Part shown: one piece after another, positions 1 through 64,000 of the stretch
Position numbering within the stretch: the stretch's first letter is position 1
Layout: every line of letters begins with the position of its first letter
IMG/VR virus record: IMGVR_UViG_3300005098_000017
Coordinates: 32,001 to 96,000 of that record
Origin: a virus
DNA length: 64,000 nt
Strand: one strand, 5' to 3'
Made by a program: the position numbers and the translations under genes
Notes under the pieces: generated by a model
What the model saw: the letters and a program-made list of their open reading frames with translations, nothing else
What the model was told of the DNA's origin: nothing
Database searches by the model: none

Positions 1-57
1 TTACATATAACAATGTTATTATAATAGCAAAAGGATCCGCATTCATGATCTTTCCTC

Positions 58-318
58 TTATATTTCTTTCAATTTCTTAAGAATCCATCTCTTCAAACTA
101 TCTGGTACCTCTTCCCATGCAACTCGCCGCCCTAATGATGATAGATTAACATCAGATTTCTTACCGATATAGTATAGAACACCAAGAGGATGCTCTGGAT
201 CCTTTGAAGCACCATATACATCTCTATTATTTATTATTACCGTATAACAATCCATAACACCGGGATTATAATAGATTTTCACTTCAGATGGCTTCGGATA
301 TTGCTTATATGAAAACAT
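58..318 (-). CDS. hypothetical phage protein
   Basis: ORF with AGGAGG RBS, co-oriented with cluster. Confidence 0.7.
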   Translation of the reverse strand: MFSYKQYPKPSEVKIYYNPGVMDCYTVIINNRDVYGASKDPEHPLGVLYYIGKKSDVNLSSLGRRVAWEEVPDSLKRWILKKLKEI

Positions 319-339
319 TTATCCTCCTATGGTATTTAC

Positions 340-834
340 TTAATCCTCCTCTTTTTTATTCAATGCTCTCATATAAAGATATGAAAGCCGATCCATATTA
401 AGCTCCGCGCAATGCTCACATATTGGGATGGGATTACAAAGATATCCTAATTCGCTATGTATCACTAGCTTCTCATCATAATATGAGGTGCCTATATACA
501 TGTCTCTGGTAAGAATCCTACCACAAATACCACATCTTTTTTGTTCTTCAGGCGGTTTTCTCAAAGTATCAATCATATCGGCTAATTCATAGAGGCGGGC
601 TTCAATTTCTTTGATACTTTTTTCAACTTCTTTCCGCATTTCATTATGATATTCACTATGGTCAATTTTGTAGCTCCTCATGTCGCGAAATAAACCATTG
701 ATCTTCGTTTCAATACTTTCCTAGATGTTATTAAGATCCTCTTTTAGTCTTCTAATGTCTAATTCTAATGTATGAATCCAATTATGCACCATGGAAATAT
801 TTTCTATTTCCTTCCTTTTCTTTCTACCAAACAT
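340..834 (-). pseudogene. coiled-coil/Zn-finger protein interrupted by in-frame TAG at 721-723 (distal ORF 340-681)
   Basis: AAGGAGG-ATG at 834; frame continues through one TAG into 340-681, which has two CxxC motifs. Confidence 0.55.
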
Positions 835-867
835 TTTATACCTCCTTATTTTTGTTCATCAAACTGA

Positions 868-1332
868 CTATAAATCATTAGATTCAAGAAACTGGTGGAC
901 CTCTTCCACTATCCGCCTTATTATGTCGTATTTCCTTATCGAATTCAATAATATTACTTCATCCATTGTTAAATACCTTCCATACAATGCTCTTACCTGC
1001 CCATTTTCTAACTTATAGCCGTACAATGATCCGTCTTCAGCAACAAATTCAACTTGCGCTTTCTCAAGGTAAGGCGAGAGGGCTTCAAGCAGAACATCAA
1101 AGTCGTTCCATTTATCAAAGAAATCGCAGTCCTCGATCACCAGAAAATTACTGCCGGTAAGCTCATTACTAATTATGGATATATCACAGTCTTGTAGAAT
1201 CCACGCAGATCTAGATATCGGAGTAGCCTTCTTTATGGCTTCTTTTATGTCGCAAGCTGTAACACCATCCTTTACCTTTATCACATACAAAATGAGTGTA
1301 CTATACTGAGACATCTTATTCCTCCTTTGCAA
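868..1332 (-). CDS. hypothetical protein, paralog of 1316-1762
   Basis: AQVEFVAEDGSLYGYKLENGQV vs ANVEMLRDDDNLVGYWVEDGQI. Confidence 0.75.
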   Translation of the reverse strand: MQRRNKMSQYSTLILYVIKVKDGVTACDIKEAIKKATPISRSAWILQDCDISIISNELTGSNFLVIEDCDFFDKWNDFDVLLEALSPYLEKAQVEFVAEDGSLYGYKLENGQVRALYGRYLTMDEVILLNSIRKYDIIRRIVEEVHQFLESNDL

Positions 1333-1762
1333 TCATGGAAGCCACCTCCTTTATTAGTCTCCTTGCTATCTTTCCAGACTTGCTTCCAAACAGTGCGCTT
1401 ATTAGTTGCGCGTCATCCACTGGTACGAATATGCCTCTTGTCTCTATAATCTGTCCATCCTCTACCCAATACCCTACGAGGTTATCATCATCACGAAGCA
1501 TTTCAACATTTGCAAGATCAACCTTATCCTTAATAGCATCTAGTATTTCCTTTGCATCTTCTACAGGAAGCCACACATCGGGATCAAATCTCGCAAGGTG
1601 TGCATAATCATCATCATTACTAACAATACAACGCGCGTAGGTTATATAACTAGAAACCTCATTACCAATATCCTCTATAATATTAATGATCTCATCAGCC
1701 TTCCCTTTATCTACAGAGAATTCAAAATTTAGTAGTATAGCCTTATCACCCATTTTTATCAC
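1316..1762 (-). CDS. hypothetical protein, paralog of 868-1332
   Basis: RBS, overlaps neighbours, shared motif. Confidence 0.75.
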   Translation of the reverse strand: MIKMGDKAILLNFEFSVDKGKADEIINIIEDIGNEVSSYITYARCIVSNDDDYAHLARFDPDVWLPVEDAKEILDAIKDKVDLANVEMLRDDDNLVGYWVEDGQIIETRGIFVPVDDAQLISALFGSKSGKIARRLIKEVASMIAKEE

Positions 1763-2030
1763 CTTCCTTTCTTGGAGGCGGCGGCTTCACCCCTGCATGC
1801 AATGCTAAAATAAACCATCGTCTCCTAGCTTCATCTAAGCCTGCCAGCGCGGCCTCCCTTGTCTCACCCATACTCATGCATCCCGGTAGATCCTCTATCT
1901 CCGCAACCCACTCATCATTCCACTTCCATACCTTAATCGCATAGCTGCGCTTCATATACTTCTCTATTTCATCCTTGTACTTTATCGCTACGTCCTCAAG
2001 TTCCTTATTACTTATGTATCTACCTTTCAA
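1746..2030 (-). CDS. HicB-like antitoxin domain protein
   Basis: WVAEIEDLPGCMSMGETREAAL matches the HicB N-terminal signature. Confidence 0.8.
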   Translation of the reverse strand: MKGRYISNKELEDVAIKYKDEIEKYMKRSYAIKVWKWNDEWVAEIEDLPGCMSMGETREAALAGLDEARRRWFILALHAGVKPPPPRKEGDKNG

Positions 2031-2042
2031 GACAATCCTCCT

Positions 2043-2294
2043 TTACTGACAATCCAATTCAAATATTTCAAACCAGTCGTGGGCTTCATTATAGATTATA
2101 ATATATGTCCCGGGTACATCATTCAATAAAGCTTCCATCATCTCTTCATCCGTCGTATCTTTGTAAGACTCACGATCATCCCATTTCTCAATAGACATAC
2201 CTGTCAGCTTGTGAAACTCCTTCTCAAGTGAGAATGTACGAACAAACTCACACAAATCAGAAACCACCCAATAGCCCTTGACATTTGCTAACAC
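2043..2294 (-). CDS. hypothetical protein
   Basis: AAGGAGG RBS, GTG start. Confidence 0.65.
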   Translation of the reverse strand: MLANVKGYWVVSDLCEFVRTFSLEKEFHKLTGMSIEKWDDRESYKDTTDEEMMEALLNDVPGTYIIIYNEAHDWFEIFELDCQ

Positions 2295-2332
2295 AATATC
2301 ACCTCCTTCATCAAATATAAATAATGTAACGA

Positions 2333-2566
2333 TTAGTTAGATCCATCATAAATCATATAATACTCATAGAATCCTGATTCACCTAGATAAAACTCATCAC
2401 CAGATTCCAGTTCATCCAGATCACATCCTATTATATCTTCTATTTCATCCCGTGTTAAACCGACAAGTTCTGACACCTCATCAAGCGTAAGCCCATGGTG
2501 CTCTGTGCTTTTATTTGTCTGGATATTAAACACCTCAAGTGTGAAGAATCTCTTCTTTTTAGCCAT
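2333..2566 (-). CDS. hypothetical acidic protein
   Basis: AGGAGG RBS. Confidence 0.65.
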   Translation of the reverse strand: MAKKKRFFTLEVFNIQTNKSTEHHGLTLDEVSELVGLTRDEIEDIIGCDLDELESGDEFYLGESGFYEYYMIYDGSN

Positions 2567-2603
2567 AATAAACCTCCTAATGTGTAATAAAGGTATTACA
2601 ATA

Positions 2604-2795
2604 TTACTGTTTCTTCATATGAGGTTTGGCAGCTTTAACTAATGTACTCATCATCTTCTTGCAGAACTTCTCCCATTTACAACCTTTGCAGGTCGGGCGC
2701 TTCACATTACAAGACCTGTATATATGTTCTACAAGGACATCACCATCCTTGCCTCTGAGAGGCCTGCACTTTATGCTAAATTCTACTTCTAACAT
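2604..2795 (-). CDS. small Cys-rich hypothetical protein
   Basis: GGAGG RBS, coupled to upstream ORF. Confidence 0.6.
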   Translation of the reverse strand: MLEVEFSIKCRPLRGKDGDVLVEHIYRSCNVKRPTCKGCKWEKFCKKMMSTLVKAAKPHMKKQ

Positions 2796-3106
2796 TTATC
2801 ACCTCCATGTAATTCTTTCAAATCCTTCTCCATTTCATCAAGACATTTTTCACATCCATCATATCCTCGCGGAAACCATCTTTTGTGTCTCTCACACCAT
2901 TCAAGGCCCGGTTCCCACAAGGGACATTGGTGGTCTTCATCTGTTCCTACTTCTCCATTAATACCGAGTCTTTCAAGCTCTTCCTCTTTCATACAACCAG
3001 CATCTAACATGCTGCCACTAGACAATGCTACACCTGATGGAGACGGATCGAACCATTCCTCATAATAATGCTTACATGTTTTACATACCCCCACTTTTAT
3101 ATCCAT
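2789..3106 (-). CDS. Cys-rich hypothetical protein
   Basis: CxxC motifs, AAGGAG RBS. Confidence 0.65.
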   Translation of the reverse strand: MDIKVGVCKTCKHYYEEWFDPSPSGVALSSGSMLDAGCMKEEELERLGINGEVGTDEDHQCPLWEPGLEWCERHKRWFPRGYDGCEKCLDEMEKDLKELHGGDKC

Positions 3107-3545
3107 TTGAATTCTCCTTTTTGCAAAGTCTACTTTCTATAACATAATTCCTTACTACAAGCATTGCTGACACTATTACTACAAAAATGCCTGTGGTTAG
3201 GGTGAACATTCTGTCAGAACCAACACATGTATTCCATGGTAGCAAAAAGAGACCAGAAAGCAAGTACAAGATGTTAAGTATTAATAGTTTTGCCTCCTTA
3301 TATGGGCTTTTCTTTATATTTGGAAGAAAAAGGTATAAACTCATTATTCCTTGTAAGATTACATAGAGTCCAAGAAAAGTTCGCATTTGATTGATATGCC
3401 ATGTAGCTAATAACATAAAGATATAAGCAACAACACCTGCCTCATGAATGCAAAAATATGACCTACTTTCTTTTGTAAAGGCCTCATGTAACGCATAACA
3501 CATTAATGTAATCGTTGCTATTCCTAATAAACATAGAGTTAACAT
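3081..3545 (-). CDS. multi-pass membrane protein
   Basis: about five hydrophobic segments, AGGAGG RBS. Confidence 0.7.
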   Translation of the reverse strand: MLTLCLLGIATITLMCYALHEAFTKESRSYFCIHEAGVVAYIFMLLATWHINQMRTFLGLYVILQGIMSLYLFLPNIKKSPYKEAKLLILNILYLLSGLFLLPWNTCVGSDRMFTLTTGIFVVIVSAMLVVRNYVIESRLCKKENSNGYKSGGM

Positions 3546-3549
3546 ATAT

Positions 3550-4647
3550 CTACCTCCTTTTAATCTCTTCTATCATTCTGACTCTCCTAGCTCTGATCCG
3601 TCCTTTCATGCATGTTAAAATATCTTTAACATCAACCTCAACTGCTATAAGAGCATCACCCTCAATCTCGTTCTCATCAAACGGCATGTAGCAATAGATG
3701 CCCTCCACACCATCTTCCGGAAATTCATCTGGTCCTTCATGAAAACACGTATTCGGTCTGGGGGCTTCTGTTACTCTTCCGGGCTCATAGAACAGGTTTC
3801 CATCAGTATAAGTGGTACTGCGATATGCTTCATCCGGTGTATCTAGTTGATATATTCTGCGTATCAAGTGTTCCATATCCAGATCACTCGTTCTCTCCAT
3901 TTTATCAACCCGCTTGTACAAAATATACTTACCACCTACGGGATATATATTCAGACTGCAAGCAATGTACTGTATGATATCATCCTTTATATCCTTAGTT
4001 AAATCACCATGTCGTATCACAGCAGTACTATAAGCCTCTGCATTTCCATGCAACCTTGCTGTCCCCATTATAGCTGCATGACCATATACCCTAGCATTAT
4101 CACAAACCTCGGCACACTCTTGGATACGTGCATTACCGTATATTTCAGCATTCCCATATACTCGAGCATAATTCCATACGGATGCATAATCATGCACTCG
4201 TGCATTTCCACCTATTACGGCTTGGTTCATTATCTTCGCATAACCATACACACGAGCATTACCATATAATCTAACATTACCACATATGCGAGCATTATCG
4301 TACACTTTCACATTATCGTACATCGTAATGCATTGACCCTCCACAATAGCATTACCAGCTATTTCAACATTGTCAGTTATCATAACAACGCCATATATAC
4401 AAGCATTGTCCCTCACTTTGGCATTCCCGATTATTCTGACATCACCATAAACCATTGCATCATCATAAACCCAACAATCCCCTTCATGCGAGAGGTTACT
4501 TTCCTTTTCGATAAAACCACCAACATCCCCGGCTTTTACATCACTGAAATCTCTTAATGCTTTTATCCGGTAAAGCCTTACTCCATTGAATGTTATTGTG
4601 TCGTTATGCATCAGCTTGTATTTCCTCTTATTATTTATGTCCGACAT
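3550..4647 (-). CDS. phage hexapeptide-repeat (left-handed beta-helix-like) protein
   Basis: LYRIKALRDFSDVKAGDVGGFIEKESNLS followed by many NARVYG-type hexapeptides. Confidence 0.85.
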   Translation of the reverse strand: MSDINNKRKYKLMHNDTITFNGVRLYRIKALRDFSDVKAGDVGGFIEKESNLSHEGDCWVYDDAMVYGDVRIIGNAKVRDNACIYGVVMITDNVEIAGNAIVEGQCITMYDNVKVYDNARICGNVRLYGNARVYGYAKIMNQAVIGGNARVHDYASVWNYARVYGNAEIYGNARIQECAEVCDNARVYGHAAIMGTARLHGNAEAYSTAVIRHGDLTKDIKDDIIQYIACSLNIYPVGGKYILYKRVDKMERTSDLDMEHLIRRIYQLDTPDEAYRSTTYTDGNLFYEPGRVTEAPRPNTCFHEGPDEFPEDGVEGIYCYMPFDENEIEGDALIAVEVDVKDILTCMKGRIRARRVRMIEEIKRR

Positions 4648-4730
4648 ATTACCTCCTTTTTGTGATTTGCATATTTTAACACCTTCTTATCAATAATAAT
4701 AAAAACCATAATGACAATGAAGCCGCGGCT

Positions 4731-5150
4731 TCACACATAGTGCTTCCTATAATAATATACACCTAACCTATAAGCATCCTTAATACAGTCAGGCATATCA
4801 GGAAATTTTTCATCCATTTTCTCAACCTTATCGGTCCATGATGCATCAATCAAACTTAGAATCCGAATTTTATCTCCATAAAAATTCTGTGCGATGGCTG
4901 TATAAAGACAATGATGTATCCGATCTTTATCCTCGCTATAAGCATCGCCTATTGCAACAGCATCAAAATCTTTAAACTTTTTTATTACATGGTCAACAAC
5001 CTTCTTTATATAATTGACACAATCATGTGGTTCCACTCCCGCGAAAGACATTGATCCAAGCTCGCGGGCTTCCCCTGTCTTTTCATCCATAACAGCATAA
5101 CCTATCACAGGATATCCATGATATATGTCTACAACAAATGAAAGTAACAC
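4731..5150 (-). CDS. degenerate RuvC/RNase H-fold protein
   Basis: VVD...IGYAVMD, DAVAIGD and DAYRLGVYY resemble RuvC motif spacing. Confidence 0.4.
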   Translation of the reverse strand: MLLSFVVDIYHGYPVIGYAVMDEKTGEARELGSMSFAGVEPHDCVNYIKKVVDHVIKKFKDFDAVAIGDAYSEDKDRIHHCLYTAIAQNFYGDKIRILSLIDASWTDKVEKMDEKFPDMPDCIKDAYRLGVYYYRKHYV

Positions 5151-5177
5151 TTCTGATCCTCCTTACCTTATTTGAGA

Positions 5178-5286
5178 AGGCGGCGGTTTTTACGGGTCTG
5201 CACCTAGACCCTATTAAACTACCGACCTGACAGCCCGGTGCGAGGCCTTCAACAGTCGGGTGGGATTGATACCCACATCGCCGCCT
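5178..5286 (-). ncRNA. multi-stem RNA with predicted kissing loops
   Basis: outer stem AGGCGGCG/CGCCGCCU, three inner hairpins, complementary loops GCACC/GGUGC. Confidence 0.5.
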
Positions 5287-5349
5287 GCTTATAATATCAC
5301 TCATCCTTTTGTTTTGTTGCCTTATAATTGACAATAACTTATTCGTCAA

Positions 5350-5592
5350 TCAAAGAAGTGCGTCTTCCTTCTTCAAGAAAGCGCGGCTCTTTCCTAAAAA
5401 CACTACCCTTACAAGATCCATAAATGCATCTACATAGACTCTACCTCTTACCTTCCATGGTAGCGAGCTCCACCTCTCATCATATTCCAATCTGCCTATC
5501 AATGACATTGCACAACATAAGAATATGATCTTGTACAAAAGACCATCAATAAAATTATTAAACTTCTGCTCCATTCTTCGCATTAATCTCAT
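5350..5592 (-). CDS. hypothetical protein
   Basis: GGAGG RBS, ATGA overlap. Confidence 0.6.
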   Translation of the reverse strand: MRLMRRMEQKFNNFIDGLLYKIIFLCCAMSLIGRLEYDERWSSLPWKVRGRVYVDAFMDLVRVVFLGKSRAFLKKEDALL

Positions 5593-6050
5593 TGTGGTTC
5601 CTCCATCATCTTACTACAGGGCGCGGGCTTCACCCTCTTTACCCACATATAAATCTTCGCCAATAACTCAGCGAGGCCGCCGGCTTCATACATCACCACA
5701 TAACTATTACTATCCCATCCGTGGTCGACATAGCCACCACACAACTTACTACCATCTAATCCTTCTATACCAAGACATACTCTTATCCTACCACCTACTT
5801 CTATTTCGTCATCTACCATAACACAATGAGGACACTCAGAGATTATTTCATCAGCGACAGGCGCCTTAATAGCCACACCTTGCATAATAAGCCGCCGCAG
5901 TTCTGCATTATTAAAGTGGTACTCGAGCTCCCACTTATCACCCTTATGCTTCCGCCAGTAAAAGCCGCCGCCTCCCTGAGGGAAGCCGGCTTCCTTCAAC
6001 TTCCTACATAACTCCAAACTAGGAACAAGCTTTTCAATGTTACTCATCAT
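5589..6050 (-). CDS. hypothetical protein, paralog of 6040-6423
   Basis: LVPSLELCRKLKEAG vs LVPSVDLCMQLEKLG. Confidence 0.75.
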   Translation of the reverse strand: MMSNIEKLVPSLELCRKLKEAGFPQGGGGFYWRKHKGDKWELEYHFNNAELRRLIMQGVAIKAPVADEIISECPHCVMVDDEIEVGGRIRVCLGIEGLDGSKLCGGYVDHGWDSNSYVVMYEAGGLAELLAKIYMWVKRVKPAPCSKMMEEPQ

Positions 6051-6423
6051 CTGCCTCCTTTTTCTTTATTTCTATTAACTGCTCCGCCACCTTATTTGTA
6101 AGCAACCCTATTACCTCTCTTACAAAATCACTCCTTTCCATTAGTACATACAACAGGCGACATATGAGCACATCAAGGGTCGGGGCTTCATACATACACA
6201 CAACCCTATCATGTTCAATAAAATTCCTATGAACTAGGTAAAATGCATCCCTTATATCCGTTGTATAATCACGACGGATGCTATGGTCCTTACCACTATC
6301 ATCCTCATATAGCACCCAATAATATTCGGTATCCTTATGATGAATTCCCAGCTTCTCAAGTTGCATACATAGGTCAACACTTGGTACAAGACACTCGAAT
6401 GTTGGTGATAAACGCTCAAACAC
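6040..6423 (-). CDS. hypothetical protein, paralog of 5589-6050
   Basis: shared N-terminal motif and APxxDxI motif. Confidence 0.75.
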   Translation of the reverse strand: MFERLSPTFECLVPSVDLCMQLEKLGIHHKDTEYYWVLYEDDSGKDHSIRRDYTTDIRDAFYLVHRNFIEHDRVVCMYEAPTLDVLICRLLYVLMERSDFVREVIGLLTNKVAEQLIEIKKKEADDE

Positions 6424-7115
6424 TATTTATCCTCCTTATTACTTCTATTACTTTTTATCTTTTGAGGACGGAGCGCTTCCATTTTCCTACTAAGACACAA
6501 CGGACACAGAACCTTGCCATTGTACAGACCCCATTTCGCCCGCTTAACCACATCCCTTAGCTCATCTAGGTCGGCGGCTTCAACCTCCCTACTACATTCA
6601 TCACACTCCAACACCCATACCTCAATACCCGCCGGCTCCCTATCCACACTAAACGAACCCTGACGCTCCCAATGAAAAGCGCGGGCTTCAACCTCCTCTA
6701 CCAATCCACTAACATAACCAACAGCCAAAACATCAGCATTGTCATACACATTACCCACAACTTCTATATTATGTAACTCATCAATAAAATAACAATTACC
6801 ATCCAATGTAACAACAACCCAGCAGTCATCCACAGACCTAACAATACCTCTTATTCTTTTATCACTCCCTTCACAATGTAAATCAGCCTCAACTATATCA
6901 TCTTCATAAATTTTCCTATCTCTCACATCCACAACATCTATATACCGACCTACAGTCTCAGGATAAACCATTCTTAATGATCCGTCCTCCCTATCACGAA
7001 TGAATACACCACCAATACCTTCCTCTATCTCACCATATATCCACGCGCCACCTCTTCTGCTACCATCCGCAAAGTACCCATTATGACACATACCACGATA
7101 CTCACTACATCCCAT
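6423..7115 (-). CDS. YopX-family protein with C-terminal Zn finger
   Basis: VGRY...D...KIYEDDIV and IEVVGNVYDN; C-terminal CxxC..W..CPxC as in 7934-8155. Confidence 0.8.
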   Translation of the reverse strand: MGCSEYRGMCHNGYFADGSRRGGAWIYGEIEEGIGGVFIRDREDGSLRMVYPETVGRYIDVVDVRDRKIYEDDIVEADLHCEGSDKRIRGIVRSVDDCWVVVTLDGNCYFIDELHNIEVVGNVYDNADVLAVGYVSGLVEEVEARAFHWERQGSFSVDREPAGIEVWVLECDECSREVEAADLDELRDVVKRAKWGLYNGKVLCPLCLSRKMEALRPQKIKSNRSNKEDK

Positions 7116-7133
7116 GATGGGCCTCCTATCATT

Positions 7134-7403
7134 TTACACATAAATTGATACCTGCTCAACATCAATAATCTTAACTAATCCACTTCTCTCAAGTTCCTCC
7201 ATAACAGCATCATAACTCCACTCAATATCTTCGGGCCTCAAACGGGCAATGATATTACCTATGATTCTTCTTAAATCCTCCCAATCCAACGAGGTCTTTA
7301 CAAGATAAACATCCTGCCGCTCTCCATTGTATGAATCCTGTATTTTGATTATCTTCAAATCTTCCTTCATGTTATACCTCTCTCCCAAGGGCGCGGGCTT
7401 CAC
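7134..7403 (-). CDS. hypothetical protein
   Basis: ORF in co-oriented cluster. Confidence 0.6.
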   Translation of the reverse strand: MKPAPLGERYNMKEDLKIIKIQDSYNGERQDVYLVKTSLDWEDLRRIIGNIIARLRPEDIEWSYDAVMEELERSGLVKIIDVEQVSIYV

Positions 7404-7897
7404 AACAAATACTCCCGCTTAATCCTCTCTATTTTTGCATCAATCTCCTCTACACGCCTCCTTACATCCTTCAACCGATCCCAGTCCTCACCCGATACCA
7501 AAAAATCATCCAAAATAACCACCTCACTCCAAGGAGTAGACGTAGCCTCACGCGGTAACACACGAACCTCCACAGGCTCATTAGATAAACGCCGCCTCTC
7601 CTCAGCTAACTCCCTCACCTTCTCACGCATCCGCTCCCTCACATGCAAAAATCCCTTTGCAATACTTACAATATACTTCACCCTAAAGAAATCAACCTCA
7701 CCTCGTACCTCCAACGGCATCTCCTCAATGAGAGACTCTTCTACCTTCTTGCCATGAATACAACGAACCCTGTCAAGCAAACACATTATAACATCCGGTG
7801 TCGTAGTAACATACGATAACGACTCAAAATCACGCTCAATGTCACGCGATATCGAAGCTATACGCCTCGCATTGATCAACGACTTAAACATCGCCAT
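7400..7897 (-). CDS. coiled-coil hypothetical protein
   Basis: AAGGAGG RBS. Confidence 0.7.
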   Translation of the reverse strand: MAMFKSLINARRIASISRDIERDFESLSYVTTTPDVIMCLLDRVRCIHGKKVEESLIEEMPLEVRGEVDFFRVKYIVSIAKGFLHVRERMREKVRELAEERRRLSNEPVEVRVLPREATSTPWSEVVILDDFLVSGEDWDRLKDVRRRVEEIDAKIERIKREYLL

Positions 7898-7933
7898 GAC
7901 AACACCTCCTTATATTAACATCTATAATATCAT

Positions 7934-8155
7934 TCAATCCCCATCACCCACAACCGGACAATAATACTTGTGATAACAATCAGGACATATAAATAAATCA
8001 TCCTTATAACTGTACCTCCATCCCTCACGAAGAGCCCTATCAGCTAACTTGCGTGGTGTGTCATCAGACATTATAACACCACACTCAAAACACTTAATAT
8101 AATACGGCGACCTATAATACACATCTAAATAACTGAATTTTGTGAATCTACTCAT
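7934..8155 (-). CDS. small Zn-finger protein
   Basis: CFEC...EGW...CPDC. Confidence 0.7.
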   Translation of the reverse strand: MSRFTKFSYLDVYYRSPYYIKCFECGVIMSDDTPRKLADRALREGWRYSYKDDLFICPDCYHKYYCPVVGDGD

Positions 8156-8158
8156 TAC

Positions 8159-8536
8159 TTAACCTCCTTTCCTATTCATAATATCCATGGCATACTGCGC
8201 GGCTTCCTCTATATCACCAAACTCCTTATACCTAACATTCCACTTCGACGGCTTCCTCCCACGCCCAACCTCCCTCCCCGTCCTCGCATCTACCACAATA
8301 ATCTCACCAGGAATAAAAACATCCCTCATAATACGATGAATATGCCACCTCCTTCCCTCATGCTCAATATCAAACTCATGAAGCTGCGAAAACAACACCT
8401 TCTCACCAGCACAAGAATCAACAAACATATACCCATCATCCGTCAACGATATACACATATCCGCACAACAACGCTCACCATGCTCAGATGTAGGATCCGA
8501 AATTACACCCTCAATAACAATAAACTTCAAATCCAT
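8159..8536 (-). CDS. hypothetical protein, first gene of leftward cluster
   Basis: AGGAGG RBS just downstream of a promoter. Confidence 0.7.
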   Translation of the reverse strand: MDLKFIVIEGVISDPTSEHGERCCADMCISLTDDGYMFVDSCAGEKVLFSQLHEFDIEHEGRRWHIHRIMRDVFIPGEIIVVDARTGREVGRGRKPSKWNVRYKEFGDIEEAAQYAMDIMNRKGG

Positions 8537-8569
8537 GTTATTACCTCCTGTTAATGTTGTTAATACCCC

Positions 8570-8599
8570 ATTACATCCAATGCATAACCTCTATGTCAA
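8570..8599 (-). promoter_or_regulatory. sigma70-type promoter
   Basis: TTGACA-N18-TGTAAT heading the cluster. Confidence 0.5.
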
Positions 8600-8687
8600 T
8601 CCATTACCCAACCATAACCAAGCCAAACCATGCAGGCCAGCACTGAGTCTACGAAGTCCACCAAGGTCCACCAACCCTCCACAAACC

Positions 8688-8796
8688 CTCTACAAACTAC
8701 TCTACTTCTACAAATGGTTCTACAAAGTCTACAAGCGGTCCTACAAACGGTCCTATACATGGCCCTACACATGGTCCTACAACGGTCCTACAAACT
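8688..8796. repeat. degenerate 11-12 bp tandem repeats (TACAAACGGTCC-like); candidate origin or terminus
   Basis: about seven adjacent units; + strand switches from A/C-rich to G/T-rich here. Confidence 0.7.
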
Positions 8797-8957
8797 GAAG
8801 AGGCCTATGGCGCCTGCTGGCTTCGTCGGGCTTCGCTCGACCTCTGATGGGTTTCGTTAGGTATCCTGACCTCGCTGGCTGGTTTTCGGCGGAAATTTGG
8901 CATTGTTGCAGCATGTTTGGCTCCTTGCTTGGTTATGTTTGGTTGTTGTTTTTTGTG

Positions 8958-8970
8958 CCAGTAGATTGAC
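8958..8970 (-). promoter_or_regulatory. GTCAAT-N4-TGG motif (candidate phage-RNAP promoter)
   Basis: GTCAATCTACTGG. Confidence 0.55.
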
Positions 8971-8972
8971 TA

Positions 8973-9251
8973 TTATGTAGGTACATGTGCACCTCTTATG
9001 AATTCTTTTAATCTTATGGGTTCATCGTGTAATATGAGGATGCTTGCGTTGTTGCGTGCTATGATATCGCGCCAGAATTCATCCGGTGTGACATATGTAT
9101 TACTTATTATGATGATGCCTTTGATTTGAGCTACTTTCATCCATAGAGGGATGTGCTGCTGAACATATAGGCATGGTATATCTTGTGGTGCTATTATGCT
9201 ATAGATACGGCGGAAGGAGAAGGGGAAGCCGCCACCTCTGCTGGCAGCCAT
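8973..9251 (-). CDS. hypothetical protein
   Basis: ORF only. Confidence 0.45.
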   Translation of the reverse strand: MAASRGGGFPFSFRRIYSIIAPQDIPCLYVQQHIPLWMKVAQIKGIIIISNTYVTPDEFWRDIIARNNASILILHDEPIRLKEFIRGAHVPT

Positions 9252-9616
9252 GGTGGTTCATCGGGTTCGTTGTTAGTTGGAGGTTGATCTACTCGTGGTA
9301 GTGGATGTATCTCCTTGCGTGAGAAGATGAAGGAAGCCCCGCCTTCTTTATATATATCATATAAATTACTAATAACATCACTTTTATTAAATATATAATT
9401 CCACACGAGTAGGTTATCTTGGTTCGTAAATGCTGGTTCTAAATACAACTTAGGAGGGATACCTATTTTAGTTGGACTGAGTATGACATAGTAGTAATCG
9501 TCTGTCATGAAGCCCGCGCCTCCTTTTTTTATCACCTCTCTTTCTCTTCGCCGCCCCTCCCTTGCCCCACCGCCCCGCTTCATCGCCCTGCCTATGGTTA
9601 TGATATATTTTACCAC
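9194..9616 (-). CDS. hypothetical protein (start uncertain)
   Basis: internal AGGAGG before MTDDYY suggests a later start. Confidence 0.5.
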   Translation of the reverse strand: MVKYIITIGRAMKRGGGAREGRRREREVIKKGGAGFMTDDYYYVILSPTKIGIPPKLYLEPAFTNQDNLLVWNYIFNKSDVISNLYDIYKEGGASFIFSRKEIHPLPRVDQPPTNNEPDEPPWLPAEVAASPSPSAVSIA

Positions 9617-9697
9617 ATTATAATGAAAATTTTATTATCTTCAAGATTTTCTTTTCTTTCTTTCCTCATTGCGATGCCGACAGTTATGGTTTAGTTA

Positions 9698-9710
9698 CCG
9701 CAAAATTGAC
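9698..9710 (-). promoter_or_regulatory. GTCAAT-N4-CGG motif
   Basis: GTCAATTTTGCGG, followed by TAACTAAA as at 13001. Confidence 0.55.
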
Positions 9711-9726
9711 CAAAAAAATTTACGGT

Positions 9727-11703
9727 CTACTTATTAGGCCGCCAGCCTGACGCTGTCTTGAATGCGTAGAACAAGCTCTTCGCCTCCTCTTTACTTATAC
9801 CGTTCTTTATCGCGATCTGCTCGATGACCAGATCCTCGTTAGCAGGAAGAGGAACGATATCAATCTCGGATGGATCCTTATCGTCTCTGAATCTGATGAA
9901 GCGCGGCGCCCTTAGTGCTTCCTTGCCAAGATCCATCGCGCGGACTTCGATGACTCTTCCTTTATATTTCTCAGGATGGAGCCACATGTCATCCCTTATT
10001 TCATCTGTGAAGCCGGAGCCGACCATCGCGACTACTTTACCCGTAGCATCAGCTGCTGCTACCTTCCCTGCGGAGTTAGATAATCTTCCTGTACCGGGCA
10101 GAATATCAACGATCTTCAGATCATAGGTATCGAATCTTTTTATCTTGTACCACTTATCCTCTCTTGGCAATCCGTTAGGATCCTTTATAACGATGCCTTC
10201 ACCCAGTGGCAGATCGTCATCGATCATATCGCGGAAGAAGTCGGCGGCCTTATCAGGATCACTGGACTTGAAGTGTATCATCTTTGGCACCGTGAACATC
10301 CTCTTGGTCGCGGCTTCAGGTATTTGGTATTTACCATAATAACTCTCATTAAGAAGCCCGACGATATCCTCGTATATGGTTCTTCTTTCCATGTATGAAG
10401 CCGGCGCTGGTATCAGTACTCCGTCCTCTGTAGCCCATCCGATCCAGTCGAATACCATTAGTCGGATTAAGCCGCGCTCCTTCTGTGCAAGGACGGCATT
10501 CTCGGGACTCGCGTTGAGCATCCCGCTGAGGACATTAGCTCCATCAGGATGCCACAGCTCACCCCGCAGGACCATCCCCACCGCTCGCTCCGGTAGCCAT
10601 AAGCCCGCGCTCATGTGAGGAACATTACCCTCTCTGTGGATCGGATATCCCTCAACGGAATACCTTCTACTTACTACAGTAAGAGTAACAGGCACTCCAT
10701 CAGGCAGATAACCCTCATATTTGAGGAAGGCGCGCTTCAGTGCGTTAATCGCGGCTCTATCTAAGACTGGTTTGACTATAGCTGGCTGGCTTACTTTGAA
10801 CGACGGACCGGGATCCTGACCTCTCTTGGCAGCGGTGAAGACCTTGAGGACCCCGCCGATGGTCCCCACCGCCCGCCCCGCTTCTTCCCGCGGGCTTACT
10901 ATGATTTGATCCTCCGCCTTAAGAACCTCATACTCTCCTGTCTCGAAGAACGGTGCGTTTATTCTTATTATGAAGTTGGCACCATCGACCTTCCGCTCTG
11001 CGATAAGCTCCTTACCTTCCTCGACTCTCTTGGTGACATCCTCCGCTGTTTCGAGGGCTTCATACACTCGCCTCGGGAACCATAATTCCGTAAATCCAGA
11101 ATGACGGATCGCGATATAATTTTTATCTGACACCTTGATGAACTCCCACCAGCCGGACCACGGCTGGTCTGTTCTATATGGTGTGAATACCTCAACAGAT
11201 TTCAGGTTGGATCTTACTACGCCCGGACTTTGGTATTCGATGGTCATTAAGCCGGCGCCGTATTGCCCTTCGGGGATTTCACCTTCGAAGTCCTCTGCTA
11301 GGATTTTATGATCCTGGGATCTTATCACATTTGTTTTCCATCCGCTTGGTTTCTTAGGATTATCGTCAGCATGAAGCGGCGGCTTCTTCTTGAACACGAA
11401 CGATATCAGTCTTTCGCTAGCACTTTTGAGGAGGCGCTGGCTCCGTGTCACAGGATATCTGAACCGGAAGTCCCAGTGAAGCCCCGCCGCCCGCGCCTCA
11501 TGCCTATGCACCGTTACCCTAGTAGGATATGGTTTCAGAGGTCGCAGCTCCATGTTCTTCTTATAGAGCGCCCGCTTAGTGGACCCTTTAATAACACGCT
11601 TTGCGGCTATCTGCGTATACGCTTTAATGAGACCGTTAGTAACAGCCTTATGCAGGAGAGCACCGGTTATCTTCGTACCAAGGGTTGCTGCTATGTGCCA
11701 CAT
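9727..11703 (-). CDS. ATP-dependent DNA ligase fused to an N-terminal LigD-type 3'-phosphoesterase domain
   Basis: PE: HEARAAGLHWDFRF, DH...FEGEIPEGQYGAG; ligase: ERKVDG, GEL, FD, EGIVIK, WYKIK, VGSGF, RAPRFIRFRDDK. Confidence 0.9.
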   Translation of the reverse strand: MWHIAATLGTKITGALLHKAVTNGLIKAYTQIAAKRVIKGSTKRALYKKNMELRPLKPYPTRVTVHRHEARAAGLHWDFRFRYPVTRSQRLLKSASERLISFVFKKKPPLHADDNPKKPSGWKTNVIRSQDHKILAEDFEGEIPEGQYGAGLMTIEYQSPGVVRSNLKSVEVFTPYRTDQPWSGWWEFIKVSDKNYIAIRHSGFTELWFPRRVYEALETAEDVTKRVEEGKELIAERKVDGANFIIRINAPFFETGEYEVLKAEDQIIVSPREEAGRAVGTIGGVLKVFTAAKRGQDPGPSFKVSQPAIVKPVLDRAAINALKRAFLKYEGYLPDGVPVTLTVVSRRYSVEGYPIHREGNVPHMSAGLWLPERAVGMVLRGELWHPDGANVLSGMLNASPENAVLAQKERGLIRLMVFDWIGWATEDGVLIPAPASYMERRTIYEDIVGLLNESYYGKYQIPEAATKRMFTVPKMIHFKSSDPDKAADFFRDMIDDDLPLGEGIVIKDPNGLPREDKWYKIKRFDTYDLKIVDILPGTGRLSNSAGKVAAADATGKVVAMVGSGFTDEIRDDMWLHPEKYKGRVIEVRAMDLGKEALRAPRFIRFRDDKDPSEIDIVPLPANEDLVIEQIAIKNGISKEEAKSLFYAFKTASGWRPNK

Positions 11704-11704
11704 A

Positions 11705-11914
11705 TTATGACCTCCTTGCTAGATCTTCTATATCATCACGGATCATCGCGAGGAACCTATACAGGTCGTCTGCAGATGCTTCGCCTCTTTCGTACTTATC
11801 CAGAAGTGTGACGATTGACTTTCTTAGTTCTATCAGGAAATCGGCGGCTTCATTATCAAACGAGACGGATGTGGCAGCTAGCTCTAACGCCCTATTTATA
11901 TCTATTTTACTCAC
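11705..11914 (-). CDS. hypothetical protein
   Basis: coupled ORF. Confidence 0.6.
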   Translation of the reverse strand: MSKIDINRALELAATSVSFDNEAADFLIELRKSIVTLLDKYERGEASADDLYRFLAMIRDDIEDLARRS

Positions 11915-12132
11915 TTCGTTCTCCCCGTGAGTTTATCAGCCATCTTCGCGGCACATTTTATACAGTACGGCCCGAAGGTTTTTTCGGTCTGAAACGCTCG
12001 ATAGTCATCCTCATCATCGCTGGTTTTTCTTATGTTACCAGCAACGATGAGGAATGCGAGGTCCTTCGGACCATAATTTTTACCACATATTTTACATTTC
12101 CATTTTTTGTTTTTCTTGAATAGCATACTCAT
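11911..12132 (-). CDS. small Zn-finger protein
   Basis: CKIC...CIKC, AGGAGG RBS. Confidence 0.65.
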   Translation of the reverse strand: MSMLFKKNKKWKCKICGKNYGPKDLAFLIVAGNIRKTSDDEDDYRAFQTEKTFGPYCIKCAAKMADKLTGRTK

Positions 12133-12188
12133 CCTCCTTTTCAGGTGAGGCCCCGCTCCTGCCCCACCCCGCCGCCCCCATCAGCTTA

Positions 12189-12626
12189 TTAAGCTTCTTG
12201 GGCGGCCTTCTTCATCGCATAAAATTCCTTGAGCTCTTTTGCGCTCAAGCCCAGCTTAACAGCACCAGTCATAATAACAGGCACCGATACCACAGGTGGC
12301 GCCATCGTTGCGATGATAGCACCAGTTATAGCTCTTCCTACATTCAGCATGGATTTCAGCGTGTAATGTTTTATGTCTTTACATTCCTCAGGTCTTATAT
12401 CCTTGGTTAACGCCGTACTTCCGAGGACGACCTTGGCAACGGGCCCAACGATCGGCAGCAATGTCAGGCCAGCGCCGATAGCCATGGTTGGCTTATCGGC
12501 CTCTATGATCGCGTTTCTTGCCGTTTGATATTTTTCCTTTATGAAGCCGCGGCTTCTTTCTGCTATATCCTTTATCTTTTCGCGCGGCTTCACCTTCTTT
12601 ACTTTCATAGCGAGTTTCTTTACCAC
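12189..12626 (-). CDS. putative membrane protein
   Basis: hydrophobic segments, AAGGAGG RBS. Confidence 0.65.
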   Translation of the reverse strand: MVKKLAMKVKKVKPREKIKDIAERSRGFIKEKYQTARNAIIEADKPTMAIGAGLTLLPIVGPVAKVVLGSTALTKDIRPEECKDIKHYTLKSMLNVGRAITGAIIATMAPPVVSVPVIMTGAVKLGLSAKELKEFYAMKKAAQEA

Positions 12627-12627
12627 A

Positions 12628-12972
12628 TTACACCTCCTTGCTTCTGATTTTTATTAGCTCCTCCTCTATTTTTATATCAGGATCCATCACAAAGAAGATG
12701 AGGCGCGCGTACCTGTTAACAGGATAATCAGGATAACCACCGATTGTTTCCCATGTGTGCAGACATATTATATATGTATCGCTTTTATACACGACCTCAA
12801 GCTCATCATATGTGCAACAGTCTCTTAGCATGTTACCAGAATTAGCTATCCATCTCTGTCCTACTTCTGCTTTTTCTAGGTCACTCCATGTAATCGTAAT
12901 CTCATCGCCCTCTCCATTATAGTCGAGGGCCGCGAGTCTGAATGCAATGTTCTGCTGCACTGTTTCTACCAT
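12628..12972 (-). CDS. hypothetical protein
   Basis: RBS, preceded by motif at 13001. Confidence 0.7.
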   Translation of the reverse strand: MVETVQQNIAFRLAALDYNGEGDEITITWSDLEKAEVGQRWIANSGNMLRDCCTYDELEVVYKSDTYIICLHTWETIGGYPDYPVNRYARLIFFVMDPDIKIEEELIKIRSKEV

Positions 12973-13000
12973 CCTAATACCTCCTTGTTTGTTTTAGTTA

Positions 13001-13013
13001 CCACTAAATTGAC
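13001..13013 (-). promoter_or_regulatory. GTCAAT-N4-TGG motif
   Basis: GTCAATTTAGTGG, 15 nt before AGGAGG. Confidence 0.65.
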
Positions 13014-13025
13014 ACCCGCCGGGCT

Positions 13026-13217
13026 TCACTCCTCCTCATATTCCTCCTTGTAGTATTTTTCCTGATCCGGTAACAATTCTACCAATGTCCCGCAGTATAC
13101 GCATTCATATGGAGGGTTGTCGATCCTGGCATTTTTTCCCGTCCACATTCCACACACAGGACATATCACATTGCCTGTAACGCTTACATCACCTATAACG
13201 GCGATTTTTTCACACAT
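13026..13217 (-). CDS. Zn-ribbon protein (start revised to MCEK)
   Basis: AAGGAGG before ATG at 13217; CPVC...CVYC. Confidence 0.65.
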   Translation of the reverse strand: MCEKIAVIGDVSVTGNVICPVCGMWTGKNARIDNPPYECVYCGTLVELLPDQEKYYKEEYEEE

Positions 13218-13396
13218 TTTTACCTCCTTCCTGCCTTTTTCCTTACTGTTAAACATTATCCTGCGGGGCTTCCGCCCCCACCGCCCGCCCCTTAAAGGCG
13301 GCGGCTTCTTATGTCCTCTGACCCTATGATACACAATATAAACGATGCTGCTAATAATGGTAACACAGCGAGTAACATCTTGATCCTCCTTTTGTG

Positions 13397-13669
13397 TCAG
13401 ATCGATTCCTTTTTCTTCCCAAGCAGTGCACTCAGTTGGATGTATATGCTTATAAGAACGCTCGCGATTAACCCTATTATCATGCCGGTTACCCCGACGA
13501 ACAGGGTAACCCCAACAGCTACCAGAATGCAGCTGATAGCGAAGTCTCTTAAGTAGCGATTATCCTTGAGTCCCTTTATCAGCCCTCGTTTCTTTATCTG
13601 TTTCAGTCCTTTCGTCAGACTTATATACATCCATACTAAGCCCGCGGCTGCTATCAAATATAACAGCAT
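13397..13669 (-). CDS. small membrane protein (start revised to MLLYL)
   Basis: AAGGAGG RBS, hydrophobic segments. Confidence 0.6.
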   Translation of the reverse strand: MLLYLIAAAGLVWMYISLTKGLKQIKKRGLIKGLKDNRYLRDFAISCILVAVGVTLFVGVTGMIIGLIASVLISIYIQLSALLGKKKESI

Positions 13670-13696
13670 GATCACACCTCCTTGCTTTTTTATTCG

Positions 13697-13709
13697 CCAT
13701 TTGATTGAC
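13697..13709 (-). promoter_or_regulatory. GTCAAT-N4-TGG motif
   Basis: GTCAATCAAATGG, 13 nt before AGGAGG. Confidence 0.65.
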
Positions 13710-13979
13710 CGAGCGGTTATGATATCATGGCCGCCAATGCTTCGGTGGCTTCCGGCGGCCCTTCTTTTTCTTTCTCTTGTCCTCAAACACCCTGCCCGGC
13801 TTAATGGGACCGATTACCTCCCTTGATAGGTATTTAATCATTTTCAGCACTTCGCTGCCGGGCTTCTTTCCTTTGCGGCGCTTCCTCTTGCTCATTACCC
13901 ACCGCCTTTGCGAAAAGGGGGGAGGGGGCCCCAAACATCAGGACCTCCTCCCATCTGCTCTGGCTACCCTCAGCTATTC

Positions 13980-14363
13980 TTAAAACGGCGCTTCCTCGTT
14001 ATCTTCCTCCTCAACTGGCTCAGGTGTGGATGCAGGCCTGCTCCGATGCCAGCTCGGACGCATGAACTCACCGATCGCTACTTTACATATCATTTGGAAC
14101 ACTGGAAGGGTGCAGATCTTGGTCTTGCCAAGCTTCACAACCTTACCATCGGATGTGAGGGTCTTGATGGTACCATCGTTTCTTTCATGCATAATTTTCC
14201 ACTCAGGTTTCGCTGCGCACATGGCAACCTCGGTACCATTTAGGCTGATAGAATTTCTGATAGCGTTATTGCTTGTTGAGCGGAGCATGATGAACAACCT
14301 GTTAGGACGTCTTTGAACACTAATACCACAATACGTCTTGTCAGTAATACGGAAGGTAAACAC
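13980..14363 (-). CDS. possible SSB-like protein with acidic C-terminal tail
   Basis: ends EEEDNEEAPF, like bacterial SSB tails. Confidence 0.45.
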   Translation of the reverse strand: MFTFRITDKTYCGISVQRRPNRLFIMLRSTSNNAIRNSISLNGTEVAMCAAKPEWKIMHERNDGTIKTLTSDGKVVKLGKTKICTLPVFQMICKVAIGEFMRPSWHRSRPASTPEPVEEEDNEEAPF

Positions 14364-14389
14364 GCTACACCTCCTTTCTTTTTGGTTTT

Positions 14390-14402
14390 CCAGTTGATTG
14401 AC
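14390..14402 (-). promoter_or_regulatory. GTCAAT-N4-TGG motif
   Basis: GTCAATCAACTGG before AGGAGG. Confidence 0.65.
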
Positions 14403-14407
14403 TATGC

Positions 14408-14788
14408 TTAATTTTGGTTTCCATCTCCCTCGTGTGGACAGTAATATATTTTTACATAGTCGTAGATTCTGCCAAGGCTGTCGCCATAGTCTTTTCTGAA
14501 GATCAGCATTCCGCCTCTGCCGAGCTTGAACCTGACTGTCCTCTTCTTACATTGCGCAAGCCCCGAACTCCAGGAGCGTTCGTGTTTCTCTACGATTTTA
14601 TAGTTTCCTGCTAGGATTCTGGAGTCGGCGCTGAAATTAGCGCCCATTCCGTCCAATTCCTCGACCTCGTGCTCCTCTTCTTTTCCGCATATTTCAATTA
14701 TTATCTCTACGTTCCCCTTTTCCCAGGATTCCCAAGGAAGATCTGGGTACCTTGTCTTGGCTTTTTCTATTACCTTTTTCCTTTCCAT
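14408..14788 (-). CDS. hypothetical protein
   Basis: RBS and upstream motif. Confidence 0.7.
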   Translation of the reverse strand: MERKKVIEKAKTRYPDLPWESWEKGNVEIIIEICGKEEEHEVEELDGMGANFSADSRILAGNYKIVEKHERSWSSGLAQCKKRTVRFKLGRGGMLIFRKDYGDSLGRIYDYVKIYYCPHEGDGNQN

Positions 14789-14815
14789 TTTACCTCCTTT
14801 CTTTGTTTTTTAATA

Positions 14816-14828
14816 CCATTAAATTGAC
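14816..14828 (-). promoter_or_regulatory. GTCAAT-N4-TGG motif
   Basis: GTCAATTTAATGG before AGGAGG. Confidence 0.65.
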
Positions 14829-14989
14829 TTTTTGAGGTAGAATGGTAGCGCTATTAGTCCAGCAATGAGGCCGCCGCATTGGGCAGCTGTTACATTGCCA
14901 GTTAAGATCGCAATGAGAAGTGATGTTGGGAATGCAACCGCGAAGCCGACGGCTGCTCCCCTTAATGAGGCTCTTAATACTCTCTTCAT
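14819..14989 (-). CDS. 56-aa membrane peptide (not in ORF track)
   Basis: AAGGAGG then MKRVLRASLRGAAVGFAVAF...YLKKSI. Confidence 0.6.
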   Translation of the reverse strand: MKRVLRASLRGAAVGFAVAFPTSLLIAILTGNVTAAQCGGLIAGLIALPFYLKKSI

Positions 14990-15255
14990 TTCCCCTCCTT
15001 GTTGATAAACGAGCGCACTGTGGTTATCAATCTCTCCTTAGCCTCCTCGGCGCGCTCCTTAATCTCTTTCTGTCCTATCCTTTTCAATCTCAGGAATCGG
15101 AAGAATCCTATGACTCCAACCGCTGCTAACACGGCACCCACTGTGCCGCCTAACAACAACGCCAATATAGCGGTAACCCAGCATGCAAAGTCGGGCTCAT
15201 CGCTGATTATGTATGGTGCGAAGTAAGCAGGGATGGCCAATATGATCCTATGCAT
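14986..15255 (-). CDS. small membrane protein
   Basis: RBS, hydrophobic. Confidence 0.65.
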   Translation of the reverse strand: MHRIILAIPAYFAPYIISDEPDFACWVTAILALLLGGTVGAVLAAVGVIGFFRFLRLKRIGQKEIKERAEEAKERLITTVRSFINKEGK

Positions 15256-15345
15256 TTTTACCTCCTTCTGATGAGAACATCATAGCTATTATCGTGCCTA
15301 GACAAAAGCCTAGCAAAAAGCTAATATATCCTATATATTCCGGGA

Positions 15346-15537
15346 TCATAGTTCTCTTACCTCCGCTTTTATGTTTTCGAGTCCCTCCTTCTCAATCTTT
15401 TTTACCATGTTTCTGAGGCGGGTTATCATTACCCACCTCCGTATTTCATTGATGATTATGCCGATTCCGATGGCTATGAGGAACAACCCAGCAACTACCA
15501 TTGTGCTTTTTGCAGCTATATCCATTAGAACTACCAT
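15346..15537 (-). CDS. small membrane protein
   Basis: RBS, N-terminal TM segment. Confidence 0.65.
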   Translation of the reverse strand: MVVLMDIAAKSTMVVAGLFLIAIGIGIIINEIRRWVMITRLRNMVKKIEKEGLENIKAEVREL

Positions 15538-15729
15538 TTATACCTCCTTTGACTCCAATAATGCTTTCTGAAGCGCGTCTATGATGAATTGCGCTTCGTG
15601 ATTCCATAACTTCTGGACGAAGATAGCACCGTCCCGATAGTTGATAAACGAGATCATGATCTTCCGAGGGTCATACTTGTCATTAACCGTTTGCACCGAT
15701 ATCTCGAGATCTTCTGATTTATACTCCAT
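15538..15729 (-). CDS. hypothetical protein
   Basis: RBS and upstream motif. Confidence 0.65.
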   Translation of the reverse strand: MEYKSEDLEISVQTVNDKYDPRKIMISFINYRDGAIFVQKLWNHEAQFIIDALQKALLESKEV

Positions 15730-15753
15730 TATTATTACCTCCTTTTTTTTATT

Positions 15754-15766
15754 CCATCAGATTGAC
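15754..15766 (-). promoter_or_regulatory. GTCAAT-N4-TGG motif
   Basis: GTCAATCTGATGG before AGGAGG. Confidence 0.65.
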
Positions 15767-15883
15767 CCTCCTCCCCTCCTTGGTATGGCGGGGCTTATGG
15801 TGGGACAAGGGGAGAGAGCTTGGTGAGGGAGACCTTTTAAGGGATCAAGGTGGGAGAGGGGAGGAGAGCCGTGTTAATCCCTC

Positions 15884-16123
15884 TTACTTATAATGTATTT
15901 TGATTAGAGCCTGCTTTCCATACTTCCATCTAAGCCTCCGCTTCAGTTCACTAACGTCCGCAGCAAAAACCTCGTGGAGGCCGTCAGTTCTGGTAAACTT
16001 CCAGCATTTTATGTTACCAACCTGTGTCGGTTTCCCGTGTGGAACATAAGCATGTACTGTCTCCTTCGTCCTCACGGAGATTATATCTATGTTTTTTACT
16101 AACGGATAAAATTTCAACGACAT
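15884..16123 (-). CDS. hypothetical protein (start revised to MSLKFY)
   Basis: AAGGAGG RBS downstream of pseudoknot. Confidence 0.65.
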   Translation of the reverse strand: MSLKFYPLVKNIDIISVRTKETVHAYVPHGKPTQVGNIKCWKFTRTDGLHEVFAADVSELKRRLRWKYGKQALIKIHYK

Positions 16124-16148
16124 AGAATACCTCCTTTTTTTTAATGTG

Positions 16149-16201
16149 AAGCCCGCCATTAAATCGAAGCGCGCAACCCGGCGGGCTTAGGTCGCGCGCT
16201 T
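16149..16201 (-). ncRNA. 5'-UTR H-type pseudoknot PK1
   Basis: stem AAGCGCGCGACC/GGUUGCGCGCUU; loop AAGCCCGCC pairs with GGCGGGCUU. Confidence 0.7.
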
Positions 16202-16214
16202 ATTTTTTATTCCA

Positions 16215-16227
16215 CCATTTTATTGAC
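16215..16227 (-). promoter_or_regulatory. GTCAAT-N4-TGG motif
   Basis: GTCAATAAAATGG just upstream of PK1. Confidence 0.65.
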
Positions 16228-16886
16228 TATAGCCAGTCGACTTTAGCATATGGCTTGCCGTTTACATACCACCTCTTCTCGGACGTTATGAGCACGGTTT
16301 CATAGCGCTCAAGTGGGTAATCGTTACGCTCCCTCACCACGACAGCTTTAGGCTCAGGGATGATGGCATCGGTACCATGTGGAGGTGTGGGAGGGAAAAT
16401 TGAAACGAGCTGACGTGGAAGGATGACAAGAGAAAGGTGTTTGCCTTTCTGTTTGATGCGACTCCTGATGGTCTTCTCGAGACCCTTCTCGACGATTACG
16501 TAGCCATACGAATCCGCAGCCTCCTGGGCGAGTGTGTTCGCCATTTTATTCCCTGTTCTGGCTGTGTGTTTTACAATAACCTCCTTATGCTGGTTATCAG
16601 CGTAGTACCTAGCCAGCTCATATAATTCCATAAGCTCAGGCTTCTTAATATCATATTCTTGGTTAAACTGCTTCACCACTAACTGTGAGTCGCTGTGTAT
16701 TGTGGTATCACCCTGGATGTACTGGCTAATGTATGTCGCAAGAACTAGTGCTGCCCATTCAGCCTCGTTGTTTGTTGCCTCCCCAATGGGTATTGATAGT
16801 GATATACCAACCTCCGGAATATATATCCCAATCCCAGCGGGACCGGGATTGCCTTTTGATGAGCCATCAATGTAAATGTTAGTCAT
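16227..16886 (-). CDS. rnhA: ribonuclease HI with C-terminal extension
   Basis: [31 protein letters not shown] (last Asp replaced by Asn). Confidence 0.85.
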
Positions 16887-16900
16887 AATACCTCCTTTAT

Positions 16901-17323
16901 TTATGGTTTAACTTTTCGTAAGCCGAGGCAACCTATCGGTCGTATGCTTCCACTGCTGGTCTTTTCATATACAGGATGAGCAATCGTGTATAACTTGTCT
17001 ACGTTAGGTAGGTTGAGAGCAACTGCTGCAGAAGCATATTGATTACTAACAATTATTATATCAGCATCATCAGGGATGGGATCAATATCCTGCACCCTCT
17101 GTGTTATAACTGGGATCATAACCTCATCGTTCACTGGACATTCGTAAAAGATGCTCGGAAGTAATTCAGTTTCATGATGGACGTTCAGAAGGGTTCCAGA
17201 GGGTGGAATTATGATAACTAGCTTGGTTTTTCCAGGTTCTATGAAGTATTTCCTGTGTTCACTTATGTAAACAGCATCCTCAAAAATACATATCTCGTGA
17301 GGAGTGCAGTTTAAGATTTTCAT
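16901..17323 (-). CDS. conserved phage hypothetical protein
   Basis: ILNCTPHEI...IPPSG...IIVS...IGC pattern; RBS. Confidence 0.75.
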
Positions 17324-17345
17324 TACATACCTCCTTTTATTAGGC

Positions 17346-17404
17346 GGGCCTCATTACACCCCATGCAGAGCAGCAGGGCGAGGCCCTTAACCCTGAAGCT
17401 CTGC
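17346..17404 (-). ncRNA. 5'-UTR H-type pseudoknot PK2
   Basis: stems GCAGAGC/GCUCUGC and CAGGGU/GCCCUG; loop GGGCCUC pairs with GAGGCCC. Confidence 0.6.
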
Positions 17405-17419
17405 GAAGAAAGAGAGCTA

Positions 17420-17752
17420 TTAGGACAAGCGTTCTGCTTCCTGTCTAATCCGAACGGCATCCCTTACTACCTCTAACAGCGAAGGCGGTATAACCCTATT
17501 GTTCGAGGTTTTCCCAGTGCGCAAATCAACTGCGACAGCACAATCATGCTCGTAAAAGTATACTATATCCCCATCCGGGAAGAATGTTCCATTAGCAGTA
17601 GCAACATTATAAATCAGATCGTTGGTGTATTCGCCGGGATCGCGATATGGTGTATAATGATCCTGAGCGTCCGGTGTTTCACAACCGGTAGTGCTTCTCA
17701 CACATACATCACACCTGCCACTTCTACACAGACGGCACTTATCAAATAACAT
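17420..17752 (-). CDS. Cys-rich hypothetical protein
   Basis: RBS downstream of PK3. Confidence 0.7.
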   Translation of the reverse strand: MLFDKCRLCRSGRCDVCVRSTTGCETPDAQDHYTPYRDPGEYTNDLIYNVATANGTFFPDGDIVYFYEHDCAVAVDLRTGKTSNNRVIPPSLLEVVRDAVRIRQEAERLS

Positions 17753-17778
17753 AATACCTCCTTATTTTAATGTTTTAT

Positions 17779-17833
17779 GCCCGCCATTAGAACCAAGCCA
17801 GGTGAGGCCGGCGGGCTTAGCCCTACCCGGCTT
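17779..17833 (-). ncRNA. 5'-UTR H-type pseudoknot PK3
   Basis: stem AAGCCGGGU/ACCUGGCUU; loop AAGCCCGCC pairs with GGCGGGC. Confidence 0.7.
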
Positions 17834-17842
17834 TTTTAATTT

Positions 17843-17855
17843 CCAGCTGATTGAC
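17843..17855 (-). promoter_or_regulatory. GTCAAT-N4-TGG motif
   Basis: GTCAATCAGCTGG upstream of PK3. Confidence 0.65.
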
Positions 17856-18221
17856 CTATACAAGAGATGGTCCAACTGCATCCTGAACCTGAGGCTTTCC
17901 ATACTCAAGCTTCCACCCATTCTTCGGTCGTAAATTTCTCTTGAACCATTCGAACCATGCACGATCCATGACAACGATCTTCTTACTTCTTCTGAATGCA
18001 ACTGCAATCCACTTGCGGTTACCAGTCCTGTTAATCCTGAAGAACCATACGATATCATTAGCATGTAGTTTACCACTGCGTACTAGCCTGGCCCACTGGC
18101 TGCTCTTCTCAGGATTCTGAGCAGCCAATACAAATGTGTAACTATTTTTCCACCTCGCTATAGAGGTGGTGCCTCCCAGAATCTTGGGGAGGTTGATTTT
18201 TAGAAACTGAGTCAATGACAT
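17856..18221 (-). CDS. basic hypothetical protein (start revised to MSLTQF)
   Basis: GAGGAGG RBS downstream of PK4. Confidence 0.7.
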   Translation of the reverse strand: MSLTQFLKINLPKILGGTTSIARWKNSYTFVLAAQNPEKSSQWARLVRSGKLHANDIVWFFRINRTGNRKWIAVAFRRSKKIVVMDRAWFEWFKRNLRPKNGWKLEYGKPQVQDAVGPSLV

Positions 18222-18245
18222 AATACACCTCCTCTTTTGGAGGTT

Positions 18246-18303
18246 GCCTGCCACTTTTACCCACAGATAAGGCGAGGCCGGCAGGCTTTACCCCGCCTTA
18301 TCT
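18246..18303 (-). ncRNA. 5'-UTR H-type pseudoknot PK4
   Basis: stem AGAUAAGGCG/CGCCUUAUCU; loop AAAGCCUGCC pairs with GGCAGGC. Confidence 0.7.
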
Positions 18304-18310
18304 TATCACT

Positions 18311-18323
18311 CCAGCTCATTGAC
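18311..18323 (-). promoter_or_regulatory. GTCAAT-N4-TGG motif
   Basis: GTCAATGAGCTGG upstream of PK4. Confidence 0.65.
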
Positions 18324-18412
18324 TCCATCACGAGCCAACAAGCCGGCCAAACCCTCCGGCACTCTTGCGGCACCGCTCCTCGCAGGCCGCACACAGGGGA
18401 GGAGAGGCTTGG

Positions 18413-18479
18413 GGAGGCCTCTTAGACCCTCTATGAGGGAGCTCCAGCGCCACGTCAAGGCGGGCCTCCAGTGCTGGAG
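18413..18479 (-). ncRNA. HDV/CPEB3-like ribozyme fold, copy A
   Basis: P1 CUCCAGC/GCUGGAG, P2 GGAGGCC/GGCCUCC, P3 GCC/GGC, L3 UUGACGU, P4 CCCUC/GAGGG, J4/2 UCUAA. Confidence 0.8.
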
Positions 18480-18577
18480 TAGCCCCCCGGTGCGGGGGCT
18501 TCATTTTTTTCACCTCCTTTCTAGCGGGATGAACTAGCCCGGCCATCTAGCCCATCCCGCGGTTTAAGGTTTAACCT

Positions 18578-20983
18578 TTAATCAAGTTTCCAGAAGTTGA
18601 GCCAGAATTCGCGATCGGCAGTAGCAAGAGGATGAAGACCAACAGGGGTTTTGATTCCAAGAATCCGCGCGAGCTGCCAGTTGCGCTTCTTACCAGTATG
18701 CAGTTCTACAAGAAAGCGTACATGTGCTTCAAGATCAGATTCAGTACCGGCAACAATAGCCAAGAAATCGCTCTCAGCGACAGTAAGAGATTTCCAAGTG
18801 GTAAGAATCGCCTGAGGTTCAAATCTAGCAAGAAGCCTGCGGAAACGCCTGTTTAGCCTCCGGAAGTTCCTAGTAAGAAGTACACGAAGTTCAGATACTT
18901 TACTCGCAAGGAAGCGCCGACGCCTGTCGAGCTCTCTGCGCCGCCTGCCAAGGGTAGCCAGAGCATCAGAAAGGTGATCAAGCCTAGGTAGCAGCCACTT
19001 TTCCATTTTTCGCCTCAGAACTTCGTTTCTGATCCCAGATGCTAGGAACCTGACTTTAGTTTCAGGTCTCGCATTAGCGAAGAGTCTACGGCTCCGATTA
19101 ACTACCGTATCAATCGCCGTTACTTTCTCTGCAAGAGCATTCACTTCATTCTCTATCTTCCGTATTCGAGAGAGCGTCCGTCCGAACATGCGCCTCCTTA
19201 TGCGATCCCACTTGAGGAACAATGCCTTAACTTCTGGATCAATGGTGCCATCAGGAATAAGATCCTTAAGAGACCTAACCTCTGGCTCAGCAAACTCAAC
19301 TTCAGGAATAAATTCAGCAAGAGGACCTGTTGGAGTTATTGCTACTGGATCCGCCTTCGCAGTCCTATTAGCGATCATTTGAGTAACAGTATCAAGCCTG
19401 GCAGTCGTACTCGCGAGTAGATGCAGTCCCGCTTCTACCTCATGACGAAGCTCCGGTTCTTTACCATTAGCAAGATTCACTGCAGCTTGGAGTAGCGCTC
19501 CAGTTCTCGCAACAAGATCCATATTAAGTTCAGTATCAGAAAGAAGCATTCGGGTAAAACCAGCATCAGCTCTCGCAATCATTTCCTTACCCAGCTCAAT
19601 ATTTTCCACTTCGGTACTAGGATCCATTCTCCACTCTCCGAAAGATATCTCCTTTATCCGGCTTCGTACGCTATCGAAGAATTCCTTAGCAACGAGAGGT
19701 TCCTTGAAGACCTTGGATGCCGCGGCGAGAGCCACTTTGTCGCCATCGGCATCCCATCCGCTAGGCATATCTGCAGGGTGTACCAGAATCGCATGCGCAC
19801 GATGGTCAACAATAATAGGAAGGATAAGAGTATCACCAGGCAAGATGGGCGACTTCTGTATGAGTAGGAGTTCTCCATCTTTCAGACCAAGCATCCGTGC
19901 AATCACAGGAGGAATAACAGCAGTGCCGGGATGTGCATTCTGAAATCCCAGATAGAAGCCCGGGCCTAGTCTCAACTTCCGAAGTGCAATCTTTAAGTGG
20001 TCCAGAAGCACTCTCCGCAGGAAGCCTGCCTCCTTTATGAGGCCGAATTTCCGCAGAATATCAGCAGTCAGAGTCAGCACTGCACTAGGTTCATTGATCG
20101 GATCAGCGTTTTTAACAAGGATATCAGCCGCTACCTCAGGATCAGAAAAACCATTAATAGCTTCAGCAATCTGCTCCTGAATCCGTTCAACAAACTCAGG
20201 CGCTGGATTAACATTCCATCCGAGTTTCCTTGGTAGAAGGAACCAGCGCGGCAGAGCTTGGCTGAGACTGATGCCGCCCGCGAATACGGCACCAACCTCA
20301 TGCAGCATGATGGTTCGCCCGAGTTCGAGTACGAAGCGCCGCCTCTTGATGAGTTTTGCGGTGTCAGCATCAGCAACGATATCAGTCCCTGTTTCCAGCT
20401 CCGTGAGGACCTCATCTGCAAGAGCTTCATTTCCAAGATACAACATCAGCCTCTGGAACCCAACTCTGCCGGGAAGAACTGGTACCGCTATCCCTTTCAG
20501 ACCAATAGCAGTCACTTTAAATCCATTCTTCACAAGAGCACGGGTAACCTTAGAAACCTCAGCCTCTGTAGGAGCATATGCTGCTGCCACAAGTTTTGTA
20601 AACCGTTCGCTAACGAAGAAGATCCCATCCACATTCATTTTCATATTGAGCTTGAGACCACGGATGCGAAGATCCATACCAGCCACACGTTCCGGCTTGA
20701 AATCCCAGCCTTTATTCGGAATTTCCGGCGTTGTCATCATCTGGATGCGCTTTCCAGGAAGAGATCTCAGATCAAATTCAGGATCACCGAGAATATTCGC
20801 AATCACTCTATTAACAGTCTCTATAGCAGAAGTAGGAACCACCTTGAAGATCCTACAATCTGGAATCATAGTAGGCTTCATTGGAAGATCAGAGTTCAGA
20901 TCAGGATCAAATGCGAAGAAGACACTAGCACCAGCTTCAGTAAATAACGCTTGCAGAGGAGACCTCGGTATTCTTTCCATCAT
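18578..20983 (-). CDS. single-subunit two-barrel (DPBB) RNA polymerase, eukaryotic RdRP/YonO-like (start revised, 801 aa)
   Basis: motifs DGIFFVS, GLKG, KSPILPGD and SGWDADGD in the same order as cellular RdRP DGIGxIS, GYKG, KNPCLHPGD and SGxDLDGD; AAGGAGGTG RBS before 20983. Confidence 0.8.
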   Translation of the reverse strand: MMERIPRSPLQALFTEAGASVFFAFDPDLNSDLPMKPTMIPDCRIFKVVPTSAIETVNRVIANILGDPEFDLRSLPGKRIQMMTTPEIPNKGWDFKPERVAGMDLRIRGLKLNMKMNVDGIFFVSERFTKLVAAAYAPTEAEVSKVTRALVKNGFKVTAIGLKGIAVPVLPGRVGFQRLMLYLGNEALADEVLTELETGTDIVADADTAKLIKRRRFVLELGRTIMLHEVGAVFAGGISLSQALPRWFLLPRKLGWNVNPAPEFVERIQEQIAEAINGFSDPEVAADILVKNADPINEPSAVLTLTADILRKFGLIKEAGFLRRVLLDHLKIALRKLRLGPGFYLGFQNAHPGTAVIPPVIARMLGLKDGELLLIQKSPILPGDTLILPIIVDHRAHAILVHPADMPSGWDADGDKVALAAASKVFKEPLVAKEFFDSVRSRIKEISFGEWRMDPSTEVENIELGKEMIARADAGFTRMLLSDTELNMDLVARTGALLQAAVNLANGKEPELRHEVEAGLHLLASTTARLDTVTQMIANRTAKADPVAITPTGPLAEFIPEVEFAEPEVRSLKDLIPDGTIDPEVKALFLKWDRIRRRMFGRTLSRIRKIENEVNALAEKVTAIDTVVNRSRRLFANARPETKVRFLASGIRNEVLRRKMEKWLLPRLDHLSDALATLGRRRRELDRRRRFLASKVSELRVLLTRNFRRLNRRFRRLLARFEPQAILTTWKSLTVAESDFLAIVAGTESDLEAHVRFLVELHTGKKRNWQLARILGIKTPVGLHPLATADREFWLNFWKLD

Positions 20984-21039
20984 ATCACCTCCTTTCCGCC
21001 GCGGATTTCGTTGCCCTCGGTGCGGCACTCCGAGGGTCG

Positions 21040-21124
21040 CCGGGCTTCGAGCGTCATTGGTGCCAAGGCTGGCCATAGAATGAAGCCCGGAAATTCTATG
21101 GCCATGGCCGGGCGCCTTGACACC
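21040..21124 (-). ncRNA. elaborated 5'-UTR pseudoknot PK5 (polymerase leader)
   Basis: stems GGUGUCAAGGC/GCCUUGGCACC and UGGCCAUAGAAU/AUUCUAUGGCCA; loop CCGGGCUUC pairs with GAAGCCCGG. Confidence 0.65.
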
Positions 21125-21155
21125 TCTGCTCTTTCGCGCATTTTATTTAACCTTA

Positions 21156-21596
21156 TTATCGATTAAATTCTCCATCCAATACAGCAAGCAGTAATCTTTG
21201 GAGTCTTCTTGGATCGGGTAAACCATATGCAATTCCATAGATTGGGGACCATGAATCCACATTCACCCTAACTGTTGTTCCCAAAATTTTGAATTCGAAA
21301 GCATAATCATCGATAGTATAGCTACCCTCCATTACCGATTGGAAAATGAGTGCGTCTACTAGATCCTCACAAGCCCACTCCGGATGTTGCTCAAGAATAA
21401 CTCTCTGGATCTCTAAAGTATCACACCAACCCACAATAACTCTACGTTCATCATCCATAACGTACCCCGACCGCAGATGCAAATTGTACCATTTCTCACC
21501 CACCTTGGCAGTTACCCAAGGCGGTGAGAAGTAGTAGTCGCCGACTTTAACTTTGTCGGCGATCCAGTCACCGATTACGTCCCACAACCATGACAT
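21156..21596 (-). CDS. hypothetical protein
   Basis: AAGGAGGTG RBS just after ribozyme B. Confidence 0.75.
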   Translation of the reverse strand: MSWLWDVIGDWIADKVKVGDYYFSPPWVTAKVGEKWYNLHLRSGYVMDDERRVIVGWCDTLEIQRVILEQHPEWACEDLVDALIFQSVMEGSYTIDDYAFEFKILGTTVRVNVDSWSPIYGIAYGLPDPRRLQRLLLAVLDGEFNR

Positions 21597-21627
21597 TTTA
21601 CACCTCCTTTAGTTTGACTTTCTTCTC

Positions 21628-21699
21628 GAGGGACTCTTAGATCCCGCATAAGCGGGAAGCCCCGGCGCCACGACAAGGCGGTCCCTCAAAAAGCCGGGG
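21628..21699 (-). ncRNA. HDV/CPEB3-like ribozyme fold, copy B
   Basis: P1 CCCCGGC/GCCGGGG, P2 GAGGGAC/GUCCCUC, L3 UUGUCGU, P4 UCCCGC/GCGGGA, UCUAA; begins immediately after the stop codon of 21700-22170. Confidence 0.8.
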
Positions 21700-22170
21700 T
21701 TAACTCAATTTGACATCATTATTATCCTTCTCTTTCTTTATCCACTCTATCAATTCATCCACTAGGCGCTCCACATTATAATCATCAATAATAAGAAGCG
21801 CCCTCCTGACCTTGTAGCCGAGCACCTCATGCGCTTTTAGCACATGCCTCGGCATCCAAGGCCAGGTCTCATTGTATCCCCCATTATATTTGATTTGGAG
21901 AAGGATTACCTCCTTCTTATGGGGGATACCAATGCTGACGTCGATTTTAAATACGACGTCAGCTTTACTCCCGACAGGATAGTCTATTAATTTCCATCCC
22001 GCCGGAAGCTTGGAGGATAGTTCTTCAATGAATCTATCCTCCGCTTCGAAGCCAGCTCTATGCGCCTCATGTGCGATAGAGCTAACCTCGAAATCCGGGC
22101 GGATTATTTCATGACATTCCGCCCAGAATTTTCGCGCTATAGTGCGGGCCTTCTCCATTTCATTTCTCAT
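21700..22170 (-). CDS. possible PD-(D/E)XK nuclease-fold protein
   Basis: GFEAEDRF...D...IDV...LQIK spacing. Confidence 0.4.
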   Translation of the reverse strand: MRNEMEKARTIARKFWAECHEIIRPDFEVSSIAHEAHRAGFEAEDRFIEELSSKLPAGWKLIDYPVGSKADVVFKIDVSIGIPHKKEVILLQIKYNGGYNETWPWMPRHVLKAHEVLGYKVRRALLIIDDYNVERLVDELIEWIKKEKDNNDVKLS

Positions 22171-22233
22171 TTATTACTCCTCCATATGCATTCCGCCAAG
22201 GAAGTGACAAGTCCCCAAGGTCTTCTACCGTTG

Positions 22234-23070
22234 TCATAATATCACCTCCCTTACTTTGATAACAGGGTTAACCCAATCAACAAAATGATAGATTTTGTTT
22301 ATACGAGGGGGACAACCTTGGTCTCCCTTTATTTCGATATCATTATGATCAGCTATCCATACCTCATGAAACTGATTAAACAGTTTCTTAAATATAGGCG
22401 CCGCCTCCATCTCATATCCCGGCTTAACCTCTATATTATTCGCCAGAAGAACATTATCGTTACCGGTCACCGCTACCATAAGCGCACGAATCTTATTGTT
22501 TTCCACATCTTCCATCACATATGTGATGGCATCACCAAACGTCATGGTGTGCCATCCGTCATGGAAGATGTGTGCGCAGCAATGTACATGGAACCCTAAG
22601 AACGGAAATCTTGGATCTTTACGCGATAGTGGACGAAGTAACCAGCGTTCCGTTCTAATTACAGGTAAATCTGTTATGTCCACAGCCGGTAATGAGATCC
22701 ATTCCCGAAATAATTTCTGAATTTTACCACTATGAAGGTCTATTTTTGTATACCTTGGATGCCACCGCCAAAATTCTTTCCAAAATTCGCGGTGGCCATA
22801 TCGTCTAGCCCAAGATGTCACCAAGTTTTCCCTCGGTGACATCCTCTCATCGAGGCCTGTTTCATTAGCGGCCTCAATGAGATGGGGGCTTAGTGGCCCC
22901 CTAAACTTAAAGATATACCCTGCAAATTCTGGCCGCAAAAGTGGCGTTAGAAGCCACAAGGCATCGCGGCCGATTTTATTTAAATTATCACGGCCGTATG
23001 CCCTTATGGCTATCTCGATAAGAGGTTGCAATGTCTTATTCTTCATCAAGCCTTCCAAATATGCATTCAT
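22234..23070 (-). CDS. hypothetical protein (LG..CC..NNIE motif, PcfJ-like by weak resemblance)
   Basis: AAGGAGG RBS; family call from recalled motif only. Confidence 0.55.
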   Translation of the reverse strand: MNAYLEGLMKNKTLQPLIEIAIRAYGRDNLNKIGRDALWLLTPLLRPEFAGYIFKFRGPLSPHLIEAANETGLDERMSPRENLVTSWARRYGHREFWKEFWRWHPRYTKIDLHSGKIQKLFREWISLPAVDITDLPVIRTERWLLRPLSRKDPRFPFLGFHVHCCAHIFHDGWHTMTFGDAITYVMEDVENNKIRALMVAVTGNDNVLLANNIEVKPGYEMEAAPIFKKLFNQFHEVWIADHNDIEIKGDQGCPPRINKIYHFVDWVNPVIKVREVIL

Positions 23071-23107
23071 TTTTACCTCCTTTATTTTTATACATATTCT
23101 CCATTTT

Positions 23108-23166
23108 TGCCCGCATTAGTTTACCAAGGGCACCATCTGACCTGCGGGCATTGATCAGATGGCGCC
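23108..23166 (-). ncRNA. 5'-UTR H-type pseudoknot PK6
   Basis: 14-bp stem GGCGCCAUCUGAUC/GGUCAGAUGGUGCC; loop AAUGCCCGCA pairs with UGCGGGCA. Confidence 0.7.
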
Positions 23167-23232
23167 TATATACAAAATGGGCACCGTATAGTCATGGTAA
23201 CAATACGGTGCCCTCACAACATCCCCTTTTAT

Positions 23233-23310
23233 TAGGGTGCTCTTAGACCCTTAGGGATTGGACCTAAGGGAGCCCCTCCACCACGTCAAGGTGGCACCCT
23301 ATCGGAGGGG
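23233..23310 (-). ncRNA. HDV/CPEB3-like ribozyme fold, copy C
   Basis: P1 CCCCUCC/GGAGGGG, P2 UAGGGUGC/GCACCCUA, P3 ACC/GGU, L3 UUGACGU, P4 CCCUUAGG/CCUAAGGG, UCUAA. Confidence 0.8.
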
Positions 23311-23363
23311 TAGCGGGGTCTTGGACCCCGCTCTTGACTCTTGAGGCCGGCCGGTTTATTTTT

Positions 23364-23570
23364 TTAATATTTCCTGTAATCATGATACAAATGGATTATA
23401 CTTTCATACCTGCCAAATATTTTGACAGGCATAGCATGCAAATCTGTTACTTTCATGCCTTCATAGAAGAATTGACCTTCTCCAAAATACTTATGGAGAA
23501 GGTCTGTTTCCTTTATAGGATGATCTAGCAAGAACAAAACTCCTTCTTTTATAAACCCAATCACCGGCAT
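23364..23570 (-). CDS. 68-aa cassette protein (start revised to MPVIGF)
   Basis: AGGAGG directly after PK7. Confidence 0.7.
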   Translation of the reverse strand: MPVIGFIKEGVLFLLDHPIKETDLLHKYFGEGQFFYEGMKVTDLHAMPVKIFGRYESIIHLYHDYRKY

Positions 23571-23582
23571 GATAAACCTCCT

Positions 23583-23643
23583 CGCCGCACCTTGGTTCAA
23601 CTCCCAGTATGCATACGGTGCGGCACTTATATGCATACTGGGA
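23583..23643 (-). ncRNA. 5'-UTR H-type pseudoknot PK7
   Basis: 15-bp stem UCCCAGUAUGCAUAU/GUAUGCAUACUGGGA; loop AAGUGCCGCACC pairs with GGUGCGGCG. Confidence 0.75.
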
Positions 23644-23659
23644 TACCGGCCGGCCTTAT

Positions 23660-23734
23660 GGACACTCTTAGACCCTTAGGGATTGGACCTAAGGGAGCCC
23701 TCCAGCCACGTCAAGGCGGTGTCCTTCTGGAGGG
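23660..23734 (-). ncRNA. HDV/CPEB3-like ribozyme fold, copy D
   Basis: P1 CCCUCCA/UGGAGGG, P2 GGACAC/GUGUCC, P3 GCC/GGC, L3 UUGACGU, same P4 as copy C, UCUAA. Confidence 0.8.
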
Positions 23735-23786
23735 TAGCAAGGCCATCATGTGAGACCTTGCTTTGGCTTGGGCGGCAAATCCTTCC

Positions 23787-23993
23787 TTAAAATTCGTAAT
23801 ACCAGACTTTTTTTCCAATTCTTTCAATATATTTGGCAAGTTTCCTTACTTTTCTAGTAGGTCTACCACCTGTGTAAGCCATACCTGATACCAAAGGCCT
23901 AAGAAGACTGACTCTGCCATCTGGAAATAATTCCCCAACAAACCTGATCAAATCCTTGCCTATCCAGAGATCAACTATAACTGTCCTTGTCAT
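23787..23993 (-). CDS. 68-aa cassette protein
   Basis: AAGGAGG directly after PK8. Confidence 0.7.
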   Translation of the reverse strand: MTRTVIVDLWIGKDLIRFVGELFPDGRVSLLRPLVSGMAYTGGRPTRKVRKLAKYIERIGKKVWYYEF

Positions 23994-24006
23994 TTTTTCC
24001 TCCTTT

Positions 24007-24067
24007 CGCCGCGGTCAGTTTTAACCACCAGTGGGCCCACACCGCGGCATTTATGGTACCCACTGGC
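24007..24067 (-). ncRNA. 5'-UTR H-type pseudoknot PK8
   Basis: stem GCCAGUGGGU/GCCCACUGGU; loop AAAUGCCGCGGU pairs with ACCGCGGCG. Confidence 0.75.
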
Positions 24068-24083
24068 TTGCCGCCCAAGCCAT

Positions 24084-24154
24084 CGGACGCTCTTAGACCT
24101 AGCCACAAGGCTAGGAGCCCCTCCACCACGTCAAGGTGGCGTCCGTCGGAGGGG
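24084..24154 (-). ncRNA. HDV/CPEB3-like ribozyme fold, copy E
   Basis: P1 CCCCUCC/GGAGGGG, P2 CGGACGC/GCGUCCG, P3 ACC/GGU, L3 UUGACGU, P4 CCUAGCC/GGCUAGG, UCUAA. Confidence 0.8.
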
Positions 24155-24207
24155 TAGCAAGACCCCAAGGGGCCTTGCCTCGTCTACGGGGGCGCCAATA
24201 GACCGTA

Positions 24208-24492
24208 TCAATAAACATCAACTAAGCACTTGATATACGGCCTGATTAAATACACATAATCTCCAATCCTCTTTATATTGTGGCTCGAAACAAGTTGCGA
24301 TTTAACACATACTTTCGCATGACTCGGAACTCTTATAACGTACCCAAAGTATAATCTTTGGCCAAGGAGGATCAAATCCTCCTTGTCCAAAACGATGACC
24401 CTGTGTGTGTAACCTTCATAGCGATCATCAGGGTATATTACTGCTGCAAATTCTTGCTCATGTATTCTCACATCTTCAATCCACACTATCAT
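24208..24492 (-). CDS. 94-aa cassette protein
   Basis: AAGGAGG directly after PK9. Confidence 0.7.
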   Translation of the reverse strand: MIVWIEDVRIHEQEFAAVIYPDDRYEGYTHRVIVLDKEDLILLGQRLYFGYVIRVPSHAKVCVKSQLVSSHNIKRIGDYVYLIRPYIKCLVDVY

Positions 24493-24507
24493 TTTATCCT
24501 CCTTTTT

Positions 24508-24568
24508 CGCCGCGCCTTGGTTCTACGCCCAGCATGTACGCGGCGCGGCATTTACGCACATGCTGGGC
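24508..24568 (-). ncRNA. 5'-UTR H-type pseudoknot PK9
   Basis: 15-bp stem GCCCAGCAUGUGCGU/GCGUACAUGCUGGGC; loop AAAUGCCGCGCC pairs with GGCGCGGCG. Confidence 0.75.
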
Positions 24569-24686
24569 TGGCGCCCCCGCAATCCCCTATTAGCCGAGGA
24601 AGCAAATCAAAAATCAAGGGGGCAGGGGGGTCGAAATACAATCCGACCCCCTCAAAATCCACAATAGAGACCTCCTGAATTTTTTG

Positions 24687-24720
24687 CCGGTTTTTTGACC
24701 CTTATAGGCCTACGATTGAC
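24687..24720 (-). promoter_or_regulatory. two variant GTCAAW motifs heading the cassette array
   Basis: GTCAATCGTAGG and GTCAAAAAACCGG. Confidence 0.35.
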
Positions 24721-24743
24721 TCCATCAAATGGGGAATTACCTC

Positions 24744-24771
24744 TTGACATGTGCATTCAAATATTTAATAT
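24744..24771 (+). promoter_or_regulatory. sigma70-type promoter
   Basis: TTGACA-N16-TAATAT. Confidence 0.5.
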
Positions 24772-24810
24772 TTAGTATGTAGGTATTAAATTATAACAAG
24801 GAGGTTGGAT

Positions 24811-24969
24811 ATGTTGGTATTTAGGAGGTATACGCATCCTAGGGAGGTTCGCTGGTTGGGCTGGATAGAGACTCATGATGGTTGTTGTGTTGGGTTTATT
24901 AGGCTTGATGGTAGGGTTGTATTTGATTGGGATTCTGGGTTCTCTGGTAGTAATAGTAGTGTTAATTGA
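24811..24969 (+). CDS. 52-aa protein (not in ORF track)
   Basis: AAGGAGG RBS, MLVFRRYTHPREVRWLGWIE..., own promoter and terminator. Confidence 0.7.
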   Translation: MLVFRRYTHPREVRWLGWIETHDGCCVGFIRLDGRVVFDWDSGFSGSNSSVN

Positions 24970-24994
24970 AGCATAGGGTATATGTTGGTATGTT

Positions 24995-25024
24995 AAGCCG
25001 GCCGCTTTTGAGGCCGGTTTTTTT
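24995..25024 (+). terminator. intrinsic terminator
   Basis: GCCGGCC/GGCCGGT stem plus T-run. Confidence 0.7.
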
Positions 25025-25569
25025 ATTTTCTCTTATAAGTACTATCTAAGTAACTATGTGATCAGTCTACTGACACATGGCAGACTTGGGGTTAGTGAAA
25101 AATGGACCTCTTGTAGCTTGTTTGTGACTATGTGGGTTGGTGGAACATTCTCATCCGTATGCACCATGGTTAGCGAAAGTGTTAAGGTTGGTGCATGTGA
25201 TTGAGAGTGTTGTTGGTAGGTATTAGTCCGTTGATATATAATATAATGGGTAGCCCATGGGAAATATATCTTAACTGTGGGCTGCCTTTATGACAATTTG
25301 GACACCAGTGGGCTGCCCTTTTTTAAGTGTGTGGGCTAACCGTAAGGCTTCCTGTTTCAGCGAGGGGTGGCTAGGCTTGTGTGAAGCCCCGCCAGAGCCC
25401 TCTCCGCAGGCGTAAGTTCGGGCCGCCCCGGCCCTACCACCCGTGAGGTGGGTGAGCCCGTTTTATCTGTTTTAATACTCATATTCCTTAACATGGCAAG
25501 CAAGATCTTTGACTTATTTAGTGACTTGATCGATTTACTTGTCTGTCCCTTATTATCCACATTAACTTA

Positions 25570-25722
25570 TTAATCCTCTCTCAGAGATAAGAGGATAGAT
25601 CCCAACAACACTCCTGCGATACCACATAGGGCAACAAACCAGTTATTTACCTGGCAAGCGGTTATCGAGCTTATAATCCCAGAAGCATACATCATATAAC
25701 CAATGAATCTACCTTTGTTCAT
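25570..25722 (-). CDS. 50-aa membrane peptide (not in ORF track)
   Basis: GGAGG RBS, two hydrophobic segments. Confidence 0.55.
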   Translation of the reverse strand: MNKGRFIGYMMYASGIISSITACQVNNWFVALCGIAGVLLGSILLSLRED

Positions 25723-25905
25723 AGGTTACCTCCCCATATTAATTCTTTAAAGCTTTAATCTTTTCACTTTATACATTCTTTAAAGCCTTTTGAATGGGTT
25801 TTGACCAACGCCCTACCCAATTTCAAAGAGCATAGTATTATCAATAGCCTGATAAAATACTGGTATTGAAAGATGCCCTATACCCGTACTTCCAAATCTA
25901 CATGA

Positions 25906-26136
25906 TTATGTGTCGTTGCTATAGGCATCATTATTATTGTGATTAATAGGTTTGATGCCTAGTGTCCACTGGGCACCGCATTCACATATTAGTGTCATCC
26001 TTTTATACCCTTGCGTATCGGATGCTGTGAATACGATGGACACCGATTGGCCGTCTTTTAGGTTCCATCCTTCTATTATGTTTGTTTTACCGCATACGGG
26101 GCATGTGAAGAAGCCCGCCCATTTTTGTTCCTTCAT
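25906..26136 (-). CDS. Zn-ribbon protein
   Basis: CPVC...CEC, AAGGAG RBS. Confidence 0.65.
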   Translation of the reverse strand: MKEQKWAGFFTCPVCGKTNIIEGWNLKDGQSVSIVFTASDTQGYKRMTLICECGAQWTLGIKPINHNNNDAYSNDT

Positions 26137-26528
26137 TTTATCTCCTTATTATTTTTATCGTTGAAATATGTTTTTCTAAATTCCTCTAGGATAGGTTCAT
26201 CACCTGTACCATAGAGGACGGCGTGCATCCATTCAGTTACCTGATCTGCTGTATGGTGTGGAAATACATCCTTCATGCATCCGAAGTATTTTTGCCAGTT
26301 GGTTGGTTTAGGTTTTTTATGTTCTTTTATAGTCCATTTTTTGGTAGCTGTGGCGGATCCGTAGGTTGTGAGGATGAGGCCTATAATTATTATTATTATG
26401 GTGTATGTAGTGGGATTATTGGTGTAGTGGTGGAGGAGGAAGCCGGCCGCAGTGGTAAGTAGGCCCCAGAATCGTTTGCTCCTCCAGAAGGGTTTGGTGT
26501 TATTATTGTTATTATCGTGTGTGTTCAT
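26133..26528 (-). CDS. holin-like two-TM protein with soluble tail
   Basis: KPFWRSKRFW followed by two TM segments. Confidence 0.5.
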   Translation of the reverse strand: MNTHDNNNNNTKPFWRSKRFWGLLTTAAGFLLHHYTNNPTTYTIIIIIIGLILTTYGSATATKKWTIKEHKKPKPTNWQKYFGCMKDVFPHHTADQVTEWMHAVLYGTGDEPILEEFRKTYFNDKNNKEIK

Positions 26529-27756
26529 TTTGGGTCTCCTTTATGTTATGAAGCCCGCGCTTCAGTATATTAATACTTGCATTATAATCTCTATCGAGGG
26601 TTGCACCACAGAACGGGCATTTATGTATACGATCGTGGAGTGCCTTAGGTACCTTATGTCCACATGAGGAGCATGTCTGCGTAGTATATGCTGGGTTAAC
26701 CTTGATGACTTGTGAGCCGTGAAGCCGCGCCTTGTAGGATGTTAGATTGATAAGTGTGTTCCATCCTGCGTCGTAGATGTATTTAGAGAGGTGAAGCCGG
26801 CGGCGCTTGCTTACAAGATCATGTATTTTTATATCCTCGAATATAATAACATCATAGTTAGTAGCGAGCTGATGTGAGATATGATGGAGGAAGCCGCGCC
26901 GCATGTTAGCTAATCGTTCATGAAGTCTGGCTAGTTTACGCCTCTGTTTCATATAATTAGCACTCCCTCGCTGCTTGCGCGAGAGCTGTTTTTGTACACG
27001 CTTTATACGTTTTTCGAGTTTGGAGATGAAGCGCGGGTTAGATACAATATTACCATCACTTGATACGATGAGATTCGTAAGCCCGAGATCTATACCGATG
27101 ACGCGCTGCTTACTATTAATATCGGTAACGATAGTAGTGTCATTATTATTGGGTACTTCAACTGTTACATATGCATACCATCTACCACTGGGATGTCTCT
27201 TTATAGTAACATTTTTGGCTTTAGTCCATTCGATAGGTCGGTGAAGGCGGATTTTTAAGCCGCCGAGTTTGGGTAAATGAATATATGCGAACTTATCATT
27301 CAGTTTCTCAAATTTAATGACAGGATACCCATCCGGATAGTTTTTATGAGTCATCCAAACTTGTGGATATGTAAGTGATAAGTATTGATCAGGGTTTTTG
27401 GGTTTAGGCGGACTTATATGTCCTTCTTTATTCCTGATGGCTACAAAGAAACGCTTATATGCCCAGTCAATCTTATCAATTATAGCCTTTAAGACACCTG
27501 AATAAACGAGCCTTAAGGCAGGTTCCTCTCTTTTAAATGCGGTTAGGTTACGTTGCCTCTCAAATTTTGTAGGGGTTCTATGTTCTTCATCCCATATACG
27601 TCTGTATTCATTTATTTCGTAATTATAGAACCAGCAGAGGATGGACAGCCAGTTTTCTAGTTTATATTCCTGTAGTGTTGTTGGATAGGCTCTGAATTTG
27701 TAGGTGAGGTAGGAAGCCGCCGCCTTATCAGTATTTTTTGATCCTTGTTTATTCAT
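26512..27756 (-). CDS. tnpB: IS200/IS605-family TnpB RNA-guided endonuclease
   Basis: YKFRAYPT, IGIDLGL, FEDI, TTQTCSSCG, CPFCG..DRDYNAS; RuvC D/E/D intact. Confidence 0.92.
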   Translation of the reverse strand: MNKQGSKNTDKAAASYLTYKFRAYPTTLQEYKLENWLSILCWFYNYEINEYRRIWDEEHRTPTKFERQRNLTAFKREEPALRLVYSGVLKAIIDKIDWAYKRFFVAIRNKEGHISPPKPKNPDQYLSLTYPQVWMTHKNYPDGYPVIKFEKLNDKFAYIHLPKLGGLKIRLHRPIEWTKAKNVTIKRHPSGRWYAYVTVEVPNNNDTTIVTDINSKQRVIGIDLGLTNLIVSSDGNIVSNPRFISKLEKRIKRVQKQLSRKQRGSANYMKQRRKLARLHERLANMRRGFLHHISHQLATNYDVIIFEDIKIHDLVSKRRRLHLSKYIYDAGWNTLINLTSYKARLHGSQVIKVNPAYTTQTCSSCGHKVPKALHDRIHKCPFCGATLDRDYNASINILKRGLHNIKETQNEHTR

Positions 27757-27804
27757 TTCATTATGTTACCATATAATGGAACATTTTATATTGGATATGT
27801 TACA

Positions 27805-28095
27805 CTATGGTATAACATCTCTCTCCTCTGTCTCTATGGACATATTGATCATATCTATTATGTCCTCAGGTAGGGAGTGAAGAATCTCTCTGAACTCGTC
27901 CTCACCATCGAATACATAAACAGATAAGCGCCCGCATTTTTCATAGTCACCACACGGATGAATGCGTCTTATATCCCATGCGACCTTATCTTTTGATGTT
28001 ATCACCTTTATGTTGAACTCAGCATTGACTATCGTTGACTCTCCCTTCCATATGTTAACGCAAGGATTAACGCAATAGTTAACGCATAGGTACAT
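27805..28095 (-). CDS. hypothetical protein
   Basis: ORF; 5' end has three 12-bp CVN repeats. Confidence 0.5.
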   Translation of the reverse strand: MYLCVNYCVNPCVNIWKGESTIVNAEFNIKVITSKDKVAWDIRRIHPCGDYEKCGRLSVYVFDGEDEFREILHSLPEDIIDMINMSIETEERDVIP

Positions 28096-28548
28096 TCATG
28101 CATCTCCAAACCGTTGCATCAACCGTTCCATGCTTTTTCTAAAGAGCTTCACCGATGCGTACAATAGATTGGCAGCAATAGCAAGATAAAGCACACCTAT
28201 AGGAGGCTTTGAGAGGAACGGTACGACACTTGATACAATAAATGCAATACTCATGTTAGCAGCAAACTGATGATAACGAAAATAATGATTCAGTATTCCT
28301 TCGTAGACACTAACATCATCACTTGATAGATTTTCAAATGTTATGTGAGTTTTTGATGAAATACCACATATGAAATTATAACGAATCGTATCAATAATAA
28401 GCCCCAGCATGAAGGATGATACAGCAAATGCACATGCCCATAAGCCCCACGGTATAGTTGGACCAAAAAGTCCTATCTTATATATATGGAGAAGAAGGAA
28501 GAAGCCCGGCAGAAAATGAGCAATAAAAACACCATATAAGAAACTCAT
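28096..28548 (-). CDS. four-TM membrane protein
   Basis: hydrophobic segments, AAGGAGG RBS. Confidence 0.75.
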   Translation of the reverse strand: MSFLYGVFIAHFLPGFFLLLHIYKIGLFGPTIPWGLWACAFAVSSFMLGLIIDTIRYNFICGISSKTHITFENLSSDDVSVYEGILNHYFRYHQFAANMSIAFIVSSVVPFLSKPPIGVLYLAIAANLLYASVKLFRKSMERLMQRFGDA

Positions 28549-28574
28549 TAAGGTCCCTCCTTATTTTGATAACC

Positions 28575-29117
28575 TTAGAATAAACTGAATCCTACATAAA
28601 GATCCCAACCACGATCAAATGATTCATTAGAATTAACGAACTGGCTATTATCGTAGGAAGCCCCGACATAGAAGGTGGGTGATAATATAATAATGCCCTG
28701 ACAGAATGATTCAGAAAGAAGAAACGGATTCATAAGCGCCACAATGATTGATAGATCTATACCTACAGACCCAGAAAGACGCATGTTGGTGTAGTCGAAG
28801 CCGCCGCCCCTTCCGTAGCCAAGCCGGCCGCCTAAACGTATGAAGGATAACTCCTTAATAAGTGGTATATCAACATCCATTGATGCAAAAAGACCATTAC
28901 CAGATCCCTTGGGGGTTCTTATGTGTTCATACCCGAGGCCGGCGTAAAGAAGTGGATATGATTCCTCATCATGGTTGAGTAGATATTTGAAGCCCCCGCT
29001 CCAGTCCTTGTTGTAAACATTTTTGTCAATTTCAATATTGATCGGGAGAATATGAGGCAGGGCATTTGATATAGCAAGAGCAGAGAGGATTAATAAAACA
29101 GTGAATATTTTACGCAT
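28575..29117 (-). CDS. putative outer-membrane beta-barrel protein
   Basis: signal peptide, alternating G/aromatic strands, C-terminal LYVGFSLF. Confidence 0.65.
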   Translation of the reverse strand: MRKIFTVLLILSALAISNALPHILPINIEIDKNVYNKDWSGGFKYLLNHDEESYPLLYAGLGYEHIRTPKGSGNGLFASMDVDIPLIKELSFIRLGGRLGYGRGGGFDYTNMRLSGSVGIDLSIIVALMNPFLLSESFCQGIIILSPTFYVGASYDNSQFVNSNESFDRGWDLYVGFSLF

Positions 29118-29148
29118 GTTATCACCTCCTTTAATAGTATGTTACAGT

Positions 29149-29176
29149 ATTATATGTATGGTCATATTATAGTCAA
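29149..29176 (-). promoter_or_regulatory. sigma70-type promoter
   Basis: TTGACT-N16-TATAAT. Confidence 0.7.
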
Positions 29177-29272
29177 GCAGAAATTTTTGGGGTAAATCGT
29201 TCTGTATATAGAACAGTTTTTGGGTAATTTTGTTCTGTAGACATTACAAAAAGACCCTAATTTTTGATGTGG

Positions 29273-29452
29273 TTATTCAGTAAGAATATCTTCTCTTTTT
29301 TCTAATACCCATTCTAATGCTTCGATTTTACCAAGGTGACTAAAATATGCAGGTAGAGAATTAAATCCTTTATCTCCAGTTATTTCCCACAGCTCACTTG
29401 CCTGCGTATTCAACTCTTCTAAAGCTATCTTAATTTCCTTTTTACTTCTCAT
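29273..29452 (-). CDS. 59-aa protein (not in ORF track)
   Basis: GGGAGG RBS, MRSKKEIK...IEALEWVLE. Confidence 0.7.
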   Translation of the reverse strand: MRSKKEIKIALEELNTQASELWEITGDKGFNSLPAYFSHLGKIEALEWVLEKREDILTE

Positions 29453-29483
29453 GTTAACCTCCCTTTTTTAATAATATGCAACT

Positions 29484-29511
29484 ATTATATTGATAGATAC
29501 TGCTATGTCAA
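29484..29511 (-). promoter_or_regulatory. sigma70-type promoter
   Basis: TTGACA-N16-TATAAT. Confidence 0.75.
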
Positions 29512-29536
29512 GTCCAAAATGAAGCCGGCAGGACTC

Positions 29537-29649
29537 AAATAAAACCCGCCGTGCCAATCCTAGATCCTTATAGGCCTAGGGGGACGGCGGGGAGTTTAAT
29601 TTATACGGTGCGAAGCGGCGCGCCTTACGGACCCATACCTCGCACCATC
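29537..29649 (-). ncRNA. candidate ~110-nt sRNA
   Basis: own TTGACA-N16-TATATT promoter (29653-29680), two hairpins, U-tract, no ORF. Confidence 0.55.
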
Positions 29650-29846
29650 TATAATATACCACGATAATAAATCATGTCAAGAAATTAATCATACAGTAGG
29701 GATAATCAGTCAACCATACTGATCAAATAGTAGGGATAATTCATCAAGTTGACGGATATGTTGACGATAAAGTTGACGGAACCAACTATTCTGGAAGGTG
29801 CTGATGGTATGATAAGAGAAGCAAACCCAACCAATGGAGACCCCAG

Positions 29847-30779
29847 ATGAGCAAAAAACACAAGAATGGCCGTTCATTCTATTCCATCACAATCCCAACA
29901 TCTCTTAAGGTCAACTGGGACATTATGTCTAGGTTCATTGAAGATGAGTTCAACATAGTACTTAAGATTGAGGATGATACACTATACTTATCGGGACGTA
30001 ACAAGAAACTTATGAAGGAGGTTGGTAATGTCATTATAGAACTATCCTTATCAGGAGTTACGTATAAGAGCGTCGAGGAACTGGCGGCTATATGGGGAGA
30101 TTATCTAAGCGCGCGCCATATAATAACATATGATAAAGCCGGCCGGCCTATAACGCCTCTATCAGAGAACCAGAAGCACTTTATCAAAGCTGTACAGGAA
30201 AATGATATTACGTTTGTAATAGGCCCCGCCGGAACTGGTAAGACATATCTTGCTGTTGCACAGGCTGTGGGGATGTTAAGAAGCCGCCAGATAAACAAGA
30301 TTGTAATAACGAGGCCTCTCGTTGAGGTTAATGAGAAGTTGGGGTTCCTGCCAGGGGATATAAAGAACAAGGTAATGCCATTCCTTATACCAATATATGA
30401 TGTACTTGGGGAACTCTTCACCAAAAGTGAGCTTGAAAATTTAGAGAAGAATGGTGTTATCGAAATTATTCCTATTGCATTCATGCGTGGGAGGACTATA
30501 AAAAACAGCATCGTTATTGCTGATGAGGCACAAAACCTTACGATTTCACAGATGAAAATGTTGCTTACTAGGATTGGGTTAGGTACTAAATATATCATTA
30601 TAGGAGATGTAACACAGAGTGACATACATAATGGTAAAAAGAATGGGCTTCTTTATGTTGTTGAGCGCATAAAGAGGGCGGGAAGCCGTGGCTTCGGCAT
30701 CGTTAAAATGACAGATGCCGACATAAGACGGCACCCTATTATAACAGAGGTGCTCAAATTGTTTGATAATTTGACTTGA
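29847..30779 (+). CDS. phoH: PhoH-family ATPase
   Basis: GPAGTGKT, RPLVE..LGFLPG, FMRGRT, DEAQN, GDVTQSD. Confidence 0.95.
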   Translation: MSKKHKNGRSFYSITIPTSLKVNWDIMSRFIEDEFNIVLKIEDDTLYLSGRNKKLMKEVGNVIIELSLSGVTYKSVEELAAIWGDYLSARHIITYDKAGRPITPLSENQKHFIKAVQENDITFVIGPAGTGKTYLAVAQAVGMLRSRQINKIVITRPLVEVNEKLGFLPGDIKNKVMPFLIPIYDVLGELFTKSELENLEKNGVIEIIPIAFMRGRTIKNSIVIADEAQNLTISQMKMLLTRIGLGTKYIIIGDVTQSDIHNGKKNGLLYVVERIKRAGSRGFGIVKMTDADIRRHPIITEVLKLFDNLT

Positions 30780-30803
30780 CATATATCAATATATCTATAT
30801 ACT
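30776..30803 (+). promoter_or_regulatory. sigma70-type promoter; likely leaderless HNH mRNA
   Basis: TTGACA-N16-TATACT, ATG 10 nt later with no RBS. Confidence 0.6.
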
Positions 30804-30812
30804 AACAGTCAT

Positions 30813-31316
30813 ATGTGGATAGAAAATAAATATCCATATAAAGATTATAGGGTTTATGGTATCTACGAAACTCATGAAGGGCGTCAGTTTGTTATAGTTA
30901 TATCACCACAAGGTAAGAGAACAACAGTATCATATGCGAAATATCTTATAGAAATTAAATATGGTAGAAAGCTTGCCCCTGATGAAACAGTCCATCATAT
31001 TGATGGAAATCCAAAGAATAATGATTATAGCAATCTACAAGTTATAACAAGGTCAGAGCATGCAAAACGGGATGTACATCGTTTAAAGCCAAAAACTTTC
31101 AGATGCCCTATGTGTGGAAAAACATTTAGTTTATCTGGCAAGAAATTACATGATGCAATACTGAACCGAAAATACGGTCGGGCGGGACCATTCTGTTCTA
31201 AGAAATGTGCTGGTAGATATAGCCGTTTAGTACAACTTAAACGCATATTACCATTACCTGTTAAACGTATTAAAGCTGAATATTACAAACTATCTGAACA
31301 TCCACCATCCAAATAA
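30813..31316 (+). CDS. HNH endonuclease with Zn finger
   Basis: VHHIDGNPKNN..SNL...H, CPMC, FCSKKC. Confidence 0.9.
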   Translation: MWIENKYPYKDYRVYGIYETHEGRQFVIVISPQGKRTTVSYAKYLIEIKYGRKLAPDETVHHIDGNPKNNDYSNLQVITRSEHAKRDVHRLKPKTFRCPMCGKTFSLSGKKLHDAILNRKYGRAGPFCSKKCAGRYSRLVQLKRILPLPVKRIKAEYYKLSEHPPSK

Positions 31317-31496
31317 GAGAAAGACTCCAAGAATAACCAATATGAAAATCAATAATCCACCACAAATACAAAATATAATATCTGATACGCCATTAAACGG
31401 TAAAAACCACTGCACATATGGAGGTATAAATAAAAGACAGAGGAAACCAATAAGGCCCGCTAACAAAAGAATGAAGATTAATTTAATAATAGACAT
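31290..31496 (-). CDS. small membrane protein
   Basis: two TM segments. Confidence 0.5.
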   Translation of the reverse strand: MSIIKLIFILLLAGLIGFLCLLFIPPYVQWFLPFNGVSDIIFCICGGLLIFILVILGVFLLFGWWMFR

Positions 31497-31530
31497 TTTG
31501 CATTAACCTTTGTGTCAACTTTTGCGTCAA

Positions 31531-31713
31531 CTACTCACTAGCACGTAATTCACTTGGATATTCCTCCTCCACACGGAATATATCCATGATTGGATACTTA
31601 AGTACTTTCTCTTTCCTCAATAGACAGTAAAACCCTGCTTTCACATATGTCTGTGAGACATTTTCATAAACGATCGGATATGATGTACCTTTTAACCACA
31701 GTACAACCTTCAT
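31531..31713 (-). CDS. small hypothetical protein (start revised to MKVVLW)
   Basis: AAGGAGG RBS. Confidence 0.65.
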   Translation of the reverse strand: MKVVLWLKGTSYPIVYENVSQTYVKAGFYCLLRKEKVLKYPIMDIFRVEEEYPSELRASE

Positions 31714-31724
31714 AAATACCTCCT

Positions 31725-32219
31725 TCACAATATAAATTGTTTCATAATTACATTCTTTGGTACATGTATAATATAAAGTCCGATACGAGGCTGCCCTATA
31801 GCTATAACTTTCCACCGAGGGAAGCGGGGCTTCTTCTTATATATCTCAACACTACCATGATATGTACTATCCTCCATTATAATAGCTTTATCAGCAGGGA
31901 TCTGAACCAATTGGAAATGATCATTATTTTTCCTATAAGCTATGTAAACCAAATTCCCATTAGTATTACCGGTACCCAAAAGAAACTTACCTTTCATGCC
32001 CTGGAAGTAATCTATTGATACTATTGTATATTCATCTGATTTATATAGCCCTTTGGGCATGGATTCATATATAATAATTCCTGCCACATAAGATGCAAGG
32101 CATACGAGCACAACATGTATGATATCTAACCTCACTTTCTTGAATAATAAACGCAAAATAATAACGAGACAAATTGGTAATATAAGCCAAACCATAAGCA
32201 GCCTCCTTTCACAAGACAA
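31725..32219 (-). CDS. membrane-anchored protein, paralog of 32209-32679
   Basis: shared DEYTIVSI, EDSTY.GSV, KPRFP.WK, YIIHVPK. Confidence 0.8.
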   Translation of the reverse strand: MSCERRLLMVWLILPICLVIILRLLFKKVRLDIIHVVLVCLASYVAGIIIYESMPKGLYKSDEYTIVSIDYFQGMKGKFLLGTGNTNGNLVYIAYRKNNDHFQLVQIPADKAIIMEDSTYHGSVEIYKKKPRFPRWKVIAIGQPRIGLYIIHVPKNVIMKQFIL

Positions 32220-32679
32220 ATTGCTTCAACATAGCGCCTTTTGGTACATGTATTATGTAATGGTGAATGGTTGGTTTACCGATAGCAACTAATTTCCACT
32301 TAGGAAATCGCGGCTTCATTTTATAAACACACACGCTACCATAATATGTGCTATCTTCTAGAATAATAGATTTGGATGCCGGGACATATACCAATTGAAA
32401 TTCATCACCAACCTTTTTATAGGCTACATATACCATCTTCTCCTCGATATGACCTACACCTAAGAAAAACTCTTCCCGCATATGTTGAGATGAGTTGATC
32501 GATACGATAGTATACTCATCATCCTTATATACCTCCTTATTCAACGATTCATACGCAAGCATCCCAAAAAGAATGGTCCCCGCATATGACGCTATCATTA
32601 CAGGTATGGAAATAATAATACTACGTGTACGCAATAGGGCATATAACATAATCAATATTGGTAATATAAACCAAATCAT
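32209..32679 (-). CDS. membrane-anchored protein, paralog of 31725-32219
   Basis: same shared motifs. Confidence 0.8.
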   Translation of the reverse strand: MIWFILPILIMLYALLRTRSIIISIPVMIASYAGTILFGMLAYESLNKEVYKDDEYTIVSINSSQHMREEFFLGVGHIEEKMVYVAYKKVGDEFQLVYVPASKSIILEDSTYYGSVCVYKMKPRFPKWKLVAIGKPTIHHYIIHVPKGAMLKQFVL

Positions 32680-32688
32680 AAGACCTCC

Positions 32689-33051
32689 TTAGCTTGTCCT
32701 TAGATATATCAGGACTGTTACAATATCATCATCAGTAATGCTTCCATAAGCCTGCTTCAACTGGTACTTTAACGTATTATAATCCCTTGCTGCCATATTG
32801 TGTTCAATCTCAAGAAGCGGGCGTGGTATATCCTTTAGCTTACCGACCCAATGACCTAATATCCACCCCGTACCGACAAGCTCGTACACAAAGGGAGGCC
32901 GGCACCTTCCATAATGATCCTTGTGACACACCCATAATTCAAGCTCTTCACCCAATTCAACCTTAGCCCATCCAGTACCCTTCCTTACTGTCGTAGCAAT
33001 ATGCCCTACAGGTACATCGAATTCATGACACCTGTTTCTCAATCGTCTCAT
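32689..33051 (-). CDS. ASCH/PUA-like protein
   Basis: TTVRKG and LKQAY...DDIVTVL. Confidence 0.45.
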   Translation of the reverse strand: MRRLRNRCHEFDVPVGHIATTVRKGTGWAKVELGEELELWVCHKDHYGRCRPPFVYELVGTGWILGHWVGKLKDIPRPLLEIEHNMAARDYNTLKYQLKQAYGSITDDDIVTVLIYLRTS

Positions 33052-33137
33052 TATGATTCTCCTGAATCTTTTCTAATATATTTATAGAAAACAAATCCTA
33101 ATATAAGCCCCACAACGAACCAAAAGAATCCCATAGC

Positions 33138-33749
33138 TCACCTCCTTGTTTTTATTATTACATCACCTTGAATTTCCAAGTCAAAGAAGCAGTTAGGCGC
33201 GCGCTCCTTGAGAATCTTTAAGATATCAATAAATATCCGCCTTATCTCCCATTGTGCTGAAGCCGCGCCCCTTAGCTCTATCATATGTCTCCATTGGCGG
33301 AAATTAGCAGTCACAACGATCTGCGATGTACATGCATTGGGTAAAACAAATCTCGCATCCTCTTTAGGAATACCTAATGTCAGGAGGACGCTATATAACT
33401 TCTGTAAATATCGCATTATTTCTTCATATAGAAGGCGGGCTTCCTCATTACCTTCTATTGAAGGTGGTACTATATAAGTGAAGCCGGCCTCCTTTACATA
33501 TCTTTGCGATCTTTGTGTATAGGAACATAACCTGTGCCTAACAAGCTGGTGAGTCGCCGCACGGGATATATTCTTAATAAGGAAGGTAGCAGATGCATGC
33601 TCTAATACTGATAGATGACCCCACTTTATAAGCTTACGTATGAGTTCACCAGGTTGACCTTTAGGTTCCGATGCATGTGATACTCTACCAGCCTGCTCAA
33701 TAAGCTCCTCAGCATTGGGAGTTATTGATAATAATGTTATGTCAGCCAA
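33138..33749 (-). CDS. thyX: FAD-dependent thymidylate synthase
   Basis: GHLSVLEH, RHRLCSYTQRSQRY, EDARFVLP, AQWEIR. Confidence 0.95.
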   Translation of the reverse strand: MADITLLSITPNAEELIEQAGRVSHASEPKGQPGELIRKLIKWGHLSVLEHASATFLIKNISRAATHQLVRHRLCSYTQRSQRYVKEAGFTYIVPPSIEGNEEARLLYEEIMRYLQKLYSVLLTLGIPKEDARFVLPNACTSQIVVTANFRQWRHMIELRGAASAQWEIRRIFIDILKILKERAPNCFFDLEIQGDVIIKTRR

Positions 33750-33806
33750 CTGCTCCTCCTTTTAATGAATACATTATCATCATCCTCTTGCAATATCTTT
33801 AACTAA

Positions 33807-34148
33807 TTATCCATTATGATCCTTTTCCTTTAATTTATTAACTATATTTTCCAAGTTTTTAAATTTATTAATATAATAACCCATAATTTCTATTGCCGTA
33901 TCAATATCAATGGGAATGTCAAAAGCAACAGCCATAATTTCTTGATCATCATAATTCAATTCACAAGATATTGTTAACACCCCTTCATCAAATTCTAAAT
34001 CAAAATCCCCTACTGCCCCCTCAAATGCTAATGGATCTTTCTCTTTTATAAATTCATCATCATAAATCTGTCTTGCTTTTCGTCTTGCTTCTTCTACATA
34101 AGATTCAAACCTCTTATTAAATACATCTATGAATGCCGATAGACTCAT
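33807..34148 (-). CDS. hypothetical acidic protein
   Basis: AAGGAGG RBS. Confidence 0.7.
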   Translation of the reverse strand: MSLSAFIDVFNKRFESYVEEARRKARQIYDDEFIKEKDPLAFEGAVGDFDLEFDEGVLTISCELNYDDQEIMAVAFDIPIDIDTAIEIMGYYINKFKNLENIVNKLKEKDHNG

Positions 34149-34351
34149 AATCCCTCCTTTTTTATTTTTGGAACATACATTACCTCTCCATTACTAACTA
34201 TCTTATGTGCAGGCATGCAATTTCTACAATCAGCACCACATGGCATCAGATCATCAACACCACATCCGCAACCCTCATCCGGTGAACATAATCCATCATA
34301 ACCATGATTGACTAACCATTCCTTTACAATCTCCTCTACTGTTTTATCCAC
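34145..34351 (-). CDS. small Cys-rich phage protein
   Basis: GYDGLC...CGC..DDLMPC. Confidence 0.7.
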   Translation of the reverse strand: MDKTVEEIVKEWLVNHGYDGLCSPDEGCGCGVDDLMPCGADCRNCMPAHKIVSNGEVMYVPKIKKEGL

Positions 34352-34363
34352 AATTCCTCCTTG

Positions 34364-34609
34364 TCAAGATTCTAACAATTCCTCATCAAATATTTTTATT
34401 AACCGCTGCCTGCAGTCATTCCAGCCACTAAAATAAGCCTGCAATTCTCTCTCTGATTCTGATGGAATGTTTTCTTGCCGTAATCTTGCAAGCACAAAAT
34501 TTTTAATGTCTTTAACCAACTCCTTCACAAACCTCTCATAGATAATTCTCTCATAATAATCATTGGATAATAACATATCCACCTCCTTTTTTCCCACTAT
34601 AATATGCAT
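34364..34609 (-). CDS. hypothetical protein (start probably later, after AAGGAGG)
   Basis: GWNDC motif; promoter TTGACA-N16-TATTAT at 34599-34626. Confidence 0.65.
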   Translation of the reverse strand: MHIIVGKKEVDMLLSNDYYERIIYERFVKELVKDIKNFVLARLRQENIPSESERELQAYFSGWNDCRQRLIKIFDEELLES

Positions 34610-34641
34610 AGAAGCCTAAATGTCAAGGTATAATTTCAAAG

Positions 34642-35331
34642 ATGAAACGAATACAACACATACTGTTATTAATAATAGTATTAATAATTATCGCTATAGG
34701 ACATCCCTTCCGTCCATTTTATGTCTTCTTCCAAGAGGGCTATAATGACACAGCATATGTGGACACTACAGATGCATGCATCCCTTGTTCAACATCATAT
34801 AATGTAACGATCTGCACAACAGCTGTCATATCATCGCTACCTATTGACACAACAGACGATACACTATGGCATGGTTACTTATTAAAGCTGTGGATAAAAG
34901 ACACCTCAGGATACACAAGCGATACATTTTATGTGAATGATACATGCTTCAGAACATTGTATCAAGTAGTACCTTGCAATATAGCACCTACATGTTCACT
35001 GGTATGGGGATACCATTTCTGGGTCATAAATCTAGATTGCATCAATATACAATATGGCATCTATGTAGGCGATGGTGATAGCGTATGTGTTTACATCGGG
35101 AAAGATATGCAACATGGACAAAAATGCGTAGCGATAAATAGTAGCACACCAGTACATCAACTAAGAGTGATAGCCGGAGATACAACACCCGTTTACATAA
35201 GTGAATTCCCTGTCATCCCATATCCAGCTTATTCGGATACGTACTGGTATGACATACGTGGAAGAAGAACACTACCGTATAGAAGTGGCGTTTATCTACA
35301 TAGAAGACGGGTTATCGTAATAATAAAATAA
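34642..35331 (+). CDS. secreted Cys-rich protein with T9SS-CTD-like tail
   Basis: signal peptide; ends WYDIRGRR...GVYL...VIVIIK. Confidence 0.65.
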   Translation: MKRIQHILLLIIVLIIIAIGHPFRPFYVFFQEGYNDTAYVDTTDACIPCSTSYNVTICTTAVISSLPIDTTDDTLWHGYLLKLWIKDTSGYTSDTFYVNDTCFRTLYQVVPCNIAPTCSLVWGYHFWVINLDCINIQYGIYVGDGDSVCVYIGKDMQHGQKCVAINSSTPVHQLRVIAGDTTPVYISEFPVIPYPAYSDTYWYDIRGRRTLPYRSGVYLHRRRVIVIIK

Positions 35332-36033
35332 TCATTTGAGGTGCACCTTCACCTTACCATCTTCTATATAAACAGTAGGTGGGGTCCCTCGAAGCCGGCG
35401 TCCTCTAAGATCAAATCGCCCTTTTAGGTAGGGAAGCCGCGGCTTCTTCTTATCATCCTCTATAATAAGACTACTTGTATCGGGCAGAACAATCCTCATA
35501 ATTTGATAAAGTGATAGATTATCATATGCAATGCACTTGCGTCCCCAAATGCTGCCTTTCGTTATATAGACACATAATGAATCACCACTTGCTAAACTAG
35601 GATATGCACTTCTGCCTATATCAATGATCCAAAGGTGATAACCCCAAACAGTACTGCATGTTGGAGCAAGATGATCTATGCAAGGCTGCACCCTCCACAA
35701 AGGTATAGATGCTGATGGACATGAATGTATGTCACAGCTATCCCAAATGGTATCCGCAGAACTATCATAGATAAAAAACTTGAGAGAGAACCCATACCAT
35801 ACATCATCAGTACTATCCGTATCAGTACCCATTGACGATATTACTTGTAGTGTACATAGATTGCGGTTGAAAGAAGCCGCGCACTTTGAACAGATGCCCA
35901 TCGTATCAACATAAGCTGTATCATTATATCCCAACTGGAATAGAACAAAGAACCACCGAGGTGGCGGAGGTGGGTCGGCAGCAACCAATGATATCCCGAT
36001 CGCTAATAGTATAATAATACTAATCTTCTTCAT
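35332..36033 (-). CDS. secreted paralog with T9SS-CTD-like tail
   Basis: shares GYNDTAYVDT and APTCS.VWGYH.W; ends FDLRGRRL...VYIEDGKVKVHLK. Confidence 0.65.
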   Translation of the reverse strand: MKKISIIILLAIGISLVAADPPPPPRWFFVLFQLGYNDTAYVDTMGICSKCAASFNRNLCTLQVISSMGTDTDSTDDVWYGFSLKFFIYDSSADTIWDSCDIHSCPSASIPLWRVQPCIDHLAPTCSTVWGYHLWIIDIGRSAYPSLASGDSLCVYITKGSIWGRKCIAYDNLSLYQIMRIVLPDTSSLIIEDDKKKPRLPYLKGRFDLRGRRLRGTPPTVYIEDGKVKVHLK

Positions 36034-36223
36034 CTTTATCTTTTTTAGATGGCATAAGCAATTTAGCTATAAGTACAATCACACCTACAATTACAACACC
36101 AATTATGCCAAATGTCCCTATCAGCGCCAATGCATCCATCTCGGGACCTGTGAATGGATCCTGAGCAAAAGCGACGTTAAAGATACCAAGTGCCCATAAT
36201 ATGTAATATAGTCTCGCCATCAT
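36020..36223 (-). CDS. small membrane protein
   Basis: signal peptide plus TM segment. Confidence 0.6.
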   Translation of the reverse strand: MMARLYYILWALGIFNVAFAQDPFTGPEMDALALIGTFGIIGVVIVGVIVLIAKLLMPSKKDKDEED

Positions 36224-36299
36224 TCAATAATACCTTAATCAAAATTCATTGAAGATTCCCAGAAATACGGTATAATCAGACCAAAAGAAAGGAGCGTGT

Positions 36300-38204
36300 A
36301 TGATTATAAAGGTCCCACTCAGGCAAGACACAAAAACTGTTTCACAGAAAGGTTACCCTGTCATAGCGGTAATATCTGGTAATACACATTTTTATTCCGG
36401 TGGGAGATATTATATGTACGAGGTAGCTGTTGCATTATCTGAATTAGGAGCCGAAGTGCATTTCATTACGAATGTGCGTCCAAGGCATTTTGAAAAGGAT
36501 TTCAAAGATTATGATATCAGTAAAATTCATTGGCATGTTGATAGAAATTATAAAGCCGATCTACCTCCCTTAGATGCTGTTATCGGCTCCCCTCTTCATA
36601 CAGCTCTCATAGCCGTTGATCTTGCGGGCTTACATTCATGCCCTTCAATTATCATTGTCTTTGAAACACCTAACTGGTATGCAAAATATGAAGAGGATGA
36701 ACATAAATATATGCCACGAAAACCACCATTTGAGATGTTCAAGCAAGCCTTAATAGAGTGTGATCGTATTATAGCAATTAGCCACGAAGGTGCCAAACAT
36801 ATCCCCCAATGGGATAGCAGGATTCCACCAGATAAAATTAGTGTTATAAGACCCGTTGTAAATCATAAATGCGCTGATAAATATAAAAATAAATCCGCAA
36901 GAGAACGTAGTGTTACATACGTGGGTAGATTGGTGTTTAATAAACAATTTTGGGAGCTCTATGATGTTATAATGAATGATCCCGAACCATATGTATTTCA
37001 TGTTGTTACATCAACGATATCAGAAGCCGAGCGCAAAGCACACATGGGAAATGAGAAACACCCCGTCCAGTGGCATCTTAAGGTTGGTGATGACAAAAAA
37101 TTCGAAATATTATCAAAAACATCAGCCTTAATTTTACCAACCAAGTTCGAGGGTTATGGTATGCCTCCACAGGAATCATTATATCTGAATACACATACTA
37201 TTGTTACGGATCTACCTGTTTTCCGTAATGAGCATGCAATAAAGGATGATGCACACTTTGTTAAGGACATGAAAGAAATTCCAAGTGTAGTTCACAAGGT
37301 ACTTGGTAAGACATGTACACCTAAGGGACACATACCAACGATGGAGGATATGAAAAGAGAGCTTCTGCAGGTTAAGGAGATACCATTTAAGTGGCGCTCC
37401 GAAGACGATATCCTCATAAGCTTTTCATGTTGCGTCTTTAATAATGCTAAACATATAAGAGAGTGTATTGAATCAATTTATGATCATGCATATGAGATAA
37501 TCATTGTTGAAGGAGCTACCGATTGGTGGGCTAACTACTTTAAGAGTCCTACAGGTATCAGCACTGATGGAACACATGAAATAATTATGGATCTTATAAA
37601 AAATGATAGCAAGGGGGTTATAAAATATTATGGTCCCCTGCGTTTCCCTCATAAGGTACAGATGAGGCGTTATGCGGTAAATAAAATTGATAAAGAAGCT
37701 GTGAGAAGCGGGCGCCTCGTCTATTGGATCGTGGATGCTGATGAAATCTATACTGATGAAAGCATTAAAGCAATGAAACGCGCCATCCTAACGCATCAAA
37801 GAGGCATTGTTTTTCAACCAACATACAGACATCACTGGATTGATCCACGGTATGTCATAGAAGGCGGGCCATGGAGCGCGCCTCATACAAGAGTCGTCGT
37901 GTGGAATAGGAAATATGGTTACCATAAGCGTGATCAATATTATATACAGAGACATAACGAACCATTGGATGAGCAGGGCATAGGGCTTAATATAATGAGG
38001 CCAAAGTATTATGTAAGCCGCGGCTTAGGTGTATTAGTCCCTGACTGCATCGTTGACCACTATGCATATGATTATAACCTAGAAGCCAAAATGCAATTCT
38101 ATAAGGAACGTGGCGATAATGCATACAAATTAATGGTTGCTGTTATGCAATGGAAGCCTGGCAAACCATTACCAAAAGGTATTACGATTAAGCGCATAAA
38201 TTAA
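36300..38204 (+). CDS. bifunctional glycosyltransferase (GT4-like plus GT2-like)
   Basis: SGG, YVGRL, FEGYGMPPQE; then FNNAKHI..CIES, STDGT, DADE. Confidence 0.85.
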   Translation: MIIKVPLRQDTKTVSQKGYPVIAVISGNTHFYSGGRYYMYEVAVALSELGAEVHFITNVRPRHFEKDFKDYDISKIHWHVDRNYKADLPPLDAVIGSPLHTALIAVDLAGLHSCPSIIIVFETPNWYAKYEEDEHKYMPRKPPFEMFKQALIECDRIIAISHEGAKHIPQWDSRIPPDKISVIRPVVNHKCADKYKNKSARERSVTYVGRLVFNKQFWELYDVIMNDPEPYVFHVVTSTISEAERKAHMGNEKHPVQWHLKVGDDKKFEILSKTSALILPTKFEGYGMPPQESLYLNTHTIVTDLPVFRNEHAIKDDAHFVKDMKEIPSVVHKVLGKTCTPKGHIPTMEDMKRELLQVKEIPFKWRSEDDILISFSCCVFNNAKHIRECIESIYDHAYEIIIVEGATDWWANYFKSPTGISTDGTHEIIMDLIKNDSKGVIKYYGPLRFPHKVQMRRYAVNKIDKEAVRSGRLVYWIVDADEIYTDESIKAMKRAILTHQRGIVFQPTYRHHWIDPRYVIEGGPWSAPHTRVVVWNRKYGYHKRDQYYIQRHNEPLDEQGIGLNIMRPKYYVSRGLGVLVPDCIVDHYAYDYNLEAKMQFYKERGDNAYKLMVAVMQWKPGKPLPKGITIKRIN

Positions 38205-38599
38205 ACATGCCGTTCAAAATGGGGTACATCCTTGAATGTCTTAAAGTTGCCGCCCCATCTGTTCTTCTTATCAAGACTCTCCCAGTACTCACCAAACGGT
38301 TTAATATCATTATAGTCCCATGTTAAAGTGTAATATTTCCCATCAACAACAATAATCGTCTGCTCATACTTATACTTTTCACCCTCCTGTATTGGCTTAA
38401 AGAAATTAAGGTCAATAGCGAGCCGCTTCAAATGATATGAATTCATTGTCTTACTGCGCCCCGTTTCCACATATATCCGTTGCGTTTCAGGAGAGCGCCA
38501 GAGTTCTCCCCCCGTAACAACCCAGCCTCTTTCTTCGACATACTTAATCAGTTTCGCTACATCCTTCAGAAACTCCCACTGTTCCTTCACTAATGACAT
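38201..38599 (-). CDS. M15-family peptidase (endolysin)
   Basis: RSPETQ, SYHLKRLAIDL, RWGGNF..DVPHFE. Confidence 0.9.
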   Translation of the reverse strand: MSLVKEQWEFLKDVAKLIKYVEERGWVVTGGELWRSPETQRIYVETGRSKTMNSYHLKRLAIDLNFFKPIQEGEKYKYEQTIIVVDGKYYTLTWDYNDIKPFGEYWESLDKKNRWGGNFKTFKDVPHFERHV

Positions 38600-38876
38600 C
38601 TTCCTGAACCTCCTCTTCTTTTGGTTTCTCCTTTGACCCTTGGAAAATAAGACGATGCCCTTCTTCCTTGCTTATTAATGCAATGGTACCTCCAAAGTCA
38701 ATCTTACCAATATAATTTTCATCCTCATATTCAATATAGATCCATCCAGTGTGCTGCCCACTCGCATCTACAATTTTACCATCCTCTTCGATATAGAATG
38801 CTGGATCACCACGTTGTGTAATAAGACACGCCTTATAGTTACCATAATCATAATAAAATTTGTGAAAAAATAGCAT
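38544..38876 (-). CDS. hypothetical protein
   Basis: AAGGAGG RBS. Confidence 0.7.
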   Translation of the reverse strand: MLFFHKFYYDYGNYKACLITQRGDPAFYIEEDGKIVDASGQHTGWIYIEYEDENYIGKIDFGGTIALISKEEGHRLIFQGSKEKPKEEEVQEDVISEGTVGVSEGCSETD

Positions 38877-38887
38877 CTAACACCTCC

Positions 38888-39601
38888 TTATGCTATAAGC
38901 CCTGCCTTTACCTTTGATAAATATGATAACAAACATTGTTCCTTCTCTTCATCTCTATATTCTTTTGTTATTACAGGCCAGCCGCGCTTCTTACAACTAT
39001 TATTAATCCATGAGCGACGGTGGAATATAGTAAGCCCGCGGCTTCTCATCTCATCAATTGCCTGCTTACTAAACCCACCGCTATATTTATATCCAAATAA
39101 TTCAACAAACAACCTCCGAAACTCATCATAGACATATCGTGCAATGATGCTTGCCGCCGCTATTGAATAATGCGTCTCATCACCACCATGAACACCAAAT
39201 TGAGGCACACTTAATCCATCAACATCATAATAATCCACGAATACAACCGCATTACCATTATCCTTAGTGATTCGATCTACTATATTCTTAATAACATCTA
39301 ATTCGTGCTTACGATAATTGCCACCACCATCTACAATGTGGAAATCACAGTAATCAACATAAACAGGAAACCTTTCCATAAGTGATAATGCCACCTTCTT
39401 GCGTTCCTTTACCGTAAGTACCTTGCAATCAGCAACAGGTATTAATGGATATTCAACAGGCGGAATAATTTTAACTGCACCCACAATAATAGGTTGCAGG
39501 GAAGAAAAGACATTTACCTCATCAAATCCAATGATAGTCATACCTTCATCAATGTACTGTTTCTCATCAGGATCAAAATCTGTTAACCAATGCTTTCCCA
39601 T
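38888..39601 (-). CDS. rnhB: ribonuclease HII
   Basis: IGFDEV, DCKVLT, VD, GD...SIAAASIIAR, HRRSW. Confidence 0.85.
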   Translation of the reverse strand: MGKHWLTDFDPDEKQYIDEGMTIIGFDEVNVFSSLQPIIVGAVKIIPPVEYPLIPVADCKVLTVKERKKVALSLMERFPVYVDYCDFHIVDGGGNYRKHELDVIKNIVDRITKDNGNAVVFVDYYDVDGLSVPQFGVHGGDETHYSIAAASIIARYVYDEFRRLFVELFGYKYSGGFSKQAIDEMRSRGLTIFHRRSWINNSCKKRGWPVITKEYRDEEKEQCLLSYLSKVKAGLIA

Positions 39602-40068
39602 TATTCCTCATAAACATTTTGTGTTGCCCAATACCCTAAACAAATAGCATCTGCTATATTATGGTTATCTATCTCCTGTCCTGATAGCTCAGACGCGAGC
39701 CTCATAGAATAACGTTTGCGATCAACACGTTTTGTCTGTGACGAACATTGCAATATATTTGTTTGCCATGTCTGGGGTTGCACAACCACAGGAATCCACC
39801 CATTACATTCAAAAATTGTTGCAATAGAAGCCCGCACCTCAACCAATCTTTCAAAAGTTAATACATTTCTCTTACTTGCCCGGGGATGAAGCCATTGACC
39901 TTCTATAACAAGCACCCGCGTATCTTTATCATATGTTGTGGATAGCTTGTGCATTTTATCCAAAAATTCTTCATCTCTTTCAATTAAACCCCAGCTTTTC
40001 AAGCGTCCATCCTCCCATATACTATAACCAATACGTTTCGTATCAGGATCAATAGCTATAATGATCAT
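39601..40068 (-). CDS. RuvC-like Holliday junction resolvase
   Basis: IAIDP...GYS, VIE, P.TW, ADAICLG. Confidence 0.8.
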   Translation of the reverse strand: MIIIAIDPDTKRIGYSIWEDGRLKSWGLIERDEEFLDKMHKLSTTYDKDTRVLVIEGQWLHPRASKRNVLTFERLVEVRASIATIFECNGWIPVVVQPQTWQTNILQCSSQTKRVDRKRYSMRLASELSGQEIDNHNIADAICLGYWATQNVYEE

Positions 40069-41000
40069 TTCTTAAGCCTGCTTTCTATAAATTCCTTTAG
40101 GTTATCTTTATTTTGATAAATCTCTAGAGGATAGATACCGTTTTCAAGTAACCGATCAATCGAATATTTTTTACCATCAATTTTTATAGAATTACCTTCC
40201 ATTGGTATGCCAAAATCTGAAGCCGGCGCCAAATCAGACCACATATCAATCAAACCAATGTTCGGTTCAACCAACAAAATGTGATTCTTGCCCTCAATAA
40301 TGCTTGATGTTTTGGTTTTGACAATCGTAATCTTCACTGTGTCAAACTTATATTTACCACTTATACGGTGGAAAAACAATTTCAAATGATAAAGGTGTTT
40401 TAACAAATAAGGACCTGGCTCCCTATAACTCATATAAGCTTTAGTATATCTGGTAACCTGTCCACCTATGAGATCTCTTATTTGATTTATAATGATCGCA
40501 AGAATTTCTTTTTCACCTATCGCCGGAGCCCATACCTTAAGCTCGCGGCTTAATAAGCGCGCCAGTTCTGATACCTTCTGCTCCTGTGGCTTCGCTCTCT
40601 TCTCAAATTCAGTACTCATAGCCACAGCACTATCGAAGACAAACCCAACAATATCATCCAGATGTTTGGCATAAACATTACGCACATCCTCAAATATCTC
40701 CTCAGCTGTTGAACCACGTATAACAATCATTTCATCAAGCTTGCAACCTTGGATCTCAGCCCATCTTCCATCAAACATACGCTCTGCATCAACATAGACA
40801 GTAAGCCCGCCCTTCTTTTGTTCCTGTAAAAGACCTATTAGCGATAGGGCCAATGTTGTCTTACCAGTAGAAGGGCCACCCCAAAATCCTATGAACCTGC
40901 CTAACGGTATGCCATATAATGCTTTCGCCATAAAGGGGAAACGGGCTGACAGATCCAAATACTTGGTACTTGATAGTTCAGTCGCTTTTATTATTGCCAT
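40065..41000 (-). CDS. recA: RecA/UvsX-like recombinase
   Basis: GIPLGR, GPSTGKTT, VDAE, FDS, INQIR. Confidence 0.85.
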   Translation of the reverse strand: MAIIKATELSSTKYLDLSARFPFMAKALYGIPLGRFIGFWGGPSTGKTTLALSLIGLLQEQKKGGLTVYVDAERMFDGRWAEIQGCKLDEMIVIRGSTAEEIFEDVRNVYAKHLDDIVGFVFDSAVAMSTEFEKRAKPQEQKVSELARLLSRELKVWAPAIGEKEILAIIINQIRDLIGGQVTRYTKAYMSYREPGPYLLKHLYHLKLFFHRISGKYKFDTVKITIVKTKTSSIIEGKNHILLVEPNIGLIDMWSDLAPASDFGIPMEGNSIKIDGKKYSIDRLLENGIYPLEIYQNKDNLKEFIESRLKK

Positions 41001-41015
41001 CTTAAACCCCCTTTA

Positions 41016-43391
41016 TCAATCACACTTCCCACCATACCCACATTTTGGACATGGGTTATTACAATCAAATGCATATTCAACACCTCTGGTTATAATTTTA
41101 TAACCACACATGGGGCATACATTTATTATAGCATCATCTGGTACCTCACCATCCGGTAGAGCACCATTATACATATTTGATGCTTCTTGCACAGCCCTCT
41201 TGCGTTGCTCATATTCCTCCTCAGGCGTAATACCACGCAAGAAGTACTTTAGTGCTAATCCCCAGAATCCCACAGGAGATGCAATCTTGTGTCCTTTATA
41301 CCATGTCATACCATCAGCAGATTTTATGCTTGCAAACTCATTAATAATATGGTCAACAACACGGTGATATAACTCTTCATCTCCAAGGGCATAAATCTGC
41401 TTGAGGAATATCGATGTGATCACATCTAGAGCAATAATAAAATCCGAATGTGGTATATCCTTACTGCCCAAAAAGATTTCTAGTGGTTTACCCTCAACAC
41501 CCGCTACGATAAGATAATAGTTTCGGTCCCTATAAGGAAACTTATAAGCCTTCGCATCAAGTGTATCAGGCCTCTTCCAATCAGATAAAAAGAGGAACTT
41601 GCTCTTCTTCTTGCCACTTCTTATTACAGCCTGCCGGCTTCCTTCTCTGAACACAGTTATACCTTTTACCCCATTTTTCCAAGCATCAATAAAGAAGCGC
41701 GACAGATCATCCGTTGTCCATTGAGCTGGTATCGTATATGTATTGCTAATAGCATTATCGATATGTTTCTGTATCGCTGCATGGATGGCTAATTTATCAT
41801 AAGGATCAACATCATGTGCTGTAACCATGTATGGTGCATTTACATCATAACCATCGGTATTTTCTACCCATTCATATATAGGTTGCTTAAATTTCATCAT
41901 CTTATTGAAGCTCTCGCTCCACCGTTCGATCTCGAAATAAAAAATTGGCTCAAATGCTGCATTAACCCCTGTTAATAATGATATTGACCCCGTCGGCGGC
42001 ACAGTTAACAACGCAACATTCCTTATACCGTGTTCAGCTACCTGCATCATAAAGTCCTTATTAAAATGCTTTTTGATAAATAGCGCCTGCTCAACATAAT
42101 CCTCGTATGAACCATCCCTTTTAAATTGTTCAACAGCAGGCGCGGGGCCTAACTGCTGGGCGAGCTTAACAGATTCATCATATGCTATGTTACATATAAA
42201 TTCAGCTATGCGCTCGGCTTCCCTGACAGACTTAAGGGTACCATACTTAATGCGTTTAATAATAAAATAATCAGCCAGTCCCATAAACCCTATACCAACC
42301 CGCCTCTCAAACTGAGCCTGCTCCTTTACCTTATCTATAGGATAATATGCCCTGTCAATAATAGCATCACCTAATCTAACGGCAAATCGCACCGTTTGTT
42401 CTAACTTCTTCCAATCCATACGGCGAGTAGACAGATCCACATGAGCAACAAGATTGACGCTTAAGAGGTTACAAACGGAATAAGCCGGCAGCATCTGTTC
42501 CCCACACGGATTGCTTGTGGCAATCTTTGCATAACCTGATGAATTTGATGTGCGTTCGACATTGTCTATAAAAATAAGCCCCGGCTCCGCTGACTCCCAT
42601 GCGGTCCTTACAATCGTATCCCATAACTTCTTCGCCCTTATACTACGCTGGACCTTCACAACATCATTTTTGAATGATAGAGTGAAGTCATCATCAGAAA
42701 TCATAGCATCCATAAATTCATCAGTGACCTTAACAGATATGTTAGCATAGCGTACCTGAAGCCGGCTTAATATATACCTCACAAAATCGGCCTCCTCATC
42801 ATCAACATTCAGAAGAGTAAAATAACTCTCCATCGCATTGTTTAAATCACACTTCATTTTTACGAATCGCTCGATATCAGGATGTGTTATGTCAAGACTT
42901 ATCAACAGAGCTCCACGACGCCCGCTCTGACCAACCAACCCTGTAACAGCAGAATATAACTCAGCCCAGCTCCATGCACCCGTAGAAACCTTCGCAGATC
43001 CTGTGTGAACCTTTGCACCCTCAGGACGTAGCGTTGATATATCTATACCACATCCACCACCTGACTTATAAACGATTGCCAATTCCTTCGCCGTATCAAA
43101 AATGCCCTCCATGCTATCCTCTGGTGATGCTATGACATAACAGTTAAATGGCGTTATACGTTGTTCAACACTCCTTCCAGCCGCATACAAAACACGACCG
43201 CCAGGAACAAGCCGCCAGCTTAAATTACAATCATCATCAAAAAAGATGTTATCTGTCTCTATAGGATATGGTTTAAGGAAGTAATCATACACACGCTGAA
43301 AGATTGACTCAATCGGTTCATCAGGTTCTGCCTGATATTTTTTGGCTATCGTATCTCTTATGGTCTTATACTCATCAGATATTGGAATCAT
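41016..43391 (-). CDS. nrdJ: class II (B12-dependent) ribonucleotide reductase
   Basis: PGGR, FNCY, GGGCG, RRGA, SNPCGEQ, CNL, PPTGSIS; no small-subunit gene nearby. Confidence 0.9.
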   Translation of the reverse strand: MIPISDEYKTIRDTIAKKYQAEPDEPIESIFQRVYDYFLKPYPIETDNIFFDDDCNLSWRLVPGGRVLYAAGRSVEQRITPFNCYVIASPEDSMEGIFDTAKELAIVYKSGGGCGIDISTLRPEGAKVHTGSAKVSTGAWSWAELYSAVTGLVGQSGRRGALLISLDITHPDIERFVKMKCDLNNAMESYFTLLNVDDEEADFVRYILSRLQVRYANISVKVTDEFMDAMISDDDFTLSFKNDVVKVQRSIRAKKLWDTIVRTAWESAEPGLIFIDNVERTSNSSGYAKIATSNPCGEQMLPAYSVCNLLSVNLVAHVDLSTRRMDWKKLEQTVRFAVRLGDAIIDRAYYPIDKVKEQAQFERRVGIGFMGLADYFIIKRIKYGTLKSVREAERIAEFICNIAYDESVKLAQQLGPAPAVEQFKRDGSYEDYVEQALFIKKHFNKDFMMQVAEHGIRNVALLTVPPTGSISLLTGVNAAFEPIFYFEIERWSESFNKMMKFKQPIYEWVENTDGYDVNAPYMVTAHDVDPYDKLAIHAAIQKHIDNAISNTYTIPAQWTTDDLSRFFIDAWKNGVKGITVFREGSRQAVIRSGKKKSKFLFLSDWKRPDTLDAKAYKFPYRDRNYYLIVAGVEGKPLEIFLGSKDIPHSDFIIALDVITSIFLKQIYALGDEELYHRVVDHIINEFASIKSADGMTWYKGHKIASPVGFWGLALKYFLRGITPEEEYEQRKRAVQEASNMYNGALPDGEVPDDAIINVCPMCGYKIITRGVEYAFDCNNPCPKCGYGGKCD

Positions 43392-44095
43392 ATGCCACTC
43401 CTTTCGCTACATGCCTCCCTGCTTCTTAATAATAATGACACACGCTTTATAAATGCATAAAATAACCCGAGATATACAAGATAGTCTCTCACAGCATCCT
43501 CGTACGAATCGTTCTCAACTAATAGTTCACCCTTTTTATTAAATGTTATCATCCTGCTGACCTTATCAGCCATGCGCCATATGAAGCCGAGGCCTATATC
43601 ATAAAAATCCTCCCATTCATTGTATTCCCGGGGAAGCCGCGGCTTCATAACAGCAACAAACATAAAATTAGCCAACGCATCACCACCCAACCCCGTTGCA
43701 TAATCATGGTTCTTTTTGGTATGTAACTCCTTTATTGATTTGATAATATCATCCAATGGCTGGCGCTTCATAGATGTATAGTAGTTAAGCAATTTAGCGC
43801 CTTCTATAATGATAATTGACAACATTAAATCCAACCCCTGGCGGCGGACCTCATCACAGTTGCACTTAGGATGCGCAATGATCTTTACTAAATTACGCAG
43901 CTGCGCTAGTGATCTTACTCTATCCGATATATCCAACCTATCAAGGCGTATACCTCTCTTCGATATGAGATCTAAATATTCCAAAAACAGACGGTCACCT
44001 CTAAACCCATCCTTCTCAATAATAAAATCATCGCGATAAAAATAACACAAGGTGGGGTCAATAACAACATCGGATGGACTTGAACCCATATCCAC
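43388..44095 (-). CDS. nucleotide-modification-associated / DUF1599-like helical domain protein
   Basis: KKNHDYA...ANF...RMADKVSR...D...D..VY. Confidence 0.6.
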   Translation of the reverse strand: MDMGSSPSDVVIDPTLCYFYRDDFIIEKDGFRGDRLFLEYLDLISKRGIRLDRLDISDRVRSLAQLRNLVKIIAHPKCNCDEVRRQGLDLMLSIIIIEGAKLLNYYTSMKRQPLDDIIKSIKELHTKKNHDYATGLGGDALANFMFVAVMKPRLPREYNEWEDFYDIGLGFIWRMADKVSRMITFNKKGELLVENDSYEDAVRDYLVYLGLFYAFIKRVSLLLRSREACSERSGI

Positions 44096-44133
44096 CTCCT
44101 TTTGTCATACATTATAATTATTTACTATATGTT

Positions 44134-44556
44134 TTAATATAAGTGATGGCGTATGGCATTGCGGAAGATTTTGGCAGGTAATCCCATCAAGGACCTCATA
44201 ACCCTGTTGAGCAAACCGCGTCTTGTTATCCTTCCTATCTGCCACTTCTTGCTCCTCATCAGATTCATCACAAATGTATCGATGCGCTTCGATGCTGTCA
44301 AGTGATTTTTTAATATAGGTATTGGTTGATCTATCTTCTTTACCATCTCAGGCGCCTTGGATAGAGCCGCAAGACGTGTCCCAACCTGCGATATCTCCCA
44401 CTTTAATCCTGCATATCGTGCTGGCATGCGTAACAAGGATGGTTTGATGCGTAATGGTAGGTCTACATAACGAGGGGACCATAGCCTTTTGGTATAACGA
44501 TTCGTATCCTTTATATTACGACCTAACTCTAATAACCTGTGATTTAACTTAAACAT
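44134..44556 (-). CDS. highly basic hypothetical protein
   Basis: R/K-rich. Confidence 0.6.
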   Translation of the reverse strand: MFKLNHRLLELGRNIKDTNRYTKRLWSPRYVDLPLRIKPSLLRMPARYAGLKWEISQVGTRLAALSKAPEMVKKIDQPIPILKNHLTASKRIDTFVMNLMRSKKWQIGRITRRGLLNRVMRSLMGLPAKIFRNAIRHHLY

Positions 44557-44559
44557 CTC

Positions 44560-46251
44560 TCACTGTGTGTCGGCCCCGAACCATCTCCGCTGTCGGACAC
44601 CCTCGGGGTTCCCACCTCCACACGGAGGTGAGTTTATCCGCACGGGGCCTGAAACTTTTTTTGTTCCCCTCACTGTCCCACCATGAAGCCCCGCCAAGGG
44701 CTCATTGTCTATGTTAATTATACCACCTATCGATTTTACATATCCATGCTTTTGCAACAGATACAGGAGAGATGTGTGTATATAGACCAAACGACTTGTG
44801 TTCCTACATTCAAGTCTACCGAACTCCTTATAGGTTCCGATAGGTAATCCTATCTTCTCAGCTATGTCATATAGACACCTTACAGCATCGATGAGTAACT
44901 TGTACTTAAACGTATAACGATTGCGGTCCTTAAGGACTCTTATCTTACCGTCAGGTATGTCGATATCCGTCAGTTCCAATGGTTGATTACGCATGTACCG
45001 TACGTATAGATCAATTATATGATTAATGTCATTTTTTATAAGTATGTTATCTAATAGATATTGATGTGATGATAGGATCTTGTGTAAACATCTTGCTATT
45101 ATGTGTAGCAATGGCTGCCTTCGTAGGAATTTCATATTGGTAAGTCGTCTGGGTGTTATGCGTCGTATCTGTAGGTTATGTATGGCCTGTGCTATGGGTT
45201 TGTAGTGATGAGCAAGCTGGTGTATGTGTCGTTGGCGTATGTACTTTAATGACTGTAGTTTCTTATCGAATGTGGTGTTTAGTGACCATGTTGATGCATA
45301 TGAGTAGTCAGGTGATGTTGATGGTCGTATGTTATAGACTGATATGTATGCGTCGTTAGATGGTGATGCATCCTTATACTTACTATGTATAATGTGCTTT
45401 TTGTAATATTTACGTATCTTAATGGCATGATTAGTCTGTTCCGTGGTTCGTTTATAGGATCTGATGTGACGGACGGTTAGAGGTAGTGCATACCACTCGG
45501 ACTGAGGCAGGCTGTAGACTTTAATGTCCTTATGAGGAATGTATCTATATGCAGATGGCTGGTATGCGATCTGTGTGTTGATGGGATCGTTGCGGTAGTA
45601 GGTACCTTTATTAGTATGTTTTTTTCTTATGAAATGATATGTTGGTATAAGGCGGAGAAGTTTATGTTTTTTAAGATATGTTATGTGCCGCCTTATAGTT
45701 GGTATGGATAGCTGAAGAAGTGAGGATATGAAATCTTGTGACTTGGGCATGTGTTTGGGATCGGCGGCAAGGAATGATAGGAGTGTTATTATCTGTGTTT
45801 GGGTATGTGCTGGTAGATTATTTAAGTAACTATATAATTGATCTGGTATGTAGACGAGCTTGAGAGGCCAGCCCTCTGGTGCGAGAAGCCGCGGGTTTAT
45901 GTCCTTTAGATCCTTGAGAGAGAATGAAAATGATGCATATGATGTATTAGTATCTTTATCATATTTTATCTTGAAGCCGATGGTTCTTGTTATGTTATAA
46001 ACCTGTGTGTAGTGTTTTTTAAAGGCCGGCAGGTTCTGTCTGACATATGATTTGAAATCATCATAGGGGATAAGCCCGCCGTTGTGCCATATGTAAAGGA
46101 GTGCGTTGAGTGTTTCGTAGAGAAGCCGCGGCTTCAAAGGACTGCGAGGTGCATAATAATTTGATAGAGCATCACCTACATACCTGAGAACGCCGCCTAA
46201 TGTGCTCACTATAATACAGTCATGTATGTCATCAGTGTAATACTTCATCAA
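44560..46251 (-). CDS. large basic protein with winged-HTH-like motif (replication initiator/regulator candidate)
   Basis: SQDFISSLLQLSIPTIRRHITYLKKHKLL; own promoter at 46273-46300. Confidence 0.55.
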   Translation of the reverse strand: MMKYYTDDIHDCIIVSTLGGVLRYVGDALSNYYAPRSPLKPRLLYETLNALLYIWHNGGLIPYDDFKSYVRQNLPAFKKHYTQVYNITRTIGFKIKYDKDTNTSYASFSFSLKDLKDINPRLLAPEGWPLKLVYIPDQLYSYLNNLPAHTQTQIITLLSFLAADPKHMPKSQDFISSLLQLSIPTIRRHITYLKKHKLLRLIPTYHFIRKKHTNKGTYYRNDPINTQIAYQPSAYRYIPHKDIKVYSLPQSEWYALPLTVRHIRSYKRTTEQTNHAIKIRKYYKKHIIHSKYKDASPSNDAYISVYNIRPSTSPDYSYASTWSLNTTFDKKLQSLKYIRQRHIHQLAHHYKPIAQAIHNLQIRRITPRRLTNMKFLRRQPLLHIIARCLHKILSSHQYLLDNILIKNDINHIIDLYVRYMRNQPLELTDIDIPDGKIRVLKDRNRYTFKYKLLIDAVRCLYDIAEKIGLPIGTYKEFGRLECRNTSRLVYIHTSLLYLLQKHGYVKSIGGIINIDNEPLAGLHGGTVRGTKKVSGPVRINSPPCGGGNPEGVRQRRWFGADTQ

Positions 46252-46272
46252 CCTCTATCTTGTTTTTGTATG

Positions 46273-46341
46273 ATTATAATCATAATGTACATGGAGTCAA
46301 GAAAAAAATTGTTGACAAGATTTATCTGATGAATATATAGT
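46273..46341. promoter_or_regulatory. divergent sigma70-type promoters
   Basis: minus: TTGACT-N16-TATAAT; plus: TTGACA-N16/18-TATATA/TATAGT. Confidence 0.7.
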
Positions 46342-46369
46342 AGTTGAAACCTATATCAGGAGGTTATCC

Positions 46370-46642
46370 TTGATCAAAATGATTGGTGATCATGTTCTTT
46401 TGAAGCCGCGCAAAAAGGAGCAGGTGGGTGGGATATATCTCCCCGAGGCAAAGGTTGAATTTTTTGAGGTTGTTGATGTCGGTGATGGTATACCGCTCCC
46501 TAATGGTACATATGCACCAGTTGATGTCCATGTTGGTGATATCGTTTTGGTACCAGAACATGTAGGTGTTGAATATGAAGATGGTGATACTACATACGTT
46601 ATTGCCCGCCTATCCGATATTGATGCCGTTGTAGAGGAATAA
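46370..46642 (+). CDS. groES: co-chaperonin GroES
   Basis: GDHVLL, GGIYLP, VVDVGDG, VHVGDIVL, SDIDAVVE. Confidence 0.9.
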   Translation: MIKMIGDHVLLKPRKKEQVGGIYLPEAKVEFFEVVDVGDGIPLPNGTYAPVDVHVGDIVLVPEHVGVEYEDGDTTYVIARLSDIDAVVEE

Positions 46643-46657
46643 GAGGAGGATGGAGAC

Positions 46658-47119
46658 TTGCGCGTCAAGCGATCTGACAAGGTCCTTCTATTTTCATCAG
46701 ACAGGCAGTTGAAATTACACCTATCCGAACGGTATAAGGTTGTAACTCCGGAATCTAATCGATTACCATTATTTATTATATTGGATGCTGTTTCACGGTA
46801 TCAGCACCTCGATGTCTTTTCATTATTAACGTATATGTTTGGTTACTTATATTTTAAGTTAGGTGAGTATGCGCGTCATAAGCAGCATTGTTATTTGGTT
46901 GTGTTGATGAAGCCGCGCGTTTTGAAGGTTTCATTGCTTGAAAAGAGATTAGTCAACCCCTTAAGCCGGTTGTTTAAGACTAAGAGATTTATACGTCAGA
47001 CGTCAGTTCAATCTGTGCGGTCGTTATCGCAGCTTATATCCCACCTTGGTGATTATTATAATGATAAGGGTTCGTATAAGGTTGCTATTTATCGGATAGG
47101 AGGATTTCATGAACGTTGA
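46658..47119 (+). CDS. hypothetical protein
   Basis: RBS, operonic. Confidence 0.65.
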   Translation: MRVKRSDKVLLFSSDRQLKLHLSERYKVVTPESNRLPLFIILDAVSRYQHLDVFSLLTYMFGYLYFKLGEYARHKQHCYLVVLMKPRVLKVSLLEKRLVNPLSRLFKTKRFIRQTSVQSVRSLSQLISHLGDYYNDKGSYKVAIYRIGGFHER

Positions 47120-47717
47120 TATTACAGCAAAGAGGGTTGTTGATGATTATTTGGACAAGGCTGGTATCGTTAGTTCAATAGAGACACCAGATGATTTAGC
47201 TCTTTATATATTAAGGTATGGTCATCGTTATCCGTCTTTATTGGTTGATGCAGTACAGAGGGTATGGAATGAGAAGATTGATCATTATGATGATGTCATA
47301 TATGTAACGGCAGATAAGTTTGCGCAGTCGTATTTGAAGGAGCTTGAGGGGATTGTATATGATTATAGGAAGCCCGCCGGGCTTATTGACACATATCTCC
47401 ATTTATTAGATGTAGCGCCGGCTTCAACACTAATGTTCGGTTACTACTTTTACATACATTCATCGGAGCTTATATTAGTTGCGCCTCTTGATTATTATAA
47501 CATGATAAAAGGTGCTTATGAATCATATTTCTGGGATTTTGAACCTAATTTAACGATTTTTGACCTTATAACATATGCATTTTTCGCCAAGTCCTTGAAC
47601 ATGGGTGTTGCAATTTTAGAAGGCAGTGATATATCACTTAGTATTGTAAAGAAGTTTATGTATCGCGTTAAATCCTTATATACGACAGAGGAGGTGATGG
47701 ATGATTCAAAGGAGTGA
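47109..47717 (+). CDS. hypothetical protein
   Basis: AGGAGG RBS. Confidence 0.75.
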   Translation: MNVDITAKRVVDDYLDKAGIVSSIETPDDLALYILRYGHRYPSLLVDAVQRVWNEKIDHYDDVIYVTADKFAQSYLKELEGIVYDYRKPAGLIDTYLHLLDVAPASTLMFGYYFYIHSSELILVAPLDYYNMIKGAYESYFWDFEPNLTIFDLITYAFFAKSLNMGVAILEGSDISLSIVKKFMYRVKSLYTTEEVMDDSKE

Positions 47718-48981
47718 ACCTGTTGTTATACCGTTACCTGTTAATATTTACACACAGTGGGATGAAATCAAAAGGTTCATTATTGAACACAAACACGATA
47801 TGGTTAGTATAAATAAGTTGCTTCACGATGTTTTTGGTTTGCCAAAGTCGACTGTCTATGCATTGTTAAAGACATTGGATCTGTTTATTGGTAGCTGGAA
47901 GGAATTAGACCGTATTGATGTTGAACCAGTATTGGGGCAGAAATTGTCCGAGCAGGATGTAATGGATTTATGGCCGGAGATTGAGAGTTATAAGAAGTTA
48001 GGGCGCGAGGGCTTCATAAAAACGCTAATGGACAAGTATAGATTGACATATTGGGCGGCGAGTAAATTATATTATCATGAAGGCGGGCATTCTAAGTATG
48101 ATAAGCGGAAGCACGAGGAGCCTATAGGGAAGGGATTCAAATCTGATGAAATATTAGACTGGCGGGCTTACTTGGAGGAAATGGAACATTTTCGTCATCG
48201 TATAAATTATAGTGAAGGTGATGTGAATTATGATTCCGTTTATGAGTGGCATGTACCGTCATCAAAGGTTGGTGTCATTTTTACATCCGACTGGCATCTT
48301 GGTTCCCGGTTTACTGATTATAAACGTCTTAGAGAACACATAGAGCTTCTTATGGATAATTTTCATGTATTTCTGGTTGGTGACATGGTCGATATGTTTT
48401 TATCATTTAAGAGTAAAGCTGTTGAGTTTCAGCAGATCGTGCCGCCAACGACGCAGTTGAAGCTATTGTATAGTATATTATTGGAGTTACAGCAGAAGGG
48501 GCGGCTTCATGTGATTTTATTGTCAAGCCAGCGCGTTCATGACTCAGCTGTTAGTGCTACGGCCGGCTTCGATCCTTACCAGTTTTTTGATGGTTTAAAT
48601 ACAGTCTATTTCAGGAATAAGGGTACTGTTTATGTACGCATGCCACAGAGAACATGGGAGGTATTAATTTTACATAAATATGGTCGTAATTCTTATAGGA
48701 ATCCGTTTAGCAGACATGTTTATGCTATTGATAATGTTTCAGCGACAGCGGATGTGATTGTTATGGCTCATCTACACCGCAGAGATTATGCCAGCTTCTA
48801 CTTTGGTGGAAAGCAACGAGTTTGTATAAACCTGCCGGGCTTCAAATATAACGATCCTTATACACAATCATATTTTGATCAACATGAAGCGCCGTTCCCT
48901 GTTGTTGTATTTGATGATGATGACAATACGGTTGATGTATATCCATCACCGGAGGTAGCGCGTTATGTTATTAGCAATTGA
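47701..48981 (+). CDS. calcineurin-like metallophosphoesterase with N-terminal extension
   Basis: SDWHLG, GDMVD, VHD, ILH, AHLH. Confidence 0.85.
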   Translation: MIQRSEPVVIPLPVNIYTQWDEIKRFIIEHKHDMVSINKLLHDVFGLPKSTVYALLKTLDLFIGSWKELDRIDVEPVLGQKLSEQDVMDLWPEIESYKKLGREGFIKTLMDKYRLTYWAASKLYYHEGGHSKYDKRKHEEPIGKGFKSDEILDWRAYLEEMEHFRHRINYSEGDVNYDSVYEWHVPSSKVGVIFTSDWHLGSRFTDYKRLREHIELLMDNFHVFLVGDMVDMFLSFKSKAVEFQQIVPPTTQLKLLYSILLELQQKGRLHVILLSSQRVHDSAVSATAGFDPYQFFDGLNTVYFRNKGTVYVRMPQRTWEVLILHKYGRNSYRNPFSRHVYAIDNVSATADVIVMAHLHRRDYASFYFGGKQRVCINLPGFKYNDPYTQSYFDQHEAPFPVVVFDDDDNTVDVYPSPEVARYVISN

Positions 48982-49070
48982 TTACAATGTTGTTCATAAA
49001 ATTTACAGGTATATGATGCATATAACATTAAATTATAATGAAGATTTACCAATTGAGGATTTGATAGGAG

Positions 49071-49466
49071 GTGTATATGCGAACGAGGCGAGAGGGCAGG
49101 TATCTGTTGATACAGGGTATCGATCCTCCGATAACGAGGGATGATGTATCCGCTGCAACAGCGATCCCGTTACGTCGTTTGTGTGATATTATGCATGTTA
49201 CTGATGATGGTCGTTCTGCGAAGATTGATTTAAGGTCTGTTGGGTTAGCTGAGTTGCTTGCTATAACATCATATCTTACCTTGCCGTGGGTTCCTGTGGC
49301 GATTGATTGGTTCCGTGTTAATATGAAGGCGCGATCTACATATGCTGTTGGTGTTATATTAGGCCGCGCGGCTTCATATATCCGTAAACAATTAGGCATA
49401 AAATTAGAGGGGGCAGATGAGGAAGATTCAGTACAATCTGAAGAAACGGTTGAGGCCAATCAGTGA
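49071..49466 (+). CDS. hypothetical protein
   Basis: AGGAGG RBS. Confidence 0.7.
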   Translation: MYMRTRREGRYLLIQGIDPPITRDDVSAATAIPLRRLCDIMHVTDDGRSAKIDLRSVGLAELLAITSYLTLPWVPVAIDWFRVNMKARSTYAVGVILGRAASYIRKQLGIKLEGADEEDSVQSEETVEANQ

Positions 49467-49857
49467 GGTTACGGCTGTTGTTGTTGATCTGCTTATCAGG
49501 CCGCAGACAAATCTGTACATTCCGGAGTCTGTGTTCGTGTTGCAGTTTGGGCTTGTTCTAAATCCGGGGATTATCAAAAGATTGCCATTGGATTTACATG
49601 AGGGGGACATAATTTTGCGGGCTGCATGGAAGGCCGACCTCATACGAACATGTAGTGGTGAGTATGTTAAGTCTGCTGATTATGTTGATATAGATGTACC
49701 AGATGTACCGGGCTTCATCATCAAACCGGATGACTATCTCAAGCTAGTTTATCATAGAGATATTATAGCAATTTTCGATGATGTTGATGATTGGGTAAAA
49801 TTTGTTAAACATTTAAGCAAGATGGAGGGAAATTATGGGAATCAGTGTACCAAATAA
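49417..49857 (+). CDS. divergent GroES-like protein with insertion
   Basis: LRPI, LYIPES, GLVLNPG, PLDLHEGDIIL, RDIIAIF. Confidence 0.55.
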   Translation: MRKIQYNLKKRLRPISEVTAVVVDLLIRPQTNLYIPESVFVLQFGLVLNPGIIKRLPLDLHEGDIILRAAWKADLIRTCSGEYVKSADYVDIDVPDVPGFIIKPDDYLKLVYHRDIIAIFDDVDDWVKFVKHLSKMEGNYGNQCTK

Positions 49858-50188
49858 TGTTAGGGATGAGATGGAACGAGAGCGTCGTGAGAAGATTGTG
49901 AAGCACGCGCTCCTTGGTGAGTTGATGCCTATTATGGTCGATCTTACGCGTCTGGTTACTGAAATACGTCATATACGTAACAAGGATGGTGATGATGCAC
50001 CACATCCTCATGTGAAAGATGATGTGCTTAATAAAATTGATTCATTGGTTGAGCTATTCTTTACGACATATACTGACTTTATGAAGACTTATATCAATGA
50101 TATCGATGGTCTTGCGCGTAGTGCGCTTGAGCGTATGATGCAGGAGAGTATGACAATGGGGCCGGGGCCTCGCATACCACGAGAGTAA
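49835..50188 (+). CDS. hypothetical helical protein
   Basis: GGAGG RBS. Confidence 0.7.
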   Translation: MGISVPNNVRDEMERERREKIVKHALLGELMPIMVDLTRLVTEIRHIRNKDGDDAPHPHVKDDVLNKIDSLVELFFTTYTDFMKTYINDIDGLARSALERMMQESMTMGPGPRIPRE

Positions 50189-50189
50189 T

Positions 50190-50534
50190 ATGAAACTATG
50201 TAATGGATACTACATAGGTGAGATCATCGATGATGGATCTGTTGCGCAGCGTACTGATATTATTGTGCCATTTGGGGAATTGTCGTATTTGTTAAGAGTG
50301 CGCATTAAGTGGAAGGCATCATCTGCTTTGGTATATTCAAGGAGACAGGACAAGTATATTGACCTACCAGTTTCAGTTAACGTTGGTGATGAGGTGTTGG
50401 TTCTGAGGTTTGATACGCAGCCTCTCGCTTTACGTGGTACCAATGAGCCGCGCTTCGTTATCGGTAGGTTGGTAGACATCTTGGGAGTATATGGGAATAA
50501 GAACAATATTGGCGAAAATAAAGAAGCGCGATGA
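50190..50534 (+). CDS. divergent GroES-like protein
   Basis: DIIVP, PVSVNVGDEVLV, VDILGV. Confidence 0.55.
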   Translation: MKLCNGYYIGEIIDDGSVAQRTDIIVPFGELSYLLRVRIKWKASSALVYSRRQDKYIDLPVSVNVGDEVLVLRFDTQPLALRGTNEPRFVIGRLVDILGVYGNKNNIGENKEAR

Positions 50535-50985
50535 GGCTGCTAATTATGATTATAAATACGAGAAAAAATATGGAATCCTGAGGCGTAAAGGACGCAAGTG
50601 GGATTCGGAACAGGAACGTATATTATATAGTATATTAAGGCAGATATATACGGGTCGTAAGATCTTTAACCATGTTCGTTTTGAGGAAGCGCCGACCCTT
50701 GAGTATGATTTTTTTATACCTGATGAATCCCTTGTTATTGAATATAACGGTCAGGAGCATTACTGTGTCGTTGAAGGTATGACTGTATATGATTTCTATG
50801 GCCGTGTGTATCGTGATCGTTGTAAATTAAATAATGCTTGCAAGCGTGGTTATACATACATACCCATTCCATTCGATATAGGTCTTACTGTTGGTATAGT
50901 AAAGAAGTGGATTGATAGTGGGTGGGATAAGGAAAAGGTAATACAACATTATCTTGAGTACTACGAAAAAAACAAATTCGGATAA
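50491..50985 (+). CDS. Vsr/DUF559-like PD-(D/E)XK endonuclease
   Basis: YDFFIP...VIEYNGQEH...D..K. Confidence 0.75.
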   Translation: MGIRTILAKIKKRDEAANYDYKYEKKYGILRRKGRKWDSEQERILYSILRQIYTGRKIFNHVRFEEAPTLEYDFFIPDESLVIEYNGQEHYCVVEGMTVYDFYGRVYRDRCKLNNACKRGYTYIPIPFDIGLTVGIVKKWIDSGWDKEKVIQHYLEYYEKNKFG

Positions 50986-51598
50986 GCTTGCGCGGGCTTA
51001 TGATGAAACAATCCAGCGTGTCTGGGATACATTTTTCCCCGGTGTTGATATCGATTTTGTCGTTGGTATGAGGGATGCTGCATCTGTTGCCAAGCTACCT
51101 ATCAAAAAATGTACCCCGGCGTGTCCATTGTATGATCAGTGTGAGGTAAGGAAGAAGTATTCGCCCTCATATTGCCCTATGGAGTTTGTTAAGTTCTTTG
51201 AGCAGTTGACTAACATGGCAAAGGAGCTTGATATTGATCCTGATAATGTAGTTGAGGCATCGCGTGTATTGGATTACCAGCTATTATCTCTTATACAGGA
51301 TGCGATATTGGAAAAAATACAGCATAATGGAATAAGTCAGTATGTGCCTGTTGTATCGGGGGAGGGTGTTATAGCGGAGGTTGAGGAGGTATCACCGTTT
51401 GTGAAGACGCTTATGGAGATTGCGAAATTGAAGGGTAAGATATTGGAGGAATTTTTAGCAACGCGTCAGTCGAAGAAAAAATTTGGTGAGGGCGAGGATA
51501 GTGATCCCGCGCGTTACTTATCAGGTTTACCTATTGTTGATGCGGAGGTTGAGGATGTAGATACTGAGAAGAAGGATGATGATAAAAAAGCAGATTAA
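50954..51598 (+). CDS. candidate terminase small subunit
   Basis: Cys cluster plus helical core; located upstream of terL. Confidence 0.4.
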   Translation: MSTTKKTNSDKLARAYDETIQRVWDTFFPGVDIDFVVGMRDAASVAKLPIKKCTPACPLYDQCEVRKKYSPSYCPMEFVKFFEQLTNMAKELDIDPDNVVEASRVLDYQLLSLIQDAILEKIQHNGISQYVPVVSGEGVIAEVEEVSPFVKTLMEIAKLKGKILEEFLATRQSKKKFGEGEDSDPARYLSGLPIVDAEVEDVDTEKKDDDKKAD

Positions 51599-52103
51599 AA
51601 TATTAGAGGGACTTGCTAAGTCAGGTAAAGAATTCGTGAGGCATTTTGGACAGTTCTTGCGTGGTTCACATAATTTAGAGCCGCTGATTGAGTTACCCGC
51701 GAAGACATTTAGGAAGCCGCCGCCTCTCCTTCTGTTCAAGAGATCAGCGGGTTTAATAGAAACAAACATCGTTAAACCTAAGTTGGTAAGATCTACGGTA
51801 AGGCGGTTGGAATATGCTATGACACAAGATGTAATTAAGCGGATGCGGCAGAAGCTTAATTATAAGTTTTTGAAGAATAAGGTCGTACCGTTGACCAAAA
51901 ATGTAAGAAGGGCGCGGCTTCGTACATCTTATAAGCTTATGAGACCCAAACCGACAGGCAGGCATATACGTGATGTGATGTCTATACAAGGTGCAGGTAT
52001 TGCTTGGGAGAATTTACATAAGCAGTCTTTAAATAAATTAGAGGTAACAAGGATAGGTTTTAGACCGAGGGTCAGGAAGCAATGGATAGGTTCGATCAGT
52101 TAA
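51576..52103 (+). CDS. highly basic hypothetical protein
   Basis: R/K-rich. Confidence 0.65.
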   Translation: MMIKKQIKILEGLAKSGKEFVRHFGQFLRGSHNLEPLIELPAKTFRKPPPLLLFKRSAGLIETNIVKPKLVRSTVRRLEYAMTQDVIKRMRQKLNYKFLKNKVVPLTKNVRRARLRTSYKLMRPKPTGRHIRDVMSIQGAGIAWENLHKQSLNKLEVTRIGFRPRVRKQWIGSIS

Positions 52104-52864
52104 ATTTATATGCGCAGCAGACTGATGAGTATTTCCTTCCCGAAGATAAATATAGACCATTGCCATGGAGGGTTGCTGCTAGTTATGTAGGTCTTATCAA
52201 ATCACCTTTTACGGCAAGTATTGGTATTGGTAAGGCCTATGCTACCTTAGCAGGCACATCAATCTTATATCATTATGTGTATCGTCCCAAGATATGGCGT
52301 ACTGCTGTTAAGACAGGAGAACTTAAGTGGGTTGGTTTCCCGGGCTTCAGAGGATTTGCGCAGGGTCCACGTGGTGGGGTGATGCGCAAGACAGGTCACT
52401 GGTTGTTTGGGCAGATGTTGAGACCTGTATTGAAGACGCAGGCTTATGATCTGTATAGGAAGCGCGGCTTAATGGGTGTTGCCATGTATATGAAGCAGGC
52501 TGGTAAGCCGGGTCTAGCGAGAAAGATTTATAAGGTTGCTCGTGTTTTGGGTGGTGGCAGCATCAAGGTTGGACGTGTTGCTGCAAGCTTGGGTCGTACT
52601 GCTGCTTGGGGTATGCTTGCGTATGATGTTGTTCGTGGTGGTATAGCACTAGCAGGGGCGGCTATGAACCGCGGGCTTCGCATTCTGGATAGAGTGCATA
52701 CTACATTAGTGCGTCTCAGGAGAAATCAATTACCGGAGGCCTATAGGATGCCTCAAGCGGCAACACTAAGGTCGTTGGCATTACAAGAGATTCATACATC
52801 ACGTACTAATGTAAGAAGTGTTTTACTGGGTAATGAGGCAGCTTATATGCATAGGGCATTATGA
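52082..52864 (+). CDS. basic Gly/Ala-rich putative virion protein
   Basis: R/G/A-rich; ends LGNEAAYMH. Confidence 0.65.
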   Translation: MDRFDQLNLYAQQTDEYFLPEDKYRPLPWRVAASYVGLIKSPFTASIGIGKAYATLAGTSILYHYVYRPKIWRTAVKTGELKWVGFPGFRGFAQGPRGGVMRKTGHWLFGQMLRPVLKTQAYDLYRKRGLMGVAMYMKQAGKPGLARKIYKVARVLGGGSIKVGRVAASLGRTAAWGMLAYDVVRGGIALAGAAMNRGLRILDRVHTTLVRLRRNQLPEAYRMPQAATLRSLALQEIHTSRTNVRSVLLGNEAAYMHRAL

Positions 52865-53208
52865 GAGCATTACGTAGATTAAGGGAAATATATAATAGGC
52901 CGCAGATAGCACCACGGAATGTTTACCATTTTGTTGATCCTTTAGCTCGTGTCAAACGGTTACGGTTGTGGAGGGGTCGATTAGTTAACAGTCAAGGCAA
53001 AAAGGTTGTTAACAAGATTTTGCCGTCTATAAAGCGCAGGAGGCCGCGGGCTTCAATGGCATTGAGTCGTAAATTACTAAAATTAACCAAACGCAGCTGG
53101 ATTGGATCGCGGCTTAGTCATTTTATGGTCTCAAAGGGGCGGCTTCGTAAGTGGGTTGGTGTATTAAATATATTGAAGGATGCTATAAGAATTAGGATGG
53201 TAGCATGA
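52861..53208 (+). CDS. highly basic hypothetical protein
   Basis: R/K-rich, ATGA-coupled. Confidence 0.65.
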   Translation: MRALRRLREIYNRPQIAPRNVYHFVDPLARVKRLRLWRGRLVNSQGKKVVNKILPSIKRRRPRASMALSRKLLKLTKRSWIGSRLSHFMVSKGRLRKWVGVLNILKDAIRIRMVA

Positions 53209-53930
53209 CAACTCAGATAATAAAAAGTTTACGCTCCCAAGTTTTTATACCGCCGTCGTTGCAGGAAATGGAGCATATTGCTACACGTATGCGACATTTT
53301 ACACAGTTGAAGCAGGCACGTAGCGCGTTCCAGCGGGCGTGGAGTTTCGCACGCAAGACTGGTTTAGGAGCTGAGTATATTGCATCAGCGCGTCCATATA
53401 TTTTAGGTAAGTATTGGAAAGCTGTAACTGGAATATCAGGTGGTTATAAAGGTAAGGTATGGGCTGAAGAGGTTTTTAAAACGCTGAGTACGCACTATGC
53501 TAGGTTTACAAGGGCGCCGTTGACTACAACTGTGGGTGTGCGTCAGGGACTGCGTACACCATTACTTGTATCGGAGTCGATTTTAGGTAAGCGAGTTATA
53601 TCATTGAAATCTGTTGCTGGTGCTGCAGCGGCTTCCCGTGCTGCTGCACAGGCTGGTGCTACAGGTGCTGCGAAGGGAGTAACAAATAGGATAATGAGGA
53701 ATCGTTTATTGAAGCGTATTGCTCAGGGAACGTTTAAATTTGCACAGAGCAAAACGGGTGCTTTTACAGCTGCTGTGCTCGGCGGGCTTATAGCATTAAC
53801 AATTGCTGGTGCAAGTTATGTAAGAAGGAATCCATCAGAGGTTGCTTTGGCCCAGCTTAGGCAGCGTAGGGCCACACGTTATCCAAGGGCGCCTTCTGGT
53901 TTGGTCTTTGCACTACATGCAACAAGATAA
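53205..53930 (+). CDS. basic Ala-rich putative virion protein
   Basis: ATGA-coupled, one hydrophobic segment. Confidence 0.65.
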   Translation: MTTQIIKSLRSQVFIPPSLQEMEHIATRMRHFTQLKQARSAFQRAWSFARKTGLGAEYIASARPYILGKYWKAVTGISGGYKGKVWAEEVFKTLSTHYARFTRAPLTTTVGVRQGLRTPLLVSESILGKRVISLKSVAGAAAASRAAAQAGATGAAKGVTNRIMRNRLLKRIAQGTFKFAQSKTGAFTAAVLGGLIALTIAGASYVRRNPSEVALAQLRQRRATRYPRAPSGLVFALHATR

Positions 53931-53931
53931 T

Positions 53932-56388
53932 ATGGAAGGGAAAAGGTTATCATTAAAAGAGCTGAGTGCTGATGAACTTTTGCGCATACGCAAATCCGCT
54001 TCTTACTTTGTTGAATTATTCCTGCGTGATCCAACCGATCCGCGCCGGCCTCTAAAACTCTACGATTACCAGCGTGAGGTTTTGGATTATCCCGGTAAGA
54101 AGGTTGTTATAAGAGGCGGCCGTGGTGTCAGCAAAACAACAATGATGGCATGGAAGGCATTACACCGTGCCTTCACAATACCAAGGCATGTTATTATTTA
54201 TTTAGCACAATCGGAGACGATGCTGCTCAGATTTTTTACTGATTACCTTGACCGCTTCATTACAGATTCACCTCTAAGTAAATCGAAGGTTGCCTACCGC
54301 AAGCAGCCTCAGTATGAGATTGTATTGAGTAATGAGTCAAAAATTTTGGGGTTTGTTGGTAATTCTACGCAGACAATCAGAGGCCCGCGGGCTGGTACCA
54401 TTCTTATTGATGAATGTTTTCACGGTATGACGAAGGTCTTAACACAGCGCGGGCTTATTCCCATCAGTCGTGTTAGGGATGGTGATTATGTTCTTGATGC
54501 TGATAGCAAATGGGTGCGTGTTATCCGCGCTGCGATGACGGGTGTTAAAGAAATGTGGGTTATTGAGCTACCTATATCAGATGAAAAATTGGTTGTTACA
54601 CCTGATCACCCTGTTTTAACAAAGGATTCAGGGTTTCAGCCTCTTAATACGGTTGATGAGATACCGATTAGCTGTCGTTATTATGAGCCTTTTGAGTATC
54701 CTAAGGAAGCGGCGCTGGCGCTTATTTATGCACGATATATAAGCGAGCGTGAATCACTTGTATTTAATAATGAAGGTGTGCGGCTTATTATGTCTGGTTA
54801 TCCCAGATTCCGCACATTTTATGAGCGTTTCACGGCGGGCAGACATATTAATCCTGTGCTTATTGAGAAGGATTTTATAGACGGAAAAATTGATCAGCGT
54901 CTTTTTGTATATTATCTAGCTGCATTTGTTAATAGATTTCCTAAGATTGTCATCGATTATCTGACGGGGTTGGGTTATAAGGTTATAGCGGGTTCGCTGG
55001 CTAGTGATGATGTACCTAGATATGAAAAGGAGATAGGTTTTCCATTTTTTGAGTCAGGATGGTCAACGATTGTAAAATTAGCTGATAAGTTGAACCGTGA
55101 TCCTGTTGAGTTATATAAGGAGATGAATTGGTACAATACAGGCATATTTGTTCCTTATAAGAAGAAATCTACCATTAAGGCGGCGGCTTATAACCTTACT
55201 ACCGAATCGGGGACTTATTGTGTCTTTATTGGTGGATTCCGCATTCCTGTTCACAATTGTGATTATATACCTGAGCGTAAGTTTGTAGAGGTATTTGGTA
55301 CAACAATGTCAATGGAGGATGTTGTTATATGGTTATCATCCACACCCAGTCCTAAGAGAGGTTACTTTTGGCGTGCATGTAATGATGAACGCATGGGATT
55401 CAAGGAGTTTCATTTACCAAGTTGGTTGCATCCGACATGGACGTGGATGAAGGATGCTGAGAGATTGGGCATACCTATCGAAGAGACAACAGAGTATCAA
55501 ACTCGTGTTGAGTTTCCTAATCAAGCTGACTGGTTGCGTGAAATAGCCGCTGAGTTTGTTGATCTTGAGGAGAGCGCTATACCATCAAAATATATAGATG
55601 AAGCATTCCAGCATTATGACGGTGAGGTGAGCAGGAAGCGCGGCTTCCGCATCCTTGGTATCGATTGGAATGCGATGGCAGCAGGGGTTGTTATGGTGTT
55701 AGTAGAATACGATAATAAAAATAATGTATTTAGGGTTATCCATTCAGAAACGATTTCTAATGTTGAATATCATCACCAGAAGGCATTGCAACGTATTGTT
55801 GAGATGGTTAAACAATATCGCATTGATGCTATTGCAGCTGATTGGGGTTATGGAGAAAGTGATATACAGCAGCTCCAGCTTATTGGTAGAGCTAAAGGGA
55901 TTCGCGCGCTTACTGACATTATGGCCGTAAAGTTTAATGAGAAGATAAAAATACCGCTTTTCTCTGGTGGTTATGATGAATGTTATGCTAAGGAATACCT
56001 TATGCGGTTGGTCAGGAAGTTATTTGAGATGGGTGCTATCATGCTGCCTCCATCGGAGGATGAAAGGTTGCCTGAAAATTACGCTGATGCTACGAATATG
56101 TTGGGATACCAGTTGCGTAATTTGCGTGCTAAGGTAACAGGGACTGGTCACCTTACCTATGTTGTTGAACCAGACCATAAATTTGCTGCATTTTTAGCTG
56201 CTGTCTATGGGTTTTATAGAACATTCCAACCACGTATAGACCCGGTGCAGGGGCTTATTATTTATAATGATTTAGAACGGCAAGAACAGAAGTTGGATCA
56301 TGTTCCTAGTATAACATTACAGCCGAAGAAGACACAGCGGTTTGTCCATAGAGTTACAAATAGGTATAAGCCAATAAGAACTGTATGA
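53932..56388 (+). CDS. terL: terminase large subunit with intein (start revised to MEGKRL)
   Basis: LYDYQ, GRGVSKT, IRG, ILIDE, SSTP, GIDWN, ADWGYG. Confidence 0.93.
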   Translation: MEGKRLSLKELSADELLRIRKSASYFVELFLRDPTDPRRPLKLYDYQREVLDYPGKKVVIRGGRGVSKTTMMAWKALHRAFTIPRHVIIYLAQSETMLLRFFTDYLDRFITDSPLSKSKVAYRKQPQYEIVLSNESKILGFVGNSTQTIRGPRAGTILIDECFHGMTKVLTQRGLIPISRVRDGDYVLDADSKWVRVIRAAMTGVKEMWVIELPISDEKLVVTPDHPVLTKDSGFQPLNTVDEIPISCRYYEPFEYPKEAALALIYARYISERESLVFNNEGVRLIMSGYPRFRTFYERFTAGRHINPVLIEKDFIDGKIDQRLFVYYLAAFVNRFPKIVIDYLTGLGYKVIAGSLASDDVPRYEKEIGFPFFESGWSTIVKLADKLNRDPVELYKEMNWYNTGIFVPYKKKSTIKAAAYNLTTESGTYCVFIGGFRIPVHNCDYIPERKFVEVFGTTMSMEDVVIWLSSTPSPKRGYFWRACNDERMGFKEFHLPSWLHPTWTWMKDAERLGIPIEETTEYQTRVEFPNQADWLREIAAEFVDLEESAIPSKYIDEAFQHYDGEVSRKRGFRILGIDWNAMAAGVVMVLVEYDNKNNVFRVIHSETISNVEYHHQKALQRIVEMVKQYRIDAIAADWGYGESDIQQLQLIGRAKGIRALTDIMAVKFNEKIKIPLFSGGYDECYAKEYLMRLVRKLFEMGAIMLPPSEDERLPENYADATNMLGYQLRNLRAKVTGTGHLTYVVEPDHKFAAFLAAVYGFYRTFQPRIDPVQGLIIYNDLERQEQKLDHVPSITLQPKKTQRFVHRVTNRYKPIRTV
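54415..55257 (+). mobile_element. intein (281 aa) inserted after the terminase Walker B motif
   Basis: IDE|CFHGMTKV...TPDHPV...AYNL...VHN|CDY. Confidence 0.9.
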
Positions 56389-57776
56389 AAATATATGTAA
56401 GTAACATAAGTGAGGATGATGTTATATCTTATGAGGGGCGGCGCAACCGTGTGCTTGTAGTTTATGAAGGTGGCCGCAAGGATGTTGTCTATGCTGAGTG
56501 TGGTAATGGATTCATTGATGTTGATACTGATAGGCGTGATATAAAGAAGATCAAGGGTGTGTTAAAGGGCGGGCGCTTAATTGACATTGATGTCCATGCA
56601 GACATGTTTGATTTTATACCTGATGTTGTAGAAAAACCCACCAGAGAGCGCAGACCTGCTGAACCCTTAAGGGTTGAGACACCAGAAACGCTGACGCCCG
56701 AGAAGGAGGAAGAACTAAAATTAGAAATGTTGGGGATTCTTACCAGCATTATCACTGGTTTACAGTATGCGCATAATTTGAAGACGTTAAATGAGGTTGA
56801 AAAAGTATTGGATGAGAAGCTTGCCAATTTATGCGTTAAATTTGACCCATCAGAGCGTCCTATGCTAGTTAAATCGTTGGCTTTTGTTCGCGGGTGTAAG
56901 GAAAATCAGGTTGGTAATTGCGCTTATGTTGAGGATTTTAATAGAGCAATGAATATTATTAATGCCGCGCCTATATTATTAACAGGTACGAACCCTTTAT
57001 TAATACCTGCTAGTGAAAAGGTTCCTCGTTATAAACTACCGGCGGGGCTTCCTCCGAACATCATAGCACGTAAGGATTTTTATAGGCAGTTAACAGTTGA
57101 CAGAGATGTATCGACGAGTGCTATTGAGGATTTAAGGAGCGTTCAGCTTATTGATGTATGGCGTATTATGATCCTTAAGGCTAGTATTGAGTTTTTGAAA
57201 TTATTGCGTAGCATATTTAGTGTTCTAAGCAAGGTACCGGGGTTAAAAGCGATTCCTCGTACGCTTGATCGATGGATTGAGGATTTAGGTAAACAGTTAT
57301 CGCATTATGTGGATCCTCAAGGTAATGTGTATGTAGGTAATGAAGGATATACCCCGCCATTATCTGTAATACTGGATGAAGAAACTGATTATAGTGATGA
57401 GGATATAGACGATGCAGTAAGTGAATATGAACAATTTAAGGGTGAGCTTAACAAGGGTGTTGCGGGTATAGGTGGTGTTGAATCTTCTAATGCCTTAACA
57501 TATGCTAATACCATTATTAAATTTTTTGCAGCTGAGTTCCCCAAGCAGTATCCTGATAAGATGCATTTGTTAACAGCAAAGTATTATTTACCGCAAGCCA
57601 AGGATAAGGTTATGGCGGCAATTGGTACTGATTGGATGCACTTATGTACCCCTGAGAGGAAGGCTATAATGCGTGAGATTGAAGCGGATCCGCGGCTTAA
57701 CTTTTACTGGGGTACTCTTATTAACCGTTTGGAATCCGAGGAAGGTGTTCATTGGGTGATGGGAGAGAATGGCTAA
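56385..57776 (+). CDS. hypothetical structural-region protein
   Basis: long ORF between terL and portal. Confidence 0.75.
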   Translation: MKIYVSNISEDDVISYEGRRNRVLVVYEGGRKDVVYAECGNGFIDVDTDRRDIKKIKGVLKGGRLIDIDVHADMFDFIPDVVEKPTRERRPAEPLRVETPETLTPEKEEELKLEMLGILTSIITGLQYAHNLKTLNEVEKVLDEKLANLCVKFDPSERPMLVKSLAFVRGCKENQVGNCAYVEDFNRAMNIINAAPILLTGTNPLLIPASEKVPRYKLPAGLPPNIIARKDFYRQLTVDRDVSTSAIEDLRSVQLIDVWRIMILKASIEFLKLLRSIFSVLSKVPGLKAIPRTLDRWIEDLGKQLSHYVDPQGNVYVGNEGYTPPLSVILDEETDYSDEDIDDAVSEYEQFKGELNKGVAGIGGVESSNALTYANTIIKFFAAEFPKQYPDKMHLLTAKYYLPQAKDKVMAAIGTDWMHLCTPERKAIMREIEADPRLNFYWGTLINRLESEEGVHWVMGENG

Positions 57777-59622
57777 ACTTAGTGAAATATTAGCGGATGT
57801 TGAGGGCTATGTTTCGTCTCATTACCCTGAATACATGAATTTTATAAATGATAGATCTGTTGAATATGCTAGGGTATCTGAGTCTGAAAGAGATCGTTGG
57901 TGGAATTTTTGGTATAGTGCGATACGTTCATCTACTGAGTATGTATGCGAGAGTATTTGGCGGGATGCTGAAAATGATGTAGGGTTAACGTATGTTATTT
58001 TTGTACGGGATGTTGTTGTAGATTTATTAGAGGAACGATTTAGGGGTAATGATGTGTATATAAACTCGATAATAACCGATATAGCTGGTGAATCATCATA
58101 TATTTATGCTGTGAGGGAGGGTACGGCTGGTGAAGATGAGCGTGGTAGCGAGGATGAGGCAGAAGAAGGTGATATACAATCTAAGATTTTAAATCTGATT
58201 GAGTCAGTAGATTGGCGGGCGCTTAGCGTTGCTTATGAAGAGGATAAAGGATTTCATCTACGTGCGTTGGGTACTTATCATCTTGAGATGTTATCCCGTC
58301 CTGATACATTTATAAATCAAGTGTGGAAAGAATACCGTTCATGGGCAAGAGAGAATGGTTTATCACTAGATGTTACGCATACCAATATTAGGGCATTTTT
58401 GGCGGCTAGGTGGGGGCTTCATTATCCAACAGATGCAGATGTAAAGGTTGATGAAGGGCGTATGGTTACGGTTACGGTTGCCCGTCCCGGTGAACCTTTT
58501 GCAATAGGTCTTGGGTTTGATGATTCATGGAATATTATAAAGGAGGATATGCAGCACATATGGAATTCGTTTGTTAGACGTTATGATGTCCTCAAATCAT
58601 TTGATTGGAAAACCTATTTTATGAAGCAAGTGCAGGATATCGTTGATCATTTTGTTCATATAATTGATGTTGATCCTATTTATATGGCATGTTGTCTTTT
58701 GGATACGGGTTTAACATTGGAGAGATATCTGAATCCAAGGCTTCTAGGAGCTATAGGACGTATTCTTGAGATCTTGACATACTCGCCTTATATAGGATTG
58801 TCATTTGGGTTTGATTTCATGAAGGCAATAAATGCTACATTAAGTTTCATGATACGATCCGGTTGGATAATATTTTTGAAATTTACTGTTTTTAATGCTG
58901 TTTCCAGCATTTGGTATAAGATTGATAGATTTTTGTATGAGTTGGGGACTTGTATTACAGGGCCGGGCATAAATAGGGATTGGTGTAAGGGTTGGATGGC
59001 TTTTTTGAGGTGTGTCCCGCTTATGGATTTTTTGTATTTCCTATATAATAAGCTTACAGGTATAAAGAATAGTATACTAGCATTTTATTTTAACTTATTA
59101 GATGATTTGAAATTTCGGGAATGGCATTTTTTGGAACATTTAAGGGGTATAACACGCAATGCTATTAATATTAACATAATTAATAATTGGCGTACTTATT
59201 TTAATAAATTATTAACAATAGCTGATGCATTAGCATTGTGTATATCATCAGCTGATGTGCAGGATTACAAGGGTCGGTTCAGACAATATAGAGAGCCTAT
59301 TATACCACCGCCGGGTGGTATACCGGAGGATGAAGAGCATATCCATACGTCGGGACGTATACCTAGTGAGCACCATGATGTTGCCAGACAGAGGAGTCGG
59401 CGTTCATCATTTTATTATAGTCCTGTTGGTATAAGCGCTGATGATATGGTAAATATGCCTGTAGACAGCGTTATTGCTACAGTTGTACCAAATGAATTGT
59501 ATAGAAGACTTGTGGAATGGTATAATTTTGTGCAAGAACACGTTCATACAGAAAGTAAGGATGAATGTGATCGCCGGTTGATAACCGGCTTGTTTAAGCT
59601 AATGGAGGACTTGTATGAATAG
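57769..59622 (+). CDS. hypothetical structural-region protein
   Basis: long ORF between terL and portal. Confidence 0.75.
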   Translation: MAKLSEILADVEGYVSSHYPEYMNFINDRSVEYARVSESERDRWWNFWYSAIRSSTEYVCESIWRDAENDVGLTYVIFVRDVVVDLLEERFRGNDVYINSIITDIAGESSYIYAVREGTAGEDERGSEDEAEEGDIQSKILNLIESVDWRALSVAYEEDKGFHLRALGTYHLEMLSRPDTFINQVWKEYRSWARENGLSLDVTHTNIRAFLAARWGLHYPTDADVKVDEGRMVTVTVARPGEPFAIGLGFDDSWNIIKEDMQHIWNSFVRRYDVLKSFDWKTYFMKQVQDIVDHFVHIIDVDPIYMACCLLDTGLTLERYLNPRLLGAIGRILEILTYSPYIGLSFGFDFMKAINATLSFMIRSGWIIFLKFTVFNAVSSIWYKIDRFLYELGTCITGPGINRDWCKGWMAFLRCVPLMDFLYFLYNKLTGIKNSILAFYFNLLDDLKFREWHFLEHLRGITRNAININIINNWRTYFNKLLTIADALALCISSADVQDYKGRFRQYREPIIPPPGGIPEDEEHIHTSGRIPSEHHDVARQRSRRSSFYYSPVGISADDMVNMPVDSVIATVVPNELYRRLVEWYNFVQEHVHTESKDECDRRLITGLFKLMEDLYE

Positions 59623-62035
59623 ATTGCTTAAGCAGTTATTGCAGCGTCTTGCAGGTAGGGACTTGAATGCGGAAGCGTTATCTAGTATCACTGCTGAGCT
59701 GCCTCGTGCGGCAGTACATACGGTTAAGTATATGGATCCAAACAGAAGTATTATTTATGACGAACCGCCGCGGCCTCGCAATGCTGTTATGATCCATCCG
59801 CATTTTGATATGCACCAGTTAGCACAAATCTATGATTCTGTAGCGGGCGACCGGCCTATAATAGTTAAATTCAGAGATGATATAACTATAACAACACATG
59901 CTTTTTTATTTTCATGGATGGGTAGCCTGTTTGGTATAAGGAATGAACATCCATATGAGGTTGTTTATCCTGATGATCTGGAAACAATCGTACCTGTATC
60001 AAGTGATGGGTTTGTGTTTACAGGGACCTTTAGGCCTGTAAAAAAGCTTATCCGTCATGCTGTTGATAAGGATTTGGTTATGTTCCGTAGCACATTAGGT
60101 GAAACGGTGGTAACAAAAGATCATTCTTTAGTATTTATAGATGGAAGCACTGGCACTGTAGATGATGTTGAAAAGAAGGTGCCTGGTATTATTGCATATG
60201 TAAAGGATGTATCATTTTCTAAGGCGATAACATATAAACATTCGACGAGCACGTTTTTGGGATTCGCACGCAATAGAGTTGTTGTACATGCACCATCTCT
60301 AGCTGAATTTGTGAAATTCATGATTGTATTATTTGAGCATGGTGATTATGGTGTTTTTAATGATCAGTTAGGGTGGCGGCTTCCCGTCTGCCCATTTTTA
60401 ATAAGGTTAATTGATGATAATAATTATCAGGTTACATATGATGACGAGTATGTTTTTGTACCGAATGATAGTGCATTAGGAGAGGTTCTTTCCTACTTGT
60501 TACCATATGGGTTGGATGCATTGCCAAAGTGGTTCTTTGATGAAAAGTTTATTAATATTGCTATATCAGTCTTTTATAATGAATGGGAAGGGTATTTAAG
60601 GAGTCATATACCATTAATTGCATCGTATATATCATTTTTATTAAGGCATAAAGGTGTACAATTTGCGTTAAATTATGATGAGAACGGTTATAAATTCATG
60701 GATATACGCAATTTTGAGATTCCTATTATTTATTCGGATATACAGGTGTTGCCATATATGAGTGATGATCCATATGTTTATGATATATCAGTTGAGGGTG
60801 AGGTTTTTGTAGATCCTGTTGGATTTTTGACATTACATAATACAGAGGCCATTGTCCGCCGCGGGATTGAGGAATATGTTATTCGTATTCCATGGCATGA
60901 GGTTGAGGTTATTAGTGATAGCATAAAGGCTAAAAATCACTTATTGCGGCGGCTTCAAATTATGAGGCGCCGCTTCAACTGTGACCTATTAGGTGAATTT
61001 TCGCAGTCATTTATAAGACAATTATTATTATTTGGTAATGTTTTTATCAGAATTGTATATTCACGTGAAACCTATGAAGGCCGCAAGCTGCCACTCTATC
61101 CTGAATTGCTCTATCCACCTGATGTAGCTATAATGTATGATATAAAGAGAGATAAGATTATTGGGTATACATATGATCGTTATGTATTTAAACCTGAACG
61201 CATTATTCATGTGACCTTAGCAAAGTTTCCCGGGTATTTTTATGGAAATTCTATCCTATCTGCAACTGTGGAGGATGTTAAGGTTCTCAGGTTATTGGAA
61301 CAGCAAGCAGAGATTATGTCTGTTTTATATTCGTCACCACAGATATTTTTGAAGGTTGGTACGCCAACGATACCAGCTGGGCGGCCTCCTAATGATCTTT
61401 TAGATAGACCGATGATGATTGATGCATTAACAGAGGAGGATTTAGCGCGTGAAGGGCGCCGGCTTGAAGGTTCGGAGCCTCATTCACTAAAAATTATTCC
61501 ATATTATGATGAACCTGTGGCTATATCACCGGAGGCACCGATTGATTTGGAACCGTTCTTGAAGCATTTTAAGAATCGTGTCTATCAAGCGCTTGGGATC
61601 GATCCTGTTATATTGGGTGATCCCCAGGGGTCAAATAGAGATACATCTGTTATTGGTGAGTCAGCAACGAATAAACGCATTGAATATATAGCACGTCTTT
61701 GGCAGAGACATATTAATTTCATTATAAATGATATATTTATGAGTGAGGTGCCTTATACAGAGCCTGTTTATGTGCATTTACCGAAGATTGATACAACAGA
61801 TTACATGGCACGCATAAGATTAGGGCTGAACTTGTATCAAAATGGTATAATTACCAATGACGAAATGCGTCGTTTGTATCTTGGTTATGATCCATTAAGT
61901 GATGATGGACTTGCGAGGACCATTTTTGGTTTAACGGGGCGCTTAGTAATTAACACAAATGAAATTGAGTCTCAGTTAAGCCCCGAGAATCAATATGGGA
62001 GGCAGATGGCGCCTCCTAAGGTGAAGAGGAGGTGA
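59615..62035 (+). CDS. portal protein with intein
   Basis: LLLFGNVFI, FKPERIIHV, YGNS, ALGIDPVILG, NGIITNDEMR..LGYDP. Confidence 0.85.
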   Translation: MNRLLKQLLQRLAGRDLNAEALSSITAELPRAAVHTVKYMDPNRSIIYDEPPRPRNAVMIHPHFDMHQLAQIYDSVAGDRPIIVKFRDDITITTHAFLFSWMGSLFGIRNEHPYEVVYPDDLETIVPVSSDGFVFTGTFRPVKKLIRHAVDKDLVMFRSTLGETVVTKDHSLVFIDGSTGTVDDVEKKVPGIIAYVKDVSFSKAITYKHSTSTFLGFARNRVVVHAPSLAEFVKFMIVLFEHGDYGVFNDQLGWRLPVCPFLIRLIDDNNYQVTYDDEYVFVPNDSALGEVLSYLLPYGLDALPKWFFDEKFINIAISVFYNEWEGYLRSHIPLIASYISFLLRHKGVQFALNYDENGYKFMDIRNFEIPIIYSDIQVLPYMSDDPYVYDISVEGEVFVDPVGFLTLHNTEAIVRRGIEEYVIRIPWHEVEVISDSIKAKNHLLRRLQIMRRRFNCDLLGEFSQSFIRQLLLFGNVFIRIVYSRETYEGRKLPLYPELLYPPDVAIMYDIKRDKIIGYTYDRYVFKPERIIHVTLAKFPGYFYGNSILSATVEDVKVLRLLEQQAEIMSVLYSSPQIFLKVGTPTIPAGRPPNDLLDRPMMIDALTEEDLAREGRRLEGSEPHSLKIIPYYDEPVAISPEAPIDLEPFLKHFKNRVYQALGIDPVILGDPQGSNRDTSVIGESATNKRIEYIARLWQRHINFIINDIFMSEVPYTEPVYVHLPKIDTTDYMARIRLGLNLYQNGIITNDEMRRLYLGYDPLSDDGLARTIFGLTGRLVINTNEIESQLSPENQYGRQMAPPKVKRR
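59837..60841 (+). mobile_element. intein (335 aa) in portal
   Basis: YD|SVAGDRPIIV...TKDHSL...VYDISVE...LHN|TE. Confidence 0.85.
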
Positions 62036-62036
62036 T

Positions 62037-63383
62037 ATGGCTATAAAATATAGGGATGAAGATGGTAATCTTATTATAGAGGGTGTTGAAATATCACATC
62101 CCAATGTAGTTAATGATAATTTTAGGTTCTATGTTAATGCAGCTGAAAAAATAAATACTCTTTTGGAGCCGGCTCCTGTGCCAGTGCTTTTATATCATCA
62201 GGATCATGTAGATCCGATAGGAGAGGTGAAGGATGCTAAGTTTACTGACTCGGAGTATGTTGAGGGTGCAAAAGCTATTAGTGCTACGCTTGTAATAAAG
62301 GATGAGGAGGCGGCTAAAAAGTTTGAAAAAGGTTTATATAAGAGGTTTTCTATTGGGACAAAACCGAAGAAGGTTGTCTGCAGCATATGTGGCAAGGAGC
62401 GTGGTGAATGTGAACATATAGTAGGCAAAATTTATGATGGCAAGCTTTGTTATGATAAGGTTTTCGTTGATAGGTTTCTGGAGGTATCTGTTGTTAATAT
62501 TGCAGCTGATAAATTTGCTGTATTACATGAGAAGGATGATTTGAAAGATGCCCTTTTTGACGAAATAAATTTAGAATTAGACACGGAGGAAGATATGGCA
62601 GATAAGGACAAAACGATTGATACAGATTTCGTTGAATATGCTGAGAGTATTTTAGGGGAGGATCTTAGTGAGGAGGAATTGAATGATCTTGAAACGATTA
62701 TAGCGGGGCTTGATGAATGTGATGAGTGTGGTGATGAGGATGTTGAAGATAGCGAGACAGAGGATAGGAAGCTTCCTCCTGCGGGATCAAAAGCACGTAA
62801 GAAAATGAAGACCACATTCTGCGGTCCTAATAAGACATTTCCTGTTCCTGATTGTAAACATGGTGCTGTCGCGTTGGCGATGCTTAATTGGCCGCGTGTC
62901 AAAGCAAAGTATAAAGGCCAGATTTCGAAGATACGCGCTTGCATAATGAGAGTTGGCCGCAAGCTTGGCTGCGCATATGCGAAGAAGAAAAAGGATGAGC
63001 TTCAGGCAGCTCTTGATGATCTCAAGCAGATTGTTGATTCTATGAACCAGGCGCCGGCTTCACTCGATATAGATTTCACCCCCATTAATGAGCGTTTTGA
63101 CCGTATTGAGGAAACGCTGGCTGAATTGGTGGCACTTATGAAGGATCTTATAAAAGGTATAACGGATAAGATGACAGTACCTGTGCCTGTTAAGGAATAT
63201 GCTGCTGGTGGCAAGCTTCTTGATGAGATTAAGGCGTCGCTTAGTGAAGCCGTGAAGGAAAACACTGATAAAATATTGGAGTTTTTATCCAAAGCTACAT
63301 CGGAAACCGATGATACGAAGACCGATGATGAGGTACCTAATAAGGTACTCGATGGAAGTGTGTTTGGGAAAATAAAATCGTAA
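62037..63383 (+). CDS. prohead protease with scaffold-like C-terminus
   Basis: PVLLYHQD..PIG, FSIG, CSICG..CEH, EVSVV..AD; acidic coiled-coil tail. Confidence 0.8.
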   Translation: MAIKYRDEDGNLIIEGVEISHPNVVNDNFRFYVNAAEKINTLLEPAPVPVLLYHQDHVDPIGEVKDAKFTDSEYVEGAKAISATLVIKDEEAAKKFEKGLYKRFSIGTKPKKVVCSICGKERGECEHIVGKIYDGKLCYDKVFVDRFLEVSVVNIAADKFAVLHEKDDLKDALFDEINLELDTEEDMADKDKTIDTDFVEYAESILGEDLSEEELNDLETIIAGLDECDECGDEDVEDSETEDRKLPPAGSKARKKMKTTFCGPNKTFPVPDCKHGAVALAMLNWPRVKAKYKGQISKIRACIMRVGRKLGCAYAKKKKDELQAALDDLKQIVDSMNQAPASLDIDFTPINERFDRIEETLAELVALMKDLIKGITDKMTVPVPVKEYAAGGKLLDEIKASLSEAVKENTDKILEFLSKATSETDDTKTDDEVPNKVLDGSVFGKIKS

Positions 63384-63409
63384 ACTAAGTAATATTATAG
63401 GAGGAAATT

Positions 63410-64000
63410 ATGGCAACACTTAGGCCTGAAGGTTATTACCGTAATATGGCGCTTCGTGACATTCCGTGGAAGCATAAGCGGAATGTCGTTCCTTCAATAG
63501 GTGTTATAGCGGATATAAGAGCGGTTGGTCCGTTTGCACCACATCCTGCCCTGCCAACAGCGTGGATTAATAAGGTTGATGAGAGACCATTTGTCATACC
63601 TGTTGGTAAGATTGTATGTGTGGTGCCTATAGATTATTCAACAGCGAAGACACTTGGCAGAACAGATCTTTATACAGAGATGATATATCGTTCTGGGGAG
63701 AAATCTACTTATAAATGGACGATACCTGAATCGGAGCTGGGTTCAACCACATATGCTGATCCCTATTATGGTTATGGTGGAATACTGGGATTTATGATAC
63801 CTTTTGGTAGAGGTACCGGAGGTGCTCATTATAGTCTTACGCCTGGTTATAAAATATCTGGAGAGGATGCTATGCCTTATTTTGTTGAAGGTGAATATGA
63901 CTATGAAGGTTGGGTCCCATTTGGATTTGTAATACATGATGTGGAGAGGTTTGTTGCAGGGGATGATCTCAACTATAGGACGCGCCAAGCATATCCCATA
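63410..64000 (+). CDS. partial head-region structural protein (runs off the window)
   Basis: AGGAGG RBS, MATLRPEGYY..., follows the protease gene. Confidence 0.7.
   Translation, partial: MATLRPEGYYRNMALRDIPWKHKRNVVPSIGVIADIRAVGPFAPHPALPTAWINKVDERPFVIPVGKIVCVVPIDYSTAKTLGRTDLYTEMIYRSGEKSTYKWTIPESELGSTTYADPYYGYGGILGFMIPFGRGTGGAHYSLTPGYKISGEDAMPYFVEGEYDYEGWVPFGFVIHDVERFVAGDDLNYRTRQAYPI

Follow-up and report, generated by a model that had tools for sequence, protein, structure and literature searches.

An H-type pseudoknot occurs in ten copies on the minus strand of an uncultured phage genome, each time just 5' of the RBS of a gene, and both of its helices are backed by covariation. These copies lie in a 64,000-nucleotide stretch (the window) of the 147,433-bp genome and, as far as the sequence tells, the family looks like a reusable expression leader. 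The phage is present in hydrothermal-vent and marine-sediment samples: runs in which 21-39% of the words of this stretch are found carry the label of hydrothermal-vent or marine-sediment metagenomes. Only these sample labels suggest a hot habitat. The initial annotation had listed nine pseudoknots, all of which are present at their places on the minus strand, and we add a small tenth one.

Architecture and setting of the ten pseudoknots

All copies lie in non-coding RNA 5' of a strong SD, and their secondary structure consists of two helices without a junction. The core hairpin S1 comprises 12-15 bp (7 bp in copy E2); in B, G and H it is interrupted once, by a bulge or an internal loop. Its loop opens with L1, 2-4 nt mostly ending in AA (UU in E1), and continues with the GC-rich strand S2a of 8-10 nt (6 nt in E2), which runs into the 3' arm of S1 without a spacer. 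A linker, L3, of 8-13 nt (21 nt in E1), again mostly with an AA end, leads to the complementary strand S2b, and the SD follows 1-32 nt beyond. Together S1 and S2 amount to 21-24 bp, roughly two helical turns if the helices stack, and both helices are computed at -6 to -9 kcal/mol even at 80 C. The shared design despite unrelated stems that was first described is upheld by comparison of the copies, as S1 sequences are unrelated between them and S2 falls into at least six sequence types among paralogues.

In transcriptional order, the series starts with A (24568-24508), whose S1 (24568-24554/24541-24527, 15 bp) and S2 (24550-24542/24516-24508, 9 bp) are followed by the SD after 5 nt and the ORF at 24492-24208. 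B (24072-24007; S2 24049-24041/24015-24007; SD after 3 nt; ORF 23993-23787) stands 3' of ribozyme candidate A and a 5' closing arm, and C (23647-23583) has a core S1 of 15 bp (23643-23629/23616-23602), S2 at 23625-23617/23591-23583, the SD after 1 nt and the ORF at 23570-23364. D (23166-23108; S1 14 bp; S2 23150-23143/23115-23108) precedes the ORF at 23070-22234. E1 (21113-21040; core S1 12 bp; S2 21090-21082/21048-21040) is the most divergent member, as already noticed in the initial annotation. Between E1 and a polymerase-like ORF (20983-18578) lies the tenth copy, E2 (21042-20997; S2 21027-21022/21002-20997, 6 bp; SD after 4 nt). The remaining copies are F (18303-18246; S1 14 bp; S2 18286-18279/18253-18246; ORF 18221-17856), G (17833-17779; S1 13 bp with one mismatch; S2 17816-17809/17786-17779; ORF 17752-17420), the intercistronic H (17408-17346; S1 with a 2x2 internal loop; S2 17386-17379/17353-17346; ORF 17323-16901) and I (16201-16149; S1 12 bp; S2 16188-16179/16158-16149; ORF 16123-15884). 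In G and I, an A/U-rich unstructured tract separates the knot from the RBS. The knots are restricted to a subset of genes in the minus-strand gene block, all within its first 8.5 kb and with the polymerase-like gene included, and we infer that these are early genes.

A scan of the minus strand from 16100 to 24700 with a fixed criterion returned eight folds, compared with 0.07 on average and never more than one in 100 dinucleotide shuffles; copy C escapes this scanner and was found by other analyses of the sequence. The identical criterion gave no fold on the plus strand of this region, and G-U pairs are present in the stems, which bears out the assignment to minus-strand RNA. Throughout the whole genome there is one further fold of similar strength, inside a ligase ORF. 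Given each hairpin, the match between loop and 3' strand was compared with that in shuffled downstream sequence, and p lies between 0 and 0.04 for the single copies, except for E2, the weakest copy (p 0.15).

The leaders also contain other elements. Five HDV-like ribozyme candidates (24154-24084, 23734-23660, 23310-23233, 21699-21628 and 18479-18413, minus strand) were read from the sequences by their nested P1/P2/P3/P4 order and covarying arms; the Rfam HDV models do not match them. B and C follow such a candidate at 12-13 nt and D at 67 nt, with a terminator-like hairpin also preceding D, and the fourth candidate is followed directly by an SD and no knot. A candidate promoter motif, GTCAAT-N4-YGG, occurs in ten copies on the minus strand between 8958 and 18323, where about one copy per strand would be expected by chance in 64 kb. 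Three of the ten precede knots, namely those at 18323 (F), 17855 (G) and 16227 (I), and these knots start 8-15 nt after the motif; about 110 nt separate F from the fifth ribozyme candidate upstream, with the motif in between. At least seven leaders have the motif without a knot (15766, 14828, 14402, 13709, 13013, 9710 and 8970), and in five of these seven a short A-rich leader passes directly into the SD. With at least seven same-motif leaders and one ribozyme candidate lacking it, the knot is an optional module.

In consequence, the proposal that the knots follow either the promoter motif or a ribozyme applies to F, G and I (motif) and to B, C and D (ribozyme candidate); H has neither, and A lies about 130 nt below the closest motif-like site. 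Their placement near mRNA 5' ends likewise holds for F, G and I and not for the intercistronic H. Since HDV-class ribozymes cleave at their own 5' edge, the candidate ribozyme rather than the knot would form the 5' terminus in B, C and D. Besides, closing arms of 11-15 bp (23343-24579, minus strand) frame no cassettes other than A, B and C: the sequence immediately 5' of S1 pairs with bases 7-9 nt past the stop codon, as do 24579-24569 with 24197-24187 or 24082-24068 with 23778-23764. Their energy was reached by none of 200 shuffles in A, B and C; D to I are not significant.

Conservation, covariation and independence from the downstream gene

The folds are kept at corresponding positions in three related metagenomic phages, and E2 is kept in the relatives L001, L003, L006 and L025. 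Among orthologues, 40 of 45 changed pairs in S1 still pair, 14 of them by double changes, and in S2 the same is true for five of ten, two by double changes. Within two subfamilies, S1 is 85-87% paired with both sides changed in 7-8 of 11 pairs, and S2 is 100% paired with one and three pairs (four in total) changed on both sides. The covariation score of S1 is 0.59, in comparison to 0.24 after shuffling (none of 500 shuffles reach it) and 0.03-0.16 when slid. Individual copies illustrate the pattern: A has compensatory S1 changes in the L001 and L006 orthologues, E1 in L003 and L025, and three genomes combine three different S1 sequences of I with one identical loop. Loop, L3 and the spacer to the SD are conserved at about 100%, whereas the flanks are 68-73% identical, and S2, L1 and the end of L3 are far better conserved than the S1 arms. 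The scan against shuffles and the covariation of both helices confirm the original proposal of a pseudoknot family in untranslated leaders as real.

The knot keeps close company with the SD. In six of the ten copies it ends at most 5 nt from the SD purine tract; the gap is 1-5 nt for A, B, C and E2 and also for the D copies of L001 and L006, and 10-32 nt for F, G, H, I and the window's D. According to the partition function, the knot raises RBS accessibility only modestly, by 0.04-0.23, in A, B, C, E2 and F, with no gain in D, G, H and I; the SD tracts are bordered by A-rich sequence and appear accessible without the knot, too.

What follows the SD, on the other hand, is exchangeable. Leaders A, B, D, G and H stand before non-homologous ORFs in relatives. 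Leader D precedes three different ORFs across the window, L001 and L006, and the L006 orthologue of leader B has an unrelated ORF behind it. Identity across cassette B is about 90% up to the ATG, falls to about 45% across the ORF and is high again at the 3' arm, so that the boundary of exchange between relatives is the start codon and not the hairpin. Since the same leader stands before unrelated ORFs and the identity reaches no further than the start codon, the knot is part of an expression frame that is independent of the gene and often also includes an HDV-like ribozyme candidate. The unrelated ORFs also exclude that the downstream protein regulates its own gene through the knot.

Comparison with known RNA elements

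The Rfam 15 covariance models gave no match across the whole window at the gathering threshold, and at E up to 5 the region 15900-24900 yielded four chance-level matches, none of them to an H-type knot family. This agrees with the initial annotation, which had recognised no known riboswitch, and a literature search found no description of this pseudoknot leader family. The pseudoknot riboswitches preQ1-I, preQ1-II, SAM-II and fluoride do not fit, given the lack of an Rfam match, an SD outside the knot, unrelated S1 and several S2 types. Nor does an intrinsic terminator fit, as A-rich linkers rather than U tracts follow S1; moreover, the promoter motif of F, G and I is located 8-15 nt before each knot, and a terminator at this place would abort its own transcript.

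The leader of T4 gene 32 is a phage 5' H-type pseudoknot in single copy that serves autogenous control by gp32. The phage knots resemble this autoregulatory leader (reviewed in PMC3014915) in their 5' H-type fold and, in G and I, in the unstructured A/U-rich tract leading to the RBS. Unlike this single-copy element, however, leaders A, B, D, G and H have non-homologous ORFs behind them in relatives, which rules out an autogenous operator of this type.

Another likeness is found in the rep leaders of IncI-alpha, IncB and IncL/M plasmids, where ColIb-P9 repZ has an activator pseudoknot (PMC4705826, PMC8053102). In both cases a hairpin loop pairs with GC-rich bases directly 5' of the SD, so that the 3' knot strand abuts it, and the repZ knot acts in cis on translation initiation by holding the initiation region open. 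In contrast, the repZ pairing comprises 4 bp, is triggered by translation of a leader peptide, is opposed by an antisense RNA and rescues a weak masked SD with a GUG start. The phage knots have an S2 of 6-10 bp, no obvious leader ORF upstream of them and ten copies per genome, and their SD is strong and seemingly open already, with a small gain in accessibility. The engineered RiboJ shares the order of self-cleaving ribozyme (here a candidate), stable fold and RBS, and provides a standard 5' UTR regardless of the upstream sequence (PMC6206723), in keeping with the ORF swapping seen here. RiboJ uses a hammerhead-type ribozyme, which removes the upstream RNA, and a plain hairpin, whereas the HDV-like candidate would stay on the downstream RNA and the phage fold is a pseudoknot that is also found without a ribozyme.

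Flaviviral xrRNAs are built on a three-way junction. They form a ring-like fold encircling the 5' end (PMC12081666), and xrRNA, known from flaviviruses and plant viruses, stops bacterial RNase J1 in vitro (PMC5760640). By its secondary structure, the phage pseudoknot is a simple fold of two helices without a junction, but likewise a compact knotted one that could stop a 5'-to-3' exonuclease. Examples of 5' stabilisers of Bacillus mRNAs are aprE, cryIIIA and SP82. In this class, a stable structure close to the 5' end, a strong SD or both protect the mRNA from 5'-end-dependent decay (PMC3997798), and the phage leaders have such features with a putative protective effect. The known Bacillus elements, in contrast, are plain stem-loops or SD-like sequences rather than pseudoknots and are not known to form a repeated family within one genome.

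Alternative readings and proposed role

The reading we favour, tentatively and with somewhat less than even confidence, is that the knot acts in cis as an insulating and stabilising leader and presents the SD. The conservation of S2, L1 and L3 could instead mirror recognition by a trans-acting factor. The knot would then be the operator of one global regulator, either an antisense RNA or an RNA-binding protein of phage or host, which binds this surface by the SD and switches translation of the gene set jointly, comparable to T4 RegA or to Inc RNA blocking the repZ pseudoknot. Besides the excess conservation over the S1 arms, this would fit the restriction of the knot to a subset in the first 8.5 kb that includes the polymerase-like gene, the six copies that end no more than 5 nt from the SD, a place at which a bound factor would influence the 30S subunit, and a KH-domain protein encoded within this cassette region in one relative. 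However, the KH protein is missing from the window, no RNA-binding domain was detected in the window ORFs of the region, and S2 differs among paralogues, with at least six types. Slower evolution of a short helix relative to a long one requires no trans factor, and the autogenous form is excluded, so that we regard such a regulator as rather unlikely. We judge a signal to the transcribing polymerase to be quite improbable, be it put-like processive antitermination or a bulky 5' fold against template re-annealing behind a minimal phage polymerase. The start of F, G and I 8-15 nt past a candidate phage promoter would suit it, and so would the position of B, C and D 3' of ribozyme candidates, whose cleavage would sever upstream RNA signals from the polymerase. 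But it leaves the fixed proximity to the SD unexplained, H is intercistronic, and the fold differs from put RNA, which consists of two stem-loops. Also in its favour, the polymerase-like gene of every relative has an RNase H gene linked to it (the two are fused in L020), and YonO-type enzymes lack flap and lid domains (PMC5467207). The identity of this polymerase, however, is indicated solely by an invariant GWDADGDK motif, with no support from Pfam, PHROGs, a PDB sequence search or a low-confidence structure model. As six of ten knots end within 5 nt of the SD and at least seven same-motif leaders are knotless, antitermination or polymerase binding is the least favoured of the three roles first proposed, while exonuclease block and translation enhancer are both plausible.

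Unrelated stems of common design and an exchange of ORFs exactly beside them would also be expected of an attC-like DNA hairpin, a structure-recognised mark of cassette junctions for recombination rather than an RNA element. We consider this very improbable: S2 pairing, superfluous for a plain DNA hairpin, is 100% kept and covaries, G-U pairs become A-C mismatches on the other strand, on which the scan found no match, and position and spacing follow the SD. The exchange boundary at the start codon argues against it, too, and no integrase-type gene was present among the scanned ORFs of the region. Least probable of all is an H-type pseudoknot riboswitch that binds a small molecule, in the manner of preQ1-I, SAM-II or fluoride riboswitches. 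The leader position near the SD and the A-rich L1 and L3 are reminiscent of it, as several H-type pseudoknot aptamers have A-rich segments of this kind. Nevertheless, Rfam yields no such family even at E values of up to 5, the fold does not include the SD, one and the same leader stands before unrelated ORFans, and a conserved pocket is absent, given that S1 is unrelated between copies and S2 is of at least six types.

As an insulating and stabilising leader, the knot would isolate the RBS from strongly folding neighbours such as ribozyme candidates, closing arms and upstream coding RNA, and would offer the 30S subunit a fixed structured platform beside the SD. It may also form a barrier against 5'-to-3' decay of the downstream cistron, if the host has such an exonuclease, as we assume. 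Ribozyme-made 5'-OH RNA is a substrate for RNase J1 decay (PMC3997798), and a pseudoknot-containing RNA fold can halt this enzyme (PMC5760640). The barrier would serve for any 5' end, whether made by a promoter, by ribozyme self-cleavage (5'-OH) or by an endonuclease cut within the operon; as an end cap it is not needed in B, C and D, since the HDV-like fold would itself be the 5' terminus there. RiboJ, with its ribozyme and hairpin before the RBS, leads to higher mRNA and protein levels (PMC6206723), and the phage module would be a natural counterpart of such synthetic "ribozyme plus hairpin" insulators. Its high helix stability would fit the hot habitat suggested by the sample labels. The pseudoknot would thus be a gene-independent module that remains folded and forms part of a standard expression frame for the presumed early genes of this phage.

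Fold and distribution of the leader pseudoknots

Reading the minus strand, folding each site and running two independent scanners, we recovered all nine pseudoknots that the initial annotation had placed between positions 16149 and 24568. A tenth, smaller one, E2 (21042-20997), lies between the copy at 21040 and the 801-aa polymerase-like gene (20983-18578). The window corresponds to bases 32001-96000 of a single viral contig of 147,433 bp, and between about 24.7 and 0.3 kb of it nearly all genes are on the minus strand. The knots, which we call A, B, C, D, E1, E2, F, G, H and I, share one architecture: i) a core hairpin (S1) of 12-15 bp, reduced to 7 bp in E2, ii) a loop composed of L1 (2-4 nt, mostly with AA at its end) and the GC-rich strand S2a (6-10 nt), which directly adjoins the 3' arm of S1, iii) a mostly AA-terminated linker (L3) of 8-13 nt, extended to 21 nt in E1, and iv) the downstream strand S2b that pairs with S2a and is followed, after 1-32 nt, by a strong Shine-Dalgarno (SD) site and the start codon. 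By inspection, the length of S1 looked weakly related to that of the linker across the knots. Downstream of knot F, a small hairpin (18225-18245, minus strand) pairs CCUCC with the SD of a 121-aa gene; among the copies such an evident SD-masking stem is found at knot F only, and it is weaker in the related metagenomic phage contigs L003 and L006.

With one fixed criterion, the minus strand of the region 16100-24700 yielded eight folds; 100 dinucleotide shuffles of this region averaged 0.07 and never gave more than 1, and the plus strand yielded none, which agrees with the strand assignment made initially. Copy C was overlooked by the fixed-criterion script and was recovered by a stricter scanner and by plain folding. 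Given each hairpin, the match between loop and downstream strand had a p value of 0 to 0.04 per copy, apart from E2 with p = 0.15. The rest of the 147,433-bp genome holds only one other fold of like strength, a pseudoknot-like structure inside the 658-aa ligase ORF (10809-10878, minus strand). This fold is kept in the related contigs L001 (13331-13400) and L006 (16651-16720), with substitutions that preserve pairing. Further repeats in the minus-strand region include a G-rich motif, GGGGCGG-N-GGGG, which is found repeatedly in intergenic leaders and a single time within the ligase ORF (about 13260-13300, 12150-12185, 9560-9600 and 10870-10885, minus strand), and roughly a dozen imperfect repeats of about 11 nt (TTGTAGGACC-like) at 8640-8830 (minus strand) within a non-coding stretch of 240 nt, which may be iterons or a protein-binding array.

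Homologues of the polymerase-like protein are confined to five clusters among 1.8 billion representatives, and contigs carrying them were drawn from ENA, JGI and Logan metagenome assemblies; runs sharing 21-39% of the words of the window stretch are labelled as hydrothermal-vent or marine-sediment metagenomes. Three close relatives, with 93%, 85% and 80% identity in this protein, have knots at corresponding positions (ten in L001, ten in L006 and five in L003), and distant relatives (30-40% identity) have single knots of the same design. Among the S1 pairs altered between orthologues, 40 of 45 are still paired, 14 of them via changes on both sides. For S2 this applies to five of ten altered pairs, two via double changes, and the breaks mostly affect terminal pairs. 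The formal covariation count was made for two knot subfamilies, in which S1 is 85-87% paired with both-side changes in 7-8 of 11 pairs; its covariation score of 0.59 compares with 0.24 after shuffling (none of 500 shuffles reached 0.59) and with 0.03-0.16 when the partner strand was slid. S2 is 100% paired in both subfamilies, with both-side changes in one and three pairs. Knot I displays a particular pattern of conservation: its flanks are just 68-73% identical between genomes, loop, L3, S2b, spacer and SD are almost invariant, and the one loop is served by three different S1 sequences. Taken together, the chance tests, the covariation between orthologues and the conservation of knot I establish the fold as a genuine minus-strand structure that acts at the RNA level.

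The paralogous classes are too divergent for one covariance model. A model trained on F, G and I recovers these three classes only, and D and H score at chance level against it, even with filters switched off. When all copies were aligned with MAFFT, the register was lost, and these alignments were excluded from the covariation counts.

Leaders, their genes and their upstream elements

A leader is not tied to any particular gene. For knots A, B, D, G and H, near-identical leaders precede non-homologous ORFs in different relatives. In cassette B, comprising knot B, its ORF and the flanking non-coding parts, the window and L006 are about 90% identical throughout the stretch in front of the ORF, which begins with the upstream 3' arm, continues with the ribozyme candidate, the 5' arm, the knot and the SD, and ends at the ATG. 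The two ORFs themselves, 68 and 98 aa long and unrelated, have about 45% identity, and identity climbs once more where the 3' arm and the following ribozyme candidate are reached. The breakpoints of the ORF exchange are thus exactly the start codon and the 3' arm, and the knot is part of a conserved non-coding frame, which has a ribozyme candidate, a closing arm, the knot and the SD in front of the ORF and the 3' arm plus a hairpin behind it. Since the same frame heads exchanged ORFs, autogenous control by the downstream gene product was excluded. The closing arms are a feature of cassettes A, B and C only (23343-24579, minus strand; 4230-4870 in L006): the 11-15 bases immediately 5' of S1 pair with a partner located 7-9 nt past the stop codon, and none of 200 shuffles reached the energy of this helix.

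The initial annotation had described the knots as following either a promoter motif or a ribozyme, which applies to F, G and I for the motif and to B, C and D for the ribozyme candidate; knot H, in contrast, is intercistronic. The motif GTCAAT-N4-YGG occurs in ten minus-strand copies between 8958 and 18323, each at or just upstream of leader regions, and may serve the phage's own polymerase as a promoter. Knots F, G and I begin 8-15 nt downstream of it. As seven of the ten copies are devoid of a knot, with short A-rich leaders behind five of these seven, the knot is an optional insert.

The second type of upstream element is present in five copies (18413-24154, minus strand) and also in L001, L003 and L006. 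Its strand order (P1, P2, P3 hairpin, P1', P4 hairpin, a constant UCUAAGAG joiner and P2') is that of HDV-like ribozymes, and the P1 and P2 arms covary between copies. Judged from sequence, it is a candidate ribozyme; the HDV models of Rfam gave no match to it. Ribozymes of the HDV class cleave at their own 5' edge, and therefore the candidate ribozyme and not the knot would form the new 5' end. The knot lies 12-13 nt past this element in B and C and 67 nt past it in D, and the copy at 21699-21628 is followed by an SD and no knot. The third ribozyme candidate is separated from knot D by an element resembling an intrinsic terminator, a GC-rich hairpin of 11 bp with a U-rich run behind it (23170-23205, minus strand).

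Possible function and alternative readings

Both helices are computed to be stable at high temperature, with energies of -6 to -9 kcal/mol for S1 and S2 at 80 °C. We tentatively regard the knot as a standing structural module, a reading to which we give somewhat less than an even chance. It would isolate the ribosome-binding site from strongly folding neighbours and would keep 5'-to-3' decay from reaching the downstream cistron. Published precedents are as follows: RNase J1 is attracted by the 5'-OH ends that ribozymes produce (PMC3997798) and can be halted by an RNA fold containing a pseudoknot (PMC5760640), the synthetic insulator RiboJ, a ribozyme plus hairpin in front of the ribosome-binding site, raises mRNA and protein levels (PMC6206723), and in the repZ activator knot of IncI-alpha plasmids a hairpin loop pairs just 5' of the SD and the start region is kept open (PMC4705826). 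In our calculations, accessibility of the ribosome-binding site with the knot formed is slightly increased in five copies and not in four. A more far-reaching version, in which the knots need no protein to act as roadblocks against bacterial 5'-to-3' exonucleases and, together with self-cleaving ribozymes and 5'/3' closing helices, let the phage cut its transcripts into armoured, standardised mini-mRNAs that accept any accessory ORF, appears unlikely at present.

A common operator for a trans-acting regulator would account for the conservation of S2, L1 and L3 above that of S1, but the knots have at least six types of S2 and no RNA-binding domain was found among the window ORFs (a KH-domain protein occurs in the knot region of L006 only), and we consider such an operator improbable. 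Even less probable is a signal directed at the polymerase: the promoter-proximal copies and the link between RNase H and the polymerase-like gene fit this idea, as does the missing flap and lid described for the polymerase YonO (PMC5467207), whereas promoters lacking a knot and the tie of the knot to the SD do not. The putative identity of the polymerase is based solely on an invariant GWDADGDK motif; searches of Pfam, PHROGs and PDB sequences with the protein returned nothing, and its AlphaFold model has a mean pLDDT of 49. In the distant relatives L020 (6497-9826) and L021 (6943-10102), the polymerase-like protein either carries a fused RNase H domain (1109 aa) or is encoded directly behind an RNase H gene, and the window has an RNase H gene (16886-16227) 1.7 kb downstream of the polymerase-like gene. 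Exchange of ORFs inside the frame argues against a metabolite riboswitch linked to a pathway, and riboswitches in general, DNA-level recombination hairpins and plain terminators are all poorly supported as readings of the knots.

Relation to known elements and significance

Pseudoknots adjacent to the SD in leaders are a known kind of element; this family is real, supported by covariation and uncatalogued. No Rfam family matches the knots, which bears out the earlier impression that no known riboswitch could be recognized, and a full-text literature search returned no description of the element. Phage GenBank records, queried with the DNA and with the polymerase-like protein, gave no match, nor did IMG/VR queried with this protein or with a loop/S2/SD pattern of the UGCCGC type. 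Eleven IMG/VR matches to a GCCCGC-type pattern were rejected, all being plain terminator-like hairpins devoid of the knot design. An apparent similarity between one of the S2 helices and a helix in 16S rRNA was dropped, as its 8-mer match is attainable by chance. GTDB genome contigs, queried with the polymerase alignment and with TnpB, contained no relatives and thus gave no clue to the host. In its presumed working, the family most resembles the repZ activator knot and the ribozyme-hairpin insulators and is a member of neither; the features that define the repZ system, T4 gene 32 operator, pseudoknot riboswitches and xrRNAs are either missing from the knots or not clearly displayed by them.

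The knots, which number about 35 across the four closely related phage genomes and occur as single copies in distant relatives, represent an RNA family new to the catalogues, with compensatory changes behind both helices. They are part of a modular phage cassette, whose role in expression we infer, and the exchange of ORFs inside a fixed frame is a natural counterpart of the insulated expression cassettes invented in synthetic biology. Should the function be confirmed, the knot would be useful as a small, heat-stable leader when genes are to be expressed in thermophiles, and if the roadblock reading is true, xrRNA-like elements would be known from a prokaryotic virus for the first time.

Follow-up and report, generated by a model that had tools for sequence, protein, structure and literature searches.

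A phage operon with five repeated RNA elements

The window analysed here is a 64-kb stretch of DNA (64,000 nucleotides) from the 147,433-bp record of an uncultured 147-kb phage, and all coordinates refer to this window. Five copies of a predicted RNA element, A to E, lie in intergenic positions within one operon, all of them on the minus (coding) strand and each located by a fold parse together with a generic HDV-type descriptor. Copy A (18413–18479, predicted cut 18480/18479) is situated downstream of an 803-aa gene of the ORF list (18578–20989, minus strand), which occupies the interval between copies B and A. Copy B (21625–21699, predicted cut 21700/21699) starts directly after the TAA stop codon (21700–21702) of a 156-aa gene, as had been noted before, and 31 nt separate its core from the start codon of the next gene. 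Further along the window follow copies C (23233–23310, predicted cut 23311/23310), D (23660–23734, predicted cut 23735/23734) and E (24084–24154, predicted cut 24155/24154). The descriptor hits, converted by subtracting 32000 from the genome coordinates, begin P1 at 18479, 21699, 23310, 23734 and 24154, exactly where the original prediction had placed it. An A directly precedes P1 in every copy of the window; the dinucleotide UA, claimed for all five, does not hold for copy B, which is preceded by the AA of its UAA stop codon. An open reading frame running through copy A (18328–18546) was considered and rejected as a gene, as indels in related phages break its frame.

The descriptor returned five hits in the phage genome compared with zero to one per random genome (four in total across 20 first-order Markov genomes), and it detected no sixth copy in either the 64-kb window or the whole 147,433-bp record. 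Rfam searches, run with the gathering threshold and with E ≤ 10, yielded chance matches only and no ribozyme family, and thus no match to the HDV-type models (HDV, CPEB3, drz); these covariance models cannot score pseudoknots. We used a descriptor in place of a covariance model, as it copes better with the pseudoknot. Terminator-like sites on the minus strand were absent from the gaps that hold the elements.

Four of the five copies (A, C, D and E) sit one base after a stable minus-strand hairpin identified by minimum free energy (MFE) folding, which in each case ends one base before the predicted cut. The hairpin before copy A (18481–18500) is GC-rich, and in three related contigs its stem is retained while its loop is altered. 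Those before copies C (23312–23332, also recovered as inverted repeat I8), D (23736–23762) and E (24156–24179) have the same placement. Inverted repeats also flank the short stretches between neighbouring elements. In the E-to-D cassette, a 5' arm at 24068–24083 pairs with a 3' arm at 23763–23778 (minus strand, inverted repeat I1), and the two arms covary in the related contigs L081, L086 and L148. The D-to-C cassette is closed by arms at 23645–23656 (5', with a palindromic core) and 23344–23355 (3'; minus strand, inverted repeat I5), which are complementary at 12 of 12 positions and identical in L081 and L146. Each of these cassettes, bounded by elements at both ends, carries a single minus-strand gene of 68 aa (23787–23993 and 23364–23570), and the two genes are unrelated to each other.

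A nested double pseudoknot supported by covariation

An HDV/CPEB3-like fold had been proposed for the elements, and the nested double pseudoknot P1-J1/2-P2-P3-L3-P3'-P1'-CU-P4-J4/2-P2' indeed parses in all five copies. The same HDV-type order parses in related phage contigs (15 unique sequences), which were obtained through a protein cluster search and contig lookup; a protein-based search of IMG/VR for related loci found none. P1 comprises 7 bp in every window copy and occurs in four sequence types (in copy D it is displaced by a single pair from its place in C and E), while the 3-bp P3 has two types, which differ on both of its strands. The P4 hairpins (5–8 bp) fall into four types, and P2 differs in each of the five copies; in copies B, C and E it can be extended by a few bases beyond the ends set originally. 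The compensatory changes that had been reported in P1, P2, P3 and P4 are seen both among the copies and in orthologues from three related phage contigs. In the L086 orthologue of copy A, for instance, P3 is switched on both sides, and orthologues of copy B provide two other P4 hairpins and, in one case, a P1 of 8 bp, so that the 7-bp P1 is not a family-wide invariant. These covariation counts combine paralogues and orthologues within one phage group and are thus not independent events. Helices were counted by a script anchored on L3, because MAFFT alignments misplaced P1 of the B-type copies.

Within the window, the listed invariant residues were all recovered, i.e., a 7-nt L3 with A or U at position 4, CU after P1', U-CUAA in J4/2 and G-A-G opposite CC in P2. 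Across related phages the list needs one amendment, as the base before CUAA can also be C. The J4/2 CUAA, with its putative catalytic C, is present in the sequence of all copies and orthologues, as are U at position 1 and G at position 6 of L3. MFE folding of single sequences yielded z-scores of −0.4 to −1.9 and recovered either P1, P3 and P4 or P2, P3 and P4. These unremarkable values lend no support of their own to the fold and are expected, because it is a pseudoknot.

Inverted pairs in the predicted catalytic core

In all copies, the core combines a first P1 pair C1-G37 with a G of L3 that pairs with a C of J1/4. In the CPEB3 ribozyme, L3 reads U20 U21 C22 A23 C24 G25 U26 and J1/4 reads G37 U38, with a P1.1 composed of C22-G37 plus U-U (bioRxiv 10.1101/2022.09.22.508989). 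The comparison drawn originally is accurate: the phage copies differ from this arrangement only by the G at L3 position 3 and the C at J1/4 position 1, i.e., P1.1 appears flipped from C-G to G-C. Control scans at the scale of the family back the pairing of these two bases. The combination of G at L3 position 3 with C at J1/4 position 1 was found at 84 loci in the phage scan of IMG/VR; G combined with a non-C base occurred at 4 loci, none of which folded, and none of the 79 loci with C and a base other than G folded either. An A-U version of P1.1 is also present, in further loci.

Neither the canonical G1-U37 pair nor G1-C is present; all copies carry C1-G37. The G1-U37 wobble is highly conserved and important in HDV (bioRxiv 10.1101/2022.09.22.508989), and G25 and the C of J4/2 are indispensable to HDV-like ribozymes of solved structure (PMC13635239). 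In CPEB3, activity is restored by compensatory swaps of its one P1.1 pair (PMC9901934), and natural, fast HDV-like ribozymes, one of them in a phage, tolerate a non-canonical P1.1 of U-A plus U-U or C-U (PMC13635239). The latter ribozymes differ from the elements described here in the orientation of P1.1 and in which bases form the first pair of P1, and they are single elements as opposed to an array.

Distribution of the inverted core

The inverted core (C1-G37, and L3 G with J1/4 C) was found at 66 metagenome loci in addition to the 84 phage loci of IMG/VR. Among 34 unique members from metagenomes and phages, 19 P1 types are distinguished, all of them fully paired. P2 played no part in the selection of these members, and 156 of its 170 cells are paired, as compared with 86 ± 6 after shuffling. 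Together with the covariation among the window copies, this supports the HDV/CPEB3-like fold across the wider family. G-U pairs outnumber A-C combinations in P2 (9 vs. 3), which favours the coding strand as the one on which the structure is kept. A prokaryote genome scan with the subfamily pattern, used as a negative control, gave one hit, which did not fold. An earlier IMG/VR pattern that required U-CUAAGAG and a long P4 was discarded as too narrow; its 75 loci were all chance occurrences by the fold filter.

No tRNA is present in the 64-kb window, in agreement with the claim that the five copies, unlike theta ribozymes (which cut no more than 5 nt from a tRNA 3' end), are not tRNA-linked. 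Elsewhere in the family, members on the phage contigs L216 and L208 lie within 1–2 nt of tRNA 3' ends and thus occupy the position at which theta ribozymes are known to cut. Metagenome members also occur in leaders of R2-like ORFs encoding zf-C2H2 and reverse transcriptase domains. The core motif is present in these R2-like members and the 5' strand of P1 was not found within 300 nt; R2 is known to have long J1/2 loops (PMC3774820).

Comparison with known HDV-like ribozymes

An inverted core with C1 is not unprecedented. L1TcRz, the ribozyme of the Pr77 hallmark of Trypanosoma cruzi that went unnamed in the original prediction, is a published active precedent, with Mg-dependent in vitro cleavage 5' of C1 that leaves a 5'-OH (PMC3185411, PMC4035085, PMC1874656). 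Since L1TcRz has C1 and is nevertheless active, G1-U37 is best regarded as a frequent and non-absolute feature of the group. Using the Pr77 oligonucleotide printed in PMC1874656 as the L1Tc sequence, we found that both RNAs pair a +1 C with G, have a C-rich P1 5' strand, an ACC/GGU P3 preceded by two C residues and a J4/2 that starts with CUAAG, and share a near-identical 7-nt L3 ending in ACGU as well as a one-pair P1.1 whose purine lies in L3 and whose pyrimidine lies in J1/4. They differ in that P1.1 of L1TcRz is A-U with a J1/4 of UC, whereas the phage copies have G-C with a J1/4 of CU. Moreover, L1TcRz is located at the 5' terminus of a non-LTR retrotransposon of eukaryotes (L1Tc/ingi clade) and doubles as a promoter, whereas the phage elements lie between operon genes in five copies, four of them with a hairpin just upstream.

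Gut phages also encode theta ribozymes and further minimal HDV-like ribozymes (Kienbeck et al. 2024, PMC10879173), which have the same P3, an L3 ending in ACGU and CUAA in J4/2; some members with the inverted core also abut tRNA 3' ends, as these do. Theta ribozymes are distinguished by G1, a P1.1 of the CC/GG type, the lack of a P4 helix and the tRNA link, whereas the window copies have a P4 of 5–8 bp. In the supplement files of that study that we examined, the inverted L3 string occurred 0 times and the canonical string 1439 times. CPEB3 shares with the phage elements a P1.1 of one Watson–Crick pair plus U-U and a P4 that is a real helix; it differs by C22-G37, a G-initiated P1 and its location in a mammalian intron.

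Probable self-cleavage of a polycistronic message and its alternatives

We consider it likely that the five elements are HDV-like self-cleaving ribozymes with reversed stacked core pairs that cut one long message into separate mRNAs. We infer catalysis, the exact cut site, the co-transcription of the genes and a stabilizing role of the product ends from the features described above. The elements would be transcribed within a single long minus-strand message, and each ribozyme would fold while being made and cleave directly on the 5' side of its own first C. The upstream product would then end in a stable hairpin followed by one A with a 2',3'-cyclic phosphate or, at copy B, exactly at a stop codon. 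The downstream product would carry a 5'-OH on the compact ribozyme fold, followed by the structured leader of the gene itself and a Shine-Dalgarno site. As a net effect, the polycistronic transcript would be converted into separate mRNAs with protected ends, in replacement of intergenic terminators and promoters.

The same architecture could in principle be kept without cutting, as a structured RNA module that blocks exonucleases, binds a protein or insulates folding between cistrons. The missing G1-U37 wobble and the setting of the elements among strong structures (hairpins, closing stems, leader hairpins) would fit such a role. However, the C of J4/2, the U and G of L3 and P1.1 are conserved in unrelated contigs that span hundreds of kilobases, and pure architecture would not need them; members at tRNA 3' ends, and in vitro cutting by L1TcRz with the same orientation of the core pairs, further argue against this explanation, which we regard as unlikely. 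A function mainly at the DNA level, in which the repeats would delimit exchangeable cassettes or serve as sites of their recombination and the RNA fold would be secondary, is suggested by the inverted repeats around short cassettes and by the gene content of the related phages, whose 5, 5, 2 and 4 copies have different small genes between them. Yet pairing is kept by way of G-U pairs, which have no meaning in DNA, the bases that are conserved match the catalytic positions of HDV, and the motif is also found as a single copy in unrelated phages and retrotransposon leaders. An integron attC reading was rejected, as neither a GTTRRRY-type core nor an integrase adjoins the array, and a role at the DNA level is on the whole very improbable.

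A further alternative concerns the register of cleavage by otherwise active ribozymes. If the A before P1 were +1 and formed an A-C wobble with the C of CU, the cut would fall one base upstream. G-U and a protonated A-C wobble are isosteric, and an A does occupy this position in 5 of 5 window copies. The family as a whole, however, has A, U or G at −1, and in copy D the shift would introduce a C-U mismatch into a 4-bp P3. It would also consume the C that covaries with the G of L3, and the mapped +1 base of L1TcRz is C1. We therefore hold this register to be highly improbable. From sequence comparison, the C1-G37 register is favoured, because the −1 base varies and because the copy with an 8-bp P1 keeps the C-G pair adjoining CU.

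Implications for ribozyme searches and phage mRNA

The descriptors usually employed to find HDV-like ribozymes require a +1 G and a P1.1 of the C-G type. The subtype described here is missed by such descriptors, by the theta data set and by Rfam. It links to bacteriophages a core type so far characterized in trypanosome retrotransposons, and its members represent natural test cases for the real importance of the wobble pair at the cleavage site. An operon with five predicted ribozymes, four of them preceded by hairpins, is an unusual arrangement and suggests that the phage sets its mRNA ends by self-cleavage and not by terminators, which, if true, would be a naturally occurring parallel to the synthetic ribozyme insulators of gene-circuit design.

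The cassettes with paired ends raise the possibility of circular phage mRNAs. Beyond the separation of cistrons, adjacent ribozymes might excise an RNA cassette of ~420 nt with one gene, the ends of which would be substrates of an RtcB-type ligase, such that the cassette could be circularized into a very stable, translatable RNA, or might serve as an exchangeable, RNA-defined gene module, in a phage with its own putative RdRP-family polymerase next to the array; this scenario is speculative, and we think it improbable. The protein encoded by the 803-aa gene had no match in Pfam, PHROG, PDB or GenBank phage sequences. An Atlas feature search led to clusters bearing PF05183 (0.94–0.95, to be taken as a lead only), and the gene possibly encodes a polymerase of the RdRP family (two-barrel).

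Five copies of a nested double-pseudoknot fold

The source record is a linear IMG/VR phage genome of 147,433 bp, of which the window comprises bases 32001-96000. Between 16 and 26 kb of the window, the minus strand holds every plausible gene and all five repeats. A strict core pattern and a generic HDV-type descriptor, run separately, each returned exactly five copies across the whole record, in agreement with the original prediction; the first P1 bases lie at window positions 18479 (copy A), 21699 (B), 23310 (C), 23734 (D) and 24154 (E) on the minus strand. In 20 first-order Markov random genomes the descriptor matched zero or one time per genome, four times in total.

Parsing was anchored on the 7-nt L3, and all copies follow the same segment order: a 7-bp P1, a short J1/2, P2, two C residues, a 3-bp P3, L3, P3', P1', CU and P4, followed by J4/2 and P2'. 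The P4 hairpin has 5-8 bp and in all five copies is followed by one pyrimidine, CUAA, G-A-G and P2'. Among the copies there are four sequence types of P1 (displaced by one pair in copy D, still 7 bp long), five of P2, four of P4 and two of P3, the latter differing on both sides. Three proteins are close homologues (80-93% identity) of the 803-aa protein adjoining copy A, and the contigs encoding them (among L081-L088) have orthologous elements in corresponding positions. This yields 15 unique sequences, which all parse identically. In the L086 orthologue of copy A, P3 is switched on both sides; orthologues of copy B have P4 replaced by two other hairpins, and one gained an eighth P1 pair, again C-G and again adjoining CU. 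Nested MFE folding recovered either P1, P3 and P4 or P2, P3 and P4, as expected of a pseudoknot, and its z-scores were not informative.

Orientation of the core pairs

In the flipped core, the first P1 pair is C1-G37 and the single P1.1 pair joins a G in L3 to a C in J1/4, both reversed relative to CPEB3. The CPEB3 L3 and J1/4 sequences given in the original prediction were correct (bioRxiv 10.1101/2022.09.22.508989), and compensatory swaps of the single CPEB3 P1.1 pair restore activity (PMC9901934). In control scans, one core position was changed at a time. An L3 G combined with a non-C base in J1/4 occurred at four loci, none of them folding, and a non-G base in L3 combined with a J1/4 C occurred at 82 loci, with 0 of 79 folding. 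The L3 G and J1/4 C therefore pair, and the G-C orientation proposed for P1.1 held up, as scans that break the pair yielded no folding loci. The A-U version of the flipped pair, with C1-G37 retained, passed at 10 of 39 phage-contig loci (seven unique). Flipped P1.1 with a non-G base at the end of P1' was found at ten loci; five of these, all phage (L324, L326, L327, L332 and L333), fold with a canonical G1-U37 or G1-C37 pair. Reversal of P1.1 and of the first P1 pair is usually, but not always, coupled. Loci L242-L321 (e.g., L254), from the scan for a non-G base at L3 position 3, were rejected as RNA folds; nearly all of them match the conserved start of a ~98-aa lysine-rich ORF that many freshwater phage contigs share.

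Distribution of the flipped core

A single metagenome scan for the subfamily core returned 66 loci, corresponding to 54 unique elements, and a perfect 7-bp P1 was present within 30 nt in 34 of these. The 34 elements comprise 19 P1 and 22 P2 types. P2, which played no part in their selection, shows pairing in 156 of 170 cells vs. 86 ± 6 (maximum 105) after shuffling, and it contains more G-U (9) than A-C (3) pairs, in keeping with the coding strand. The prokaryote genomes scanned with this pattern (596 Gb) held a single match, and it does not fold. In IMG/VR, a less strict pattern for this core identified 84 loci, 52 of which (37 unique) pass a strict fold filter. L4 is only 5 nt long in most IMG/VR loci, and 34 of 44 unique matches are intergenic. 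Three minimal elements, all on the minus strand (2630-2676 and 2982-3038 of phage contig L216, 10449-10495 of L208), begin within 1-2 nt of the 3' end of a tRNA, inside phage tRNA clusters; the arrangement is theta-like, with the core reversed.

The same core motif also precedes R2-like non-LTR retrotransposon ORFs (zf-C2H2 and reverse transcriptase) in metagenome contigs, lying in their 5' leaders at 325-377 of L108 (ORF 512-4909) and 350-402 of L113 (ORF 547-4965); a search of this group for the 5' strand of P1 within 300 nt did not find it. Many other metagenome matches lie on ORF-poor, eukaryotic-looking contigs.

Operon context and gene cassettes

Along the minus strand, the operon reads 94-aa gene, ribozyme E, 68-aa gene, ribozyme D, 68-aa gene, ribozyme C, 278-aa and 156-aa genes, ribozyme B, 146-aa and 803-aa genes, and ribozyme A. 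No Pfam or PHROG family could be assigned to any of its proteins, the 64-kb window contains no tRNA, and the gaps holding ribozymes contain no minus-strand terminator-like sites. Copy B begins directly after a stop codon; each of the copies A, C, D and E is preceded by a stable hairpin, with a single base between its end and the predicted cut. In HDV, an upstream hairpin can stop flanking sequence from misfolding the ribozyme. Cleavage would yield upstream RNAs ending in a 3' hairpin cap and downstream RNAs that open with a folded ribozyme and continue into a structured leader and a strong ribosome-binding site. The leaders after ribozymes E, D and C and before the 803-aa gene (24066-24008, 23640-23584, ~23166-23095 and ~21045-21000, minus strand) share a common design, a long hairpin with a GCCGC-type loop. 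The sequence immediately 5' of the following Shine-Dalgarno site is complementary to this loop, and the two may form an H-type pseudoknot at the ribosome-binding site.

In the segment 18500-18560 (minus strand), a conserved Shine-Dalgarno-like site together with an A-run and an AUG precedes the hairpin of ribozyme A by 6 nt. A 72-aa ORF through this ribozyme was rejected as a gene, its frame not being conserved in relatives. Read on the plus strand, the hairpin and its T-run resemble an intrinsic terminator.

From one predicted cut to the next, the two short cassettes between ribozymes span 420 and 424 nt, and each carries one of two unrelated 68-aa genes. Both are closed by long-range stems (24068-24083 with 23763-23778; 23645-23656 with 23344-23355) that begin 1-3 nt past the 5' ribozyme and end ~30 nt before the next cut, with exactly 289 nt between the arms in each case. 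The arms covary across related contigs; in the related contig L081, both the cassette gene and the arms differ and complementarity is kept. Ribozyme number and intervening genes vary among related phages.

Comparison with known ribozymes

Theta ribozymes resemble the phage copies in P3, in the ACGU that ends L3 and in CUAA but differ in having G1 and CC/GG. In the examined files of the theta supplement (PMC10879173) the flipped string occurs 0 times and the canonical string 1439 times. The closest match is the L1Tc ribozyme of Trypanosoma cruzi, whose published sequence (PMC1874656) has C1, the same P3 and CUAAG like the phage copies; its L3 differs at two positions, and its P1.1 is a single A-U pair with the purine in L3. 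This ribozyme is Mg-dependent and gives a 5'-OH product with +1 mapped to C1, and its authors already remarked on the reversed GC-pair orientation in P1 and on over-restrictive earlier descriptors (PMC3185411, PMC4035085). In eukaryotic retrotransposons, then, the flipped core is already known and active. Solved HDV-like ribozymes tolerate odd P1.1 helices and require G25 and the J4/2 C (PMC13635239).

Fold, covariation, the wider family and the control scans support the predicted HDV-like nature of copies A-E, which most likely represent active ribozymes of an L1Tc-like, flipped-core subtype. Given low probability are a register starting at A+1, to be set beside the C1 start mapped in L1Tc, and a structural module that does not cut, to be set beside the activity of that ribozyme. 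We likewise consider it improbable that the repeats act as cassette boundaries at the DNA level; the gene content between ribozymes, which varies among related phages, and the inverted repeats flanking the short cassettes favor this reading, and the G-U pairs kept in the helices speak against it. Our literature search found no description of the flipped core in phages. This subtype is a novelty among phages, one that current models overlook, and copies A-E are arranged as its five-fold punctuation of a single operon.

Neighboring genes

The 803-aa orphan protein encoded between ribozymes B and A (18578-20989, minus strand) has no match in Pfam, PHROG, PDB or GenBank phages. Its nearest Atlas feature clusters, scoring 0.94-0.95, carry PF05183, a eukaryotic-type RdRP family that also occurs in phage two-barrel RNA polymerases. 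The ribozyme array is preceded, a few kb upstream, by a TnpB/Cas12f-like gene with OrfB_IS605 and TNB domains (26512-27756, minus strand), which keeps the same position in related contigs.

Follow-up and report, generated by a model that had tools for sequence, protein, structure and literature searches.

A putative single-chain DNA-dependent RNA polymerase of the two-barrel superfamily from the early/replication arm of a tailed phage genome

The polymerase gene and its flanks

The window (a stretch of 64,000 nucleotides, positions 32,001 to 96,000, of a viral record of 147 kb) carries on its minus strand a gene for an 801-aa protein, the immediate surroundings of which comprise the following elements:

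18578..20983, minus strand: polymerase gene, 801 aa plus stop (P0002)
20984..20995, minus strand: strong Shine-Dalgarno sequence AAAGGAGGTGAT, abutting the polymerase ATG
21623..21700, minus strand: upstream HDV-like structured element, before a 146-aa ORF and the polymerase gene
18405..18482, minus strand: downstream HDV-like structured element, about 95 nt past the polymerase stop and preceded by a GC hairpin

The polymerase ORF is real. The ORF listing also gives a longer reading of 832 aa from an upstream ATG (18578..21076, minus strand); the start that fits the 801-aa form is the ATG at 20983-20981, and the 31 additional upstream codons of the longer form are a translated GC-rich structured leader. 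The plus strand of 18578-20983 contains stops throughout. All the motifs that a preliminary description had quoted from the 801-aa ORF are found there, on the minus strand: DGIFFVS corresponds to residues 119-125, FKVTAIGLKG to residues 155-164, QKSPILPGDT to residues 376-385, and SGWDADGDKV to residues 408-417, while the catalytic DxDGD, previously placed at 19739-19753, is exactly D411-D415. In a six-frame translation of the 147-kb genome (862 ORFs), the collinear pattern DG...[RK]x2-8KG...[RK]xP...DxD[GT]D occurs in the polymerase ORF only, against 0.01 expected per shuffled proteome, and thus the quoted signature is beyond chance. The shorter pattern [RK]xP...DxD[GT]D is restricted to the polymerase ORF and a giant protein of 2353 aa (0.25 expected). 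All the motif residues are invariant in the six family members, down to 31-33% identity (alignment A1).

The gene had also been described as lying between two ribozymes, and two HDV-like folds, each a nested pseudoknot with covariation support, indeed bracket the 146-aa ORF and the polymerase gene. The genome bears five such elements, all within window positions 18405-24158. In Rfam searches at the gathering score and at E 1, the window and the repeat elements matched no family, HDV-type included, and a tRNA scan found none. Two conserved strings of the HDV-like elements were searched for in the loci of two distant polymerase lineages and were missing from both, so that the elements are not a trait of the polymerase family. 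mRNA processing explains their presence without an RdRP.

The polymerase gene belongs to the early/replication arm, away from the structural arm, of a dsDNA tailed virus in which terminase, portal, and PolB were found. The 2353-aa protein (GRMP...DWDTD), a candidate polymerase, is encoded among very large plus-strand ORFs following the packaging genes; a search of phage records with this protein gave no match.

Catalytic residues and fold class

The protein and its homologues appear to constitute a further, very small two-barrel family, which no sequence method connects to the others. Searches of Pfam, PHROGs, and NCBIfam with the polymerase protein gave no meaningful match, a PDB sequence search with the protein and the family profile gave none, and tblastn against 50,697 phage records left the polymerase unmatched. 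An exhaustive HMMER search of 1.84 billion representatives yielded only three clusters (50% identity); the homologues fall into one set of 80-93% identity and another of 38-40% identity. PF05183 produced no hit to the polymerase up to E 1. In hhalign, the protein is collinear with a 12-sequence YonO alignment at a non-significant E of 0.17, and the comparison with gp64 is likewise not significant, either with the single sequence (E 0.002, probability 13%) or profile against profile (E 0.3 for the whole, 0.05-0.39 for barrel slices). HMMs built from the barrel regions of gp64 and YonO failed to single out the polymerase ORF in the phage proteome. The genome gave no match to PF00623 or PF00562 (Rpb1/Rpb2), nor to the T7-like RNAP family PF00940, although control genomes gave none to the latter either; hmmscan of the polymerase itself was empty.

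Eight residues are invariant across two-barrel RNAPs (D709, R738, K743, R962, P964, D1007, D1009, and D1011 in QDE-1; PMC2919709). Their collinear equivalents in the phage protein, assigned by motif order without a significant alignment, are D119, K156, K163, K377, P379, D411, D413, and D415. Residue class and order agree at seven of these positions, and the eighth, that of R962, is occupied by Lys377 in all six members, a conservative change from an Arg that is otherwise universally invariant in the RxP element. The protein can be divided as follows:

20324..20686, minus strand: first (beta/Rpb2-like) barrel region, residues ~100-220, with D119 (20627-20629), K156 (20516-20518), and K163 (20495-20497), invariant in A1
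19640..19981, minus strand: second (beta-prime/Rpb1-like) double-psi barrel, residues ~335-448, delimited by the core model and structure matches, with the invariant residues of K377-S-P379 (19847-19855) and D411-A-D-G-D415 (19739-19753)
19454..19621, minus strand: helical region after the second barrel, residues ~455-510, candidate bridge helix and trigger-loop base
18779..19246, minus strand: C-terminal Arg-rich long helical hairpin, residues ~580-735 (helices 583-635 and 654-718)

Both AlphaFold models, of the whole protein and of its core, are weak (mean pLDDT 49), with one barrel moderately confident in each. In the whole-protein model (pLDDT 49, pTM 0.28), the first barrel region consists of six strands and helices with a block-mean pLDDT of 54-82; in the core model, the second barrel reaches 54-84. 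Foldseek with the whole-protein model placed QDE-1 and RDR2 at ranks 1-2, none reaching E 0.001, and a VIA search with it returned coiled-coil matches to residues 578-734 alone. With the core model, Foldseek ranked maize RDR2 first (E 8.5e-4, probability 0.98) and gave QDE-1 an E of 1.2e-3, the other rows being DPBB domains; isolated DPBB domains matched the second barrel with a TM by target of 0.63-0.73 and rmsd of 2.7-3.5. QDE-1 and RDR2 rank among the nearest solved relatives, within the limits of weak models.

VIA-align of the core model against 48,161 chains found the best match in human Pol I (Z 10.2, rmsd 3.5, 125 aligned), at the active-site barrel, accompanied by archaeal RNAP (Z 9.9, rmsd 2.4, 105 aligned) and Pol II (Z 9.6). 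Altogether, the second barrel matched the largest subunits of Pol I/II/III and of the archaeal and vaccinia enzymes with Z 9.3-10.2 and rmsd 2.4-3.5, and the D411-A-D413-G-D415 triad falls within the region superposing on the Rpb1 active-site barrel. Further matches were P74-26 gp62 (Z 8.6, 215 aligned, spanning core-model residues 136-420), QDE-1 (Z 8.4, 191 aligned), and P23-45 gp96 (Z 8.0, 24% identity). As judged from the DPBB and the RNAP largest-subunit matches of the core model, the second barrel has the double-psi beta-barrel fold.

The Atlas model of the 38%-identical homologue P0007 resembles RdRP/YonO-type clusters, with a TM of 0.54-0.56 over 546-564 residues and an alignment extending across residues 3-783; the class ranked after the RdRP-named clusters reached a TM of just 0.25. 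One of the matched clusters (TM 0.54 by query, 564 residues) carries PF05183 in 63% of its members, and PF05183 is also present in 26 of the 30 clusters that are nearest by language-model features (score 0.95). Taken together, the catalytic residues, the core model, the P0007 Atlas model, and the language-model neighbours indicate that the protein most likely belongs to the two-barrel superfamily. The parallel with QDE-1/RDR drawn in the preliminary description is in line with the structural matches to RDR2 and QDE-1, and that with YonO with the PF05183 neighbours; the profile match to YonO is not significant.

Within the helical region that follows the second barrel, G465, K466, D473, T477, R478, Q499, N506, G507, and K508 are invariant in A1, and this region is collinear with the part of gp64 after DYDGD in the same weak hhalign alignment (E 0.002, probability 13%); residues ~455-510 may provide the bridge helix. 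Structural searches matched the C-terminal hairpin to generic coiled coils only, and one might guess at a clamp or nucleic-acid-binding role for it.

A strand-specific motif and a conserved RNase H partner

Downstream of the polymerase gene, the minus strand bears a block of recurrent motif sites and two genes for nucleic acid enzymes:

8958..18323, minus strand: block of ten GTCAAT-N4-YGG sites, extended consensus GTCAATnnAnTGGnAnnnAAAAAA
18323, 17855, 16227, 15766, 14828, 14402, 13709, 13013, 9710, and 8970, minus strand: 5' bases of the GTCAAT-N4-YGG sites
16227..16886, minus strand: RNase H gene, 219 aa (Pfam RNase_H, E 1.8e-11)
9727..11703, minus strand: ligase gene, 658 aa, with a LigD-type 3'-phosphoesterase N-terminal region, in the motif-bearing block

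The GTCAAT-N4-YGG motif, already pointed out in the preliminary description, is real, strand-specific, and limited to the block downstream of the gene. The window contains 10 sites against 1.00 +/- 0.93 expected, all on the minus strand; in the whole genome, 12 sites are on the strand of the polymerase gene and one is on the opposite strand, with all 12 of the former lying downstream of the gene and none found upstream. Five of the 12 are spaced 23-30 nt from a ribosome-binding site, and the sites are kept in the relatives of 80-93% identity. The P0007 phage has a different motif, GGAAAATAGG, present at eight sites against 0.09 expected, all eight on the strand of its polymerase and downstream of its gene. 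In the P0006 phage, whose polymerase is 40% identical, two clear ATCAAA-N4-TGG sites and a third, weaker look-alike are located downstream of the polymerase gene. Sigma-70-like sites show no clear enrichment (41 vs 31.8 +/- 5.6), with none obvious upstream of the early unit. Reading the motif as a -35/-10 promoter was dropped, as no conserved hexamer is present 16-18 nt past GTCAAT.

We infer that GTCAAT-N4-YGG is used as a promoter; alternatively, it may serve a different phage-specific regulator. Because the enzyme is of the two-barrel class and the strand-specific motif is confined to the region downstream of its gene, the default model originally put forward, a DNA-dependent RNAP for the GTCAAT-N4-YGG genes, stands.

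In each of the three known lineages, the polymerase comes with an RNase H: P0006 carries it as a fused domain, in the P0007 phage it is encoded 31 nt upstream of the polymerase, and in the window it belongs to the next operon. The window RNase H shows homology to both of the others, namely, the C-terminal domain fused in P0006 (E 3e-8) and the protein encoded beside P0007 (E 5e-13). Plain transcription does not explain such tight linkage. The ligase gene is present in the corresponding block of two relatives (L003 and L009), and the P0007 phage encodes a smaller protein with a DNA-ligase OB domain near its polymerase.

Proposed role and alternative readings

The protein is probably a single-chain, non-virion, DNA-dependent RNA polymerase of the two-barrel superfamily serving the middle genes, a reading that we hold with fair though not full confidence. 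In such an enzyme, the NTP would be bound by D119 of the N-terminal barrel and the basic pair K156/K163, the second barrel would contribute K377/P379 and the Mg-binding triad D411/D413/D415, and the helical segment following it would take the bridge-helix role. The polymerase gene would be expressed early, on a long minus-strand transcript cut into units by the HDV-like elements; synthesis of this transcript would fall to the host enzyme or to the candidate 2353-aa virion RNAP. The compact enzyme would then read promoters of ~25 nt (the extended consensus above) ahead of the small operons immediately downstream, among them those encoding RNase H and the LigD-like ligase, and the co-inherited RNase H probably handles RNA:DNA hybrids that a minimal polymerase leaves. 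A cascade of this kind would parallel gp96 -> gp64 of Thermus phage P23-45.

Two-barrel RNA polymerases made of a single chain are rare, being minimal relatives of the enzyme that transcribes cellular genes, and to our knowledge few have been characterised, namely, YonO, gp66 of crAss-like phage, and gp64 and gp96 of P23-45. YonO, a DNA-dependent RNAP, transcribes a block of phage genes (PMC5467207). P23-45 gp64 and gp96 are DNA-dependent as well, and gp64 acts on the early and middle gene block from its own promoter motif (PMC10770324). The phage protein shares with P23-45 gp64 and P74-26 gp62 (PDB 8f5m) a single-chain two-barrel organisation, a similar size class (616 aa vs 801 aa here), the motif order DG..., ...KG, RxP/KxP, DxDGD, then helices, and, with gp62, the structural similarity described above. 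As in P23-45, the phage is tailed, has the gene in its early arm, and encodes a giant polymerase in addition (here a candidate); as in the gp64 type, the motif, whose use here would be analogous, recurs across a gene block that does not include the polymerase gene. Unlike gp64/gp62, to which its sequence and profile similarity is not significant, it is associated with a different, A/T-rich promoter-like motif, ends in an Arg-rich helical hairpin, has Lys for the invariant Arg, and is accompanied by a conserved RNase H. The strand of the gene, this RNase H partner, and the pair of virion and non-virion RNAPs in P23-45, which is the nearest precedent in terms of function, were absent from the preliminary description.

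YonO of SPbeta (PF05183) is similar in being a single chain of ~800-840 aa with a catalytic loop ending in DxDGDK, and the language-model and Atlas neighbours are PF05183-bearing phage and bacterial clusters; the YonO family, however, comprises more than 4,600 clusters at 90% identity, compared with the three at 50% identity here. QDE-1 and RDR2 (PDB 2j7n, 7y7t, and 7w88) are the best full-length Foldseek matches (E 8.5e-4 to 5e-3, 340-385 columns), with VIA-align Z of 8.0-8.4 over ~190 residues and the same eight-residue catalytic constellation except for Lys377 at the R962 position; yet the TM by query is only 0.25-0.29 with the weak model, sequence similarity is lacking, and these larger enzymes copy RNA, whereas the protein discussed here belongs to a phage whose genome is dsDNA and bears promoter-like motifs. 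For the second barrel, the best superposition is with the Asp-triad active-site barrel of beta-prime/Rpb1, but unlike in multi-subunit RNAPs, both barrels reside in one 801-aa chain without a PF00623/PF00562 match.

The family stands out by the unusual Lys where Arg was held invariant, the long Arg-rich helical tail, and the co-inherited RNase H, fused in one lineage. If the proposed cascade is true, the phage would have two unrelated-looking two-barrel polymerases, one giant and one compact, and the polymerase gene would mark the point at which expression passes from a polycistron processed by ribozymes to numerous short units under promoter control. The compact enzyme with its ~25-nt motif could make an orthogonal transcription system, and the RNase H link offers a concrete route to asking how minimal polymerases handle RNA:DNA hybrids.

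The same linkage, found in all three lineages with mutually homologous RNase H proteins, lends itself to a replication reading, which we consider unlikely: RNA laid on phage DNA would mainly prime the family-B DNA polymerase, RNase H would trim or remove it, and the LigD-like ligase would seal, the GTCAAT sites being priming or origin-like sites as much as promoters, with some transcription compatible. In its fuller form, to which we give the same small chance, polymerase and RNase H would act as one RNA:DNA-hybrid machine, with RNA laid at GTCAAT-N4-TGG and either processed into PolB primers or cleared before the ligase seals. T7 RNAP at its origin sets a precedent for combining transcription with priming, and if this reading were true, a phage without a recognisable primase would obtain transcription-coupled priming from a two-barrel polymerase. 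The ligase with a 3'-phosphoesterase domain in the block of the window clade and the OB-domain ligase-like protein near P0007 are consistent with it, as is the presence of PolB in a 147-kb record where Prim-Pol, Toprim_2, and DnaB_C were unmatched; the absence of a primase means little, however, since most proteins of the record, which is only ~84% complete, cannot be recognised. Moreover, the twelve sites are scattered, share one direction, and in five cases precede a ribosome-binding site by 23-30 nt, which makes them look like promoters rather than origins, and we know of no two-barrel enzyme acting as a replicative primase.

It is still less probable that the enzyme is RNA-templated and, like QDE-1 or plant RDRs, takes RNA as its template, here for copying or amplifying the end-paired, ribozyme-delimited RNAs from just upstream of its gene. 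The closest full-length solved Foldseek matches, RDR2 and QDE-1, are RNA-dependent, two of the five covariation-supported HDV-like elements bracket the gene, and QDE-1 is reported to use DNA and RNA templates alike (PMC9508822). Nevertheless, the hint that the preliminary description had seen in the position of the gene was not substantiated, the elements being local and two of their conserved strings being absent from the loci of the two distant lineages; the phage two-barrel enzymes assayed so far (YonO, gp64, and gp96) are DNA-dependent; the virus is a dsDNA tailed phage with terminase, portal, and PolB; the arrangement of the DNA motif requires no RNA template; and the RNase H partner suggests RNA:DNA hybrids, not double-stranded RNA. 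We find no support for RNA-templated activity.

Finally, the enzyme might make a different product as a DNA polymerase or reverse-transcriptase-like enzyme, in which case RNase H would remove the RNA strand, as it does in retroelements, whose classic layout is a polymerase-RNase H fusion like that of P0006; we give this the least credence of all. Archaeal PolD, a two-barrel enzyme, does make DNA (PMC10770324), but PolD does not appear among the structural neighbours listed, all of them RNA polymerases or other DPBB proteins, the eight-residue signature is defined for ribonucleotide polymerases, the phage already encodes PolB, and nothing in the sequence addresses sugar selectivity.

As regards the affinities of the phage itself, its portal is distantly similar to that of Bacillus phage 0305phi8-36, which has been reported to carry a YonO-like gene (PMC2919709). 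An assignment to crAss-like phages of Bacteroidota was considered and dropped, given a strong AAGGAGG at nearly every gene and a portal nearest to those of Bacillus and Moorella phages.

The polymerase family and its two-barrel assignment

At the coordinates of the compact polymerase gene, the ORF listing has an open frame on the minus strand only, 18578..21076 (-), and translation of the plus strand gives stops throughout and no open frame. The start is an ATG at 20983 with AAAGGAGGTGAT directly before it, so that the product, P0002, has 801 residues; the 31 codons upstream of this ATG, when translated, turn out to be a GC-rich structured leader. The motifs quoted in the preliminary description are all found in P0002, namely DGIFFVS (119-125), FKVTAIGLKG (155-164), QKSPILPGDT (376-385), and SGWDADGDKV (408-417), with DADGD correctly placed at 19739-19753. 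A leader design in which a TGCCGC...GCGGCG stem abuts the AAAGGAGG ribosome-binding site is common to the polymerase gene and three upstream small-ORF cassettes:

20990-21040, minus strand, shared stem/ribosome-binding-site leader
23600-23650, minus strand, the same design
24020-24075, minus strand, the same design
24505-24560, minus strand, the same design

P0002 has no match in Pfam, PHROGs, NCBIfam, or the PDB sequence library, nor in phage records by tblastn. A word-indexed search of 5.8 billion proteins returned three relatives at 80-93% identity, and an exhaustive HMMER search of 1.84 billion representatives gave three clusters only, that of P0002 itself and those of two distant relatives:

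P0006, 1109 aa, 40% identical to P0002 over residues 5-517
P0007, 784 aa, 38% identical to P0002

Conservation is confined to about the N-terminal 520 residues, where each motif residue is invariant in all six aligned family sequences. The family is new and very small, within a known kind of enzyme, and is distinguished by three traits: Lys377, an RNase H partner, and an Arg-rich helical tail. P0006 carries about 100 extra, hydrophobic-looking residues at its N-terminus.

Eight residues are invariant across two-barrel RNA polymerases (RNAPs), in QDE-1 D709, R738, K743, R962, P964, D1007, D1009, and D1011 (Ruprich-Robert and Thuriaux, PMC2919709). Their counterparts in P0002, assigned by motif order, are D119, K156, K163, K377, P379, D411, D413, and D415; the sole departure is the lysine at the RxP arginine, which is fixed family-wide. 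Written as a regular expression, the collinear signature matched the P0002 ORF alone among the genome's 862 six-frame ORFs (0.01 expected). The hhalign comparisons of the P0002 family with P23-45 gp64 (single sequence and family) and with a 12-member YonO alignment were collinear and non-significant, and home-made barrel HMMs likewise gave collinearity without a significant link.

The whole-protein AlphaFold model is poor (pLDDT 49), and its top two Foldseek matches are QDE-1 and maize RDR2 (E ~0.006). In a second model, of residues 95-520, the second barrel is moderately confident (block-mean pLDDT 54-84); by Foldseek, RDR2 ranks first (E 8.5e-4), QDE-1 has E 1.2e-3, and isolated double-psi barrels give a TM by target of 0.63-0.73. 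These matches are in line with the QDE-1 parallel proposed earlier. When the 95-520 model was compared by VIA-align with 48,161 representative chains, the best seven were RNAP largest subunits, matched at the active-site barrel with Z 9.3-10.2 and rmsd 2.4-3.5 (Pol I of human and S. pombe, archaeal RNAP, Pol IV, vaccinia RNAP, Pol II, and Pol III); further matches include P74-26 gp62 (Z 8.6, 215 aligned), QDE-1 (Z 8.4), P23-45 gp96 (Z 8.0), and the AR9 and phiKZ phage RNAPs. P0007 itself is in the ESM Atlas (model pTM 0.59), where it matches three clusters with TM 0.54-0.56 over 546-564 residues, the next class being at 0.25; two of the three bear the name RNA-dependent RNA polymerase, and in one of these two 63% of members carry PF05183; the third is unnamed. 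Language-model features of P0002 residues 1-520 place PF05183 on 26 of the 30 nearest clusters (score 0.95). Invariant residues, structure models, the P0007 Atlas model, and language-model features make the two-barrel assignment well supported. The first-barrel fold is predicted from the motifs and the P0007 Atlas model. The PF05183-bearing clusters found by the language model and the P0007 Atlas model are in line with the suggested parallel with YonO; the hhalign comparison gave no significant link.

A promoter-like motif and a probable transcription role

GTCAAT-N4-YGG occurs genome-wide 12 times on the strand of the polymerase gene and once on the other; the window holds 10 sites against 1.00 +/- 0.93 expected. 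All 12 same-strand sites lie downstream of the gene, the first ~255 nt past its stop codon, and none precedes the gene itself. The extended conserved stretch is GTCAATnnAnTGGnAnnnAAAAAA, five sites are located 23-30 nt ahead of a ribosome-binding site, and the sites are retained in the 80-93% relatives. In the P0007 phage, the motif is another one, GGAAAATAGG (8 copies, 0.09 expected), always on the polymerase strand and downstream of the gene; in the P0006 phage, ATCAAA-N4-TGG follows the polymerase gene at two clear sites and a weaker third look-alike. A cognate promoter would be expected to look like this: a directional, phage-specific motif that changes with the polymerase and begins at the end of its gene. 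T7-like, Rpb1, and Rpb2 profiles have no match elsewhere in the 147-kb genome, although the T7-like profile gave none in control genomes either.

In Thermus phage P23-45, the virion RNAP gp96 transcribes the pre-early genes, among them that of the compact non-virion two-barrel gp64, which uses its own motif to transcribe early and middle genes (PMC10770324); YonO is likewise DNA-dependent (PMC5467207). A possible counterpart of gp96 is encoded elsewhere in the genome:

115714-122775 of the genome (L014:6715-13776), ~19.7 kb past the window end, plus strand, 2353-aa protein with GRMP...DWDTD

Besides P0002, this is the genome's only ORF with an [RK]xP...DxDxD signature. It is one of a series of very large ORFs on the plus strand, placed after the packaging genes, has no match in Pfam, NCBIfam, or phage records, and may be a giant two-barrel RNAP of the virion. 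A compact polymerase with a likely cognate motif, together with such a candidate, resembles the layout described for gp64/gp96. Given this close precedent and the consistent motif pattern, we infer that P0002 is probably a non-virion, promoter-specific, DNA-dependent RNAP, and the initial model of such an enzyme serving the GTCAAT-N4-YGG genes is retained on that basis.

Several leaders after GTCAAT sites, in the window and in relatives, form a GC hairpin with the loop (T)AAGCC(C/T)GCCGG:

17790-17830, GC-hairpin leader
16170-16200, GC-hairpin leader
18270-18310, GC-hairpin leader

Upstream of the P0006 polymerase, a gene-free, partly N-masked region (L001:1470-2260) contains six AACGCCAGTATAG(T/G)(G/A)AG direct repeats within ~800 nt and may be an origin or promoter cluster.

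RNase H, ligase, and HDV-like elements

RNase H accompanies the polymerase in every lineage. In P0006 (L001:6497-9826), it is fused at the C-terminus (residues about 983-1106; Pfam RNase_H 28 bits, cut-off 25.8; NCBIfam E 5e-17), in the P0007 phage it lies 31 nt upstream of the polymerase, and in the window it is in the second downstream motif-driven unit, behind the 17855 site. The three proteins are mutually homologous, with divergence similar to that among the polymerases. In the window clade, the same block encodes a ligase:

9727-11703, minus strand, 658-aa ligase with a LigD-type 3'-phosphoesterase N-terminal region, an ATP-dependent ligase/RNA-ligase-like core, and an OB domain

In the P0007 phage, a smaller protein encoded nearby contains a DNA-ligase OB domain. 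The main rival explanation is that polymerase, RNase H, and ligase constitute a priming module; Prim-Pol, Toprim_2, and DnaB_C have no match in the record, which is itself incomplete and highly divergent. For a transcribing P0002, the simplest account is that this minimal polymerase would leave RNA:DNA hybrids that RNase H clears; in cellular RNAPs, the lid prevents R-loops (PMC5467207).

Five HDV-like nested-pseudoknot elements share the core CCTTG(A/T)CGTGG, their aligned segments lying within 18405-24158 on the minus strand:

18405-18482, minus strand, HDV-like element
21623-21700, minus strand, HDV-like element
23236-23313, minus strand, HDV-like element
23661-23738, minus strand, HDV-like element
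24081-24158, minus strand, HDV-like element

L3 TTG(A/T)CGT and J4/2 TCTAAGAG are invariant, every element has a GC hairpin ahead of it, and a search for the invariant TCTAAGAG string found no sixth element elsewhere in the 147-kb genome. None is recognised by Rfam. The nested pseudoknot (P1, P2, P3, P4) was tested on 11 copies, five own and six from relatives: 93.7% of cells are paired, against 45-52% with partners slid, compensatory changes occur at 16 of 21 pairs, and the P2 pseudoknot is 100% paired. The termini produced by HDV-type cleavage are 2',3'-cyclic phosphates, so that a link of the 658-aa ligase to RNA end repair is conceivable.

A 146-aa ORF and the polymerase gene lie between the elements at about 21623-21700 and 18405-18482; the preliminary description rightly placed the polymerase gene between two ribozymes. 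Its hint of RNA-templated activity found no support: two conserved element strings, searched in the P0006 and P0007 loci, revealed no such elements in either distant lineage, and processing of a polycistronic early transcript would suffice to explain them. RNA-templated activity is very improbable. The first GTCAAT site comes ~80 nt after the last element, and the polymerase gene would thus mark a switch in expression style.

The surrounding genome

The virus record (147,433 bp, about 84% complete), of which the window covers bases 32001-96000, includes genes for terminase, portal, ribonucleotide reductase, a UvsX-like recombinase, and a family-B DNA polymerase; the portal distantly resembles the portals of Bacillus phage 0305phi8-36 and of a Moorella phage. 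Two further genes lie in the window:

53842-56388, plus strand, terminase large subunit, 848 aa, with PHROG matches in two separated stretches (63-203 and 558-679)
26512-27756, minus strand, TnpB/Cas12f-like protein (OrfB_IS605, Cas12f1-like TNB), with no TnpA adjoining

The split PHROG matches suggest an inserted element (e.g., an intein) or an extra domain within the terminase. The TnpB/Cas12f-like gene is kept at the same position in L003 and L009, the loci of relatives with the same ligase gene.
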